A DNA stretch of 64,000 nucleotides from Tubulanus polymorphus (lineage: Eukaryota > Animalia > Nemertea), in NCBI RefSeq assembly GCF_964204645.1, contig NC_134031.1, positions 8,432,001-8,496,000 of the forward strand, read 5' to 3'. The translations under genes were made by a program, and so were the position numbers. The notes under the pieces are model-generated. The model was not told where the DNA came from. It made no database searches and was given only the letters and a program-made list of their open reading frames with translations. Positions 1 to 64,000 of the stretch are shown here, in pieces. Every line of letters begins with the position of its first letter. Position 1 is the first letter of the stretch.

Positions 1-195
1 TGATGAACAAGCCAATGACCTTGGAACTCACTAAAATAAATATCTCATGAGCAACATGCAACTTTGCAATTGAATGTCGGAACAAAATATGTACATCCCT
101 ATATAAATGGAAATACTACACAATTCCACCACTGAATGCCTCGTGAAATGTATGCAGAAGCCAATACTCTTGAAAATCACCACAATCATAGACTA
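1..195 (+). repeat. Diverged fragment of the ~154-bp HINE-A central repeat inside an LSG1 intron
   Basis: CCAATGACCTTGGAACTCAC...AAAATATG...CACCACAATCATAGA matches the repeat units at 11420-12020 and 43075-43830. Confidence 0.6.
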
Positions 196-682
196 GAAAG
201 ATACTTTTAATAGGATGACGGAGATATAAAAATTAGAACTCGAACTTAGCGCACTGATGACGAGTTAGATTGGTTGGTATATACTGTAGTGCTTTTCAAA
301 CATTAGTGCAAGTCAGGTCCAAATGATGTTCCACTGTATTGGACAAAGAATAGAGATTTAAGACAACATACGTATTAATGCAAAGTTTAAGGCGAAACCG
401 AGCTGCTGGCACTTTGATAACGGTCTGCTCTTGGCACAATCGCCAAGAACCTATGACATAGGCCAACTAAATTGACCATGCAGTCCATGGGGTACAAGCT
501 TCGCAACCATGTGTGAACATGTTGTCAGCAGGTTAATAAGCGATATGGACAGATTCAAGTTCTTGAATTACTCGTTTGATGGCGCTAGTCAGAACCAGAA
601 ATTGGAACGTAAATCGACGTGGTGTTGCAAGTCTCTAACAAGATAAAGACCATAGGTGAAAAGTTTTCTGTGCATATAATAC

Positions 683-826
683 CTTTGGATTTGTGAAAGG
701 AGATCTGCTTTATTGACCAGAATCATATTTTCTTTTTCAACACTGACTTCCTTGACATATTTCTCTAAATCTTCACAACGAAACAGAAGAGGATTTCGAG
801 CATCGACAATCTGTACCACAACATCG
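683..826 (-). CDS. LSG1: LSG1 coding exon 6 (gene continues left of the window)
   Basis: SDVVVQIVDARNPLLFRCEDLEKYVKEV...ILVNKADLL contains the DAR and NKAD (G4) motifs of circularly permuted GTPases; AG/GT boundaries; phase matches exon 5. Confidence 0.93.
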
Positions 827-1076
827 CTGAAATGATAATGGTTTTTTATGATAAGTGCTGATGAATTCTTTGTGACATCTTTATTTGAGAAATTGCCAAA
901 TAAAAGTGCTTAATGAAGATTTGAAATTAAGAAAGGACCATTGGTCTTGTGGGTCAGTTGCACTTAAGACGTAACTTTTGAATATAGCATAGATTAAGCA
1001 TATCACTAGTAAGTACAGTTATTTAAGTCAAAAGTAATTTCACAATGTGGAAAAGTGCTTTTCTTAAATACGCTAC

Positions 1077-1163
1077 CTCCTTTCTATTACTCTCCAGAGT
1101 TGTCTCCAAAAATCTAGATTCTTTTCAAAAGGAGTAAGAACCAAATGTTTCTCTTCTTGCAAA
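1077..1163 (-). CDS. LSG1: LSG1 coding exon 5
   Basis: LQEEKHLVLTPFEKNLDFWRQLWRVIERS is the LSG1 signature; TTTCAG acceptor and GT donor; 87 bp. Confidence 0.93.
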
Positions 1164-1535
1164 CTGAAAATCAAATAAGCCTGAAGTACAAATATTGTTC
1201 ATATGATTTTCGTAGGGAAGTGTATGATCAGGATTTCGGACAGTACATGCCTAGCATAGCCCTAAACATCAGGGGCCAGGTTTTAATGGATGGATAGCCT
1301 AAAACTAGGTTTCTCTATCATATCATGGCAGAGTATGTAATGACATCAGATTCAATTTGAAAGAGAATTGCTCACCATATCAGACTTGTGATTTCATCAG
1401 ATTCAAATGAAAGGGGTTAATGTATTGTGACAGTCTCATGGCAACATCAAGCTGAAATCGCTGTGGTAGAACTACCACAGACGTATGAACTAGACCATAA
1501 TTCTACTGGAACATGGAATGTAGGCCTACTGGGTA

Positions 1536-2355
1536 AAATAAATTGCCCATGGGCAAAGTGTGGTTTACCTTGAAAGCTAGAGGTTGTTTGTAAGGGAATT
1601 ATTATTTTGCAGTCAAATGAGACCAAAGATAAACATTTGTTTATGGTCTACATCCAAAATTTCGCAGCAGGGAAACTATTTTATATTTTCAAAAAAATAT
1701 TTTTCACAATATTGAGTCTTGGGAACGAAACCTCTTCCAATGTATGGCCGTGGAAGTTAAAACACCGGGGCGTAGTATTAGATCGTTTTAAATCCTGGAA
1801 TTTACGACTACAATATTCAGACCTCAACCTATACCTATAGTTTGCTGCTTAGTATTTTCAGGTCACAAGGAATTACAATTTATTACGAATTCTATCAAAC
1901 AGAAAACACAGCGCTCATCTTCTGCTACGACGATTATTCAGCCTGTTATCATACCAAACGTGCACTGCCAAGCAGCGTTACAGCATTACCATATAGTAGT
2001 CTGTACGAGCGTGTGTTTGTGTGTGCAAGAGTCAAATGTTTAGCACTCTTGCGCAAGTGGAGGCCTTGTGTAGTGAACGTTCGCTTCACTTCAATCCCAA
2101 TCACCGGGTATTAAAATGAAACAATACCTACGGCGATATGTGAAATAACTATGTTGTCACCAGCAATGAGTATTTAAAATTCGCACATATACGGCACCAG
2201 TCCAATGAAACGTTCGCCATTAGTGGCTTTCCCATAATTATTTTAGTAGCGCCGGAATTCCCCGTATATACCAAAAACAGCCAATCACATTCGGTCGTAG
2301 AGACGTATCTTAATGCAATTTTATATGCGAGAGCTAAGAATTTTCCAGCCAAAAA
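1536..2355 (-). mobile_element. HINE-B (Helentron-type non-autonomous element) copy 1, left part, split by DIRS; remainder at 10020-10211
   Basis: Near-identical to 12353-13520; palindrome TTGCCCATGGGCAA and subterminal inverted repeat GGTTTACCTT/AAGGTAAACC; ends lie in A-runs with no TSD. Confidence 0.7.
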
Positions 2356-2554
2356 TTTCATTTTTCGATTGAAAAATTGTATTCCCTAAAAATACTTACC
2401 TGTACTGACATAATAGCCAAGTTGCTTTAGATGACTGGCGCCCGCCATAAACGACTTTGAGAGTAAGCCAACCATCAGCTGGCGCCACCTACCCTACTCA
2501 TCTTTGTTTTAGATAGACTCAAGATAGCGGGGATGGCTGGGAGGGTATATTCGG

Positions 2555-2653
2555 TATGTCAGTACAGGTAAGTATTTTTAGGGAATACAATTTTTCAATC
2601 GAAAAATGAAATATTCCCGTCAAAAAACGTTCCCTGTACTGACATAATAGCCA
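2555..2653. repeat. DIRS internal complementary region (ICR)
   Basis: First half is the reverse complement of 2356-2412; second half is the near-exact reverse complement of 9978-10019; together they spell the circle junction GAAAAATGAAA|TATTCCCG. Confidence 0.93.
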
Positions 2654-3081
2654 GAATACCACAGAAAAGGACGGCTGGGCATCTCAAAGTCGTCGACCAA
2701 CCAAGGTCTAAAATCGCTAACGATTTACTACAATAAAAACATGAAAAAACACTCACCCATTACAATCCATTATCGTGAGACCGGAGAGCTTTCCATCCAC
2801 ATCGCACGAGAAACCAAAGAGATTGGTAATTACGAGGCCAGCCCTCTGTTTCCCGTAAAACTACAATACGCAACCCCTGAACGATGACCCTTTAATTACT
2901 ATCATCGATAAGACTATAAACAAAAAGAGCCATGCCTTGAACGCAAGGTCTTTGATTAGACCTACGCGTATATACACACACACAAACCATGCGTGTGTGG
3001 CCCGAAGGTAATACTATGGTTTCCGTATCTTTATGGAACACTAATCTTGTAATACTTCCAAAACAACACCACGACTGTGTC

Positions 3082-4877
3082 TCAATCCCCAGGACCCGGC
3101 AAAAACGGATCTGTGGGGACCGTAATATCAAACCGTTTTGGGGGTTTTCTCAGCCCTTGAGCTAAAACTACAGGGCCCACTGCAGAGAGGCTACCTAACT
3201 GCCCCGAAACATCCCTCAGATAAAACGAGGAGAACGTGGACGGGCACGACCAGAAAGCTGCCTTGCAAACCTGGTCTTGAGAACCTCCGGTGAAAACGGC
3301 CCAGGACGTGGCCAACGCTCGCAACTGGTGCGAAACCACCTCCTGAGAGAGCGGGGCACCTCCATGGTTTAACGCCTCCTTAATCACTGATGTAATCCAC
3401 CTAGCCACAGAGTCCCTAGAAATGTCCTTCGAAAGATCCCACACTATTGGGAGAAACAATCTCTCCCTCGAGCCCCGTAATTGCTCGGTCTTTTCCAAAT
3501 ACCTCTTCAGGGAGCGCACTGGACACAACATCCTGTCAGGTAAGTCTCCTGAAACCCTATGCCCCAGAGCTTCTACCCTCCATGACCTAGCCGCTGCTAA
3601 GGATTTCTGATTCTTCGCTATGAAGGATAACCCCAGACGAAGTATCATGTATCTATCCTCGGGCCCGAAAACTATATGGCCCGGTCTGACCCAGGAAGAA
3701 AGAAACTCTAAATATTTGGATGGATATATGAAAGCTGTGGGTACTAGAGTGTGTGTGTAATGGGTAGTGTAGTGTGATCTGTGTGCATTTGTGGCCAGCA
3801 CACAGATCACATTGTTCAATGGGGTTTGGTCCAGGACTCGCGAGATTTTCAACAACACGGAAGTAACGTGTAATAAATGATGACTTGAATTGCATGACTA
3901 CCTACCACCCCTCATTATTGTTGGAAAACTAAACGTTCGGCACTGACTAAAAATTAGTAATAACATTTTAGAAATGGCCAGAATTTTAACTTAGGTTCTA
4001 TCTCATTTTTATTTTACAATGGCGATTGGTATAATCTTTTTTTAAACGGCCGTTAAGGCTTCATGTTTCGTCTGCAATTCACTGCAAATAGTTACGCAAC
4101 TACGCACATTTCAGTGTTTTTGGCAGCTGTACACTCAATCGGCACCGTTCGTGACTAGCTTCACTGCGGAATTATCATTAATTAACATCGCCATATCACA
4201 TCATCAACTTATATTGTGCCTTAAAACCCTAACAGCCGAAATAATTGAAATGCACACACGATTTCTATCATTGAAAATTGAGAGAGTGGCCATGTTTGTG
4301 TTTGCTGCTTCGCGTAAATCCCGCGCCGTGGCGCAACCACACAGAGTGGGGCCGATACGTCGAGAGTGCGTGGACTTCTGAGCGACGAGCGGCCATAGCC
4401 AAACAAAGCAAAAACACTGTCTTCCTAGTTAACCGTGACAAGGATATCTCCCGTAACGGTTCATAGGGAGGACGCATCAAATACTTCAGTACGACTGTAA
4501 GATCCCATGGAGGAACCTCCCTCACCTTTCTGGGGTGAGCCACTGTGAACCCCGCAATCAATTGGGAAATTCTCGAGTCCGTGGAAACCTCCGAGACCCC
4601 GGCGGACGGATGCGTATGCGAAATAGCCTTTAGTAGTCACCACTTGAAACCCTTTCTGATTAAACAGAAAATGAAAAAAGTCCGCTAGATCCGCAACAGC
4701 GGGGCGGAGAGGATCCACCTGTCTCCGAGAGCACCAATTGCGAAAAAATTCCCACTTAGCATCATAGACTGTCCCTGTCGAGGGTCTCTTGGATAAACGA
4801 GGCAGGCCCTTGCGAAAATCCCTGATCCGCGAGGGATTGCTGGACAGTGGCCAAGCGTGAAGATCCAAGAAACTCAC
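3082..4877 (-). pseudogene. DIRS tyrosine recombinase, interrupted by a 670-bp insert (3691-4360) and frameshifts
   Basis: Catalytic motifs ARRSEVHALS, CPVR, HQLR, AAFW and FYLRD; N-terminal YDAKWEFFRNWC. Confidence 0.9.
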
Positions 4878-5298
4878 GTTGGGGTGAGAACCGCCCCTGG
4901 GATAATACAGTCGGAAACGTTGGGAGCCGACGCGGCTGATCGCACAGAAGATTCAGAAGTCTCGGAAACCAAGTCTGAGCTGCCCAGCAAGGTGCCACGT
5001 GGACCAAGACGCAGTTGCGCGCCTCCTCCACCCGCTCCAACACCCAATTTATCAGGGGAACAGGGGGATAAGCGTAGGCATGAACGTTTTCCCACTCTAG
5101 GGAGAACACATCCACGGCCCATGCCCGGTCGTCTGGGAATGGACAGACGAACACTGGGCACCTGGTGTTGAACCTGGTAGCAAACAGGTCTAGATTGGGC
5201 CAACCTATTAGTGACCTGACTCGATCCGCTACCGGCTGAGACAGTGTCCACTGTGGGAATCGGCTTGTCCCAACGCGACAACTGGTCGGCCACCACAT
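4762..5298 (-). pseudogene. DIRS DNA N6-adenine methyltransferase-like domain (C-terminal part of pol)
   Basis: DLFAT...AYAYPP...APCWAAQTWFPRL, typical of the DIRS1 MT domain. Confidence 0.85.
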
Positions 5299-7254
5299 TC
5301 AATTTTCTGGCTAGATGGGATACCGAAAGCGAAATCCCCTGAGCCTGAATCCATAGAAGGATCTCTGCAGTTAACCGCGTTAAAGTCCGAGACCTCGTTC
5401 CCCCTGATTCAAGAGATAGGCTTTGACCATCGAGTTGTCCGTGGCCAACCACACATGGCGCCCGAAGAACTGCAATGCTTTCTGCACTGCTAACAACTCC
5501 AAATGGTTTATGCAAACCCCCCTCCCTCGACGTCCAGGCTCCTGACTTCCGAGAAGCCTCGAGATGGGCTCCCCATCCGTAAAAACTGGTGTCCGTGAAA
5601 AGATGAATCGGCGCCTTGAGCGGAGCTAGGGACGTGCCTTTCAGAGGGTTGACAGTTAGAGTCCACCACATGAGATCCACCACCAGGGCCGGTGGAGGCA
5701 CCGGGAGAAGACTGTCCCAGCATGGATTTGAATTCGACCAAGAACTTTTCCAAAACTGCTGTAGTGGACGACTGTGTAATCTGCCCAGCGGAACGACTAA
5801 GGACATCAAACTCATCTGTCCTAGGACCTGAGACCAGTACCGCACCGACCGGGGAATCCCCTGAGTCAGGCCGGATACCGCTTCTTTTAGTTTGTGTACC
5901 CTTGGTTCGGCTGGATAAACTAGACCGACTTCCAGATCAAAGTACATCCCCAGATATACAAATCTCTGAGTGGGGAGCAGATGCGACTTCTCCAGATTCA
6001 CCCTGAAACCCAACTTGTTTATTAAGGCCAAGGTTTTCTCCAACCCTTCCTGGCACTCCCTTGCCGAATCCGCCGCCACCACCAACCAGTCGTCCAGGTA
6101 AACGAATAGACGTACCCCTTGTGACTGAAGGCGACGCTGAACCGTTTTCACTAACTTTGTGAATAGCCAGGGGGCGGCACTGAGCCCGAACGGAAGAGCA
6201 CGAAATTGGTAAGTTTTCCCTTGCCACTTCACCCTGAGTAATTTGCGGGACCTCGGGTGTACAGGGACCTGGAAGTAAGCGTCCTTTAAACAGAGCTGCC
6301 AACCTCAGAAAGATGTTGTCAGTACAATTTTTTTGAGTTTGTCAGTATTTTCTTGAGGTTGTCAGTATTTTTCCAAGAATAACGCGACACGAAAAAAGCT
6401 GATGTTTTTATGATCATCAAAGATTCTAGAGTTTTTGGTTCTAATGATAGCGGTTCTTATTCTAAATCTAATTGCTTTATTAATTCATAGCCCCTTATTA
6501 CAGTTTATGATTCATAAAGGTCTTAATTTACTCGTAATTTAAAGCTTTTATTATCATTGAATTAAATCATAAGACGCGCGCCACGTGTGTCTCAGTAGTG
6601 TTACAATACAGCGCATGTATTAATAGCTATATATGTTCTCTATTGATCACTGCTACTACAGCAGGGAAGTGTGTCTGTGTGTGAGACTATAGTATTACAA
6701 AAGCATTGGCTGCTCTGGCTGCTTGCCAACAGGTGTTGAAAGATGAGACAGTACTGACGGGAATAATGACGGTTGAAAAGATGAATAGCTATCTGATAAG
6801 ATGAATAGCTGATAGCGTTCCACTACTAATTGTAGGCCTACTATTGACTATTGAGTCAATTATTTTATCAACTTTCAGAATTCTATTCAAGACCCTACTA
6901 ATTACTTCCTTGGGCGTGGTCATCTTGAACTTTGGACACTTGAGTAACTTGTTCAAGGACGATAGATCGATCACTGTCCTGAGACCCCCGGATGCCTTGG
7001 GTACCGTAAACAAACAGGAGTACCAACCGAGAGAGTTGGGGTCCCGAACTAATTCTAGGGCCCGTTTCTCCAACAGCTCTTCCACTGCCGGGATGACATG
7101 GGACTCTTGCCCTTTCTTGGGTCTCATGTCCGGTGGGTTTCGACACAGTCGTGGTTTCTTTCGAAATTCCAAGCGATACCCCGCAGAGACGATTCTGCTC
7201 TGCCAGGTGTCGCCAAAAACGTCCTACCAGTGGGAAGCGTAGTCCTGAAGACAC
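5299..7254 (-). pseudogene. DIRS reverse transcriptase/RNase H, frameshifted and interrupted at 6291-6886
   Basis: YSCLFTVPKASGGLRTVIDLS, LKDAYF, LPFGLS, YLDDWL, FTDTSFYGWGA and NVVADQLSR. Confidence 0.92.
6291..6886 (+). mobile_element. One-ended hAT-like DNA transposon fragment inserted in the DIRS RT
   Basis: Starts CAGAGCTGCCAAC (hAT-type terminus), followed by GTCAGTA subterminal repeats; AT-rich; no matching right end; some RT codons appear lost at the right junction. Confidence 0.55.
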
Positions 7255-7272
7255 GCCCCCACTGGCCGACCT

Positions 7273-9439
7273 TCACTGCTGCCCAACTTTGGGTTTCGGC
7301 AGAAAGGACTTCCCCTTTTGAGGGCCTTTCCCTTTACCACGAGACCGAATTCGTAGCCCTTTAGTATCCTTAGAGTCGGACCCAGACCAGCCTGGTCTCC
7401 TAAACTGCGCCCTGGGTAGTTCCCCCGTCGAAGGGAGGCCTACTCGCTGGGTATCATTGTTGGATACACTCTTTTTCGGAATCCTGAAATTGGGCTTAGC
7501 CCTAGATTCCTCCATCCTTTGGACCTGCTCGAAGGCTTTCGAACCCCATCCCGAGAATAAGCGATCCGAGGTTCCTAATGGAGCCCTATAGAGACATGTC
7601 TTAATCGAATCGGGTAGTTTAGAATCTTTAAGGAAACTATGCCTGACCGACAGGGCTAAATTTGCCTGAAGCCTAATAGCCAGAGGAACCTGATGGCAGA
7701 CCGCCCGGCTCATAGCCTGCAGCAGACGCTCCAAAGTAGCGATCCCATCTGCCATGTGATCCAAATCGGGATTATTCTGTGAAACCGAGTCCTTGACCGC
7801 CTCCAGCTCTCCATGCATCGCTATCAAACACATATCCTGGAAGGACCCTATCTGACACAGCGACTCCCCTAAGGCCTACATGGCATTAACTGCCTGTTTC
7901 GGGATATGGAAACTTAAGGGCTGCGAGGTTGGCAAGCCCAGCTGATCTAAATCTGTGTCTATACGGCCGTGTGGCTTAAATGACGCAGTGGGGTATTATA
8001 ATAGACCGGCCGAAAACCCGGAATTTTTGGATCCTAGGGCGTGAAAAATCTAAAATCTTTTATGCCCGATTCCAAGGGCGGCTATGTCCAAGCCTCGGAA
8101 GCCCGGGTCTCACCCCACACAGCCGGGTCTAATGCTTCCTTCCATTCCGAAGCGTAATCGGGATGTGGAGCGAGAACCACCGCATCCGGGTCGTCTGGGG
8201 CTTTAAAAATCTTCGCACAGGAGCCCCTATGTTGGGTGACCCGAGGCTTTGGGACGGTTCCCCCATATTTCGAAAGAACGTCCGTAATGAGCTCCTTATA
8301 AGGCATGTCACCCGTATTCCTAGCATCGTGCACATCAAATAGTGAAGGCGAGGAGCCCCTAGGCCTACAGCCTAAAATCGCAGCTGAACCCGACAAAACG
8401 GTGCTCTGATTAGCCTGATCCTGAAAAGCCCCTTCTTTCTCGGAGGGCTCGTTTTCAAAATCGTTGACGTTGCCTATCGACAATCGATCCCCTTGCTCCT
8501 CGTCCTCTTCCGAGAGCAATTCGGGGTGGGGCTCAGTCTCCTGAGGGCGAGATTTTCCCTGCTGGGTTTGAGCTCTGAGCGAGTTCAACTCCGCCTTGAA
8601 AAATTCACAAATCTGCGATAAATCCCTGTCCCCATGTTCCAGCGGACAGCGGAGGCAGAGGCTGTGGAGTAGGATCCCTAGGCTGATCTTTATGGCGCAC
8701 TGGGGTCCTACCCGGTGATCGTGATCTAGACCAGGACCTACTACGTCCGTGTGCTCGAGACCCTTCTTTATAGGGACGATAATCCCTCCAGGTTCTATGA
8801 ACCCTAGAGCTCGCAGAACCTGACCTACGTGATCGCCTACTAGTTCGACGTTGTCGGGAACGAGCCCTGTGGCCGTGGTGCATCCCTCTGTACCTGTGGG
8901 ACCTAAGGCCCTCGGAAGAGGAATCCCCTGACTTCCGTGATGAGGCATTCCCTGACGATGAGACGTCAGAGGAACTCGAACGCGAGCGGGTCCGTCCTCG
9001 GGTAGACCTCCGTGACCCCTGAGGGGACCGGGATCTACGCACAGAACTTGGGGCCGGGCCAGGTTTCGAGCGAACCAGGGACCGGGATATCTCGCGAGGC
9101 CAATCTAAGGCGGCCTTCAATACCTGAGACCCATCACCCCGAGTGGGGCCAGACTAGTCTGTCGGACCTGGGCACCGGACTGAAGCTGCGCCTGAGCTTC
9201 ACTCTGGTCTGAGCTGTGTGGAGGAATATAGCTTGACTTAAACTTATGGGTCTGTGACCTGTCCAGTCGAGTCCATAATTCCTCCGACCACTCCATGCAT
9301 TCCCCGCAGTGAGCGGAGCGGTCGCAGCTGGAACCCCGCTTAGCCTTTCGGCAAGCACGGCAGATTTTGTGTGAGTCCCCTTCCCCCAAAAAAGGGGGCA
9401 AGAGCGCACTGCACAACTTCTCTGTCCTTGATTGGACAT
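7273..9439 (-). pseudogene. DIRS ORF1 (gag-like), frameshifted
   Basis: N-terminal Cys/His cluster (C..DSHKICRAC..CDRSAHCGEC..W), Arg/Ser-rich linker, C-terminal region with LALSVRHSFL...LF; lies upstream of RT. Confidence 0.8.
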
Positions 9440-10019
9440 CTGAAATTAATAATCTGCAACGATAAAATCTATTATAATCAAAATAAAATTGAATACGGTA
9501 TTACTTACTTGTAATAATAACTCCTCTACCGATACAATAACACCCTTTGTGCAGTCCCTAGAGTAACTATAATAGGGATCGGGAGATAATAAATGGCCTA
9601 CGTGACCTGAACAATAAAACGATGAGCGGTCACGTGCATTGAATAAGCCGCTGTCACTTAGAAACGTGAAGCCACGCCCCTACGCAACGTCGCCGCGGTA
9701 AACGAAAAAGGACGAATTAATTAAAAATTAAATTTATATAAGCGGGCACAACTACGGGAAACGGAGGGCGTTGCCGACCGAAAAAGATTGTAATAAAAAG
9801 GGACGATCGATGGATTGCTCTCACCCGTAAAAATGTCGATTTAGCCAGTAAAGTTAGTCGATGACGACCATCTTTCTACGCGCCATAAAACAAAGATGAG
9901 TAGGGTAGGTGGCGCCAGCTGATGGTTGGCTTACTCTCAAAGTCATTTATGGCGGGCGCCAGTCGTCTAAAGCAACTTGGCTGTTATGTCAGTACAGGGA
10001 ACGTTTTTTGACGGGAATA

Positions 10020-10211
10020 CAGTTTTTCGTCGAATCTAAACAAAGTTGACCATGTCATCGACGGCGGTTCGTCATGTCTTCTATCGCATCGATATTACGT
10101 CGTTTAACCCGAGAACCAATGAAAAAAATACTCACATAAAAAAACGTACCGCGATTTTACATGAATTGGCTCAATGCCAACCTCATACTGCTGACAAAGG
10201 TAAACCAAAAA
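10020..10211 (-). mobile_element. HINE-B copy 1, right part
   Basis: Continues the alignment to 13324-13520 and ends AAGGTAAACCAAAAA. Confidence 0.7.
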
Positions 10212-10240
10212 ATTCATACAATTGTCTCAGTTAGTTTTAC

Positions 10241-10327
10241 CTGGCAAGTTGTCTTCGCCATTCGAGAAAACTGTCCCTTTCTCTGCGATCAAGTTCATCA
10301 GCAGTTGTATCTTCATCCCATTCTGGC
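10241..10327 (-). CDS. LSG1: LSG1 coding exon 4
   Basis: PEWDEDTTADELDRRERDSFLEWRRQLA; AG/GT boundaries; 87 bp. Confidence 0.93.
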
Positions 10328-10409
10328 CTGAAATGTAACTCATACACACAATTTCTCAACAGTTCATTTTGATTACAAAAGCAATTATATTAATAAGAAA
10401 TGAGATTAC

Positions 10410-10530
10410 CTTCTAGGGATATGTAAAAGATCACGGAATCTATCTTGCACATCAGCTATTTCCTGCTTTTCCTCTTGAGACAAAATTCCTGTTGCTTGAC
10501 TCGGGTCGATGACTTGAATGTTCAACTTTT
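10410..10530 (-). CDS. LSG1: LSG1 coding exon 3
   Basis: EKLNIQVIDP...LLHIPRR; AG/GT boundaries; phases consistent with neighbours. Confidence 0.92.
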
Positions 10531-10630
10531 CTAGAAAAGAAAATCATTTTTCTAGCGGAATAATGGTTTTTTTCGTTCTCTGAAGTCTGTAGTATAGGAG
10601 GAATTGACAGAAAACCATCGAGTGATTTAC

Positions 10631-10757
10631 CTGCAGAAAATTCAGTACCAGCTAGCTCAGCAGTTGCCAGGAAGTCGTCAAGGTTGCTTTGTTCAGTGAC
10701 CGATTGTAAATTTAATCGTCCCCAATCAAAACCATCATTCAATTCACTGGTGTGAAC
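10631..10757 (-). CDS. LSG1: LSG1 coding exon 2
   Basis: VHTSELNDGFDWGRLNLQSVTEQSNLDDFLATAELAGTEFSA, the conserved LSG1 N-terminus. Confidence 0.95.
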
Positions 10758-10848
10758 CTATAAATACATTAATGATTTATTACATTAGAAGAGAACTTAC
10801 TTTGGAGTTGATCACATTCATAACTTTTGAATAAAAAACCCAACATAC

Positions 10849-10941
10849 AAATGATTCATGGCCTTTAGTTTGTCGTCCACCAAATCGCTCTTTGATTACT
10901 GCCCGTCCCAAACTTGACAATTGCTTCTTCTTTTTGCCCAT
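10849..10941 (-). CDS. LSG1: LSG1 first coding exon
   Basis: MGKKKKQLSSLGRAVIKERFGG...; 31 codons followed by a GTATGT donor. Confidence 0.9.
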
Positions 10942-11342
10942 CTTCTGTTGAACTTATATGATAGGCTAGTATGCGTAGTCCGAATGCACTTAAAAACATA
11001 ATAAATCAATGATTATTTATCAGTTACAATAAGATAACTGAACGAACGAATGAATGTCCGGACGAAAAGTGAACACAACAGCCTACCGGAACTAAAGTCC
11101 CAAGTTGGTTAAAGCTGTTAAGGTCCCTCCCCAAAGTAAACTCATCACAAATTTCAATGAAAAATTAGGAAGCTACACTTCCCAGAAGGATGACCATTAT
11201 GGGCACAGAAAAGGTCACAGGAGGGCCATCTTGTGTCTCATCCAGCCAATTTCTTTTCTTATGCTGATGGGCCCTAGTTAAATTGCGTATAGAAGAATCT
11301 AGATCGCCTTCAAAATTTTCCTCCAAAACCTCCAAATGAGTA

Positions 11343-13732
11343 ACTAGGGGTCCAGGGACACCATGCCCACTTGGGAAGTGGTTCCAAATGCTCAACAATC
11401 TAACAATTTCAATATTCAATGCCCCCTGGTGACCATATACAAAAACCAATGACCTTGAAACTCACCACAATCATAGAACGTGTCAGCAGCTACGATTTTG
11501 TAATTAATTGTGATAACAAAATATGCCTTGTTACCAATTTAATATGAAAATACTAAGTTATTCTACTATTCCACGCCCCCTGGTGACCATATTCAAAACC
11601 CAATGACCTTGAAACTCACAACAATCATAGAACATGTCACGAACTATAACTTTGTAATTGATCATGGTAACAAAATATGCCTAGGTACCAATAAAATAAG
11701 GAAATACTAAGTTATTCTACTATTCAACGCCCCCTGGTGACCATATAGAATAACTAATGGCCTTAAAACTTGTCACAATCATAGATGATATCATGAGCTA
11801 GAACTTTGCAATTGATTGTGGTTACAAAATATGCATTGATACGAATATAATATAGAAATACTAAGATATTGTATTATTCAACGCCCCCTGGTGGCCATAA
11901 ACAAAAACCAATGACCTTGAAACTCACCACAATCATAGAACATGTTATAAGCTACAAGTTTCTAATTGATTGTGGTAACAAAATACGCTTAGGTATCAAT
12001 ATAATGTGGAAAAACTTTTTCCCACCTACAAATGAGTACTGATGACACCAAGACGGCCACCAATTGCGTCATAATTGGCTGATCAAAAATACCTGTCTCA
12101 GGTATAAAACATCCCTTTTCAAAGAATACCCATCACAATTTACAATGAGAAATGGCAAACCAGTATGGAGCTACAGGACTCAGAATTCGGACCAAAATTG
12201 ACATTTTTGGGCACTAAAAAAGGTCATAGGACGGTCATCTTGAGTCCGATCGACCAAATTTTTGTTATGCTGATGGGCCCTGGGGGATTCACATACATCC
12301 GAAAGATCAAGGTAATTGATCAAATCGTCTTCAAAATTTCCCTCAAAAAGTTAAATAAATTGCCCATGGGCAAAGTGCGGTTTACCTTGAAAGCTAGAGG
12401 TTGTTTGGAGTAAGGGCATTGCTTGAAAAATCTTTTCAATTCGTGACTTCGAAGTTCTAGAAGCTTATATTGTATTTTATCTTTCTTAAAGAATTATTTT
12501 GTAGTCAAATTAGACAAAAGATAAACATTTGTTTATGGTCTACGTCCAAAATTTTGCAGGGTACATGCAGGCGCGGCAGGGAAACTATTTATATTTTCAA
12601 AGAAATATTTTTCACAATATGAAAAAATATTCAAATAAATTCATATGATGTCACATGTCAGAGGGCGGCTGAATGTTGAGTCTTGGAAACGAAACCTTTT
12701 CCAATGTATGGCCCGGAAGCTAAAACCGGGGCGTAGTATTAGATCGTTTTAAATCCTGGAATTTACCATTACAATATTCAGACCTCAGCCTATGCCTATA
12801 GTTTGCTGCTTAGTATTTTCAGGTCACAAGAAATTACAATTTATTACAAATTCTATCAAACAGAAAACACAGTGCTCATCTGCTACGACGATTATTCAGC
12901 CTGTTATCATACCAAACGTGCACGCGCCAAGCAGCGTTACAGCATCACCATATAGAAGTCTTTATGAGCGTGCGTTTGTGTGCGCAACAATCTTAATGTT
13001 AGCATTCCCGTGCACGTGGAGGCCTTGACATAAAGTGAATCTCAATCAACACATTCACCGGGTATTAAAATGAAACAATACCAACGGCAATATGTGAAAT
13101 AATTATATTCTCACCAGCAGTGAGCATTTAAAATTCGCACATATACGGCACCTAGTCCAATGAAACGTTCGCCCTTAATGGCTTTCCCATAATTATTTGA
13201 GTAGCGCCGGAATTCCCCGTATATCCCAAAAACAGCCAATCACATTCGCTCCTAGAGACGACGCCTCCTAATCGAGATCATTGCAATTTTATACGCAAGA
13301 GCTAAGAATTTTCCCGCCAAAAACAGTTTTTCGTCGAATTTAAACAAATTTGACCATGTCATCGATGGAGGTTCGTCATGTCTTCAATCGCATCGATTAT
13401 ACGTCGTTTAACCCAAGAACCAATGAAAAAAATGCTCACATAAAAAACATAGGCCTACTGCGATTTTACATGAATTGGCTTAATGCCAACCTCATACTGC
13501 TGACAAAGGTAAACCAAAAATGTGTAAAAAGTGTTGATTTTGGCGAACAACAATGGCTGCCAGTCGGCCATCTTGATTCTGACAGGGCCAGTTTTTGGGC
13601 TGAAGATGTGTCTAGGGTAGATACATGTATGGACCAAATATCAAGACATTATCTTGAAGCATCTTCAAAACTCCCCAAAATAACTGAATTCCGTCTACGG
13701 ATGGACAACAGACTTAAGTCCCAAGTGGGCTA
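11343..13732 (+). mobile_element. HINE-A (DINE-1/Helentron-associated-like element) with ~154-bp central tandem repeats, carrying nested HINE-B
   Basis: Starts ACTAGGGGTCCAGGGACACC; about 4 units of ~154 bp; ends ...AAGTCCCAAGTGGGCTAAAA; colinear with 42999-44403. Confidence 0.75.
12353..13520 (-). mobile_element. HINE-B copy 2 (uninterrupted), nested in HINE-A
   Basis: Absent from the HINE-A copy at 43-44 kb; subterminal inverted repeats GGTTTACCTT/AAGGTAAACC; terminal palindrome. Confidence 0.72.
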
Positions 13733-13859
13733 AAAACTTAGCTAACGTGGTTATAATTGAGGCCATGGAAAGATCGCGCAGTACAAGAGAGTTTTCGGTA
13801 CATCGCTTATTACCCATCCGTTACCGAATGTCTATCTGACCACTCGCAGAGCCTACTGT

Positions 13860-14125
13860 GTGACCGTCTCGTGTCCACTGGAGACCTCACTGTCTCCTGT
13901 CCACCTGTCTACCTGAATGTCTCTCTCTTCTGTTAACCTGGCCGGAGACCTGACTGTTTCTGTCTCCTGTCCCAATCTGTCTACCTGGTGAACTGACTGT
14001 GTTTCTGTCTTCTGTTGACCTGACTAACCAGAGACCTGACTGTCTCTGTCTGACTGTCTCTGTCTTCTGATGATTTGTCTCACCGGAGACCTGACTGTTT
14101 CTGTCTCCTGTCTAACTGGAGACAC
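13860..14125. repeat. Degenerate CT-rich minisatellite
   Basis: Several copies of (CC)GGAGACCTGACTGT(T/C)TCTGTCTCCTGTC. Confidence 0.7.
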
Positions 14126-14179
14126 ATGCAACTGTTATGTCTTAGCGCATTAATTTTGTACTATTTTCGACGTATATCG

Positions 14180-14381
14180 GGTAAAAGTGCAGATCTGCAC
14201 CTCTCCGCGTAAACGGTTCAATCAATTACATTAAATATCATTGTTTCAGATTCAAAATGTCATCAGCAATTCAGTACATTGCCATTGGTTAATTTCAAAA
14301 CTTCACTAGAAAGATTTTAGCCTGGATTCTGTCATTCATTAGATTTCGTCAATCACGAGAGGTGCGGATCTGCACTTTACC
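14180..14381. mobile_element. 202-bp MITE, Merlin-like
   Basis: TIR GGTAAAAGTGCAGATCTGCACCTCTC / GAGAGGTGCGGATCTGCACTTTACC; 8-bp TSD GTATATCG (14172-14179 and 14382-14389). Confidence 0.75.
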
Positions 14382-15319
14382 GTATATCGGACTTGGGCCA
14401 TAAACCTCCCTACTCGATGTTTTTTTTACAACTTCTGATGAGAATCAAGTAATTTATTTTACATGGCCTTCCCGGCAATATGCTGCCCCGGGTTCGAATC
14501 TATTGTTAAAGGCACAGGGACCTGACAAAAAAACATTTTGACCCCAGTATCCTAGGTACTATATATAAAAAGACAAGGGAGCCAACTCTCCGTCAGTCTG
14601 AATACCAGTCGTTGTTACGGTTCCGTACAACGTCTGACGCTAAAGTATCATATAGTGGTTAACTCCTGTTTATTGCAATGCAACAACTGATTTTAGTGTC
14701 AAATCAAACCTTTGTACTAAAATAAATTAGTTACCTTGTTGACTTTGAAAACGTGTTTTATAATAAATTTTTTGATGATTTAAATCGCGAACCGGGGAAT
14801 TTATTGATTTGATTTGAATTGATTGCCACTATCGGGATTTCCAATACGGACTAAATTAATAAAATGTGAAAATTCAATGTCTCTCTAAAATTACTCTAAA
14901 TGTTATTTTTTGTTGATAAAACGCATAAATTTTGGTCAATTTTAACCTTAATAATTTGAAACAAGAATAATATCTGCATTGGCACCAAGTTTAAGTTCGA
15001 ATCCGCAATTTACACTCCCATCATGCACCACGAAAAGCTGCCATATTTGTTATGTTGCTTCACTTCCACTGTTTTTTGAGGCGACTAGTCAAAAGTTTTG
15101 AGCTACTACGATCGTCAAAAGCTACTTAGGATTACAAATTTATGCACAAACAATAGTTAACTTCCATCTGATTACAGAACAGTCAGTTTGAGGTAAGTTG
15201 ATGGTGTTTTAAGGGGTGAAATAGATGCTCAAAGCCTCGTCCCTCAAAATGAGGGACGAAAATTAACCTTATATGAGCACTTTCGCCCTAGACGTTGTTT
15301 CAGGAACAACGGCTAGATA

Positions 15320-16069
15320 CTAAAGTCTATTTATTTTTGATTGTCCACGATCTTTTTGGGATATTATGCTTAATTTTGGGTGTGCATACCTCAAATAGGT
15401 CTTAATCGAATCAGTAGAGTTGTGCAGTCCAGATAAATCATCGTTTTTATATCCATTTTGTACCGAGTGGAAGGATTGATGAATATTCTCGAAAGTTGAG
15501 CTTAAAATCGGCGAGAAAGACCGCCATTTGGTTCCAGTTTGTTTACTTCTTTATGCAAATGAGCAGTGTGTACCATGTGATCTGGGTAAGTTTATTTTTT
15601 ATGGGGGAGTACGTTGCTCGCACGTGTTTCACTACGTGGGTACGGCCGTAATGGCTGCGCTATCATAGGCCTAAATCATTGCCAAACCACATTGTTTTGA
15701 TACCTTTGACAAAGCAATCTTTATTCACTAAAACGGCTTTCTAGAGTAATATTGTGAGTCGTTGATTGGTCTCTTGGCGACAAGAAGCTGCTACATCCCC
15801 CATGATATAATTGACGCATCCTCGCCTCATTTGCATAAAGAAATAAGCAAAAACGAACAAAATGGCGGTCTTTCTCGCTGATTTAAACCTCAATTTTCGA
15901 GAATATTCATCAATCCTTCTAAACAGTGTTAAATGGATATAAAAACGATGATTTATCTGGACTGCACAACTCTACTGATTCGATTAAGACCTATTTGAGG
16001 TATGTACACTCAAAATTAAGCGAAATATCCCAAAAAGATCGTGGACAATCAAAAATAAATAGACTTTAG
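15320..16069. mobile_element. Foldback MITE with ~240-bp inverted arms
   Basis: CTAAAGTCTATTTATTTTTGATTGTCCACG... and its reverse complement ending ...AAATAGACTTTAG; TSD not evident. Confidence 0.8.
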
Positions 16070-16432
16070 ACTAACTCTCCGTCAGATCGGTCGTTTGGTA
16101 GGCTATGTCACTTCAACAGTTCGTAACTTCGTTAATTATAATCCAATCCACTTCAAGTAAAATTAATCTTAAAGATAACAAATTTCTGCGTTAGACTGGG
16201 TGGTTTGAGAATGATTTGAGTGCCTTTGAGATTGTTAAATCGTTCCGATTAATCCGAAAAAATTGGCAAAATCCGTCTGTACCGCACCAGCATGGAAGTA
16301 AATATGACCATGATTTTTGAAAACAAACGGCGCTTTCGACCAGAAATTCTGAACCAATTTTTACAAACGAGGGCGTGTTGGCAAACACAGGATCGTAGAG
16401 CGATGGAGATCACTGTGGTGTGGAGACAGCCA

Positions 16433-17213
16433 CACCACAGGGGTTTGGCGATGGGCTTGGATTTTATTTCCGGGTTGTTGATAATCTCGCAAGAATGGTG
16501 CTAAATATGAACTGCAAATAAATTCAAAATATCATAGAAATACTTTGTGATTATATTGTTTATTTATCCGCTATAAAGTTCCGATAAACAATTGGTCGTT
16601 AAGGATCATCATCAGACAGTCGTCACGCTTTACTATATAAAATAACAAGGGATGAAACGCAGTTCAATTCGTGCCTGCCAGAAAGTTGGGACAGTCACGT
16701 GACATTCACGCTTCTTATTTGAATGAATGCAAACCCGAAGCATCTAAGATGGAAACTATGATACGAAAAATATTTGAGAATAACTTACATTCAAATGCAT
16801 TTTTTTTCTATGAATTATATATTTGATCATAATTTATTCTTTATAAGTTATTAATTTCATATGAATCATAATCCGACAATTGATATCGGTCTGTGAATAT
16901 GTTAACTTTTCATGTTAAAGTTTTAAATATGATGACATCCTCAGAATGTCACATCACTGTCCCAACTTTCTGGCTGGCACAACTCTGAAGGCGTTTCATC
17001 CCTTGTTATTTTATAGTAGCGTGACGACCGTCTGATAATGATTCTTAAAGACCAATTGTTTATCGAAACTTGATAGCGGATAAATAAACAATATAAACAC
17101 AAGGTATTTCCGTGATATTGCGAATTTATTCGCAGTTCATATTTAGCGCCATTCTCGCGAGATTATCAACAACCCGGAAATAAAATCCAGCCCATCGCCA
17201 AACCCCTGTGGTG
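16433..17213. mobile_element. Foldback MITE with CAC termini and 5-bp TSD (Transib-like)
   Basis: ~270-bp inverted arms CACCACAGGGG...CCCCTGTGGTG; TSD AGCCA (16428-16432 and 17214-17218). Confidence 0.75.
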
Positions 17214-17509
17214 AGCCACACTGGTTGGTGAAGCGAAGGATACTGGGGTCAAAATTTTTTTGTCAGGTCCCTGTGTGGTTAAAGGTGGTACCTCTAGCTA
17301 GATGGATACTGTATCGAATGCTTAAACGTTGAATCGGTGATCGACCCGATCAGAAGAATAGTATTGGTCAGTTGGTTCACAAGTCTTGGTTCGATCGTTC
17401 GATCTCGGTCTTCACGTGAAATTTATTTTCTGGCTATTCAGTGGTGAAACAGAATACCACTACAAGATGGCGGCTATGTAGAGGGCGTTATAGGTCGATA
17501 GCGATGTAT

Positions 17510-18086
17510 CTGCCATAAATACTAATCCGATATACACTAACTTTAGGCAATATAAAAATGATATTAGGTTAGAGAAGTATATAATAGAACTTGGTGATGA
17601 CTTAGGAACTAGTTTATTTGAATTTAGGGTCGGGTCCTATATTTTACCTGTGAACAAATTTTCAAACCTTCATTTAGACAGAGCCGATAGAATATGCCCC
17701 ACTTGTAATACTTTAGGTGACGAATCCCATTTTCTGTTTGACTGTACCTTACTTAACGAACAACGCAAAAACTTTTTGAATTTGAATACCTTTAATACCC
17801 TTGATATTCTGAAAAACCCAACGGTCAACTTAGCTAAATTCATTAAGACCGGCTTAGATGTATATAGATCCCTCCAATAGTATATATTATATAGTATTGT
17901 AAATAGTTGATGTATATAATAGTATATATAGTATTGTAAATAGTTGATGTATATATATATTTCGTTACGTTTTCATTCTCTAAATTCTAATCACTTTAGT
18001 GTTGTTTTGTAAATATTTGTATATACATGTGTAATAGTTTTCCTCCATATACCATGGAAATGGTTGGAGTGTAAATAAATCGTAAT
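17510..18086 (+). mobile_element. 5'-truncated CR1/L2-group LINE 3' end
   Basis: Encodes FRVGSYILPV...RICPTCNTLGDESHFLFDC (C-terminal Cys/His motif); AATAAA followed by a short tail; 8-bp TSD CGATGTAT (17502-17509 and 18087-18094). Confidence 0.8.
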
Positions 18087-18514
18087 CGATGTATTGCTGG
18101 TGAACTGTGCGGACGTACTTTCGGCGCGCTCCTTGAATATAAACAACCGTCGAGGTAAATTTTCACATTTCAGTTACAAACATTATCCAAGGAAACTATT
18201 TTTTCTACCTTAGTGCTATTATATTCCGTTGCCGTTTTTGTGCGTTTAGCCCGTATTAGCTGAGAATTTAGTATTAATTATTCGGCCACGACAGACACTA
18301 AAAACTAGTTTACGCATCAAACGAATTAACATTGCATAGTCGACAAAGACTAATTGAACCGGTTGATAACAAACGAACTAACGAGCGTAGGGCCTAGATT
18401 AGTTTAGCCTAATTCTTTGCGTCCAGTTAATCCCGTTTCTATATTGAAACTTAACCGATTTGTTTTTCTTTTCAACCACAGAATCTGTGTGACATTCGGT
18501 GAGACCTGGAGAAA

Positions 18515-19294
18515 ATGGCGGGAAGACAAAGTGTTTCACCCCCTAACAGGAAGCAGAAGACTGCAGCATCAAATCGACCCAATCGCCAGAATCATAAATC
18601 GACTGAGGAAACGGCATCACGTGTGGAAGCAAACAATGGAATATCGTCAAAACTTGATGCGATTCTTTCCCAGCTTTCGAAATTAGAGCTTTTAGACGAC
18701 TTGCAGAAGGACATGACCGAAGTTAAACACTCGCTTGAATTTTGCCACCAGGACGTACTAAAGAGTGAAAACGAACAACTTAGAAGCAAATTTTGCAATT
18801 TAGAGAAAGTTGTCGCTGATCAGGACGCAATTATCAAATCGGACCATGAACTACTCCTAGATCAGCAATGGCGTAGCATGCGCGATAATTTGATCTTCTA
18901 CGGCGTCGTGGAATCCGAAAATGAGAATACCGAGGACTTAATTAAAGGCTTTTGCGAGAAAGACCTTAAGTTACCGAAGACGACCGTGGACTCATTCAAA
19001 TTCGCGAGAACACATCGCCTAGGACGAAAGAAAAACGAACAGAAAAAACCGCGCCCAATTGTTGCGAAATTCGAGTTCTTCAAAGATCGTGAACTGGTAC
19101 GTTCAGTTGCGAGAAATCTCGCGGGCTCGTCTTTAGGACTGAATGAACAGGTGCCTGAGGAATGGGCGACGAGACGACGCGAAAAGCTCCCCGAGCTGAG
19201 AGCCGCGAAAGCGAACGGAAAACAAGCTTTCTTTGTACGGGACAAACTCGTTATCCGCGAAAACCGTGACCGCGTACCGATGGACAGCCACTAG
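18515..19294 (+). CDS. LINE ORF1p (coiled coil + RRM, L1/Transposase_22-like)
   Basis: Coiled coil followed by RSMRDNLIFYGV, HRLGR, PRPIVAKF and DKLVI motifs; intact 259 aa. Confidence 0.88.
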   Translation: MAGRQSVSPPNRKQKTAASNRPNRQNHKSTEETASRVEANNGISSKLDAILSQLSKLELLDDLQKDMTEVKHSLEFCHQDVLKSENEQLRSKFCNLEKVVADQDAIIKSDHELLLDQQWRSMRDNLIFYGVVESENENTEDLIKGFCEKDLKLPKTTVDSFKFARTHRLGRKKNEQKKPRPIVAKFEFFKDRELVRSVARNLAGSSLGLNEQVPEEWATRRREKLPELRAAKANGKQAFFVRDKLVIRENRDRVPMDSH

Positions 19295-19608
19295 GAACCA
19301 GCGGAGGGACTATTCGTAGACCGGACTGTCCTTGTATCTCGAAGTTTTTGTTATGTTATAGAATTTGTAAATAGTGTAAACTTATGTGACAGTAATCCAA
19401 ATGTAAATAGAAATATCGTTGGCTCGCATGTAAATTCTCATACGGTAGATACATACCCTGATGTAAATAGTAACTATCATGTACCTGATGTAACTCCTAA
19501 CAATTTCATTTCTGATGTAAATAAGCGAAATGTTAACACTTCTGATTTAAATAAGCAAAATGTAACTAAAGTAACTTTAGTACAGCAAACGCAGCAAACA
19601 TAAGTGAA

Positions 19609-21466
19609 ATGTCTTGTATCAAATCATCATTAAAGTTTTCTACGCTGAATGTATGTGGCCTTATAGCTAAACTCGATATCCCAGAATTTAGTGAATTTAT
19701 TAGCAATAATGACATCACATGTCTCACTGAAACTCACTTAGATGATTTAGACGGTATTTTAGGTTGTAGCTAGCCCGCCTCCCATATGGCCACTTTAAAA
19801 ATAGGAAAAAGTTTTCAAAAAAAGGATCAGGTGGCGTCGGTATCATATATAGGAAGTTCTTGAAAAATGAAATAAAACCAATTTCGACTGACTCTCAGTT
19901 TGTATCTTGGTATTTATTAGACAAACATTTATTTAATCGCGACAAACATGTACTTTTAGGTGTAATTTATATTCCTCCAGAACATAGTCGTTATTATTCA
20001 GAAATAGCTATCAGAGAAATTGAAATAGATTTTATTGCAATTGAAAGTTGAGTATGATTTCAATGTGTTAATTTCTGGTGACTTTAATGCTCACACCGCT
20101 TGTATGCCAGACTTTTTGGAACCTGATAATCACATAATTCAAGATGATAACTTAGACCCTATTGTTGACTCATTGATTAATTTAGGCGTTCCCACTAGAA
20201 ATAATCAGGACAAAAGAACGAATAATACAGGCTATCAACTAATAGATTTGTGTAAGAACCATTCATTAATTATCCACAATGGCAGATGTGGCAATGATCA
20301 GACAGGTAATTATACTTTTAGGAACACTAGTGTCATCGATTATTTTGTGTGTGATTTAGAACTGTTTGGTTATGTTGAGGACTTTGAAATAATGCCTTTT
20401 GACCCATTATTATCTGATGGACATAATCCTATTAATCTGTGCGTGTATACGAATTCTAGGGACACCATTGCTAGCGATAATGAAAGGGGTAATGAACTCG
20501 CGAACTTTAAAACTTCAATTAGGTGGGACAATACTAGATCAAATCAATTTTTCCTGAATGTAGAATCAAAATTACGAGATAATGATTTAGATAAGTTACT
20601 TTTGGATGGGTTGCGAGATCTAGGAAATCAATCGCCAGATGACATATTCATTAATGGACTTCCCGATAGATTTGTATCTTCTTTATTATCAAGTGCTGAT
20701 GAGTGTAATTTGATGTACCATAGAAAAAGTAGGAAAAGTAATAAATGCAAAAAAACGGTTCGCAACAGATAGTTTGGCAGGGACTGTAGAGATGCACAGA
20801 AGAAATATAATTATATGAAAAAAAGATATAGGGGTTGCCCTACCCCTTCCAATTTTGAATCCCTTAAGAATTCATCTAAAAACTATAAAAAGGTCATCCG
20901 AGGAAACATGAAAAAACAAAAAGATGAATTTATTAAGGAATTGAGAGAATGCGAAATTAATGACCCCAAAAAGTATTGGTCGATGCTAAACTCTGCGAGC
21001 GGAACAAAAAATAATGAGGCTAATATAGATATTGATATTTTTCTTGAACATTTTATGAGATTAAATGATTTGAATAATGTTAACAATGAAACCGATGACG
21101 GTGATGAGCCCCCAGACGTGGGTGACCCTCCTGTCTATGACAATTATATTTTGAACAGTGATATAACCAGTGATGAAGTAATTAAGGCTATCTCTTTACT
21201 CAAAAACAATAAGGCCCCAGGCATTGATGGAATCACGAATGAGCTGTTGGGAGTTAGTCAGTATCCGTTTTTAGTTGATATATTACAAAAATTATTCAAT
21301 TTAGTTCTTAAAACTGGATATGTTCCAGATATGTGGTCTATAGGCGTCATCAAACCATTTTCAAAAAGATTGGCGATCCCTCTAATCCTGATAATTATAG
21401 AGGTATTACCTTAGTTAGCTGTCTTGGTAAATTATTTACAAGTATCCTAAATCAAAGATTGTCAAC
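19609..21466 (+). pseudogene. LINE ORF2 5' part (apurinic endonuclease and start of RT)
   Basis: TLNVCGL, LTETH, GDFNAHT, SVIDY, SDGH, KAPGIDGI and NYRGITLVSCLGKLFTSILNQRL, with stops and frameshifts. Confidence 0.9.
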
Positions 21467-21991
21467 AGTAATAAGGATAATAGGCTTTCAGATCAAAGGT
21501 CGAACGGTTGAGCTCATTAAAAAACAAAACATTAGAAGTAATTTAAAACTATAATATATTTTCATAACCGTGTGCATTTTATATTATAACTAAATATTTA
21601 TTCTAAGATATCAATAATTTAAAAAGCATAATATATTCAAATAATAATATATAACAAATATATTCAAATAATAATAATTATTCTGTTATTCAACTGAAAT
21701 ACACACGGTTATGAAAATATATTATAGTTTCAAATTACTTTTAATATTTGTTATTAATGAACTCGACCATTCAACCTTTAACCTGAAAGCCTATTATCCC
21801 TATTACTCTTAAAATATTCATGTAGATGAATAACATTTAAATTGACAGATTATTCAATATAAAAGTATATATTTACAACATTATTTCAATATTCATATTT
21901 GTGTTAGTTAGATGTTTAAACATTAAAAGTGTTAGTAAAGTGTGATTGAAATAATGCATGATATAAATCATTGAACTTCTAAAATCAATTT
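21467..21991 (+). repeat. Polinton left TIR
   Basis: Reverse complement of ~38765-39289 with scattered substitutions. Confidence 0.93.
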
Positions 21992-22013
21992 TAATAAAAA
22001 ATTTAGTATTAAA

Positions 22014-25000
22014 ATGGAAGCAAATAAGTACTACTGCCCAACATGTAATATCAATATAGATAAATCCCAAAAAGCAAGACACAATAAAACTAAAACACAT
22101 TTAGAGAATAAATTGAAACTAGAATATAAAGATGATATATTAGAAACTAAATTAGATGAATTAAAGAATGAAAAAAAAATATATAAATGTGATACATGTA
22201 ATCAATCATTCAGTGATAAAAGATATTATAATGAACATTTAAAATCTAAAAGTCATATTAGAAATAAGAATAATGATATTTTAGGTGAAGATTATTTTGA
22301 TAAAGATAATGATAAGAAACAGAAGACAATTAAAAGCATAAAAAATAAATTAAACAATAAAAGACCATACATGGAAGATGTAAGAAATTATATTAATTCA
22401 TTAGATAATAAAAAAGATATAGAGATAACCGAAGCATTTAAAAGTGATATTGGCCCAGCAGCTATCGAGTTTAAATTTCATAAAGGAAAAACATTAGAAG
22501 AAAATAAAAAACATTTAGAAAATATGAAAGAAATAATAAAAATAATTACTGATGTTGAATATCCTAAAATAAGTATATCAGTTAAAGTAAAGTTTATAAA
22601 ATCTGAAGATAAACCAATATATAATATAAATTCTCATTCACAACATATTATATATAAACAACATATAGATGATAAATTAGATAAATGTTATAATGAAGTA
22701 AAAACTAAAATAGAAGAGAAATATTTTGAAGGATCTGGTTTAATATTTGATGAAATAATATTTATGACTTTACATGTTTATAACACAAAATATAATAAGT
22801 TAACTAAATCAAAACCAATTGATGAAAATAATGTATCATATTATAAAGAACCGGATATTGAAGCATCGAGTTATATTAAACTACCATTTAAAACTAATGC
22901 TGTTATGAATGTACAAAATTTTGATGATAAATGTTTTCTATGGGCTATAATAAGTTGTTTACATCCTGCAACTTATAATATTTGTAGATTAACTCATTAT
23001 AAACCATTTGAAAATAATTATAAGATAGATAAGTATCCTGTTAGAATTAAAAACGTCCCAAAGATAGAAAGAGATAATAATTTAAGAATAAATGTATTTG
23101 ATTTAATCAAATTACCAAATACAAAAGGTAACAACATAAAACATTATACATAAGAACCTTTATATCTATCAAAAGATTATGATTCGAATGATGTTATAGA
23201 TATATTATATTATGAAAACCATTATATGTGGATTAAACAAATTGATTTATTCTTTAGAACAGAAAAAGATCACCATAATAAAATATATCTATGTAGAAAA
23301 TGTTTACATAGATTCAGTAATGAAAGTAGATTATTAAATCATAAACAATTATGTGAAAATCATGATTATTGTAAATTAGTTTTACCAAATGAAAAGGATA
23401 AAATATTAGAATTCAAAAAATATGATTACAAAAATAAAGTTCCATTTGTAATATATGGAGATTTTGAATCATTAAATAAAGAATTAACTGATCAAGATAG
23501 AAAAGAAATTTATTATAAAAGAAAGAAATTAAATTCTAATGAAAATGATTTTTCAGATGAACCACCAAAAACAAATACTATTAAAAAGATTCATCAATCA
23601 GCTGCAGCTTTCGGGTTATATATTAAATCTGATTATCCAGAACTAATTGAAAGTGAATATTATAATTACAGAAATGAAAATGTTATCAATCATTTTTGTG
23701 ACTTATTAATTGAATATGAAATAAGATTTAGTAAATTATTGAATACAAATATAGAAATTATAATGACAGAAGAAGATAAAGAAGAATTTGCGTTTGCAGA
23801 TAAATGTTATTATTGTGAAAAGATATTTAATTATAAAGATAAAAAAGTAAGAGACCATGATCATTTGAACGGAAAGTTTAGAGGCGCTGCACATGAGAAT
23901 TGTAACTTACAAGCTAAGAAAATTAATTTTGTTCCAGTTATATTTCATAATCTATCAGGATATGATGCACATTTATTCATCAAACAGTTATGTCATAAAA
24001 TAGAAGAAATCAATAATGAAATAGAAATATTAAATTCAAATAGATCAAAAGATAAAATACCAACTTATAAATTTAGAATGTTAGCTAAAACATGTGAGAA
24101 TTATATATCATTCCAATTTGGTTGCCTAAGATTTATAGATTCATATAGATTTTTAAATAGTTTATTAGATAACTTATCAAAATCATTAGTTGATGATGAA
24201 TTAAAAATATTAAAACAACACTACCCAAATAATGATGATTTTAAATTAATGAGATATAAAGGAGCAATTCCATATTCTTTCTATAAAAATCATAATGATT
24301 TCAATATAACTGAATTATTGAAAGAACAATTCTATGATGAATTAAAAAATGAATATGTTAAAGATGAAGTCTATAATAGAACATTGAATATTTGGAATCA
24401 TTTCAAAATAGAAAATCATGGGCAATTAGTAGATTTATATTTAAAATCAGATGTATTATTATTAACCGATATATTCGAAAGGTTTAGAGATGTAAACCTA
24501 AAATATTTCAATATTGATCCTTGTCATTGTTATTCTAGTCCAGGATTAACATGGGATTGTGGATTAAAATTTACAGATATAAAAATGGATTTGTTAACAA
24601 ATATAGATCAATTACTATTATTTGAAAAATCTATAAGAGGAGGAGTTTCAGGTGTATTAGGTGATAGATATTTCAATGTAAATGATAACCCTGGATATAA
24701 GTTATTATATATAGATGCAAATAATCTATATGGTTGGGCAATGATGGAACCACAACCTTATGGAGTATTTGGAATAAGTGAAGTTTTACAGAATGAAAAT
24801 AATGATAAATTTGATTGGAAGAAAAGAATTCTAGATATTGCAGATGATTCAGATACTGGTTACTTCTTTGTTGTAGATTTAGAATATCCTGAACATATTA
24901 AATTAAAATCTAGAAATCTAGCTTACTGTCCCGAACATAAAACTGTAACTCATGAAGAATTATCAAATTATCAAAAAAGAATTAAACCCGAAAATCATAT

Positions 25001-26045
25001 TCATACAGAAAAGTTAATGGTAACTCAAGAAGATAAATATAATTATGTAGTACATTATAGAATGTTAAAGTTTTATCTAAAACAAGGAATGATTCTAAAA
25101 AAAGTACATAGATATATTTCATTCAGTCAATCTAAGTGGTTAGAAAAATATATAGATTTTAACACCAAACAGAGAACTAAAGCTAAAACTGATTTCGAGA
25201 AAGATTTCTTCAAGTTAATGAATAATGCATTCTATGGTAAGACTTGTGAAAATATTAGAAATAGAAATGATATTGAGTTAGTTAGTAATGGTAAAAGAAT
25301 TAGACATTTACAAACATATCCTAAGTTCATTGGTAACAGAATATTTGATGAAAATTTAGCCGCAGTTAAGATGAGAACATCATTGAAATTTAATAAACCA
25401 ATCTATGTTGGCGCTTCAGTTTTAGAAATATCAAAATTACTAATGTATGAATTCTATTATAATGTATTACAACCACTTTTTGGAGAAAAACATATAGAAA
25501 TACTATATTTTGATACAGATTCTTACATATTAAAGATAAAAACTGATAACATAACTGATGATTTAAAAACATTAAAACATCATTTTGATTTTAGTAATTA
25601 TCCTAAAGATCATGAATTGTTTAGCAATGATAATAAAAAAGTTCCAGGGAAGTTTAAGGATGAATTAGGTGGTGAAGAAATGATAGAGTTCATAGGTATT
25701 AGATCTAAAATGTATTCATATAAAACTAAAGAACATGAAGCTAAAAAGTTAAAAGGAATAACCAAAAGTGTAGTAGAAAAGAATATTCATTTCAAAGATT
25801 ACATCAATTGTATATTCAATGAAGAAGTTAGAAAACATAAGATGAGATGTTTAAGATCTGAAGATCATGAAATGTTTATTGAAGAAATTGAAAAGATAAG
25901 TCTAAACCCATTTGATGATAAAAGATATATTTTAGATGATGGAATTCATACAGTTGCTTATGGTTGTAATTTCGATGAATACTTAAAATTTAAAAGAGAA
26001 GAAATAAAAGAGAACGAGATAATGAAAAGAATTCTAACGTGTTAA
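22014..26045 (+). pseudogene. Protein-primed family B DNA polymerase with one in-frame stop at 23151-23153
   Basis: Two N-terminal C2H2 fingers; DDKCFLWA...HYMWI (vOTU-like); YGDFES exonuclease; VRDHDHLNGKFRGAAHENCN (EndoVII-like insert); YIDANNLYGWAM, KLMNNAFYGK and YFDTDS. Confidence 0.95.
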
Positions 26046-26074
26046 TCAAATTTTAATAAAAATATGTTATTAAA

Positions 26075-26428
26075 ATGGAGAGTAAACAAACACACAGTGA
26101 GAACAACAAATTATTTCTAGATAGAATAAAAGATATCACAAATGTAAAATCTGTAGATTATAAATTCAAAAAGTTAACAGAATTAACAATCCATAAGAAA
26201 TATCTAATTACAAATATTGATACAGTTACTAATAACTATGGAGATAAATTAGTTATACACTTAGAATATGAAGGATTAAAAGGAAATACATATAAATTCA
26301 GAACATATTTACCAGATAGATTTCATAGATTATCAAGTGAAGATCTAGAAGAATTATGTTCTGGAGATTTCTATTTCGTATACAAAGGTAAGAATGAAAA
26401 AGGGCACCATGAAATAGATTTCGAATAA
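26075..26428 (+). CDS. Small Polinton protein downstream of pPolB, function unknown (possibly nucleic-acid binding)
   Basis: 117 aa intact; FKKLTEL...TNNYG...YLPDRF pattern; own start motif. Confidence 0.65.
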   Translation: MESKQTHSENNKLFLDRIKDITNVKSVDYKFKKLTELTIHKKYLITNIDTVTNNYGDKLVIHLEYEGLKGNTYKFRTYLPDRFHRLSSEDLEELCSGDFYFVYKGKNEKGHHEIDFE

Positions 26429-26445
26429 GAAAATATGTAAAATAA

Positions 26446-27203
26446 ATGGTAGAATTAAAAGAATACAGAATATTTGTTGATTCTAGAAGACTTACAGATT
26501 ATAAATCACATAATTTACTAGTACAATTAGATAGAGAATTTAAGAATTGTGTAGATTTAAAATTAGTTAATATAAGTTTATGTAATTCTTTTTATAATAT
26601 GTCGAATAAAACTATTGAACATAGAGCCTTTTTAATTTTTAATAAAAATAAAAATGGATGGGCCTATATATATTTAAAACCGGGGTTATATAATTTAGAT
26701 ACATTAGCACAAGAAATTAATAGAAAAGCCTGGCACAAGTCAGGTAATAATTCCGGGTTTAATATTAGATTTTTAAAAAGTGAGAGTACTGACAAAATAA
26801 AGATAAGGTTGTCTAATAGTGAAATACATGCATTTATGGTAAAAAACCTATAGCTAAACTGTTAGGAATTCCTCCAGATAAATCTTTTACAAATATTGAT
26901 GCTACACCAAACTTAATACCTTTTACACACATTTATATCTATTGCAATTTAATCGATCCTACAAAAACATTCGAAGCAACTAAAGATATAACTTGTAATT
27001 CTGGTTTACTAAACATTTTACCATTGAAGAATGTTAAAGAATTTGGAACGCAAATAAATTATAATTTAACAGAATGTGATTTCAAACCATGCATTCCTCG
27101 TTTTAATAATTTTAGATTAGAAATTAGAAATCACAATGGATACTTAATTGATTTAAATAATTTCCCTGTAATTTATGAATTAGTTATAAGATGTAGAGAG
27201 TAA
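26446..27203 (+). pseudogene. Minor capsid (penton) protein, frameshift near 26850
   Basis: L..ISLCNSFYN, LKPGLYNL, LAKLLGI, IYIYCNLI, LEIRNHNG.LIDLNNFPV.YEL. Confidence 0.8.
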
Positions 27204-27220
27204 TTTTTTTCACTATATAA

Positions 27221-27562
27221 ATGAATATAACTGTTGGACCGAGTATATGTTTTGGTTTTGATTTTAAACATGGTAAAGAAATGAGAATTAAACTAAATGA
27301 TGTAATTACTGATATAAAAAGTAAATCATTTAACAATGCATCAATGATTAATAAAGAAAAATATAATATAGAAAAAGTAATTGATTTAATTAAATCACCT
27401 TTAGAATATTATGAATTAAATGAAGATGGAATTATTGATGATATTAAAAACATATTAACCAAAATATATGATAATCATAAAAGTAGTAATGAAATAAATG
27501 TTGAATTAATCATAAATAAGTTAACTAAATATTTTGATGATAGTAATTTTTTTGATAAATAA
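27221..27562 (+). CDS. Polinton hypothetical protein (113 aa)
   Basis: Intact ORF with TAAATG start. Confidence 0.6.
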   Translation: MNITVGPSICFGFDFKHGKEMRIKLNDVITDIKSKSFNNASMINKEKYNIEKVIDLIKSPLEYYELNEDGIIDDIKNILTKIYDNHKSSNEINVELIINKLTKYFDDSNFFDK

Positions 27563-27784
27563 ATGAGTGATAATAAATGGAAAACAACTGGATTATATAA
27601 TGGAGCATTACTATCAGTTGGAACTGTTGGTTATTCAATGGTATTAAAAAAAGTATTTAAAATGGGAAGTGTTAATGTTGATAGATTTGATATAAATGAT
27701 ATTTTAAAATTAACATTAGCAGTTACTTTATCTAATTTAACTATTGATTATTTAGAAAAACAAAAATATATTCCTCCCATATAA
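27563..27784 (+). CDS. Small predicted membrane protein (73 aa)
   Basis: Two hydrophobic segments (GALLSVGTVGYSMVL and ILKLTLAVTLSNLTI). Confidence 0.65.
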   Translation: MSDNKWKTTGLYNGALLSVGTVGYSMVLKKVFKMGSVNVDRFDINDILKLTLAVTLSNLTIDYLEKQKYIPPI

Positions 27785-27808
27785 ATGCATAATTATTTTA
27801 CTAAATAA

Positions 27809-28231
27809 ATGGCTTCTGCAGTTATAACTATTATAGGATCAGCAATTGTTAACGCTTTAGCATTTACTGGTGGTGGTTATTTATTTAAACATATTGATAA
27901 AAATGGTTCATTAACAGAACAAAAAAGACATAACTTAGCGTTAGAAAAATATAATAAAGCAGCAGAAGAATATAGAGAAAAGAGGCAAAACTATATGGAT
28001 TACATCAATAAAGAATTATATGATCAGAAGATTTCACATAGAGATTTTCAATCAGTTGATGATGCAATGAGTTTATATAACGCGGTAACCAATAAAGAAA
28101 AATTACATCTACATAAACCTACAATATCAAATTATTATACCCCAAGTAAAGAACAGAAGAAATATGAAATAATATGGATTTTAGGCGGAACAGTTATTGT
28201 TATATTTGTAGTATATAAATTTACTAATTAG
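27809..28231 (+). CDS. Predicted membrane protein (140 aa)
   Basis: Hydrophobic Gly-rich N-terminus MASAVITIIGSAIVNALAFTGGGYLF, coiled coil, C-terminal TM IIWILGGTVIVIFVVY. Confidence 0.7.
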   Translation: MASAVITIIGSAIVNALAFTGGGYLFKHIDKNGSLTEQKRHNLALEKYNKAAEEYREKRQNYMDYINKELYDQKISHRDFQSVDDAMSLYNAVTNKEKLHLHKPTISNYYTPSKEQKKYEIIWILGGTVIVIFVVYKFTN

Positions 28232-28250
28232 TAATTTTTTTGCTAAATAA

Positions 28251-28662
28251 ATGGAAGATAAAGTTGATAATATTGACATTATTCCTCATGATATAAATAA
28301 AACTAAATTAAAAACATATTTAGAAAAACAAATATTAGAATTTGAAAGAATATTTAAAATCTAAAATTATATATTATTTGATTATAAGTGGTTCGATTAC
28401 AATTAGTTCCGTAATAACATTTCTAGCAATATTCAGTCCATTAACACCTTTAGCTATATCAATTGGTGTATTAGGATTAAGTTCAAGTGTTTTAACTGGT
28501 ATAAGTTCAAAATTAAATATAAAAAGTAATAAAGAAAAAATTAAAACTAATATAAAAGAAATTAATAAATTAAAGAATACACTAGATTATATCATAAGTT
28601 TAAATGGCCATATAACAGTTGAAGAACAAGATAAATTATTAAAAGAATTAATAAATTATTAA
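28251..28662 (+). pseudogene. Predicted two-TM membrane protein with coiled coil, frameshifted near 28345
   Basis: TAAATG start at 28251; hydrophobic IIYYLIISGSITISSVITFLAIF and LAISIGVLGL. Confidence 0.65.
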
Positions 28663-28678
28663 TTTTTTAGTTATATAA

Positions 28679-30004
28679 ATGGTAGATAGTTTTCCAAAAG
28701 CTTTCCAATATAATAAATCAATTAAATATAATATTCCAGCAATAGATTTTAATAAAGATATTACATATAGAAATGAAGTTTTAAATTCATTAATTGATTT
28801 ATATATTTATGTTACTGAAAGTAATCATTTTCATGTAAAGATGGAAAATATATTTCATGTGTATACAATTAATTTCAAAAATTTAAATGAGGCAAAACAA
28901 TGGTTATTAAAATCTAATATGAAGTATTGGCAGAACCAATTAAATTTTGCTGTTTATTGCGCAACAACAGGATGTGGAATTAGTTGGAATGATCATTTAA
29001 ACAAACCAAGTTTACCATTGATGTTATCACTTTTTAGATTTCATACTTATTTTCAAATAAAATTAATATTAGATGAATTAGAATGTCCTTTACCAGGTTC
29101 AAAATATTTTAAAGAATTGAATAATAATATTTATTTTTCTAAGTTTTATAAAATATGTAATGAATTTAATATTAATTCAAATAAAGATTTTAGAGCAAAA
29201 ATTGGAACAATGGGTGGATTAGGAATATTATATACTAAAGAATTTGGAAAAATAATGACAAATTCAGATATAAGAACACTAAATTGGAATGAATTACCAA
29301 AATATTATAATAATATACAACAACAAAACAATATTGGTTGGGTTAATTTCATTTTAGAAAATAGTGAAGGTTTTACTAAAGCTGGAATACAAAGAATAAA
29401 TCAATCTATTAGAACTTATTTGATATGTATTCTAGGTGCGCAAGTTGAAACAAGATCGCCAATAATTGGAAATGATAACACTTCATTCGATGCGCAGAAA
29501 CAATTCAAAGTATTTTTTGAAGATTCAATTCATAATGATAAAAATAGATCGATTCCGGAAAACATTGTAAGATATCAAAATTATTTAGATAAATCACATA
29601 TTAGATTAAATTATTGTATAGGCCCTAATCTATTTATTATTTCTAATGATTTAGTATTAAAGATGGGAAACATAATTGGTTATAATAATCTAATTAAAAC
29701 TGCAACAATAAATAATTCATTTGGATTAAATGATATAAATAAAAAGATTATTACTGCTCCAAAATTAATGGAAGGTGAAAAAAATAAAAAACACATTCAA
29801 TCAACTGAAACTAAAACTAATAATATTAAATTAAATAATGATTCTAAAATAAAATATTACAATACATCAGAAAATATTAGAACTGATAATATTCAACATG
29901 ATATAATTAAAACTGATCATGATAATAAATCCCATGAAAATACTAAATTAGCTTTAACTTGTATAGGAATTGTAATCGGAGGAATATTATATTTTAAATT
30001 TTAA
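28679..30004 (+). CDS. 441-aa Polinton protein with C-terminal membrane anchor
   Basis: Intact ORF; YWQNQLNFAVYCATTGCGIS motif; terminal LALTCIGIVIGGILYF. Confidence 0.75.
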   Translation: MVDSFPKAFQYNKSIKYNIPAIDFNKDITYRNEVLNSLIDLYIYVTESNHFHVKMENIFHVYTINFKNLNEAKQWLLKSNMKYWQNQLNFAVYCATTGCGISWNDHLNKPSLPLMLSLFRFHTYFQIKLILDELECPLPGSKYFKELNNNIYFSKFYKICNEFNINSNKDFRAKIGTMGGLGILYTKEFGKIMTNSDIRTLNWNELPKYYNNIQQQNNIGWVNFILENSEGFTKAGIQRINQSIRTYLICILGAQVETRSPIIGNDNTSFDAQKQFKVFFEDSIHNDKNRSIPENIVRYQNYLDKSHIRLNYCIGPNLFIISNDLVLKMGNIIGYNNLIKTATINNSFGLNDINKKIITAPKLMEGEKNKKHIQSTETKTNNIKLNNDSKIKYYNTSENIRTDNIQHDIIKTDHDNKSHENTKLALTCIGIVIGGILYFKF

Positions 30005-30020
30005 TTTTTTTATTATATAA

Positions 30021-31679
30021 ATGGAAGAAGATATTCCAATGGATCCTTTAGATGAACCTGGTATAAGTGATGAACAACAACCTGATTTTAGTGAAACAAG
30101 TTTTAATGATGATAATAAAATAGAATATAATACTAATTTAGATGAAGATGATGATTATGATGATGATGATTCCGAATTACGTGAAAAAATTATATAAATA
30201 TTTTAAAGTTCCTGAAAGTGGTAGAATTTCAACTAGAACAGAAAGAAAAGAATTTATGAAACTATTAGTAGAACAACAAGAAAAATATCCTGATAAACCT
30301 ATGGAATTATATAAAATGAAATCTAGAGTAACAGATACAATTGTTAACGAATTATTACCAAAAGTTGTAATACGTGAAATTGATACAGAAGATGTTGTAG
30401 AACAAATTTTTAAAGATGACCCATATTTCACGAATAATTTAGAATTTAAAAATGATTCATGGTATTATAATCTTGAATTAAATAGGAATACTGTATCAAT
30501 TCAATTATCTAGGATGGGTCAAGAAAATATTTTTGAACCTGGAATGCGAGCATTATCTACAATTGAAGGTTCAAAAGGTGGTAGAGAATTTCTCAGAATT
30601 ATATGGAATGCACTTGATAGAATAAATGAAGAAGAACCAATTCATAATATTGATATAAACAAATATTCACCATTTAAAATTCCAAATCCAAATCCTACTG
30701 ATGAAGATTTTGTAAATCGATTAGATAAATTAAGATCTTCAACACCCGAAACATCGAGAAGAGATATTCAACAAATTGATAATGATTCAAGTCAACTACA
30801 ATTAACATTAGAAAAACAAATTGATAGATTAAGTGATTCAGAAGAAGAGATGAATAGTACTGGAATAAATCGAATACAATCTATACTAAAAAAGGATTTC
30901 TTAAATTAGCTGATGAAGAATTAGAAGCATTTCCTGAACAAACACGTAGAGAAATTAAAGGTATTCAAGAATCAGCTGATGTAAATGCTAATATTAATAT
31001 GAGATTTTCTAAAATAGCCATGTTAGAAAAAGAATTAGCTATTGCAAATGAAAAATTAGAACAATTAGAATTAAATAGAGATCTTAATGTAATTTATGAA
31101 CCTGATTATGAAAGCAGAAAGTTAGCTTAAGTAAAAGAAATAGATGATTTGAAATATAACAAAGAATTACAGGAAAAAGAAAGAGATATATTATTAAAAT
31201 CATATGATCTTAATCATATTAAAAGATTAAAAGATGTTTTTAAAGATTTGTTGATAAAACCAAATTCTGACATATCATTAAAAGATAGAATAAAATTATT
31301 ATTTAAACTAGAAGGAATAACAATTCTTTCAATTCTAACAGCTGTAACTATGGTATTTACAACAATTGGTTTAGCAATATCAAATGCTTTGAAATCTACT
31401 CCTACTCCTACTCCCAATAAACCGGATAAACCCCCGAATGATAATAATTCTATACAAGATAAAGTTAAGGATGGTTTAAAGAAATTAGCAAAATATTTAT
31501 GGGAACTATCTAAAAAATCTGCTGCAGCATTGCCAGGAATTATTGCATCAATTGTTGGTTTTATATTGAAATCTGCAGGAAACATTATTAACTTTGCTGC
31601 TGAACATATTATTTTATTTTTAATTACAGTTGTAAGTGCAATTATTTTTGGGTTAGTTAACATGATAAAAAATAAATAA
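30021..31679 (+). pseudogene. Large acidic/coiled-coil protein with C-terminal TM segments, with frameshifts and stops
   Basis: TAAATG start at 30021; contiguous ORF pieces; GITILSILTAVTMVFTTIGLAI, ALPGIIASIVGFIL and IILFLITVVSAIIFGLV. Confidence 0.7.
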
Positions 31680-31699
31680 TTAATATTTTTGTTAAATAA

Positions 31700-32936
31700 A
31701 TGAGTGGGAGTTATATCAATCCTTCTAAGAATCATAGAATATCTAATGCTATTAAAGCAAATAGATCACATCATATAATTACTCATAACCCTTCTAATAT
31801 TAATCCCGATGAAACTTTATATGTTAGAATCCCTCGATTAACACAAAATACTTTTTATGTTCCAAATAGTATTTATTTATCAGCCGATATAAAAGTAATC
31901 GGTAATAATAATAATTATGCTGTTGATAATGTTGGAAGATATTTGATTAAAAAATTAACTATAAAGATTGGTCCAGAAACAGTTTTCTCATTAGATGATT
32001 ATAATTTATTTATGCATTATGAAGATTTATGATTAACTAAAGAAAATAGAAATAATATGATATTTCAAGGCATCCAATCAGAAAACCAAAATAAATTAAG
32101 ATCTGAAGCCAATAATGCAGTAGTAACTAATGCTGTAGATAATTTGATAAAAAAGATTCATGGAAGCAAATATAAAATTCCATTAGACTTTGAATTGATA
32201 AATAATAATGCACCTTTATATAAATACGCAATTCAAGAAGATGTTATATTCGAAATAACATTTGCTCCTGTAAATGAAATTGTATTATCTAGCGTTGTTA
32301 AAGATATGAGTTATAAATTATCGAATATATGTTTAGAATATGATACAGTAACTGATGAAAATATTTCAAGTATAATTCAAACTCAATACAATCAAGGATT
32401 TTCATTATTATATGATTATATTGATAAATTTAAAACTGTAACTATTAATACAAATGATGAAATTATTAATGAGAATATTAACTTCCCAAGAAGATCTATT
32501 AAAGGTATATTAATATTTTTTACCATTGCAACATATTCTAATGGCGCAATAAATGTTGATAATTATTATAATCCCGAAATAACAAAAGTAGAAATAACTA
32601 TCGAAGGAATAGCAAATAAAATATTTTGTCAAGGAATGAGAATGATTGATCAATGGCCAGAAATTAGAAAACATTTTATGAATGAAAAAGTAAAATCATA
32701 ATATTAATCAAATTGATTATTATACTGGTAATAAATACGCATTATGGTTAGATTTTAGAACAACAGAGGATAATTCATTACATGGTTCTGGGAAAAAATT
32801 ACAAAACACTAAAGATGGAATACAATTATTCATGACAAAGAAAAAAGGAAGCCTAAATTTCAAAATGCATATTTATATTATATCTGACGCGCAATTAAAT
32901 ATTGTAAATTCACAATTAGATAGTGTTATGTATTAA
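31700..32936 (+). pseudogene. Major capsid protein (double jelly-roll, hexon-like), stop at 32030 and frameshift near 32699
   Basis: THNPSNINP..LYVRIP, YKIPLDF, YKLSNICLEYD, RSIKGIL, YYNPEITKVEITIEG and YALWLDFRT..DNSLHGSG; about 410 codons. Confidence 0.8.
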
Positions 32937-32968
32937 AATTTTAACTTTAATAAAAATATATATAATAA

Positions 32969-33901
32969 ATGGAAGGAGGTAAAGTATATAAACATATTCC
33001 ATACATCGATACACATGAAAATAATGATGGTTTATATTATGTAATACCTTGTAATATAGCTTTGATATTTGATCCTATTTTCAAAATTTATAAAACTAAA
33101 CTAATAGAAATCGATAATAATAAAAGTGGTGTTGTTGATAATTTAAGTAATGTAATTGATAATAATGTAATACCTTCTACTTCTAATAATGTAATACCTA
33201 CTACATCTAATAATGTAATACCTTCTACATCTAATAATGTAATACCTACTACATTTAATAATGTAATACCTTCTACATCTAATAATGTAATACCTTCTAC
33301 ATATAATAATGCAATAATATTAAATGTTAGTGAAAATAGAAATTATTGTGATTATTGTAAAGGTGAATTTTCAAACGCTCCATCAAATTGGAATAATCAT
33401 ATGAATACAAATTCACATATTATTAATGTTATAGAACGTGTTGGTTTAAAAGAATTTATAGAACACCCATTTAATTATGTTACAAAGTTTGTTTCAAATA
33501 AAAAAGTAGATGGTAAAGATTTATATAAAGATTTATTAGGTGAATTTTTATCTAAGGAACCTAGTAATGATGAATTAGATTTAACTGCTGCTAAGAAAAT
33601 ACTAGAATCAAGCATTGTAAATACAATATTAAGGTCTAACACTAAGAAAGATGATAATGAAAATGGTGCCATACGGCACCCACATGGTGATATAGTTACA
33701 GGAAAGCGCATTGATAAAGATTCTATGAAACTTAAATCAGAAAATAAAGATATAAATGAGATGACTAATAAGTATATCAATAAACCAATTATTTATGAAG
33801 ATACGGTAGAGCATTTGAATACATTGATGGGGTATGATGATGAATTGGAGAGTGATGATGAAAGTGATTCAGAAAGTAATTATATAACACTCAAAAAGTA
33901 A
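32969..33901 (+). CDS. Polinton hypothetical protein with NNVIPSTS repeats, a C2H2-like finger and acidic tail
   Basis: Intact 310 aa; six 24-bp repeats at 33160-33310; CDYC...H...H. Confidence 0.7.
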   Translation: MEGGKVYKHIPYIDTHENNDGLYYVIPCNIALIFDPIFKIYKTKLIEIDNNKSGVVDNLSNVIDNNVIPSTSNNVIPTTSNNVIPSTSNNVIPTTFNNVIPSTSNNVIPSTYNNAIILNVSENRNYCDYCKGEFSNAPSNWNNHMNTNSHIINVIERVGLKEFIEHPFNYVTKFVSNKKVDGKDLYKDLLGEFLSKEPSNDELDLTAAKKILESSIVNTILRSNTKKDDNENGAIRHPHGDIVTGKRIDKDSMKLKSENKDINEMTNKYINKPIIYEDTVEHLNTLMGYDDELESDDESDSESNYITLKK

Positions 33902-33960
33902 TAAAGGTTGAAAATTGTATAAAATAATAGTAAATAAAAAAGGGGGTTTTAAGTATTAAG

Positions 33961-34267
33961 GTATCTAACACATATCTAATACGTATCTAATACGTATTCA
34001 ATACATATCTAATACGTATTTAATACATATTTAATACATATCTAATACATATTATTTGAAAATACCTTAAATTATATTTCTTTTTTAAATTTATATTATA
34101 AACCTCAGTAATAATAAATAACCTTTATTATTTTCAAACTTATTCATATATTAGTTGAAAAAATAAAAATAAATTGGTTGAAAATTATATGAATAATATT
34201 TATTTTAAAAATGGGGTTTTAAGCATTAATGTATTTAATACGTATCTAATACGTATTTAATACGTAT
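33961..34267. repeat. Two arrays of 11-bp palindromic repeats (GTATTTAATAC-type) at the convergent gene junction
   Basis: About 8 units at 33961-34050 and about 3 units at 34231-34263. Confidence 0.75.
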
Positions 34268-34290
34268 TAGATAGATAGATATATAAATAG

Positions 34291-34882
34291 TTATTTTATA
34301 AATTTATATTCATAGGGAAATTGTAATCTCAGTAATAATTTTGAACCTTTATTATTCTTTAATTTATTCATATATTCATCATGTAATTCAGTAGGTATAA
34401 TTTGATTTTCTTCCAATGATTGTTGCATAGATTTTCTATCTTTGTTATAAAATAAAACTAGAAATCTTATATTCTCCCTAAAGTCTTTAACAATTGAATT
34501 ATATTTTTGATTTAAAACCCATGTTGTTATCCCGAAATGTCTCCCAGAGAAAGCCAGATAACATAACTCACTTTCTCTAACTTTTGAATCATGTAAATTT
34601 GCGCAATCATCTACAATGAATAATGTATTTGATCCTTTATAAGTATCAATTGATAAGTATCTATTTTAATACAATTATCTAAATTTTCTTTTACTGTTTT
34701 AGGATTTAATATAATAAACTTTTTTATCTTAACTATATCTCTATTATATGTTTTATTCATTTCATAAGTAGGGCAGAATAATATTATATTATCAAAATGA
34801 TTCTTATAAATAGTTTCTAACAAGTCTAATATGAAATTATTAACATATTATGCGGTTCAAATATAAATAAATCGTTATTCAT
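34291..34882 (-). pseudogene. FtsK/A32-like packaging ATPase, Walker A missing, frameshifted
   Basis: IILFCPT, TLFIVDDC (Walker B), FSGRHFGITTWVLNQKY and FREN. Confidence 0.85.
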
Positions 34883-35970
34883 TTAATTTTTTTAATTTTA
34901 CTAGATAAAATCCATTCATTAAATTTATCATCGTATTCTTTATATTTCACCAAAGAATACTTTTTTCCTTTAAGAGTTTTTGTTTTCAATACTTTTTCTA
35001 TTTTGTATTCTATTTCATCTGGATTTGGTACAAGTGATAATTCTTGTTCATAGAAATAACCTAATATTTCTTCGTCTTTTATATCTTCTTATTTATAAAC
35101 AAATGGTTTAGTTAATATTATCTTTTTAATCTTGAATATTTCTTCGGTAAAATTAGGGGTATAACCTTTATAAAATGTTTTTCTATATTTAGATATTCTT
35201 ACGTGTTGTCCTATTTTAAATTTAGGTTCTCCGAAATCATGTGTAACAAATGCGCCATATAAATTATTCCAAACTATTTCTGAATTATCTTCTTTTCTAG
35301 CTTGTATAGGTTTCATATTTATAGAACTATGTTTAGAATTATTATAACCTTTCACTAAATCATCTAACACATCGATATATTTATATGATTCATTAGCAGT
35401 GAAATATTTCCACATTCAGCTAGTTTTCAATGTTTTATTAAATCTTTCTATAATAGATGCTTTTTTATCTGAATGTGTTGAAAAATATTCTACATCGTTA
35501 TCAGATGATAGTTTTTTAAAATGTTTGTTATAAAATTCCTTACCTTCATCAAATTGTATCTTATCTGGAATAGCTTCTTTAAATATAGATTTAAAAGCAT
35601 TTGTAACTTCTATACCAGTTTTATTTTTGACTGGAATTGACCATGCGTATCTACTGAATATGTCTATAACATTTAATATCCAGAAATATCCTTTGTTGTA
35701 TTCTTCTAAGTTCTTCATGTCAATTAAATCTGCTTGCCATTGTTGATCGATATATGAAACCATAACTTTTCTTGTTAAATAAGTTTTATCCATTTTCTTG
35801 TGGATTTGATATGTTGGTTGATTTTGTAACCATGATTTTAATTCACTATATTTTATATTACCATTTTCCTTATCAGATTTAATTTCATTCCATAATTCTG
35901 AAACGCTAGAATATGATACTTCACTTTCTGGGTTATAATATAAATCTCTTAAATATTGTTCTTTTTTCAT
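34879..35970 (-). pseudogene. Retroviral-like (rve) integrase with C-terminal chromodomain; frameshift near 35416 and stop at 35089
   Basis: YYNP, QWQADLIDM, IDIFSRYAW, QFDEGKEF, KASIIERFNKTLK, KGYTPNFTEEIF and YSLVKYKEYDDKFNEW. Confidence 0.93.
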
Positions 35971-35976
35971 CTTATT

Positions 35977-36336
35977 TTAATCCATTAATAATAATCTTGG
36001 TTTATTTTCAATGACTTTATCATTTGATTTATTTTCTGGTATAATAGGTTTATTGTCATTGGAATCATCTTTATCATTAGATTTGAATTTTGATTTATAT
36101 ATTACACCGGATAATATAATAACGGTTACTAATCCAATTGTAATATATAATTTATAATTACTTCCAGCATTAGAAGAATCAGATGGATTATTATTCGAAT
36201 CAATATCAGGTGATTCATTTATATCAGTTAATTTCTTTTTCTTAGCTTTTTTTAATTCTGAAGATCTTTTACCTAATTTTCTTGCCCATTTAATTTGTTT
36301 CTCTGATCTAGCCTTTTTCTTAACTCCATCACTCAT
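35977..36336 (-). CDS. Basic protein with a single TM segment (119 aa)
   Basis: Lys/Arg-rich N-terminus; LYITIGLVTVIILSGVIY. Confidence 0.65.
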   Translation of the reverse strand: MSDGVKKKARSEKQIKWARKLGKRSSELKKAKKKKLTDINESPDIDSNNNPSDSSNAGSNYKLYITIGLVTVIILSGVIYKSKFKSNDKDDSNDNKPIIPENKSNDKVIENKPRLLLMD

Positions 36337-36931
36337 TTATTTTAGTTAATTTTTGTTCTGATTCATTTTCTGTTTCGACGTTTGGTTGTAGTACATCTGT
36401 TTCATTCTTACCTGATTTACATTCCATAGGCTTGATGTTCGAAAATGTTATGACACCAGTAGAAATTAATGTCATAACCGATCCTAATTGGAATGAAGCG
36501 TAACCAACCCATTTTTGTAATTCAGTCATAACTAAGTAGTCATTTTTCAAATCACTATATAATTTATTTTCATCATCAATTGGTATTAACTGGTTACATA
36601 ACTTAGAATAACATTTGACAATACCATCTGAAATAGTATCATTTATTCTAGCTAATCTAGCTTCTTCATAAATCTTAAAATATTTTATTACTTTATCTGG
36701 TTTCATAGCATCTAATTCTTGAAAAGTTATTATTTTTCCCAAGAAATCCTTAGTTTTTCCACCGGCAATCAATAGTTCTAGATGATGCGTACAATATAAG
36801 TAGTGTTCATAATCAATATTGTTATTAACTTGAATAGAATTAGAAACAACTGGATCCTTATTATCACTAATGCCCAAATCATCTAATGTTTTTTCAATAT
36901 CAATACTATTCTTACTTGATTTCTTTGACAT
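36329..36931 (-). CDS. Polinton hypothetical protein (200 aa)
   Basis: Intact ORF, TAAATG start, hydrophobic segment near the C-terminus. Confidence 0.7.
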   Translation of the reverse strand: MSKKSSKNSIDIEKTLDDLGISDNKDPVVSNSIQVNNNIDYEHYLYCTHHLELLIAGGKTKDFLGKIITFQELDAMKPDKVIKYFKIYEEARLARINDTISDGIVKCYSKLCNQLIPIDDENKLYSDLKNDYLVMTELQKWVGYASFQLGSVMTLISTGVITFSNIKPMECKSGKNETDVLQPNVETENESEQKLTKINE

Positions 36932-38086
36932 TTATATTAGAGAAATTTAATAAGAAAAATATTATAAGTATTCTTCAAATGATACTAGTATCTCTTTAGA
37001 TTAATACTAGCTTAGTTAAAGGTAAAGAATTTTAGTATTAGTTATTGTTTTTTTAGTATTTTTTATTTGTGATATAAAGTATTCTTTTGAAAAGAAAATA
37101 TTAAAAAAACAATAACTAATACTAGCTAGTTGAAGATATGTAATTTTAAATACTTTTTATTTAAGTTAGCATTTAGATTATCTCACTACTATTGTTTATC
37201 TATAGGAGCAGTAATTATAACTGTCCAGATAAGTCATTTCGGATTCTTGATAATAAATCCTAAAACTGAAAATAAATTCAAAAGAAACGACTGGTGGAAA
37301 TACTATTTCATAAACACACATATATTTTATTCTACAATCATTATCGATTTCCACATTCTAAGCCGCTCCTGAGAGGAGCGGTAAGTTATGCGTGGAATGC
37401 AGGAATCAATAAAGTACAATACAACATCTGTCACTGTGTGTCATTAACAACAGCTTAATGACGCAATTGAAATTCCGGCAAACGTAATGCATTGGAAGCC
37501 TATACAGTATGGCTAAACTGCTACAGTCTCATGAGTTGAAATATCCATTATTTCTGATTCCACATCAATCTATCTTCACTTTCTTGATTCAATGGTCTTC
37601 ATTTTGTTATCTAAAAGATAAATATCTAACGTAGAATAAAACTAACTTGAAGTTGTAGTTGTAAAATATTAATTACAGCACTTAAACATGACTATTTGTG
37701 GCGCATCTTACCAGGATAAGTTTTACATGTTTAACGTTTCCCAACGCCTTAATAACAACAAAAACAGTACTTACATTTATAACTGTAAACTCCTAAAATT
37801 GTGTTTATAGAGGGAATATCCTATACGTTCCTATGCTTATGTGCTGCGCGTTTATAACTGGCAGTTATTCACTAGCTAAACACTGTCTGTGCAACAGATG
37901 TTCCTTCCTTTGTAATATAATTGATTAATCCTTTTCAACTGAAATAGAACATTCGATCAATATTCAAATGAGGTGCGCCCCATTCAACTGAATATGAAAT
38001 ATGGCACAGATGTTTTTGTAAACAACCTAATATAATTACATACAGGCGGTTTGACATAGATCGAGAATAACCGGTTTTCTAAGCGT

Positions 38087-38742
38087 TTAACATTCAACGT
38101 ATTTTTCATTATGTGTTGAGTTCCATAATTCAACAAATGTCTTTGCTTTATCCAGTTGATCTAAATATAATTTCATATCTAGTTTGTTAGATTTAATTAT
38201 ATTTTCTTTTTTTCTAAAGGCCTTAAATTTCTCCAGTTCCAGATTAGCTTCTTATTATAATCATTACTCATGTCAAATTTAGAAATCGGCAACACGTGAT
38301 CAATATGAAAGTATTCACCATAATTATCTATATTCATTTTATCATCGAATTGATATATTATCCATGATATGAAAAATTCATCTGAACAACCCAATAGATT
38401 AGATAGTGTTTCTGAATGTGTTTCTTTGTTGAATAATTGTGTTAATCTAGATCTTAAGCATTGTTTCAATCTAAAATTAAGATCTGTTTGATATCTTTCT
38501 CTCATATATTCTGTCATATAATCATTGTAAGCTTCTCTATTATCTTCTCGATATTGTTTGGTATATAGTTTAGTACAAGTTTTACAGCAATATTGAAAAC
38601 CATCTTTGCTAATCTTACGCTTACTAAATTCTGTCAAAGCTAATTTATCTAATTCACATTTAGAACACTTCTTGTAGTATATATTTATAACACCACCAGT
38701 GTTATTTGTAATATTGATAGTTTGTGGTTGTTCTGATTCCAT
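38087..38742 (-). pseudogene. Zn-finger + HNH/endonuclease VII-like protein of giant-virus type, frameshift near 38197
   Basis: CSKC...DG....CKTC, LRSRL, LLGCS, NYGEYFHIDHVLPISKFD and WRNLRPL. Confidence 0.75.
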
Positions 38743-38764
38743 TTATTATACATATTTTTCTACT

Positions 38765-39289
38765 AAATTGATTTTAGAAGTTCAATGATTTATATCATGC
38801 ATTATTTCAATCACACTTTACTAACACTTTAAATGTTTAAACATCTAACTAACACAAATATGAATATTGAAATAATGTTGTAAATATATACTTTTATATT
38901 GAATAATCTGACAATTTAAATGTTATTCATTTACATGAATATTTTAAGAGTAATAGGGATAATAGGCTTTCAGGTTAAAGGTTGAATGGTCGAGTTCATT
39001 AATAACAAATATTAAAAGTAATTTAAAACTATAATATATTTTCATAACCGTGTGTATTTCAGTTGAATAATAGAATAATTATTATTATTTGAATATATTT
39101 GTTATATATTATTATTTGAATATATTATGCTTTTTAAATTATTGATATCTTAGAATAAATATTTAGTTATAATATAAAATACACACGGTTATGAAAATAT
39201 ATTATAGTTTTAAATTACTTTTAATGTTTTGTTTTTTAATGAGCTCGACCGTTCGACCTTTGATCTGAATGCCTATTATCCCTATTACT
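38765..39289 (-). repeat. Polinton right TIR
   Basis: Inverted copy of 21467-21991. Confidence 0.93.
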
Positions 39290-39295
39290 GTCAAC

Positions 39296-40180
39296 ATTCC
39301 TAGATACGAATGACATTACAAGTAAGCCCAGGCTGGCTTTAGATCGAAATATTCCATCATTAATCATATTTACACGCTTAAAACAATCGTAGAGCTGCAT
39401 CTTTGTCAGGGAAGAAGACTTTTTGCGCCTTTGTTGATTTTAAGAAAGCTTTCGACTCGATTTGTAGGGTAACGTTATGGCGAAAATTAATTGCTAACAG
39501 TGTTAATGGAAACTTTTTCAATGTGGTCAAAAATATGTATAATTCCATAAAATCATGTGTTAAATTTAATGGTTGCACGTCACAATACTTTGCAGCTGAT
39601 AGAGGCTTAAGGCAAAAATCTCTCATCTATCCTCTTTTCGTTATTCTTAAACGACACTGAATAATTTTTCATTGAACGCGGAAAACCGACATTGTCATTT
39701 ATTGAAAAACTAAATTTGAATCGTGACCAGGATATTGATACTTTACTGAATTTATTCATAATACTATACGCAGATGATACAGTTATTCTTGCTGAGGATG
39801 AGAAATCTCTTCAGCTACACTTAGATACCTTATTTGAATATTGTGCCGCTAATGGTCTCACTGTTATCTCAGAGAAAACTAAAGTACTAGTATTTGCGCG
39901 AAGTAAATCCCGAGTAAAAAACATTTCGAAATTTATGTTTGGTGATCAAGAGTTAGAGGTAGTTGAAGATTATGTTTATCTCGGAGTAAAATTTAAATGG
40001 TAAAATGGTAGAGTTTGGAATGGTAACTCTGCTAAGGCAAAAAAGTATCTTTACGATAAAGCTATGAGAGCTATGTTTTCGATCGTTCAAAAAGGCAGAC
40101 GTTTGAAATTGCCCATAGATGTTATGTTTAAATTATTTGATATGTGTGTTGCTCCAATAGCCATGTATGGGTGTGAGATC
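39296..40180 (+). pseudogene. LINE ORF2 RT continuation
   Basis: QAGFRSKYS, FCAFVDFKKAFDSI, LYADDT, KTKVLVF, YVYLGV and MYGCEI; resumes directly after the Polinton TSD. Confidence 0.9.
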
Positions 40181-40584
40181 ACGTACGCGGTTAACCTGTG
40201 GAGATCACCGTACAGTCACGTGCGGTTAACAACTACGTACTTAAAATGGTATTGGCTTCTATATAATAGGCCTATAGACAAATAAATACCGGTAGGCTTT
40301 CTTATAATCTTAGCTTCCACACTTCACAACCGAACCAACTGACCAACCAGTATATTTAGTCCCAGTACGCACCAACCGGCACAGGCCTAACACTGTTTGT
40401 CAACTGTGTGTACCGTTGTAGGCCATCGATAATCACCTGATACTTTTCTGTCGTTTGTTTTCTCTCTGAGACGAAGACGAACGTAATTCTAGGCAAAAGG
40501 TAGAAAGTTTCTAATGTCCGATCGACAGTACCGGTAGCGCCGCTACTTAGCAATAATAAGAACTAATGTTATTGACGATGTTTT

Positions 40585-40800
40585 GTTAAGTGGAAAGACG
40601 CCGAGTACCAGTATATATCCGATAGGTTCGAATCCCCAATTTCTTCGGGATGATTTGATTTTAAAATAGCGATCGTTTTAATAGATTTGGTGTACCTTAT
40701 TAAACTTACCCACCGTCAACACACCTGCCGGATGTGAAACAGGGGACGTCCTATTCCAATGACGCTAAAGATTTTGTGTGAATTTTATGGTACTGTAACG
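40585..40800 (+). mobile_element. Possible tRNA-derived SINE remnant
   Basis: B-box-like GGTTCGAATCC at ~40625 with an A-box-like sequence upstream; no cloverleaf. Confidence 0.35.
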
Positions 40801-42998
40801 GCGGTATGAATTAAATTCAGCTTAGACTGAGAGTAAAGTATTTTAAGGCAAACTCTAATGGGCTAACTGCACATCGTCGAAAGACTTCTCATCCATCGAT
40901 ACTTGATAAAAATGAAATAAAACATCTAGTTCCAATTATCTCATGTAAGCATAACATTTATTTTGAAAATCTCAACCATACATCAAAACATTTTAAAGCC
41001 TTCTATATCAGATTCAATCTTTTGCTAACATAAACAATAGACAAATGGCCATATCTCTATCATATTAATTATATCACGAATGCTAAATATTGCGATATTA
41101 ATTGAAATCGTTCAACCAACAAATGAATTTAGTTAACATAATATCATCACAAACCATTCATATCCTTGGCAAAGGACTTATAAGCTTTTAGAATATCCAA
41201 ACAGGAAAACTTTAGTCTCATTTCTATGCGAGTAGAAATACATTATCATTATCTTTGCATTATATATAACATCCATATCTGTGCATTATATATATGTTTA
41301 TAATGTCATATCTCTTAATAATAATCAATCCAATAATTAGGTTAATAATACAAATTTATTTATAAATTAATAATTGGTAATTAAACTATCAACTCTGCTA
41401 TAATTGAGTTACACATGAGGTAAAAAAATTATGACATAAAAACTCCTGTCAGAGTAATAGAAGTAACTGTCTAATACATGAAATAACACATTTTATACAA
41501 TGAACTGAGCTCTGAATCTGATGAAAATATTCAATCTGAGATCTTACGAATGATGTTATTTTAGCCCTCTACTTCTGAAAACTGAATAGCGCGCTGTGAA
41601 CTTCAACTTCAAAACAAATTTGTTGAACAGCAGTGTATCGAAAAACTGTACGTACAGTGTACCGCGAACTGAACGCGGCGTCTTCTCACTTAGAAAATTA
41701 TCGACTTGACAGATTAGTTCGATTTTCGACCGCAGCGGCGCTATACGACATTGGACAAAAGAAACATTCTACCTTTTGCTAATTCTAGTAGCCTTCCGCG
41801 ACTCAACGACCTTGATTTAAACTTGATCAGTTCAAAGTCTGTTTATTGACGCTTTTGGTTACATGAACTGATCAGCAATATACTTAAATAAAATAATCGG
41901 AATAACAAGAAATCAAAAATATTAAAGAGGTAACAAACAAATGCCCGTAAACCTGTCAGACACGCGAACGCCGGACTCGTAAACTCTTGGACTCGGACCC
42001 GCTGAGCAATAAATTCATAAAATTGACTTTGAAATTGATTGTGGAGAAGAGAGGGAATAATTCGATAGCTCTTCCTCGAAAAGAAGAGAGAAATATCGGT
42101 AAGAAAACACAACATGGCTACTAATTGAATGGAGCCAAATTTCCGATGTTTACGGCTCGACAGTGCCTATAACGTGGATTTATCAAAATTCCCATGCAGT
42201 ATCTGGAGATTGAAGTGAGCTGAAGGACATCATACGGATTGTATCGGCGACAGCGGTAAGGTAAGGAAGCCTTTACACTTTTAACAAAAACTATGTGGAA
42301 AAGGGAAAAAAAATAATAAATATAGCTGCAAAGCAGCGATAACGGGTTTTCTGCACAGTCTTAGAATCCTGTTCAACGGTGGATTTCGACAAAGCATTTG
42401 ATAAGGCTCAACATCAGCCATTACTAAACAGGCTATTAGGAAACAGTATCAATGATAGGTCGCCCAAATGGCTCAGCAGTTATCTCTGAACGGAAACTTG
42501 TAACCGAAATCAACGGAACGCCTCATCTTGGAATGAGACGGTCTAACTAGTGGAGTCACGCAAGGTAGTATCCTAAGTCGTCTTCTGTTTAATCTCCTGA
42601 CAAATGACATACACAGTAATCCAAAATATACCAGACCGAGTAAATTTCCAAAACGACCTTAACACACTGTTCGACCAAAAAACTTAATGTTCCGACAAAA
42701 CCACGGGCGACAAAACCAAAATTATGAATTGTCGCGGGTGACAAAACCAAAATATTGAATTGTCACGGGTGACAAAACAAAAATAATGAATTGTCGCGGG
42801 CGATAAAACCAAAATAATGAATTGTCGCGGGCGATAAAACCACAATAATGAATTGTCGCGGGCGTTAAAACCAAAATATTGAATCGTCGCGGGCGATAAA
42901 ACCAAAATAATGAATTGTCGCGGACGGCAAAATCAAAATAATGAATTGTTGCGTGCGACAAAACTAAAATAATGAATTGTCGCGGGCGACAAAACCAA

Positions 42999-44403
42999 AC
43001 TAGGGGTCCAGGGACACCATGCTCACTTGGGAAGTGGTTTCAAATGCTCAACTATCTAACAATTTAAATACATAACGCCCTCTAGTGACCATATACAAAA
43101 ACCAATGACCTTGAAACCCACCACAATCATAGAACATGTGAGCAGCTTTGATTTTGTAATCGATTGTGATAACAAAATATGCCTCGTTACCAATTTAATA
43201 TGGAAATACTAAGTTATTCTACTATTCAACGCCCTCTGGTGACCATATGCAAAACCCAATGACCTTAAAACTCACCACAATCGTAGTACATGTCATGAAA
43301 TACAATTTTGCAATTGATCATAGTAACAAAATATGCCTAGGTACCAATCTAATAAGGAAATACTAAGCCATTCTACTATTCAGCGCCCCCTGGTGACTAT
43401 ATGGAATAACTAATGTCCTTAAAAACTCACCACAATCATAGACGATGTCATGAACTACATCTTAACAATGGATCATGGTAACAAACTATGCCTAGGTACC
43501 AATCTAATAAGGAAAAACTAAGCTTTTCTACTATTCAACGCCCCCTGGTGACTATATGAAATAACTAATGTCCTTAAAAACTCACCACAATCATAGACGA
43601 TGTCATGAACTACAACTTTGCAATTGATCATGGTAACAAAATATGCCTTGGTACAAATATAATATAGCGATACTAAGTTATTGTATTATTCAACGCCCCC
43701 TGATGGCCACATACAAAAACCAATGACCTTGAAACTCACCAAAATCATAGAACACGTTATGGGCTACAACTTTCCAATTGAATATAGTAACACAATATGC
43801 TTAGGTATCAATTTAATGTGGAAAAACTTTTTCCCACCTACGAATGAGTACTGATGACACCAAGATGGCCGCCAATTGCGTCATAATTGTCTGATCAAAA
43901 AACCTGTCCCAGGTATAAAACATCCCTCTCTAAAGAATACCCATCAGCAATTGCAATGAGAAATGGCAAACCAGTAGGAAGCTACAGGACCTAGAATTCT
44001 GGCCAAAATTGACATTTTTGGGCACTAAAAAGGTCATAGGACGGCCATCTTGAGTCAGATCGACCCAATTTTCTTATGCTGATGGGCCTTTGGTAGATTC
44101 AAATATAAACGAAAGATCAAGGTAATTGATCAAAGCGTCTTCAAAATTTCCCGAAGAAAACTTCGAAAATGTGCTGATTATGGCAAACAACAATGGCTGC
44201 CAGTCGACCATCTTGAATCTGACAGGGCCAGTTTTTGGGCTGACGATATGTCTAGGGTAGATACATGTATAAACCAAATATCAAGACATTACCTTGAAGC
44301 GTCTTCAAAACTTCCCGAAATAACTGGATTCCGTCTATGGACGGACGGACGGACGAAAAGTGAACGCAAATAGCCCGCTGGGACTAAAGTCCCAAGTGGA
44401 CTG
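42999..44403 (+). mobile_element. HINE-A complete copy inserted in an A-run of the satellite
   Basis: About five ~154-bp repeats, (GGAC)n microsatellite at ~44339-44355, terminal hairpin GGGACT-AA-AGTCCC, no TSD. Confidence 0.8.
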
Positions 44404-47400
44404 AAAAAGAATTGTCGCGGGCGACAAAACCAAACTAATGAATTGTCGCGGGTGATAAAACGAAAATATTGAATTGTCACGGGCGACAAAACCAAACTAA
44501 TGAATTGTCGGGGGCGATAAAACCAAACTATGAATTGTCGCGGGCGATAAAACAAAAATATTGAATTGTCGCGGGTGATAAAACCAAAATATTGAATTGT
44601 CGCGGTCGACAAAACCAAACTAATGAATTGTCGCGGGCGATAAAACCAAACTATGAATTGTCGCGGGCGATAAAACCAAAATAATGAATTGTCTCGGGCG
44701 ACAAAAACATAATATTTAATTGTCACGTGCGATAAAACAAAAATAATGAATTTTCGCGGGCGACAAAACCAAAATAATGAATTGTCGCGGGCGACAAAAC
44801 CAAAATAATGAATTGTTGCGGGCGATAAAACCAAAATAATGATTTGTCGTGGGCGACAAAACCAAAATATTGAATTATCGCGGGCGACTAAAAAAAATAA
44901 AACCAAAATAATGAATTGTCGCGGGCGACAAAAACAAAATATAAAACCAAAATAATGAATTGTCGCGGGCGACAAAACCAAAATAATGAATTGTCGCTGG
45001 AGATAGAACCAAAGTAATGAATTGTCGCGGGCGATAAAACCAAAGTATTGAATTGTCGCGGGAGACAAAACCAAACTAATGAATTGTCGCGGGCGACAAA
45101 ACCAAAAAAGAATTGTCGGGGTGACAAAACCAAAATAATGAATTGTCGCGGGCGATAAAACCAAAATAATGAATTGTCGCTGGCGATAAAACCAAAATGG
45201 TGAATTGTCGTGGGCGACAAAACCAAAATAATGAATTGTCGTGGGCGATAAAACCAAAATAATGAATTGTCGCCGGCGATAAAACCAAAATAATGAATTG
45301 TCTCGGGCGACACAACCAAAATAATGAATTGTCGCGGGCGATAAAACCAAAAAAATGAATTATCGCGGGCGATAAAACCAAAATAATGAATTGTCGCGGG
45401 CGACAAAAACAAAATATTGAATTGTCGCTGGAGATAAAACCAAAGTAATGAATTGTCGCGGGCGATAAAACCAAAATATTGAATTGTCGCGGGCGACAAA
45501 AACAAAATATTGAATTGTCGCGGGCGACAAAACCAAACTAATGAATTGTCGCGGGCGACAAAACCAAAAAAAGAATTGTCGCGGGCGACAAAACCAAAAT
45601 GGTGAATTGTCGCGGGCAACAAAACCAAAAAAAAATTGTCGCGGACGACAAAAACAAAATATTTAAAAAAAATAATGAATTGTCTCGGGCGACAAAACCA
45701 AAAAGAAGAATTGTCGCGGGCGACAAAACCAAAATAATGAATTGTCGCTGGAGATAAAACCAAAGAAACGAATTGTCGCGGGCGATAAAACCAAAATATT
45801 GAATTGTCGCGGGCGACAAAACCAAACTAATGAATTGTCGCGGGCGACAAAACCAAAAAAAAGAATTGTCGGGGCGACAAAACCAAAATAATGAATTGTC
45901 GCGGGCGATAAAACCAAAATATTGAATTGTCGCGGGAGACAAAACCAAACTAATGAATTGTCGCGGGCGACAAAACCAAAAAAGAATTGTCGGGGTGACA
46001 AAACCAAAATAATGAATTGTCGCGGGCGATAAAACCAAAATAATGAATTGTCGCTGGCGATAAAACCAAAATGGTGAATTGTCTCGGGCGACAAAACCAA
46101 AAAGAAGAATTGTCGCGGGCGACAAAACCAAAATAATGAATTGTCGCTGGAGATAAAACCAAAGAAACGAATTGTCGGGGTGACAAAACCAAAATAATGA
46201 ATTGTCGCGGGCGATAAAACCAAAATAATGAATTGTCGCTGGCGATAAAACCAAAATGGTGAATTGTCGTGGGCGACAAAACCAAAATAATGAATTGTCG
46301 TGGGCGATAAAACCAAAATAATGAATTGTCGCCGGCGATAAAACCAAAATAATGAATTGTCTCGGGCGACACAACCAAAATAATGAATTGTCGCGGGCGA
46401 TAAAACCAAAATAATGAATTATCACGGGCGATAAAACCAAAATATTGAATTGTCGCGGGTGATTAAACCAAAATAATGAATTGTCGCGGGCGACAAAAAC
46501 AAAATATTGAATTGTCGCGGGCGACAAAACCGAACTAATGAATTGTCGCGGGCGACAAAACCAAAAAAAAATTGTCGCGGGGGACAAAACCAAAATAATG
46601 AATTGTCGCTGGAGATAAAACCAAAGTAATGAATTGTCGCGGGCGATAAAACCAAAATATTGAATTGTCGCGGGCGACAAAAACAAAATATTGAATTGTC
46701 GCGGGCGACAAAACCAAACTAATGAATTGTCGCGGGCGACAAAACCAAAAAAAGAATTGTCGCGGGCGACAAAACCAAAATGGTGAATTGTCGCGGGCAA
46801 CAAAACCAAAAAAAAATTGTCGCGGACGACAAAAACAAAATATTTAAAAAAAATAATGAATTGTCTCGGGCGACAAAACCAAAAAGAAGAATTGTCGCGG
46901 GCGACAAAACCAAAATAATGAATTGTCGCTGGAGATAAAACCAAAGAAACGAATTGTCGCGGGCGATAAAACCAAAATATTGAATTGTCGCGGGCGACAA
47001 AAACCAAACTAATGAATTGTCGCGGGCGACAAAACCAAAAAAAAAGAATTGTCGGGGCGACAAAACCAAAATAATGAATTGTCGCGGGCGATAAAACCAA
47101 AATATTGAATTGTCGCGGGAGACAAAACCAAACTAATGAATTGTCGCGGGCGACAAAACCAAAAAAGAATTGTCGGGGTGACAAAACCAAAATAATGAAT
47201 TGTCGCGGGCGATAAAACCAAAATAATGAATTGTCGCTGGCGATAAAACCAAAATGGTGAATTGTCTCGGGCGACAAAACCAAAAAGAAGAATTGTCGCG
47301 GGCGACAAAACCAAAATAATGAATTGTCGCTGGAGATAAAACCAAAGAAACGAATTGTCGCGGGCGATAAAACCAAAATATTGAATTGTCGCGGGCGACA

Positions 47401-48530
47401 AAAACCAAACTAATGAATTGTCGCGGGCGACAAAACCAAAAAAAAGAATTGTCGGGGCGACAAAACCAAAATAATGAATTGTCGCGGGCGACAAAACCAA
47501 AATGGTGAATTGTCGCGGGCGACAAAACCAAAATAATGAATTGTCGCGGGCGATAAAACCAAAATAATGAATTGTCACAGGCGATAAAACCAAAATAATG
47601 AATTATCGCGGGCGACAAAACCAAAATAATGAATTATCGCGGGCGATAAAACCAAAATATTGAATTGTCGCGGGCGACAAATCAAAAAAAAAATTGTCGC
47701 GGGCGACAAAACCAATAAAAAAATTGTCGTGGGCGACAAAAACAAAATATAAAACCAAAATAATGAATTGTCGCGGGCGATAAAACCGTAATAATGAATT
47801 GTCGCGGGCGATAAAACCAAAATAATGAATTATCGCGGGCGACAAAACCAAAATGATGAATTATCGCGGGCGATAAAACCAAAATATTGAATTGTCGTGG
47901 GCGACAAAACAAAAAAAAAAATATTCGCGTGCGCCAAAACCAAAAAAAAAATTGTCGCGGGCGACAAAAACAAAATATAAAACCAAAATAATGAATTGTC
48001 GCGGGCGACAAAACTAAAAAGAAGGATTGTCGCGGGCGACAAAACCAAAATAATGAATTGTCGCTGGCGATAAAACCAAAATAATGAATTGTCGCAGGCG
48101 ATAAAACCGGGACAAAAAAAAATTGTCGAGGGCGATAAAACCAAAATTATGAATTGTTGCGTGCGACAAAACCAAAACAATGAATTGTCGCAGGCGATAA
48201 AACCAAAATAATGAATTGTCGTGGGCGACAAAACCAAAATATTGATTTGTCGCGGGTGACAAAACCAAATTAATGAATTGTCGCGGGCGATAAAACCAAA
48301 ATAATCAATTGTTCCGGGCGATAAAACCAAAATAATCAATTGTCGCTGGCGATAAAACCAAAATATTGAATTGTCGCGGGCGATAAAACCAAAATATTAA
48401 ATTGTCGTGGGCGACAAAACCAAAATATTGATTTGTCGCGGGTGACAAAACCAAATTAATGAATTGTCGCGGGCGATAAAATCAAAATAATGAGTTGTCG
48501 CGGGCGATAAAACCGAAATAATGTTTTGTC
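44404..48530. repeat. 31-bp tandem satellite (also 42705-42998)
   Basis: Consensus AATTGTCGCGGGCGA(C/T)AAAACCAAAATAATG; roughly 130-140 units. Confidence 0.97.
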
Positions 48531-49859
48531 GCGTTATTTTAGTTTTGTGGTTTTGTCATAATGTCGCCCTCATTTGCATATACGTGTTTTTTTTACGCAT
48601 GGCCCTTATCAGCCACCATACTAAAGCCTTAAGTTCGCGTAAAACTCGATAAACACTTCAAGCGACACAGCGAACGATCTCCTTTCCCCTACAGCGAACG
48701 CTTAACCTAGTAGAGGCTACTAGCCTATGTAGGCCTATGTATATGCGTAGGCCTAACATCCGGACAGATTGGTCGTAGGCCTATTGAATTTAACAACCCA
48801 CCTAAATATCGTAAATTTTGTTTTGAAGTTCAATCCAATGAGTCCGTTAATAAACGCAACAATTGTACTGCGTTTGTTTGATACAGTAAAGCTCAGTACC
48901 GGTAGGCCTAAAGCCGCGTCAAACTCGATAAACACTTCAAGCGACACAGCGAACGATCCCTTTCCCCCACAGCGAACGCTTACTCCGAATGTCAAGTGAG
49001 TCCAGCATACGGATAGGAGTGTGTTATATACTTGTATTTAGTAAATAACTTGTGCATTTGACAATGATCGGTATGTACTGTAGGAAATATAGAGTATTGA
49101 TGGTATTGATATAGAGGTTGAAGCCCGCGGCCGAATAAAGTAATATATTCTTTTATTTTGATACCTCGTCGACATAACAGCTTTTCTCCGCTATATCTAT
49201 CCGGCGTGTTTAGTTTAGGCCTACGATTCCCCGGTACACTAAAGATTTATCTTAGTAAATACACGGTTAATTCGGTAAAGAAAAATAGGTTTTGTTATAC
49301 TAACTCCTTGAAACCCGCAGCCAAATCACTGGTAGTAATAAATTAATTTGTACTCGATTTGATTCTCATGATGAGGAGAAACTCGTAGCTGATCCCCGGA
49401 ACGACGATGTAGTAACACACGTCGATTCGTCGATGTTTACGGCTCGACAGTGCTTTTAAAATCTAAAGTAGTAAATTTCCAGTGTATCGGTAATATGATT
49501 TGATGAGGAAAATGGGCTATTGTTAAAATCACTGTTTGAAGACCGCGACTGAATTTGAAGTCTGCGGCAATAAATTAGTTCATTTATACTTGAATTGATA
49601 ATCGAAGTGACAGTCGGCCTGCGGGTTGATTTCGGGATGACGACTCGAAAAACATGTCGCCCCATTGAATGGGGCTAAATTTTCGATGTTTACGGCCCGA
49701 CAGCGCTTTTGTAACGATGATTCGTGAAAAAACACGCGGGCTATTTGTAGATCTCAGTGAGCTGAACGATATTATATGGATTGTATATGAAACAGCGGTA
49801 AGGTAACAAAGCCTATGTTCTTTTGGTAAAAATAGTGTGGAAGAAAATAATAATAATAA

Positions 49860-52800
49860 TGTGAAGTCAATGTATATGTTATATGTAAAGTTATTTGTTT
49901 GTATAAAGTGTAACGGTAGTTGGTCGTTCTTTTGTTCGTTCTCTTGTCAGTATTCCAGTATTCGGTAGTATTGTGTTGTATTGTTGTTGTTGTCTGGTAT
50001 TGTTATTTTCCCGCCTCAAAGTTTATTGGCATATCCGTTTCCGGGTTACTCCCGCATTTTGTGTAATATTTTTGGCACTTGGTCGTTCGAGCTCCTCGGA
50101 GTATCAGTGCTTGTCTGTGTGCTTGCTATATTGGAATCTCCCTCAGTCGTCATGTAAGTTTTGTGCAAATTTATATTAATTAATTATTGTAACTGTTTAC
50201 GACATTTCCTACCCTTATAATATTTGTTTTTGTAGAAACGTGTAATATTCGTCGTTTGTTTTTTGTCGTCGTAATTTGAAAATAAACACGCATCAATGAG
50301 AAGTATCGACTGACTTCGTTTGTCATTTGCAACATTGTTTATGACGAGGGAGATGGCATCACTTGACGAGAAGGTTAAATCGAGAGCGGGTTTCAAGGCC
50401 AACGTCACAAAAAGAAGCAACATCCTTCGGAAGGCGTTAAAAGAAGGGCTACCGTATGATGATGTAAAGAAATTAATCGACGACGTTACACAATCGTGGG
50501 AAAAGTTCGAAAACGCGCACGACGCCGTTCATTGTCTGTATATCGAAGATGATGACATTGAAAATTCATATATGTATTTCGATCGGGAAGAGAAAAAGTA
50601 TCGCGAGTTGCTAGAAAAGGCAACCAAAGTTCAAAGTCCTGTGGTTTCGGATTCCGTAGCTGCGTCAACAGGCAATAGTGATAGTGATCTTGCTGCGATG
50701 GTAAAAAGTCTAAAACGAATGGCTTTACCACAACAAGAAGTGCCAATTTTCGGCGGTGATCCTATTGAATATTGCTATTTCGTAAAAGCTTTTGAAAATA
50801 TAATCGAAAGTAAAACCGATTGCAGTAGCCAAAGGCTGTATTATCTAATGCAATATACGCGCGGTGAGGTGAACGAGTTAGTGCGAAGCTGCATGGAGCA
50901 ACCACCAGACATCGGGTACTCAGAGGCGAAGCGTTTGTTGAAAGAACACTACGGTAACAATTATATAATTGCATCAGTACTTGTTGATAATTTAATTGAA
51001 GGCCCGGTGATAAAATCAGAAGATGGTCAAGCTCTCCATAATTACTCTATGAAACTTATAAGTTGTAAGAATACTTTGGGTGAAATAGGCTACTTAAGTA
51101 AGGTTGAAAACCCAGATAATCTGCGCCGAATTATAGCTAGACTCCCTTATGATTTGCGTAAAAAATGGCGTGTCAAAGCAGATTATATCACTACGTTTAA
51201 TGATCGCGAAATTCGACTTGACGATATTTCTAATTTTGTTCAATCGGAAGCTAGAGTGTTAAATCATCCGGTTTTCGGTAAGCTTTCCGATGGTTATAAA
51301 AGATCCGATTTAAGTGGTCAAAGCTCTTTATCCAAAGGCGGTTATCGAAAACCTAATAATCCAGTCGGACAGTTGGGCCAGCGTAATTTTGCTATCAGCT
51401 CGTATAATCAATGTATGAATCGTAATCAAAATCAACGAGTTAATCTCGATACTATTAGAACACCCAGTTCTACGGTTTGTCAATTGTGTTCAGTTAGTAA
51501 TCATTCTTTGTCAAACTGCTACAAATTCAGAGGGTACTCATATGACCAGAGGGTTAAGGTATTGAAGCAGAAGCGGTTATGTTTTTTATGTTTAGGTCAA
51601 AACCATATCGCGCAGCAATGTCAAAGTATGGAATTCTGCGAAGTGTGTCACAGTCGACACAACACGCTATTGCACAGATACACTTTGTCGCCAAACGTTG
51701 TCAATAGTAGTTCTGTACCTTGTTCAAATCGGCTTACGGAAGGAATGATTCACCACGATAATCGTAATTCACCACAGCCATCGACGGCAACTGGCAATGT
51801 GACAGAAAATGGGCAAACTTTATCTGCAACCAATCAGTGCGTTAAACAAAATATAACACGTCGCATAGGTTTGCCAATAGTGCCAGTGAAAATCAAGGGT
51901 TGTGGTGGGTTCGAATTTATTACATACGCCTTGTTAGATACCGGCAGCACCTCTACATTCTGCAACGAAAATCTGATAAAAGATTTAGGATTTATTTACA
52001 GTGACTTGCGTCAAACTAACCTATCGTTATCAACTTTGACAGAGGCTGACAATTTGACTCAATCTTATGTAACTGACTTGAAAGTATCGGACTTAGACGG
52101 AACATACAGTACGGAATTGACAAATGTATTTTCGAGACCTTCTTTGCCTATGTCTGAGAAAGACATTCCCAGACAGTCCGATTTAAACGGATACTCGTAT
52201 TTAAGCGGTGTTGTTTTAGCTGACGTCAATGCTTACGTTGGGCTAATCGTAGGTAATGACAATCATCACGTGTTAGAGCCCTTAGAGGTCATAAGTAGCA
52301 CCAACGGAGGGCCCCACGCTGTCAAAACTATAATTGGGTGGGCTGTCAATGGTCCTCTTGGTGGGAGTACATGTGTAACCAACAAAATGGCCTTTAGCAT
52401 AAATAGAAACGAAGATAGACGCGACAGCGAACTGACGAGACAATTTCAGCTATATTGCGACTTAGAATTCAATGATCGAATTTCGGATGATACTAAATGC
52501 ATGTCTCAAGAAGACAAACGGGCTTTAGAGATTATGGAATCATCCGTCACTCTAACTGACGATAAGCATTATCAAATAGATTTACCCTTTCGGGATGAAC
52601 AGATTAATATGCCCAATAATAGGGCTTTGGCTTTACATCGTTTGAAAAGTTTGAAAAAACGTTTTCTCAGCGACCCTATGTTGTTGAAAAAATATGCCGA
52701 TTTCCTTGATAATATGATAAAATCTGGATTCTGTGAGAAAGTTCCTACAATTGACTTAGATCGAGACGACGGTATGGTCTGGTACCTACCACATCACAAT

Positions 52801-55800
52801 GTATATCACCCTACAAAAAAGAAAATCAGAGTCGTGTTTAATTGTTCATCGAAATATTTGGAATTCTCGTTGAACGATCATCTTCTTCAAGGCCCGGACT
52901 TGACGAACTCCCTGCTTGGAGTTTTGACAAGATTCAGGCAAGAAAGAATAGCCTTTATTGCGGATATTGAAGGAATGTTCCACCAAGTCCGAGTGACGCC
53001 GTCGTTGTGCGATGCCTTACGGTTTTTATGGTGGACGAATCGTAATTTAGACGCTAATCCAGATGAATACAGAATGCGCGTGCATCTTTTTGGTGCAACA
53101 TCTTCGCCTTCTTGCAGCAGTTTTGCTCTTCGAAGGTGCGCATTGGACAACACAGAATTATTCGATGCTACTTTAACTGATACCGTTCTGCGTAATTTAT
53201 ATGTAGACGATTGTTTGAAATCCGTCGGGACTGTTCACGACGCAGTAAGACTTTTGAGCCAATTGATCGAAATTTTAGCTAAAGGGGGATTTCGGTTAAC
53301 TCAAATTTCATCGAATTCTCGACAGGTACTTGAAAGCGTGCCAGAGACCGAAAGGGCAAAAATGATAAAAGATTTAGATTTCAATATTGAGCAACTGCCT
53401 ATGGAGCGTACTCTTGGCGTATTATGGGATATGGAGTCTGACTCTTTACTTGTTCGAGTTAAAATCGACCATTCGAAGCCCAAAACTAGACGTGGTATCT
53501 TATCTACGGTCAGTTCCCTGTATGACCCTATCGGATTTACTTCACCTTTATCATTGCCCGTAAAATCATTGTTACAAGAGATGTGTAGGATTAAGTTAGG
53601 GTGGGATGACATAATTCCCGCCTGGTGCGATGAGTTTTGGTTGAAATGGCTAAACGAATTACCTAGTTTAGAAGGTTTACGCATCGGTAGATGTTTTAAA
53701 CCATCAGGCTTCGATGATCCAATATCCGCTCAGTTACATCATTTTTCTGATGCTGCTGAGATTGGATACGGTGCAGTTAGTTTTCTGAGGTTATTCGATG
53801 GCACGACGGTGCATTGTAGTTTCGTGCTCGGTAAGTCTAGAGTGACGCCTCTGAAAACCGTGAGCATTCCACGACTTGAGTTGGCCGCTGCAGTTTTGTC
53901 AACGCGACTCGACGGCATGATACTAAAAGAGATCGACATACCTATCGAAACCTCATATTTCTGGACGGACAGTACAGCAGTCCTCAAATATATTCGAAAC
54001 GAGGATAAACGGTTTCAAGTTTATGTAGCAAACAGGGTGTCAGCAATAAGAGAACACTCTAAACCATGTCAATGGCGCTTCATCGATGGCTGCCTCAACC
54101 CAGCTGATGACGCTTCTCGCGGTTTAAAGCCAACTGAACTTATTATCTCGTCGAGATGGTTAATGGGACCAGAGTTTCTTTGGAGAGATGAATCTCAATG
54201 GCCCAAACAGCCAGATGACGTGAATTTTGATATAGACCCTTCCGATCAAGAGTTAAGAAAGACGGTTAACACGGTTGAGGTTGACGAAGACCATCTACTT
54301 AACTCATTTAGTCAATTTTCTTCTTGGTACAAACTCAAGAAATGTGTAGCCTGGATCCTGAGGCTCAAATCTCGACTATTGAGTAGAGTTCGGAAAATCG
54401 ACTCTGTGGTGAAATCCAATTGTATAACAGTTTCCGAGTTGAGACGTTCAGAGAATGCAATATTAGGTTACGTACAAAAACGGTATTACCCTGACGAATG
54501 CAGTCACTCTCTTAAAAGGACAAGTTCCCTTATCCCGTTAGATCCTGTCTTGGTTGACGGACTCCTTTGTGTAGGTGGCCGTCTCAGGCGCTCGACATTA
54601 CCGGATAAACGTAAACACCCAATCATAGTTCCAAAGAAAAGCCACCTATGTACATTAATTATTGATTATTATCATAGAGTGTATGCGCATAGGGGGTGTG
54701 AAGACGTCTTATCAAACATTAGAAAGAAATATTGGCTAATTAACGCTAAATCGGCTATTAGGCGTAGATTAAATGCCTGTATTACTTGTAGGAAACAAAG
54801 GGCTAAGGCTGTAGGACAAAAGATGTCTGACCTACCAGAAGATAGGGTTACTCCGAATTTACCCCCATTTACAAATGTGGGGATCGATTGCTTTGGGCCG
54901 TTTCTCGTCAAACGGGGCCGGGCGCAAGTTAAACGTTACGGTTGTTTGTTTACGTGTCTCACCTGTCGGGCTATTCACATCGAAGTTTGCCATTCTTTGA
55001 GTACCGATTCATTTATTTGTGCACTCCGTCGGTTTATCAGTCGACGCGGTAACCCCTTACGTATCAGGAGTGATAATGGTACAAACTTTGTTGGAGGCCA
55101 ACGGGAGTTAAAAAAGGCGGTATCCGAATGGAATCAAGATCAAATTCACGAGTTCCTTTTGCAGCGTGAAATTGAATGGGTTTTTAATCCACCAACTGCC
55201 TCACACATGGGTGGTGTGTGGGAGCGAATGATTAGGTCAGTGCGCGAAATTTTAGGTTGCGTATTAAGTGAACAAATCGTAGATGACGAAGGGTTGAGTA
55301 CCTTGTTCTGCGAAGTGGAATGTATTGTAAACGGGCGTCCACTTACTGCAACATCGGATGACCCCAACGATTTAGACGCACTATCACCTAATCATTTGCT
55401 CTTACTTCGATATGGGCCTGATTTACCACCTGGGAAATTTACGGATATTGATAATTATTCGCGAAAACGTTGGCGCCAAATTCAATATCTCGCTGACGTG
55501 TTTTGGCGTAGGTGGTCAGCAGAATATTTGCCGCTACTCCAGAAACGTTCAAAATGGTTTGAGTCGCGTAAAAACCTCTCGGTAGGAGACTTAGTCTTAA
55601 TTGTGGATAATCAAGTCTCACGAAGTTTATGGCCTATGGCACGTGTACTGAACACATATCCAGATAAAGAGGGTCACGTTAGGAAAGTGCGTGTTAAAAC
55701 AAAAAATGGTGAGATTATACGACCCGTCCATAAATGTGTTTTCTTGGAAGGTTGCGAAAAGTAAATTTAAGACGTTTTCGCTCGTTGAATTAATAGTAAT

Positions 55801-56337
55801 TCACGTTTTTCACGAGTTTCGTTTGATTAAATTCCCTTTAAGTAATTTAATGAGGCCAGGAATGTGAAGTCAATGTATATGTTATATGTAAAGTTATTTG
55901 TTTGTATAAAGTGTAACGGTAGTTGGTCGTTCTTTTGTTCGTTCTCTTGTCAGTATTCCAGTATTCGGTAGTATTGTGTTGTATTGTTGTTGTTGTCTGG
56001 TATTGTTATTTTCCCGCCTCAAAGTTTATTGGCATATCCGTTTCCGGGTTACTCCCGCATTTTGTGTAATATTTTTGGCACTTGGTCGTTCGAGCTCCTC
56101 GGAGTATCAGTGCTTGTCTGTGTGCTTGCTATATTGGAATCTCCCTCAGTCGTCATGTAAGTTTTGTGCAAATTTATATTAATTAATTATTGTAACTGTT
56201 TACAACATTTCCTACCCTTATAATATTTGTTTTTGTAGAAACGTGTAATATTCGTCGTTTGTTTTTTGTCGTCGTAATTTGAAAATAAACACGCATCAAT
56301 GAGAAGTATCGACTGACTTCGTTTGTCATTTGCAACA
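49860..56337 (+). mobile_element. BEL/Pao LTR retrotransposon, intact and very recent
   Basis: 475-bp TG...CA LTRs (49860-50334 and 55863-56337), near-identical; 5-bp TSD AATAA; PPT GAGGCCAGGAA. Confidence 0.97.
50341..55764 (+). CDS. BEL/Pao gag-pol polyprotein
   Basis: Single uninterrupted ORF: DUF1759-type gag (FGGDPIEY), three Cys/His knuckles, LLDTGS protease, YLPHH/YVDD RT, FSDA/PRLEL/WTDS/NPAD RNase H, GIDCFGP/SDNGTNF/WER integrase. Confidence 0.97.
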   Translation: MTREMASLDEKVKSRAGFKANVTKRSNILRKALKEGLPYDDVKKLIDDVTQSWEKFENAHDAVHCLYIEDDDIENSYMYFDREEKKYRELLEKATKVQSPVVSDSVAASTGNSDSDLAAMVKSLKRMALPQQEVPIFGGDPIEYCYFVKAFENIIESKTDCSSQRLYYLMQYTRGEVNELVRSCMEQPPDIGYSEAKRLLKEHYGNNYIIASVLVDNLIEGPVIKSEDGQALHNYSMKLISCKNTLGEIGYLSKVENPDNLRRIIARLPYDLRKKWRVKADYITTFNDREIRLDDISNFVQSEARVLNHPVFGKLSDGYKRSDLSGQSSLSKGGYRKPNNPVGQLGQRNFAISSYNQCMNRNQNQRVNLDTIRTPSSTVCQLCSVSNHSLSNCYKFRGYSYDQRVKVLKQKRLCFLCLGQNHIAQQCQSMEFCEVCHSRHNTLLHRYTLSPNVVNSSSVPCSNRLTEGMIHHDNRNSPQPSTATGNVTENGQTLSATNQCVKQNITRRIGLPIVPVKIKGCGGFEFITYALLDTGSTSTFCNENLIKDLGFIYSDLRQTNLSLSTLTEADNLTQSYVTDLKVSDLDGTYSTELTNVFSRPSLPMSEKDIPRQSDLNGYSYLSGVVLADVNAYVGLIVGNDNHHVLEPLEVISSTNGGPHAVKTIIGWAVNGPLGGSTCVTNKMAFSINRNEDRRDSELTRQFQLYCDLEFNDRISDDTKCMSQEDKRALEIMESSVTLTDDKHYQIDLPFRDEQINMPNNRALALHRLKSLKKRFLSDPMLLKKYADFLDNMIKSGFCEKVPTIDLDRDDGMVWYLPHHNVYHPTKKKIRVVFNCSSKYLEFSLNDHLLQGPDLTNSLLGVLTRFRQERIAFIADIEGMFHQVRVTPSLCDALRFLWWTNRNLDANPDEYRMRVHLFGATSSPSCSSFALRRCALDNTELFDATLTDTVLRNLYVDDCLKSVGTVHDAVRLLSQLIEILAKGGFRLTQISSNSRQVLESVPETERAKMIKDLDFNIEQLPMERTLGVLWDMESDSLLVRVKIDHSKPKTRRGILSTVSSLYDPIGFTSPLSLPVKSLLQEMCRIKLGWDDIIPAWCDEFWLKWLNELPSLEGLRIGRCFKPSGFDDPISAQLHHFSDAAEIGYGAVSFLRLFDGTTVHCSFVLGKSRVTPLKTVSIPRLELAAAVLSTRLDGMILKEIDIPIETSYFWTDSTAVLKYIRNEDKRFQVYVANRVSAIREHSKPCQWRFIDGCLNPADDASRGLKPTELIISSRWLMGPEFLWRDESQWPKQPDDVNFDIDPSDQELRKTVNTVEVDEDHLLNSFSQFSSWYKLKKCVAWILRLKSRLLSRVRKIDSVVKSNCITVSELRRSENAILGYVQKRYYPDECSHSLKRTSSLIPLDPVLVDGLLCVGGRLRRSTLPDKRKHPIIVPKKSHLCTLIIDYYHRVYAHRGCEDVLSNIRKKYWLINAKSAIRRRLNACITCRKQRAKAVGQKMSDLPEDRVTPNLPPFTNVGIDCFGPFLVKRGRAQVKRYGCLFTCLTCRAIHIEVCHSLSTDSFICALRRFISRRGNPLRIRSDNGTNFVGGQRELKKAVSEWNQDQIHEFLLQREIEWVFNPPTASHMGGVWERMIRSVREILGCVLSEQIVDDEGLSTLFCEVECIVNGRPLTATSDDPNDLDALSPNHLLLLRYGPDLPPGKFTDIDNYSRKRWRQIQYLADVFWRRWSAEYLPLLQKRSKWFESRKNLSVGDLVLIVDNQVSRSLWPMARVLNTYPDKEGHVRKVRVKTKNGEIIRPVHKCVFLEGCEK

Positions 56338-56342
56338 AATAA

Positions 56343-58990
56343 ATATAGCTGCAAAGCAGCGATAACGGGTTTTCTGCACAGTCTTAGAATCCTGTTCAAC
56401 GGTGGATTTCAACAAAGCATTTGATAAGGCTCAACATCAGCCATTACTGAACAGGCTATTAGGAAACAGTATCAATGATAGGTCGCCCAAATGACACAGC
56501 AGTTATCTCTGAACGGAAACTTGTAACCGAAATCAACGGAACGCCTCATCTTGGAGTGAGACGGTCTAACTAATGGAGTCACGCAAGGTAGTATCCTAAG
56601 TCGTCTTCTGTTTAATGTCCTGACAAATGACATACACAGTAATCCAAAATATACCAGACCGAGTAAATTTCCAAAACAACAAGTAACACACTGTTCGACC
56701 AAAAACTTAATGTTCCGACAAAACCACCGGCGACAAAACCAAAATTATAAATTGTCGCGGGTGACAAAACCAAAATATTGAATTGTCACGGGCGACAAAA
56801 CAAAAATAATGAATTGTCGCGGCCGATAAAACCAAAATAATGAATTGTCGCGGGCGATAAAACCACAATAATGAATTGTCGCGGGCGTTAAAAACCAAAA
56901 TATTGAATTGTTGCGGGCGATAAAACCAAAATAATGAATTGTCGCAGACGACAAGAACAAACTATTGAGTTGTTGCGGTCGATAAAACCAAAATAATGAA
57001 TTGTCGCGGGCGACAAAACCAAAATATTCAATTGTCGCGGGCAACAAAACCAAACTAATGAATTGTCGCAGGCGATAAAACCAAAATATTGAAGTGTCGC
57101 AGGCGATAAAACCGCGACAAAAAGAAAAAAAAATTGTCGCGGGCGATAAAACCAAAATAATGAATTGTCCCGGGCGATAAAACCAAAATATTGAATTGTC
57201 GTGGGCGACAAATCCAAAAAATGAATAGTCACGGGCGATAAAACCAAAATCTTGAATTGTCGCTATTGTCGCGTGCGACAAAACCAAAATAATGAATTGT
57301 CGCGGGCGATTAAACCAAAATAATGAATTGTCGCGGGCGATAAAACCAAAATGGTGAATTGTCGTGGGCGACAAAACCAAAATATTGTTTTGTCGCGGGT
57401 GACAAAACCAAATTAATGAATTGTCGCGGACGATAAAACCAAAAAATGAATTGTCGCGGCAGAAAAACCAAAATCTTGAATTGTCGCGGGTGACAAAACC
57501 AAATTAATGAATTGTCGCGGGCGATAAAACCAAATAATGAATTGTCGCGGGCGATAAAACCAAAATAATGAATTATCGCGGGCGACAAAACCAAAATTAT
57601 TGTTTTGTCGCGTTATTTTAGTTTTGTCGTTTTGTCATAATGTCGCCCTCATTTGCATATACGTGTTTTTTTTACGCATGGCCCTTATCAGCCACCATAC
57701 TAAAGCCTTAAGGTCGCGTAAAACTCGATAAACACTTCAAGCGACACAGCGAACGATCTCCTTTCCCCCACAGCGAACGCTTAACCTAGTAGAGGCTACT
57801 AGCCTATGAAGGTATGTATATGCGTAGGCCTAACATCCGGACAGATTGGTCGTAGGCCTATTGAATTTAACAACCCACCTAAATATCGTAAATTTTGTTT
57901 TGAAGTTCAATCCAATGAGTCCGTTAATAAACGCAACAATTGTACTGTGTTTGTTTGATACAGTAAAGCTCAGTACCGGTAGGCCTAAAGCCGCGTCAAA
58001 CTCGATAAATACTTCAAGCGACACAGCGAACGATCCCTTTCCCCCACAGCGAACGCTTACTCCGAATGTCAAGTGTGAGTCCAGCATACGGATAGGAGTG
58101 TGTTATATACTTGTATTTAGTAAATACCTTGTGCATTTGACAATGATCGGTATGTACTGTAGGAAATATAGAGTATTGATGGTATTGATATAGAGGTTGA
58201 AGCCCGCGGCCGAATAAAGTAATATATTCTTTTATTTTGATACCTCGTCGACATAACAGCTTTTCTCCGCTATATCTCTTCGGCGTGTTTCGTTTAGGCC
58301 TACGATTCCCCGGTACACTAAAGATTTATCTTAGTAAATACACGGTTAATTCGGTAAAGAAATAAAGGTATTGTTATACTAACTCCTTGAAACCCGCAGC
58401 CAAATCACTGGTAGTAATAAATTAATTTGTACTCGATTTGATTCTCATGATGAGGAGAAACTCGCAGCTGATCCCCGGAACGACGATGTAGTAACACACG
58501 TCGATTCGTCGATGTTTACGGCTCGACAGTGCTTTTAAAATCTAAAGTAGTAAATTTCCAGTGTATCGGTAATAGGATTTGATGAGGAAAATGAGCTATT
58601 GTTAAAATCACTGTTTGAAGACCGCGACTGAATTTGAAGTCTGCGGCAATAAATTAGTTCATTTATACTTGAATTGATAATCGAAGTGACAGTCGGCCTG
58701 CGGGTTGATTTCGGGATGACGACTCGAAAAACATGTCGCCCCATTGAATGGGGCTAAATTTTCGATGTTTACGGCCCGACAGCGCTTTTGTAACGATGAT
58801 TCGTGAAAAAAAAACGCGGGCTATTTGTAGATCTCAGTGAGCTGAACGATATTATATGGATTGTATATGAAACATCGGTAAGGTAACAAAGCCTATGTTC
58901 TTTTGGTAAAAATAGTGTTGAAGAAAATAATAATAATAATAATCACGCGGATATCAATAGGGTTTTCTGTGAAATAACAGAAAACCCTAA
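56343..58990 (+). mobile_element. HINE-C copy B with a short satellite array (56728-57610) and terminal hairpin
   Basis: Same 5' end as 42318; 57600-58940 near-identical to 48520-49859; 3' hairpin TAGGGTTTTCTG...CAGAAAACCCTA is complementary to the 5' GGGTTTTCTG. Confidence 0.72.
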
Positions 58991-59146
58991 TAATCACGCG
59001 GATATCAATAGGGTTTTCTGTGAAATAACAGAAAACCCTAATAATAATCACGCGGATATCAATAGGGTTTTCTGTGAAATAACAGAAAACCCTAATAATC
59101 ACGCGAATTTCAATAGGGTTTTCCGTGAAGAAACAGAAAACCCTAA
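58941..59146. repeat. Four tandem ~51-54-bp hairpin units (a fifth, diverged, at ~59298-59346)
   Basis: AATCACGCGGATATCAATAGGGTTTTCTGTGAAATAACAGAAAACCCTAAT three times plus one variant. Confidence 0.9.
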
Positions 59147-59818
59147 TGATAAATATATAAATGTATACACATTTTTACAAAACATCTATTCAATAATATA
59201 AACGAATAGGTTTCGTTTCGAAGCTGTCAGTTGCCGAATCTGAATGAAGATGAATTTTATTTGACGAAATCGGCGGAAAATATATAATAATAATAATAAT
59301 CAACAGAATTTCAAGAGGGTTTTCGACGAAAGTCAGAAAACCCTAATAATTCGGTCTTGATAATTCAATTATATTTACCAGAGCAGGAATGTTTTACAGA
59401 TCGGAAAGTACTGAAGGGTCGTTTAGAAATACATGTGATAATAAAAAAGTACGCGATTTTAAACTGAACCGGCCATAGGTACCTTAGAATAGATAGGTAA
59501 AATCATCGAAACGGTTTCGTTGATTGAATAATCAGAACGCTTAAACGATACTAAACGTTTCCCATAGACACAACGACAAATAATTCTCTGTATAGGTATG
59601 AAATCAGCCACTGATTCAGCCTCAAACTCGGTTTAGTAAACTTGAACAGGGCGGGCAAAATAATGTTGCATAGGGTGCTTTTTGAACCACCGCACGGATG
59701 CAAAAATATGGCTAGTTTTGGCAGTTTGTTCTCGTTGCAAAATCACGTCATTTTGTATGAAATATTGTATAATTCCTGCGCGACTTTCACCCGATGCGTC
59801 AAACGTAATTTCTCCCGT

Positions 59819-60042
59819 TATGGCAAAAAAAATTGATACCTTGTTTCTCCGCTCTGCTGAGCTTAAATATTGACCCGGCCGGCCGCCTATCCACCCTTTA
59901 CATTACTTTTCTTAAAATCGTGATCAATTTCACCATAACAGACCCGGCCGCTATAGAAATGAACTGTTTATAAATTTTATCATATTTTACAAAAATGACC
60001 CGGCCACTGCGGAGAAACAAGGTATCATTTTTGTTTAGCCTA
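59819..60042. mobile_element. Small MITE
   Basis: TIR core GATACCTTGTTTCTCCGC / GCGGAGAAACAAGGTATC; three internal GACCCGGCC repeats. Confidence 0.65.
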
Positions 60043-61604
60043 TATCATCCTTTTTTAACCATTTTGCAAGTATACAGCTTGAACTCGTTGATCGCGCAAT
60101 AGAAGAATTCAGAAGTTCACCACAGTAAACTATATTACCCCACTTTTTACCAATTGGAATAATATTTAATATCAACGAATTTGGATACAATCTTTGGTAA
60201 ATTGAACGCAAGAAGTCTTTAGTGGTTAAATCAAATGTTACAGCTCCCGAAAACAGTTGTTGTTTACCGCCAAACAAAGTTGCGGCTCTGTCTGAAATAT
60301 TTGTGATTAAGATATTTTGATTATACCACACTATTTCATGATCACCAATTTAGCAATAGTCATATAACAGCCTCAACTAAAATATTCAATGAGTTGAAAA
60401 CCAAAACCCAGAGCAATAATATACTATAAAACGTGATGGGGCATGACTTAAGGCGTGAAAATAAATGACTTTCCGTTAATTAATTCTCTCAAGGCATATC
60501 GTAAAAAGTTGGTCAATGGTTCCATCCATTTTCTGTTCGCTGAAAGGTGGGTCTAGGTTAGTCAGTAACCTGTCGGTGGTTTAGTTTTACGATCGGATAT
60601 TTTCACAAACGACAGTCAGGAATGGGAAGGTCATTTTTCAATGAAATCTTCGTGAGTCGTGAGTCAATTTGACTCACGAGTAATTTGCCTGGCATTTCAC
60701 TGTCTCTTAAGATATCCGTCTAATTTTTGTTGGAATCGACGCACAACAGATTCGTAGTTTGTCTGATACCTATAAAATCTCACCTGACGATCTTAATCCA
60801 TGTGCAAATCGGCCGTAAAATGAGAGTAAATTTCCATCGAGTCAACAGCTGCCTTTTTGAAAATTACTGGAGGTGCTGGCACCTGTGGACTGAGGCCAGG
60901 ACAACAGCACAAACTAACGAAGCGAAATGACGAAATTGAAAAAAATTAAGAAATCAACACTTATTCACATTTTTCTTTTACCAGAATTTATTATTTTATT
61001 ACTTATTATGGAAAACACGAATATTTGAAATATAAGTTGGAAAACCATCAAAAATAAAAATTGTCGTTTCGTCTTGGAAGTTTTATATAAATCTTTGTAG
61101 GTCCCCTTGTCTTATCATGCCACATGTGCAATACAGAGAAATGGCGGCCAATGGCGAAATTTGTGGAGAAATTAATTAATTTCTTAAACGAATTATCTTA
61201 TTAACATTTACTTGTTTCCTTTGATAATTTGGTATCATCCAAAATGCGCGCCAAAATCCAAGCTATCCGGTAATTTTCCGTTCTTTCTCGTTCAGCACTC
61301 TTGCCGCACATAGCTCAGTCGCCAAAAAGAATCGCTATTGAGACAATTGTTATAACTTTGATTTTTGGTATTTGATTATCGATTTGCTACAATGCCGTCT
61401 GGAAGATTTGAAATAGGTGAAGACAACGTGGGACATGTGAGTATAAGATTATTCTTATTCAATTTCTAAAAGGAATAGGCCATTGAAGAGAGACAGTCAT
61501 ATTTCAGAAACTAAATGATAAAGCGAATTTTTCGTGATACTGATTCATTAACTGACTTGAGAAACGATCTTCTTATAGCATCTATTATTTATATGATTCT
61601 GATG

Positions 61605-62337
61605 TGTATTTGGACTTAAACAGGGTACGTTAGTTACTGATGTGACAAAACTGCCCTTACATGTAGGTTCCATGTGAGCCAAACGTGATAGCCCAAATAT
61701 GCGTGAGTCATACAAATGATATTCGCTCCGACAGCCAGCTAAATTGGTACTAATATCTGAGTGACGAGTAATTAGGGCAGACTCAACTATATGGCGTTTA
61801 GTGTAATTGCTGGAAGTATAAATAATTTCGGCTTTATCAAAATTAAAACGATGACCAGTGTTCCAAACGTGATTGGCTACGCCACTTGCCGGTTTTTTAT
61901 TTATAATATAGGGTACGTTAGTTACTGATGTGACAAAACTGCCCTTACATGTAAGTTCCATGTGAGCCAAATGTGATAGCCCAAATATGCGTGAGTCATA
62001 CAAATGATATTCGCTCCGACAGCCAGCTTCAGACAACAGATATATTGCATGACTGACGTGTATTTGGACTTAAACAGGGTACGTTAGTTACTGATGTGAC
62101 AAAACTGCCCTTACATATAGGTTCCATGTGAGTCAAACGTGATAGCCCAAATATGCGTGAGTCATAAAAATGATTATCGCTCCGACAGCCAGCTTCAGAC
62201 AACAGATATATTGCATGACTGACTTGTATTTGGACTTAAACAGGGTACGTTAGTTACTGATGTGACAAAACTGCCCTTACATGTAGGTTCCCTATGAGCC
62301 AAACGTGATAGCCCATATATGCGTGAGTCATACAAAT
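61605..62337. repeat. ~165-bp tandem repeat (4 copies), interrupted by a Penelope fragment
   Basis: AGGGTACGTTAGTTACTGATGTGACAAAACTGCCCTTAC recurs at ~61622, 61910, 62076 and 62242. Confidence 0.9.
61741..61908 (-). mobile_element. Penelope-like element GIY-YIG C-terminal fragment
   Basis: SGVANHVWNTGHRFNFDKAEII...KRHIVESALI. Confidence 0.65.
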
Positions 62338-62347
62338 TAAAGTTGTC

Positions 62348-63016
62348 ATGATTGTTGGCATTACCATCCATGTCATCCATGCCCAATCATTATCATTACA
62401 GGAAATTGCACAACCAACTACCGTTGCAAATGTGAAAAGAAACAAGGCGAAACGTTTGAACCTGCGCAAAAAGCTTAAGATTAAAAAAGCTAATCTTGTA
62501 AAACAACAAAACGAAATAAAAAAGAAACATGAATACGATTACGCGTGGCTCAAATTGGAAAATGCTGAGTTGAAGAAAAAAATTCCGATTAAAAGAACGC
62601 AGAATCTTACAATCTCTGTTTTCAAGAGCGATAACCGCAGTTTACACAACGTCGAAATTGATCGATTTCTCGCAAAAAATCCGTCAATCATTGAAATCGA
62701 TCCGAATAATATCGACATTGATAATGTCATTGGCTCCGGTAGCTATGGGACCGTTAGAAAAGGCACGTTCAAACTCCTTGATTTACCAGTAGCAATAAAA
62801 GCCGGTATAACTGATATTTCGCGATTACAACGTGAGTGCAAGATAATGCAATTGTTGTCGGGGAAAACGCATTTCCCTTACTTGTTCGGTATAAGTAATA
62901 AATCCATCGTTATGGAATTGATGGATAAAACGCTCTTTGATTTGTTGAATGAACCGAACACTGACATCGCTCAAGACGTATATTTGTCTATGTGGTTAAA
63001 TTGGTTGAAAATATAA
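62348..63016 (+). pseudogene. Intronless truncated protein kinase (subdomains I-V) with basic coiled-coil N-terminus
   Basis: IGSGSYGTV, VAIK, helix-C Glu (QRECKIM) and IVMELM; no HRD or DFG before the stop. Confidence 0.7.
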
Positions 63017-63033
63017 AATATATTGGATAAAAA

Positions 63034-63523
<490 letters not shown>

Positions 63524-64000
63524 ATTATGGTTTTACTTTATAAATTTATATTCATATGATATTTTAATTCTTTACATTAAACTAGAATAATACTAACTTA
63601 TTCAAGGTAAAGTTTTTCTAGTTGAATTCTAGTCAAATGTAAAGAATTACAATATCATATAAGAATTGAATAGATTCAATAAGAATTAAAATGAGTTTCT
63701 TTAACAATACTAACTTATTCAATTATAATGTTTTCCTAATTGAATCTATTTGAAATATTATGTAATCCATTTAGCAAATAGAAACAATAACTAATATCAT
63801 TTTTAAAGAATTATATCATATTCTAGTGCTGAATCAAGAATATGATATCTATCATTACTGAATCAAATATATATAATAAATCTGTGAGATAAATAAATAT
63901 TGAAACAGTAATATATATAATAAATCCGTGAGATAAATAAATATCATATTATTAGTACTTGAAAAAATATAATTCCCCCTCGTGTCTTTATGTATTTAGT

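Follow-up and report, generated by a model that had tools for sequence, protein, structure and literature searches.

A Polinton of Tubulanus polymorphus with two classes of TAAATG start motifs: candidate promoters for a helper virus polymerase

Introduction

Maverick-Polintons and adintoviruses (Polintoviricetes; Starrett 2021, PMC8502044; Bellas and Sommaruga 2026, preprint 10.64898/2026.06.19.733378) are the described systems that the element analyzed here resembles in build: it resides in an animal genome, measures about 18 kb and combines a DNA polymerase B that is protein-primed (pPolB), an rve integrase, an A32 ATPase and a capsid gene with terminal inverted repeats (TIRs) and a 6-bp target-site duplication. 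It differs from them in that neither a protease nor PLA2 was detected, that its major capsid protein matches Capsid_N weakly and not PF21738, that its pPolB belongs to a separate deep clade, and that its genes start at TAAATG instead of Kozak-like contexts. It is debated if Polintons of animals live as autonomous viruses, as transposons or as parasites of larger viruses, and their virions have not yet been seen according to the 2026 preprint; an initiator motif gives a direct handle on this issue.

For mavirus/EMALEs and Gezel-14T (PgVV), small integrating or co-infecting DNA viruses without an RNA polymerase (none was detected in our element either), possession of the helper's promoter motif is an accepted sign of helper dependence. 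These systems have protist hosts, mimivirus-type helpers and a single motif class each (TCTA and AAAATTGA), and their helpers were identified by experiment. In animals, Polinton-related elements associated with entomopoxviruses (AHEV_PLV1/2, CBEV_PLV1, Ca_PLV1; Barth 2024, PMC11296320) have been proposed to parasitize poxviruses; by their description, they differ from our element in being found in occlusion bodies, in their size of about 12 kb and in encoding a tyrosine recombinase or none instead of an rve integrase. Poxvirus-associated Polinton-like viruses are already published, and in the literature searched we did not find the promoter signature: the words 'promoter', 'motif' and 'transcription' never occur in the main text of PMC11296320, while TAAATG appears twice in the repeat tables of its supplement.

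Passages of PMC5294985 place the T-rich core of vaccinia late promoters 5–7 bp upstream of TAAAT(G/A) and assign such promoters to membrane and morphogenesis genes. Intermediate promoters, as outlined in parts of PMC12917281, consist of an AT-rich core without consensus at −26 to −13, a 12-bp spacer and TAAA, the latter initiator being read directly by the vaccinia polymerase. The yeast linear virus-like elements pGKL are AT-rich as well and use a TAAAN initiator that gives rise to 5’ poly(A) leaders, but they are cytoplasmic and come with genes for an RNA polymerase and a capping enzyme of their own (PMC6211774).

Results

The window, i.e. the whole 64,000-nt stretch of DNA analyzed, harbors a Polinton (Table 1) with AGT...ACT ends and GTCAAC as its 6-bp target-site duplication, inserted into a LINE-type reverse transcriptase remnant (RVT_1 match at 39382–39657). 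All hallmarks of Maverick-Polintons listed above, from pPolB to the duplication, were found. An adenain-like cysteine protease, a group 1 trait, was detected neither in the 25 element frames scanned nor in 19 ORFs of same-capsid relatives. The outer 341 bp of the left TIR form an imperfect palindrome (arms 96% complementary; z = −16.9), and the A-core of the pPolB start sits at the inner end of this repeat.

Table 1. Features of the element, in coordinates of the window.
Feature	Position	Strand	Remarks
Polinton/Maverick element	21467..39289		17,823 bp, 24% GC (76% AT); complete but decayed
Left TIR	21467..22002	+	536 bp
pPolB	22014..26045	+	A-class start TAAAATG
OB-fold protein, predicted single-stranded DNA-binding protein (SSB)	26075..26428	+	A-class start TAAAATG
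Probable penton	26446..27203	+	A-class TAAATG; frameshifted near 26823–26853
113-aa protein	27221..27562	+	T-class TAAATG
73-aa weakly hydrophobic protein	27563..27784	+	T-class TAAATG
140-aa predicted membrane protein	27809..28231	+	T-class TAAATG; conserved in capsid clade (11 loci)
Predicted membrane protein, frameshifted	28251..28662	+	T-class TAAATG
441-aa conserved protein	28679..30004	+	T-class TAAATG; C-terminal hydrophobic helix
Large predicted membrane protein	30021..31679	+	T-class TAAATG; split over several frames
Major capsid protein	31700..32936	+	T-class TAAATG; one in-frame stop, one frameshift
310-aa protein	32969..33901	+	A-class TAAATG; 24-bp repeat tract, zinc-finger-like motif
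Non-coding, convergence of two gene arms	33950..34293		11-bp tandem repeats, imperfect palindrome
A32-like packaging ATPase, broken	34291..34882	-	Pox_A32 E = 8e-5; TAAATG, A-like class
rve integrase with chromodomain	34879..35970	-	TAAGATG start outside both classes; two in-frame stops
119-aa predicted membrane protein	35977..36336	-	A-like TAAATG inside the end of the upstream gene, retained in sister L030
200-aa conserved capsid-clade gene	36329..36931	-	TAAATG, unclassed here; T-class in sister L030
Zinc-binding, HNH-like protein, frameshifted	38087..38742	-	A-class TAAATG, kept in L030
Right TIR	38754..39289	-	Inner end holds A-core of 38742 start

The pPolB carries N-terminal zinc fingers and an Endonuclease_7-like domain, is interrupted by a single in-frame stop (23151–23153) and forms its own deep clade in the pPolB tree; 3556 of the 7980 homologues scored reached E ≤ 1e-20, several of them with PF03175. 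The 26075 product is predicted to be SSB-like, based on a structural model (pLDDT 84) with a Foldseek match to a phage SSB (E = 7e-5) and similarity to OB folds at Z 4–5.5. The gene at 26446 is probably the penton, a label that follows the earlier note and known motifs; Pfam, BLAST and pairwise searches gave no significant match. For the major capsid protein, a weak Capsid_N match (E = 0.005) but none to PF21738 was obtained, and intact homologues, 28–47% identical, occur in 6–7 loci. The HNH-like label derives from a sequence pattern and had no Pfam counterpart; in all, the element encodes two or three zinc-binding proteins of unassigned role. Its genome space is accounted for by the ORF layout; for the largest unassigned gene, 28679, the protein model (pTM 0.73) matched no fold in BFVD, PDB or VIA (best Z 3.6). 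Neither an RNA polymerase nor VLTF3 was detected by Pfam and further homology scans of the element's frames.

All 16 gene starts listed in the earlier note proved to be ATGs on the strands given there, 13 of them within TAAATG; the deviating forms TAAAATG (22014 and 26075) and TAAGATG (35970) were confirmed as well. It had also been remarked that the TAA is mostly not the stop of the preceding gene, and this holds true, with 27563 as the one exception among the 13. Elsewhere in the element, TAA precedes 47 of 738 other ATGs on both strands (6.4%), and 28 of 1445 ATGs in the host DNA of the window. The enrichment at gene starts has a binomial P of 1e-13, or 8e-12 with a harsher null derived from upstream base composition. 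Against AT-rich and Kozak backgrounds, a comparison of the kind that the earlier note had proposed, the motif stands out far above both: AT-rich control loci (n = 8, GC ≤ 27%) have TAAATG at 11/60 starts (Fisher P = 5e-6 versus the element), and at position −3, of 331 starts taken from other related loci, 63% have A and 18% have T, so that a T at −3 is anti-Kozak; the T-rich form described below occurs there 0 times. The motif is preserved within coding tails at 27563 and 36336, in the former case within the last codons of the 27221 gene. Two further readings were rejected: a trans-splice acceptor, as AG precedes the ATG at only 1/16 starts, and a baculovirus TAAG motif, which is present solely at the start of 35970.

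The bases upstream of the motif fall into two classes. A T-rich form had been claimed for the block 27221–31700; in its strict version it applies to five of the seven genes, the T-run being interrupted once at 27809 and at 31700. A looser rule, with a T-run of at least 4 ending 6–7 nt before TAAATG, captures 7/16 starts versus 2/47 non-start TAAATG (Fisher P = 5e-4), although this rule, like that for the A class, was formulated post hoc after inspection of the data. The seven T-class genes, encoding membrane and capsid proteins, are contiguous (permutation P = 0.001); four of them have a hydrophobic segment scoring at least 1.7 and one more is the capsid gene. Their spacer of 6–7 nt is fixed in length in 7/7 cases while its bases vary. 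The A-rich form fits all five genes for which it had been proposed (pPolB, 26075, penton, 32969 and HNH) and was additionally found at the ATPase and 36336, in total 7/16 starts versus 3/47 (P = 0.002), a count in which the A-cores of 22014 and 38742, lying in the two TIR copies, represent one sequence counted twice. Where measurable, the A-run ends 8–10 nt upstream. These findings support a rough correspondence of the two start classes with gene function, the exceptions being the penton (a virion gene) and 36336 (predicted membrane protein), which have A-class starts, and the integrase, whose start belongs to neither class. Across three T-class promoters, the family shows 54 variable sites in 661 bp; among the 40 of these 54 sites listed, none falls into the last 10 bases of the motifs, with about 1.8 expected, a difference that is not significant.

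The T class resembles vaccinia late promoters in that the TAAAT(G) initiator is fused to the ATG, in its spacing, which lies within the 5–7 bp range in all block genes, and in its association with membrane and capsid genes, as compared with the membrane and morphogenesis genes of vaccinia. The assignment of the A class to the intermediate type fared less well: TAAA is present, but the spacer is 8–10 nt and not 12 bp, and the core comparison discriminates little, since all upstream DNA in the element is AT-rich and the vaccinia intermediate core lacks a consensus. The designation 'poxvirus-type' is too narrow as well. Iridovirus-related giant-virus contigs (G003 and its capsid protein relatives L305–L310 and L371, a biased sample because picked via a motif match) have TAAATG at 41/62 starts versus a 2.8% background; G003 encodes Rpb2 and VLTF3 and uses TAAATG at 8/14 starts. 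These contigs share the extended ATAAATG (35/41 TAAATG starts; 12/13 in the element) but differ in that the T-form with 6–7 nt spacing occurs in 0/41, and thus no sampled virus has both classes. Scanning viral contigs for the T-form pattern yielded at least 120 single matches, 13 of them at ORF starts among those listed, which we regard as a lead only.

Extending the analysis to related Polintons, again as proposed earlier, revealed the motif to be lineage-specific. The sister locus L030 (80% identical) has TAAATG at 3/4 starts, keeps all three homologous TAAATG starts and shows the T-form at its 36931 orthologue, outside the T block; the six same-capsid relatives have TAAATG at 2/68 starts and 103 related loci at 6.5% of 899. 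Three distinct branches of the pPolB tree show TAAATG enrichment. A slight surplus of TAAA between −8 and −3 is general among related Polintons (15–29/331 per position versus about 5 further upstream). Among the same-capsid relatives, L032 has a gene for a Pox_VLTF3-like protein (E = 1.3e-16), of which no homologue was found in the other related loci searched. Alignment-based search retrieved no further locus of the same clade, and the phage collection gave no match.

Discussion

We consider it somewhat probable, at roughly 55%, that the two-class TAAATG starts are initiator-type promoters that a co-infecting large DNA virus, of poxvirus-like or iridovirus-related kind, reads with its polymerase, and that the element is a virophage-like endogenous virus. 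This reading is supported by the direct recognition of TAAA by the vaccinia polymerase, by the helper promoters shared by mavirus/EMALEs and Gezel-14T, and by the co-occurrence of Polinton-like viruses with entomopoxviruses; that no RNA polymerase was detected in the element fits helper dependence as well. The RNA polymerase of the helper nucleocytovirus would read the TAAATG promoters, with transcription presumably beginning in the run of A that immediately precedes the ATG, to give near-leaderless messages, possibly bearing 5’ poly(A) made by slippage. Less firmly, the A-rich promoters (pPolB, SSB-like, ATPase, zinc-binding genes and penton) may fire first and the T-tract promoters (membrane proteins and capsid) late. 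The element would replicate by its own pPolB and integrate by its own integrase, and when the helper is absent its copies would stay mostly silent and decay. Against this reading stands the difficulty that the polymerase would be cytoplasmic and the integrated copy nuclear; also, the T class being one contiguous block makes local copying of a single promoter possible. If correct, it would carry integrated virophages of the mavirus type over from protists to animals, and the motif would predict transcript starts, the form of 5’ ends, the type of virus to seek and which Polinton families respond to infection.

A far-reaching extension, which we put forward tentatively and hold to be rather doubtful, is that multiple copies of an endogenous virophage reside in an animal germ line, belonging to a Polinton lineage whose whole genome has been rewired to the intermediate-then-late promoter cascade of its poxvirus-like or iridovirus-related helper, waking only on infection, and which may act as an inherited antiviral defence; the same switch would have arisen separately in other Polintons (L003 and L127/L167). 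In that event, start-codon context would become a sequence test for helper dependence.

Some nucleocytoviruses without an RNA polymerase retain VLTF3. It is conceivable, albeit unlikely, that host RNA polymerase II reads these viral-type promoters, guided by a factor of the element or of a sister, for instance one like VLTF3, with no helper needed. Judging by the VLTF3-like protein of L032, late-type transcription is open to the clade by other means as well, and the zinc-binding proteins of unassigned role offer further candidates; moreover, coral Polinton genes are described in parts of PMC11131425 as expressed in ordinary coral RNA-seq, so that the host may transcribe such elements. However, L032 itself has TAAATG at only 1/10 starts, a VLTF3 homologue was found neither in the element in the window nor in the other related loci searched, and TATAWA occurs 25–120 nt upstream of only 6/16 starts at no fixed distance.

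We regard it as quite unlikely that the motif is a signal for translation or short leaders specific to this lineage, or that it stems from a single promoter copied during compaction, with the vaccinia likeness being convergent. The contiguity of the T class, the resemblance of A-class sequences to the inner TIR end, the general TAAA excess and the three separate tree branches would agree with such an origin, but T at −3 is disfavored among relatives, spacer length is fixed though spacer bases vary, the 36931 orthologue in the sister has the T-form outside the block, and the motif persists in coding sequence.

That the preceding gene's host poly(A) signal (AATAAA/ATTAAA), pressed against the next ATG, accounts for the motif appears highly improbable. 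AWTAAA does lie within −15 to +3 at 12/16 starts, and intergenic gaps are short; yet both TIR-adjoining first genes, which no gene precedes, have the motif, the hexamer at four starts is TATAAA, and a poly(A) signal would not have to keep a constant register with an ATG. Across related loci, TAAATG shows no higher frequency after co-oriented genes (26/288) than after divergent ones (9/72), and in L003 four of six TAAATG genes are divergent. AATAAA occurs 63 times in the coding sequence of the element versus 61.5 expected by chance. Neither AATAAA nor splice donors are depleted in its coding DNA, as might signify nuclear transcription, and with a median ratio of 1.0 over 64 relatives this test does not discriminate. 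Stop–start coupling or plain AT richness, despite the 76% AT and the TAA in frame before the ATG, is hardly credible and was rejected, as TAA is a real upstream stop in only 1/13 cases, TAG or TGA never takes its place, and the enrichment withstands both the AT-matched null (P = 8e-12) and the comparison with AT-rich relatives (11/60).

The right-hand genes of the element are spaced just 0–32 nt apart, which speaks for the helper-read promoters proposed above, and the repeat- and palindrome-bearing non-coding stretch in which the two gene arms converge may serve as a shared terminator.

TAAATG at Gene Starts and Its Two Upstream Forms

All 16 gene starts of the decayed Polinton (genes are named here by start-ATG coordinate) proved to be as the earlier note described them, 13 reading TAAATG. 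TAA precedes only 47 of the 738 other ATGs of the element (P = 1e-13), and the enrichment persisted against an AT-matched background (P = 8e-12). The exception at 26075 (TAAAATG in the window) is softened, by our reading, by TAAATG in about one third of the run X5 reads from other copies. At 27563 and 36336 the motif falls inside the coding region of the preceding gene, a sign of selection acting on the DNA itself.

Under rules drawn up post hoc, after inspection of the starts, a T-rich form was recovered at the seven contiguous starts from 27221 to 31700 (P = 0.001), with a run of at least four Ts that stops 6 or 7 nt short of TAAATG (2 of 47 non-start TAAATG in the element fit), and the A-rich form, AAAAT(A/T)N5-8, at seven others versus 3 of the 47, the A-cores of 22014 and 38742 being the two copies of the terminal inverted repeat (TIR); integrase and 36931 fit neither. 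T-class products comprise the capsid protein, four with a hydrophobic segment of at least 1.7, one weakly hydrophobic and one of unknown kind, while the A class holds pPolB, the ATPase, an SSB-like protein with an OB fold, two genes for zinc-binding products, the membrane-like 36336 and what is probably the penton. Upstream class matches gene function well, though not cleanly.

Proposed Transcription by a Helper Virus

The start motifs likely function as promoters. Most likely they would be initiators for a nucleocytovirus RNA polymerase brought by a co-infecting virus, transcription beginning in the A-run adjoining the ATG; no RNA polymerase or late transcription factor was detectable in the element. 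Dependence on such a helper is the best reading of the sequence likeness, and we put its probability at roughly 0.55. With less assurance, the DNA-handling genes may fire first and the membrane and capsid genes late. T-class spacing favours a poxvirus-like helper; an iridovirus-type one with a nuclear phase would have easier access to an integrated copy.

Alternatively, the promoters may be served by a self-supplied transcription factor. A same-capsid Polinton (L032) does encode, at 5447–6088, a late transcription factor resembling Pox_VLTF3 (E = 1.3e-16), but its starts are Kozak-like and lack the motif, and a VLTF3-like homologue was not detectable in the window. It seems very improbable that the motif is the poly(A) signal of the upstream gene: although 12 of the 16 starts contain AWTAAA, the motif is present at both first genes, which have no gene upstream, TAAATG is in relatives as common behind divergent (9/72) as behind co-oriented genes (26/288), and AATAAA occurs in coding DNA at chance level. 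Stop-start coupling (the TAA, as the earlier note held, is mostly not the upstream stop, coinciding with it at 27563 only), plain AT richness (rejected by the AT-matched null and by 11/60 starts in eight AT-rich loci), a splice acceptor (AG before the ATG at just 1/16 starts) and the baculovirus TAAG (at 35970 only) were dismissed.

As to helper dependence, helper-promoter sharing is established in mavirus/EMALEs (accessible text of PMC8547959) and Gezel-14T (likewise, 10.1101/2022.07.28.501842), and is restated in the available part of a Tetraselmis preprint. The accessible part of Barth 2024 (PMC11296320) ties Polinton-like viruses to entomopoxviruses and holds no promoter analysis; the word 'promoter' is absent from Starrett 2021, Bellas 2023, the coral polintovirus paper and the 2026 framework preprint. 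Among the papers listed from the open literature, no title or abstract described such a signature for Polintons or Mavericks, though bioRxiv supplements may hold motif analyses. A comparable initiator occurs in yeast linear elements, which supply a polymerase of their own (excerpted text of PMC6211774). The architecture is real, specific to a few lineages and apparently undescribed before.

Distribution among Relatives

Of 175 related loci fetched, 103 had three or more ORFs reaching 90 aa; in these, TAAATG stood at 58 of 899 starts (6.5%), a rate somewhat lowered by first-ATG ORF calls and some host or decayed frames. Only L003 (6/6), L127 (5/13) and L167 (5/14) exceeded the corrected threshold. 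Outside the enriched loci, the start context was A at -3 in 63% of 331 starts, with no T-form. The sister element L030 (80% pPolB identity) carries TAAATG at 3/4 starts; its pPolB is truncated by the contig end, so that the fourth start counted is merely an ATG within that gene. L030 keeps the A-form in the HNH-like and 36336 homologues and has the T-form in that of 36931. Six loci sharing the capsid module gave 2/68. In a pPolB tree (FastTree, 87 rows, rooted at the midpoint, its backbone weak), the window element and L030 fall in a well-supported separate clade and L003, L127 and L167 lie elsewhere, so that repeated gain of the motif is probable.

In L003 (IMGVR_UViG_3300020002_000020; unrelated pPolB branch, 38% GC), where the gain is probably independent, four of the six genes are divergently arranged. 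L127 and L167, PLA2-module Polintons, have long A-rich tracts upstream of starts. L030 is arranged differently from the window: downstream of pPolB, and on its strand, come homologues of the HNH-like gene, of 36931 and 36336 and of the integrase, start motifs kept. Short tandem repeats 3' of gene ends (L030, ~5010–5100) are candidate terminators.

Resemblance to Viral Promoters

Likeness to vaccinia holds in part. The T class fits late promoters, which have a T-containing core 5–7 bp from TAAAT(G/A) and lie on membrane and morphogenesis genes (PMC5294985, in part); the A class only loosely fits intermediate promoters, which combine a consensus-free AT-rich core with a 12-bp spacer and a TAAA that the polymerase itself reads (PMC12917281, in part). 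In salmon gill poxvirus, TAAATG is annotated on many conserved genes (accessible text of PMC4542343). The label poxvirus-type is nevertheless too narrow, as giant-virus contigs also use TAAATG. Three such records, entered through 13 T-form matches at ORF starts among the viral-contig matches listed, have it at 8/27, 4/20 and 8/14 starts (three of the last in paralogues); reached through a motif match, they show that TAAATG starts exist outside poxviruses, not their frequency.

The 8/14 record, the iridovirus-related contig G003, encodes Rpb2 and VLTF3. Its capsid most resembles solved capsids of iridovirus type in the PDB. Seven loci with capsids 62–90% identical to it have TAAATG at 41/62 starts versus a 2.8% background, with no T-form of 6–7-nt spacing among them; all non-redundant loci of the capsid search gave 72/196. 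Within the clade of G003, L305–L310 and L371, about two thirds of gene starts carry TAAATG, other similar-capsid relatives being mostly without. An AAAAT core is essential in an iridovirus delayed-early promoter, too.

The Element and Its Surroundings

Judged on defining genes and ends, the element is a Maverick-Polinton, with pPolB, an rve integrase that bears a chromodomain, an ATPase of the A32 type, a capsid protein and a dozen or so further genes; no protease was found in 25 element frames scanned. Its insertion split a LINE reverse-transcriptase remnant. The window copy has stops or frameshifts in pPolB, penton, 28251, 30021, MCP, ATPase, integrase and 38742. Same-species reads reveal a multi-copy family, mostly 90–99% alike, 941 reads crossing the right end into differing flanks, and the flanking LINE also in uninterrupted form. 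The intact Pao element in the window, of a kind not known outside animals, indicates an animal host. The non-coding stretch at ~37100–38090, where L030 has only ~300 bp, is probably a secondary insertion. Terminal palindromes are known from Halocafeteria virophages and one PLV, mostly without pPolB, whereas here they accompany it.

Features of the window
Feature	Position	Description
GC-rich region	3000–9500	~50% GC; several minus-strand ORFs, no Pfam match
154–155-bp repeat	11413–12016; 43074–43828	array
Polinton	21467–39289	17,823 bp, 24% GC; 536-bp TIRs; AGT...ACT ends; 6-bp target duplication GTCAAC
Imperfect palindrome	21467–21807; 38949–39289	outer 341 bp of each TIR, from element end; z = -16.9
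Conserved Polinton protein	28679–30004	441 aa; 352 homologues; confident structure model, no structural match in BFVD, PDB or VIA
11-bp tandem-repeat units	33950–34293	where gene arms converge; candidate terminators
Non-coding stretch	~37100–38090	~1 kb; GC slightly raised; thinly covered by runs X1 and X2
31-bp satellite	42704–48533; 56729–57612	array
Pao/BEL retrotransposon	50341–55764	intact 1807-aa polyprotein
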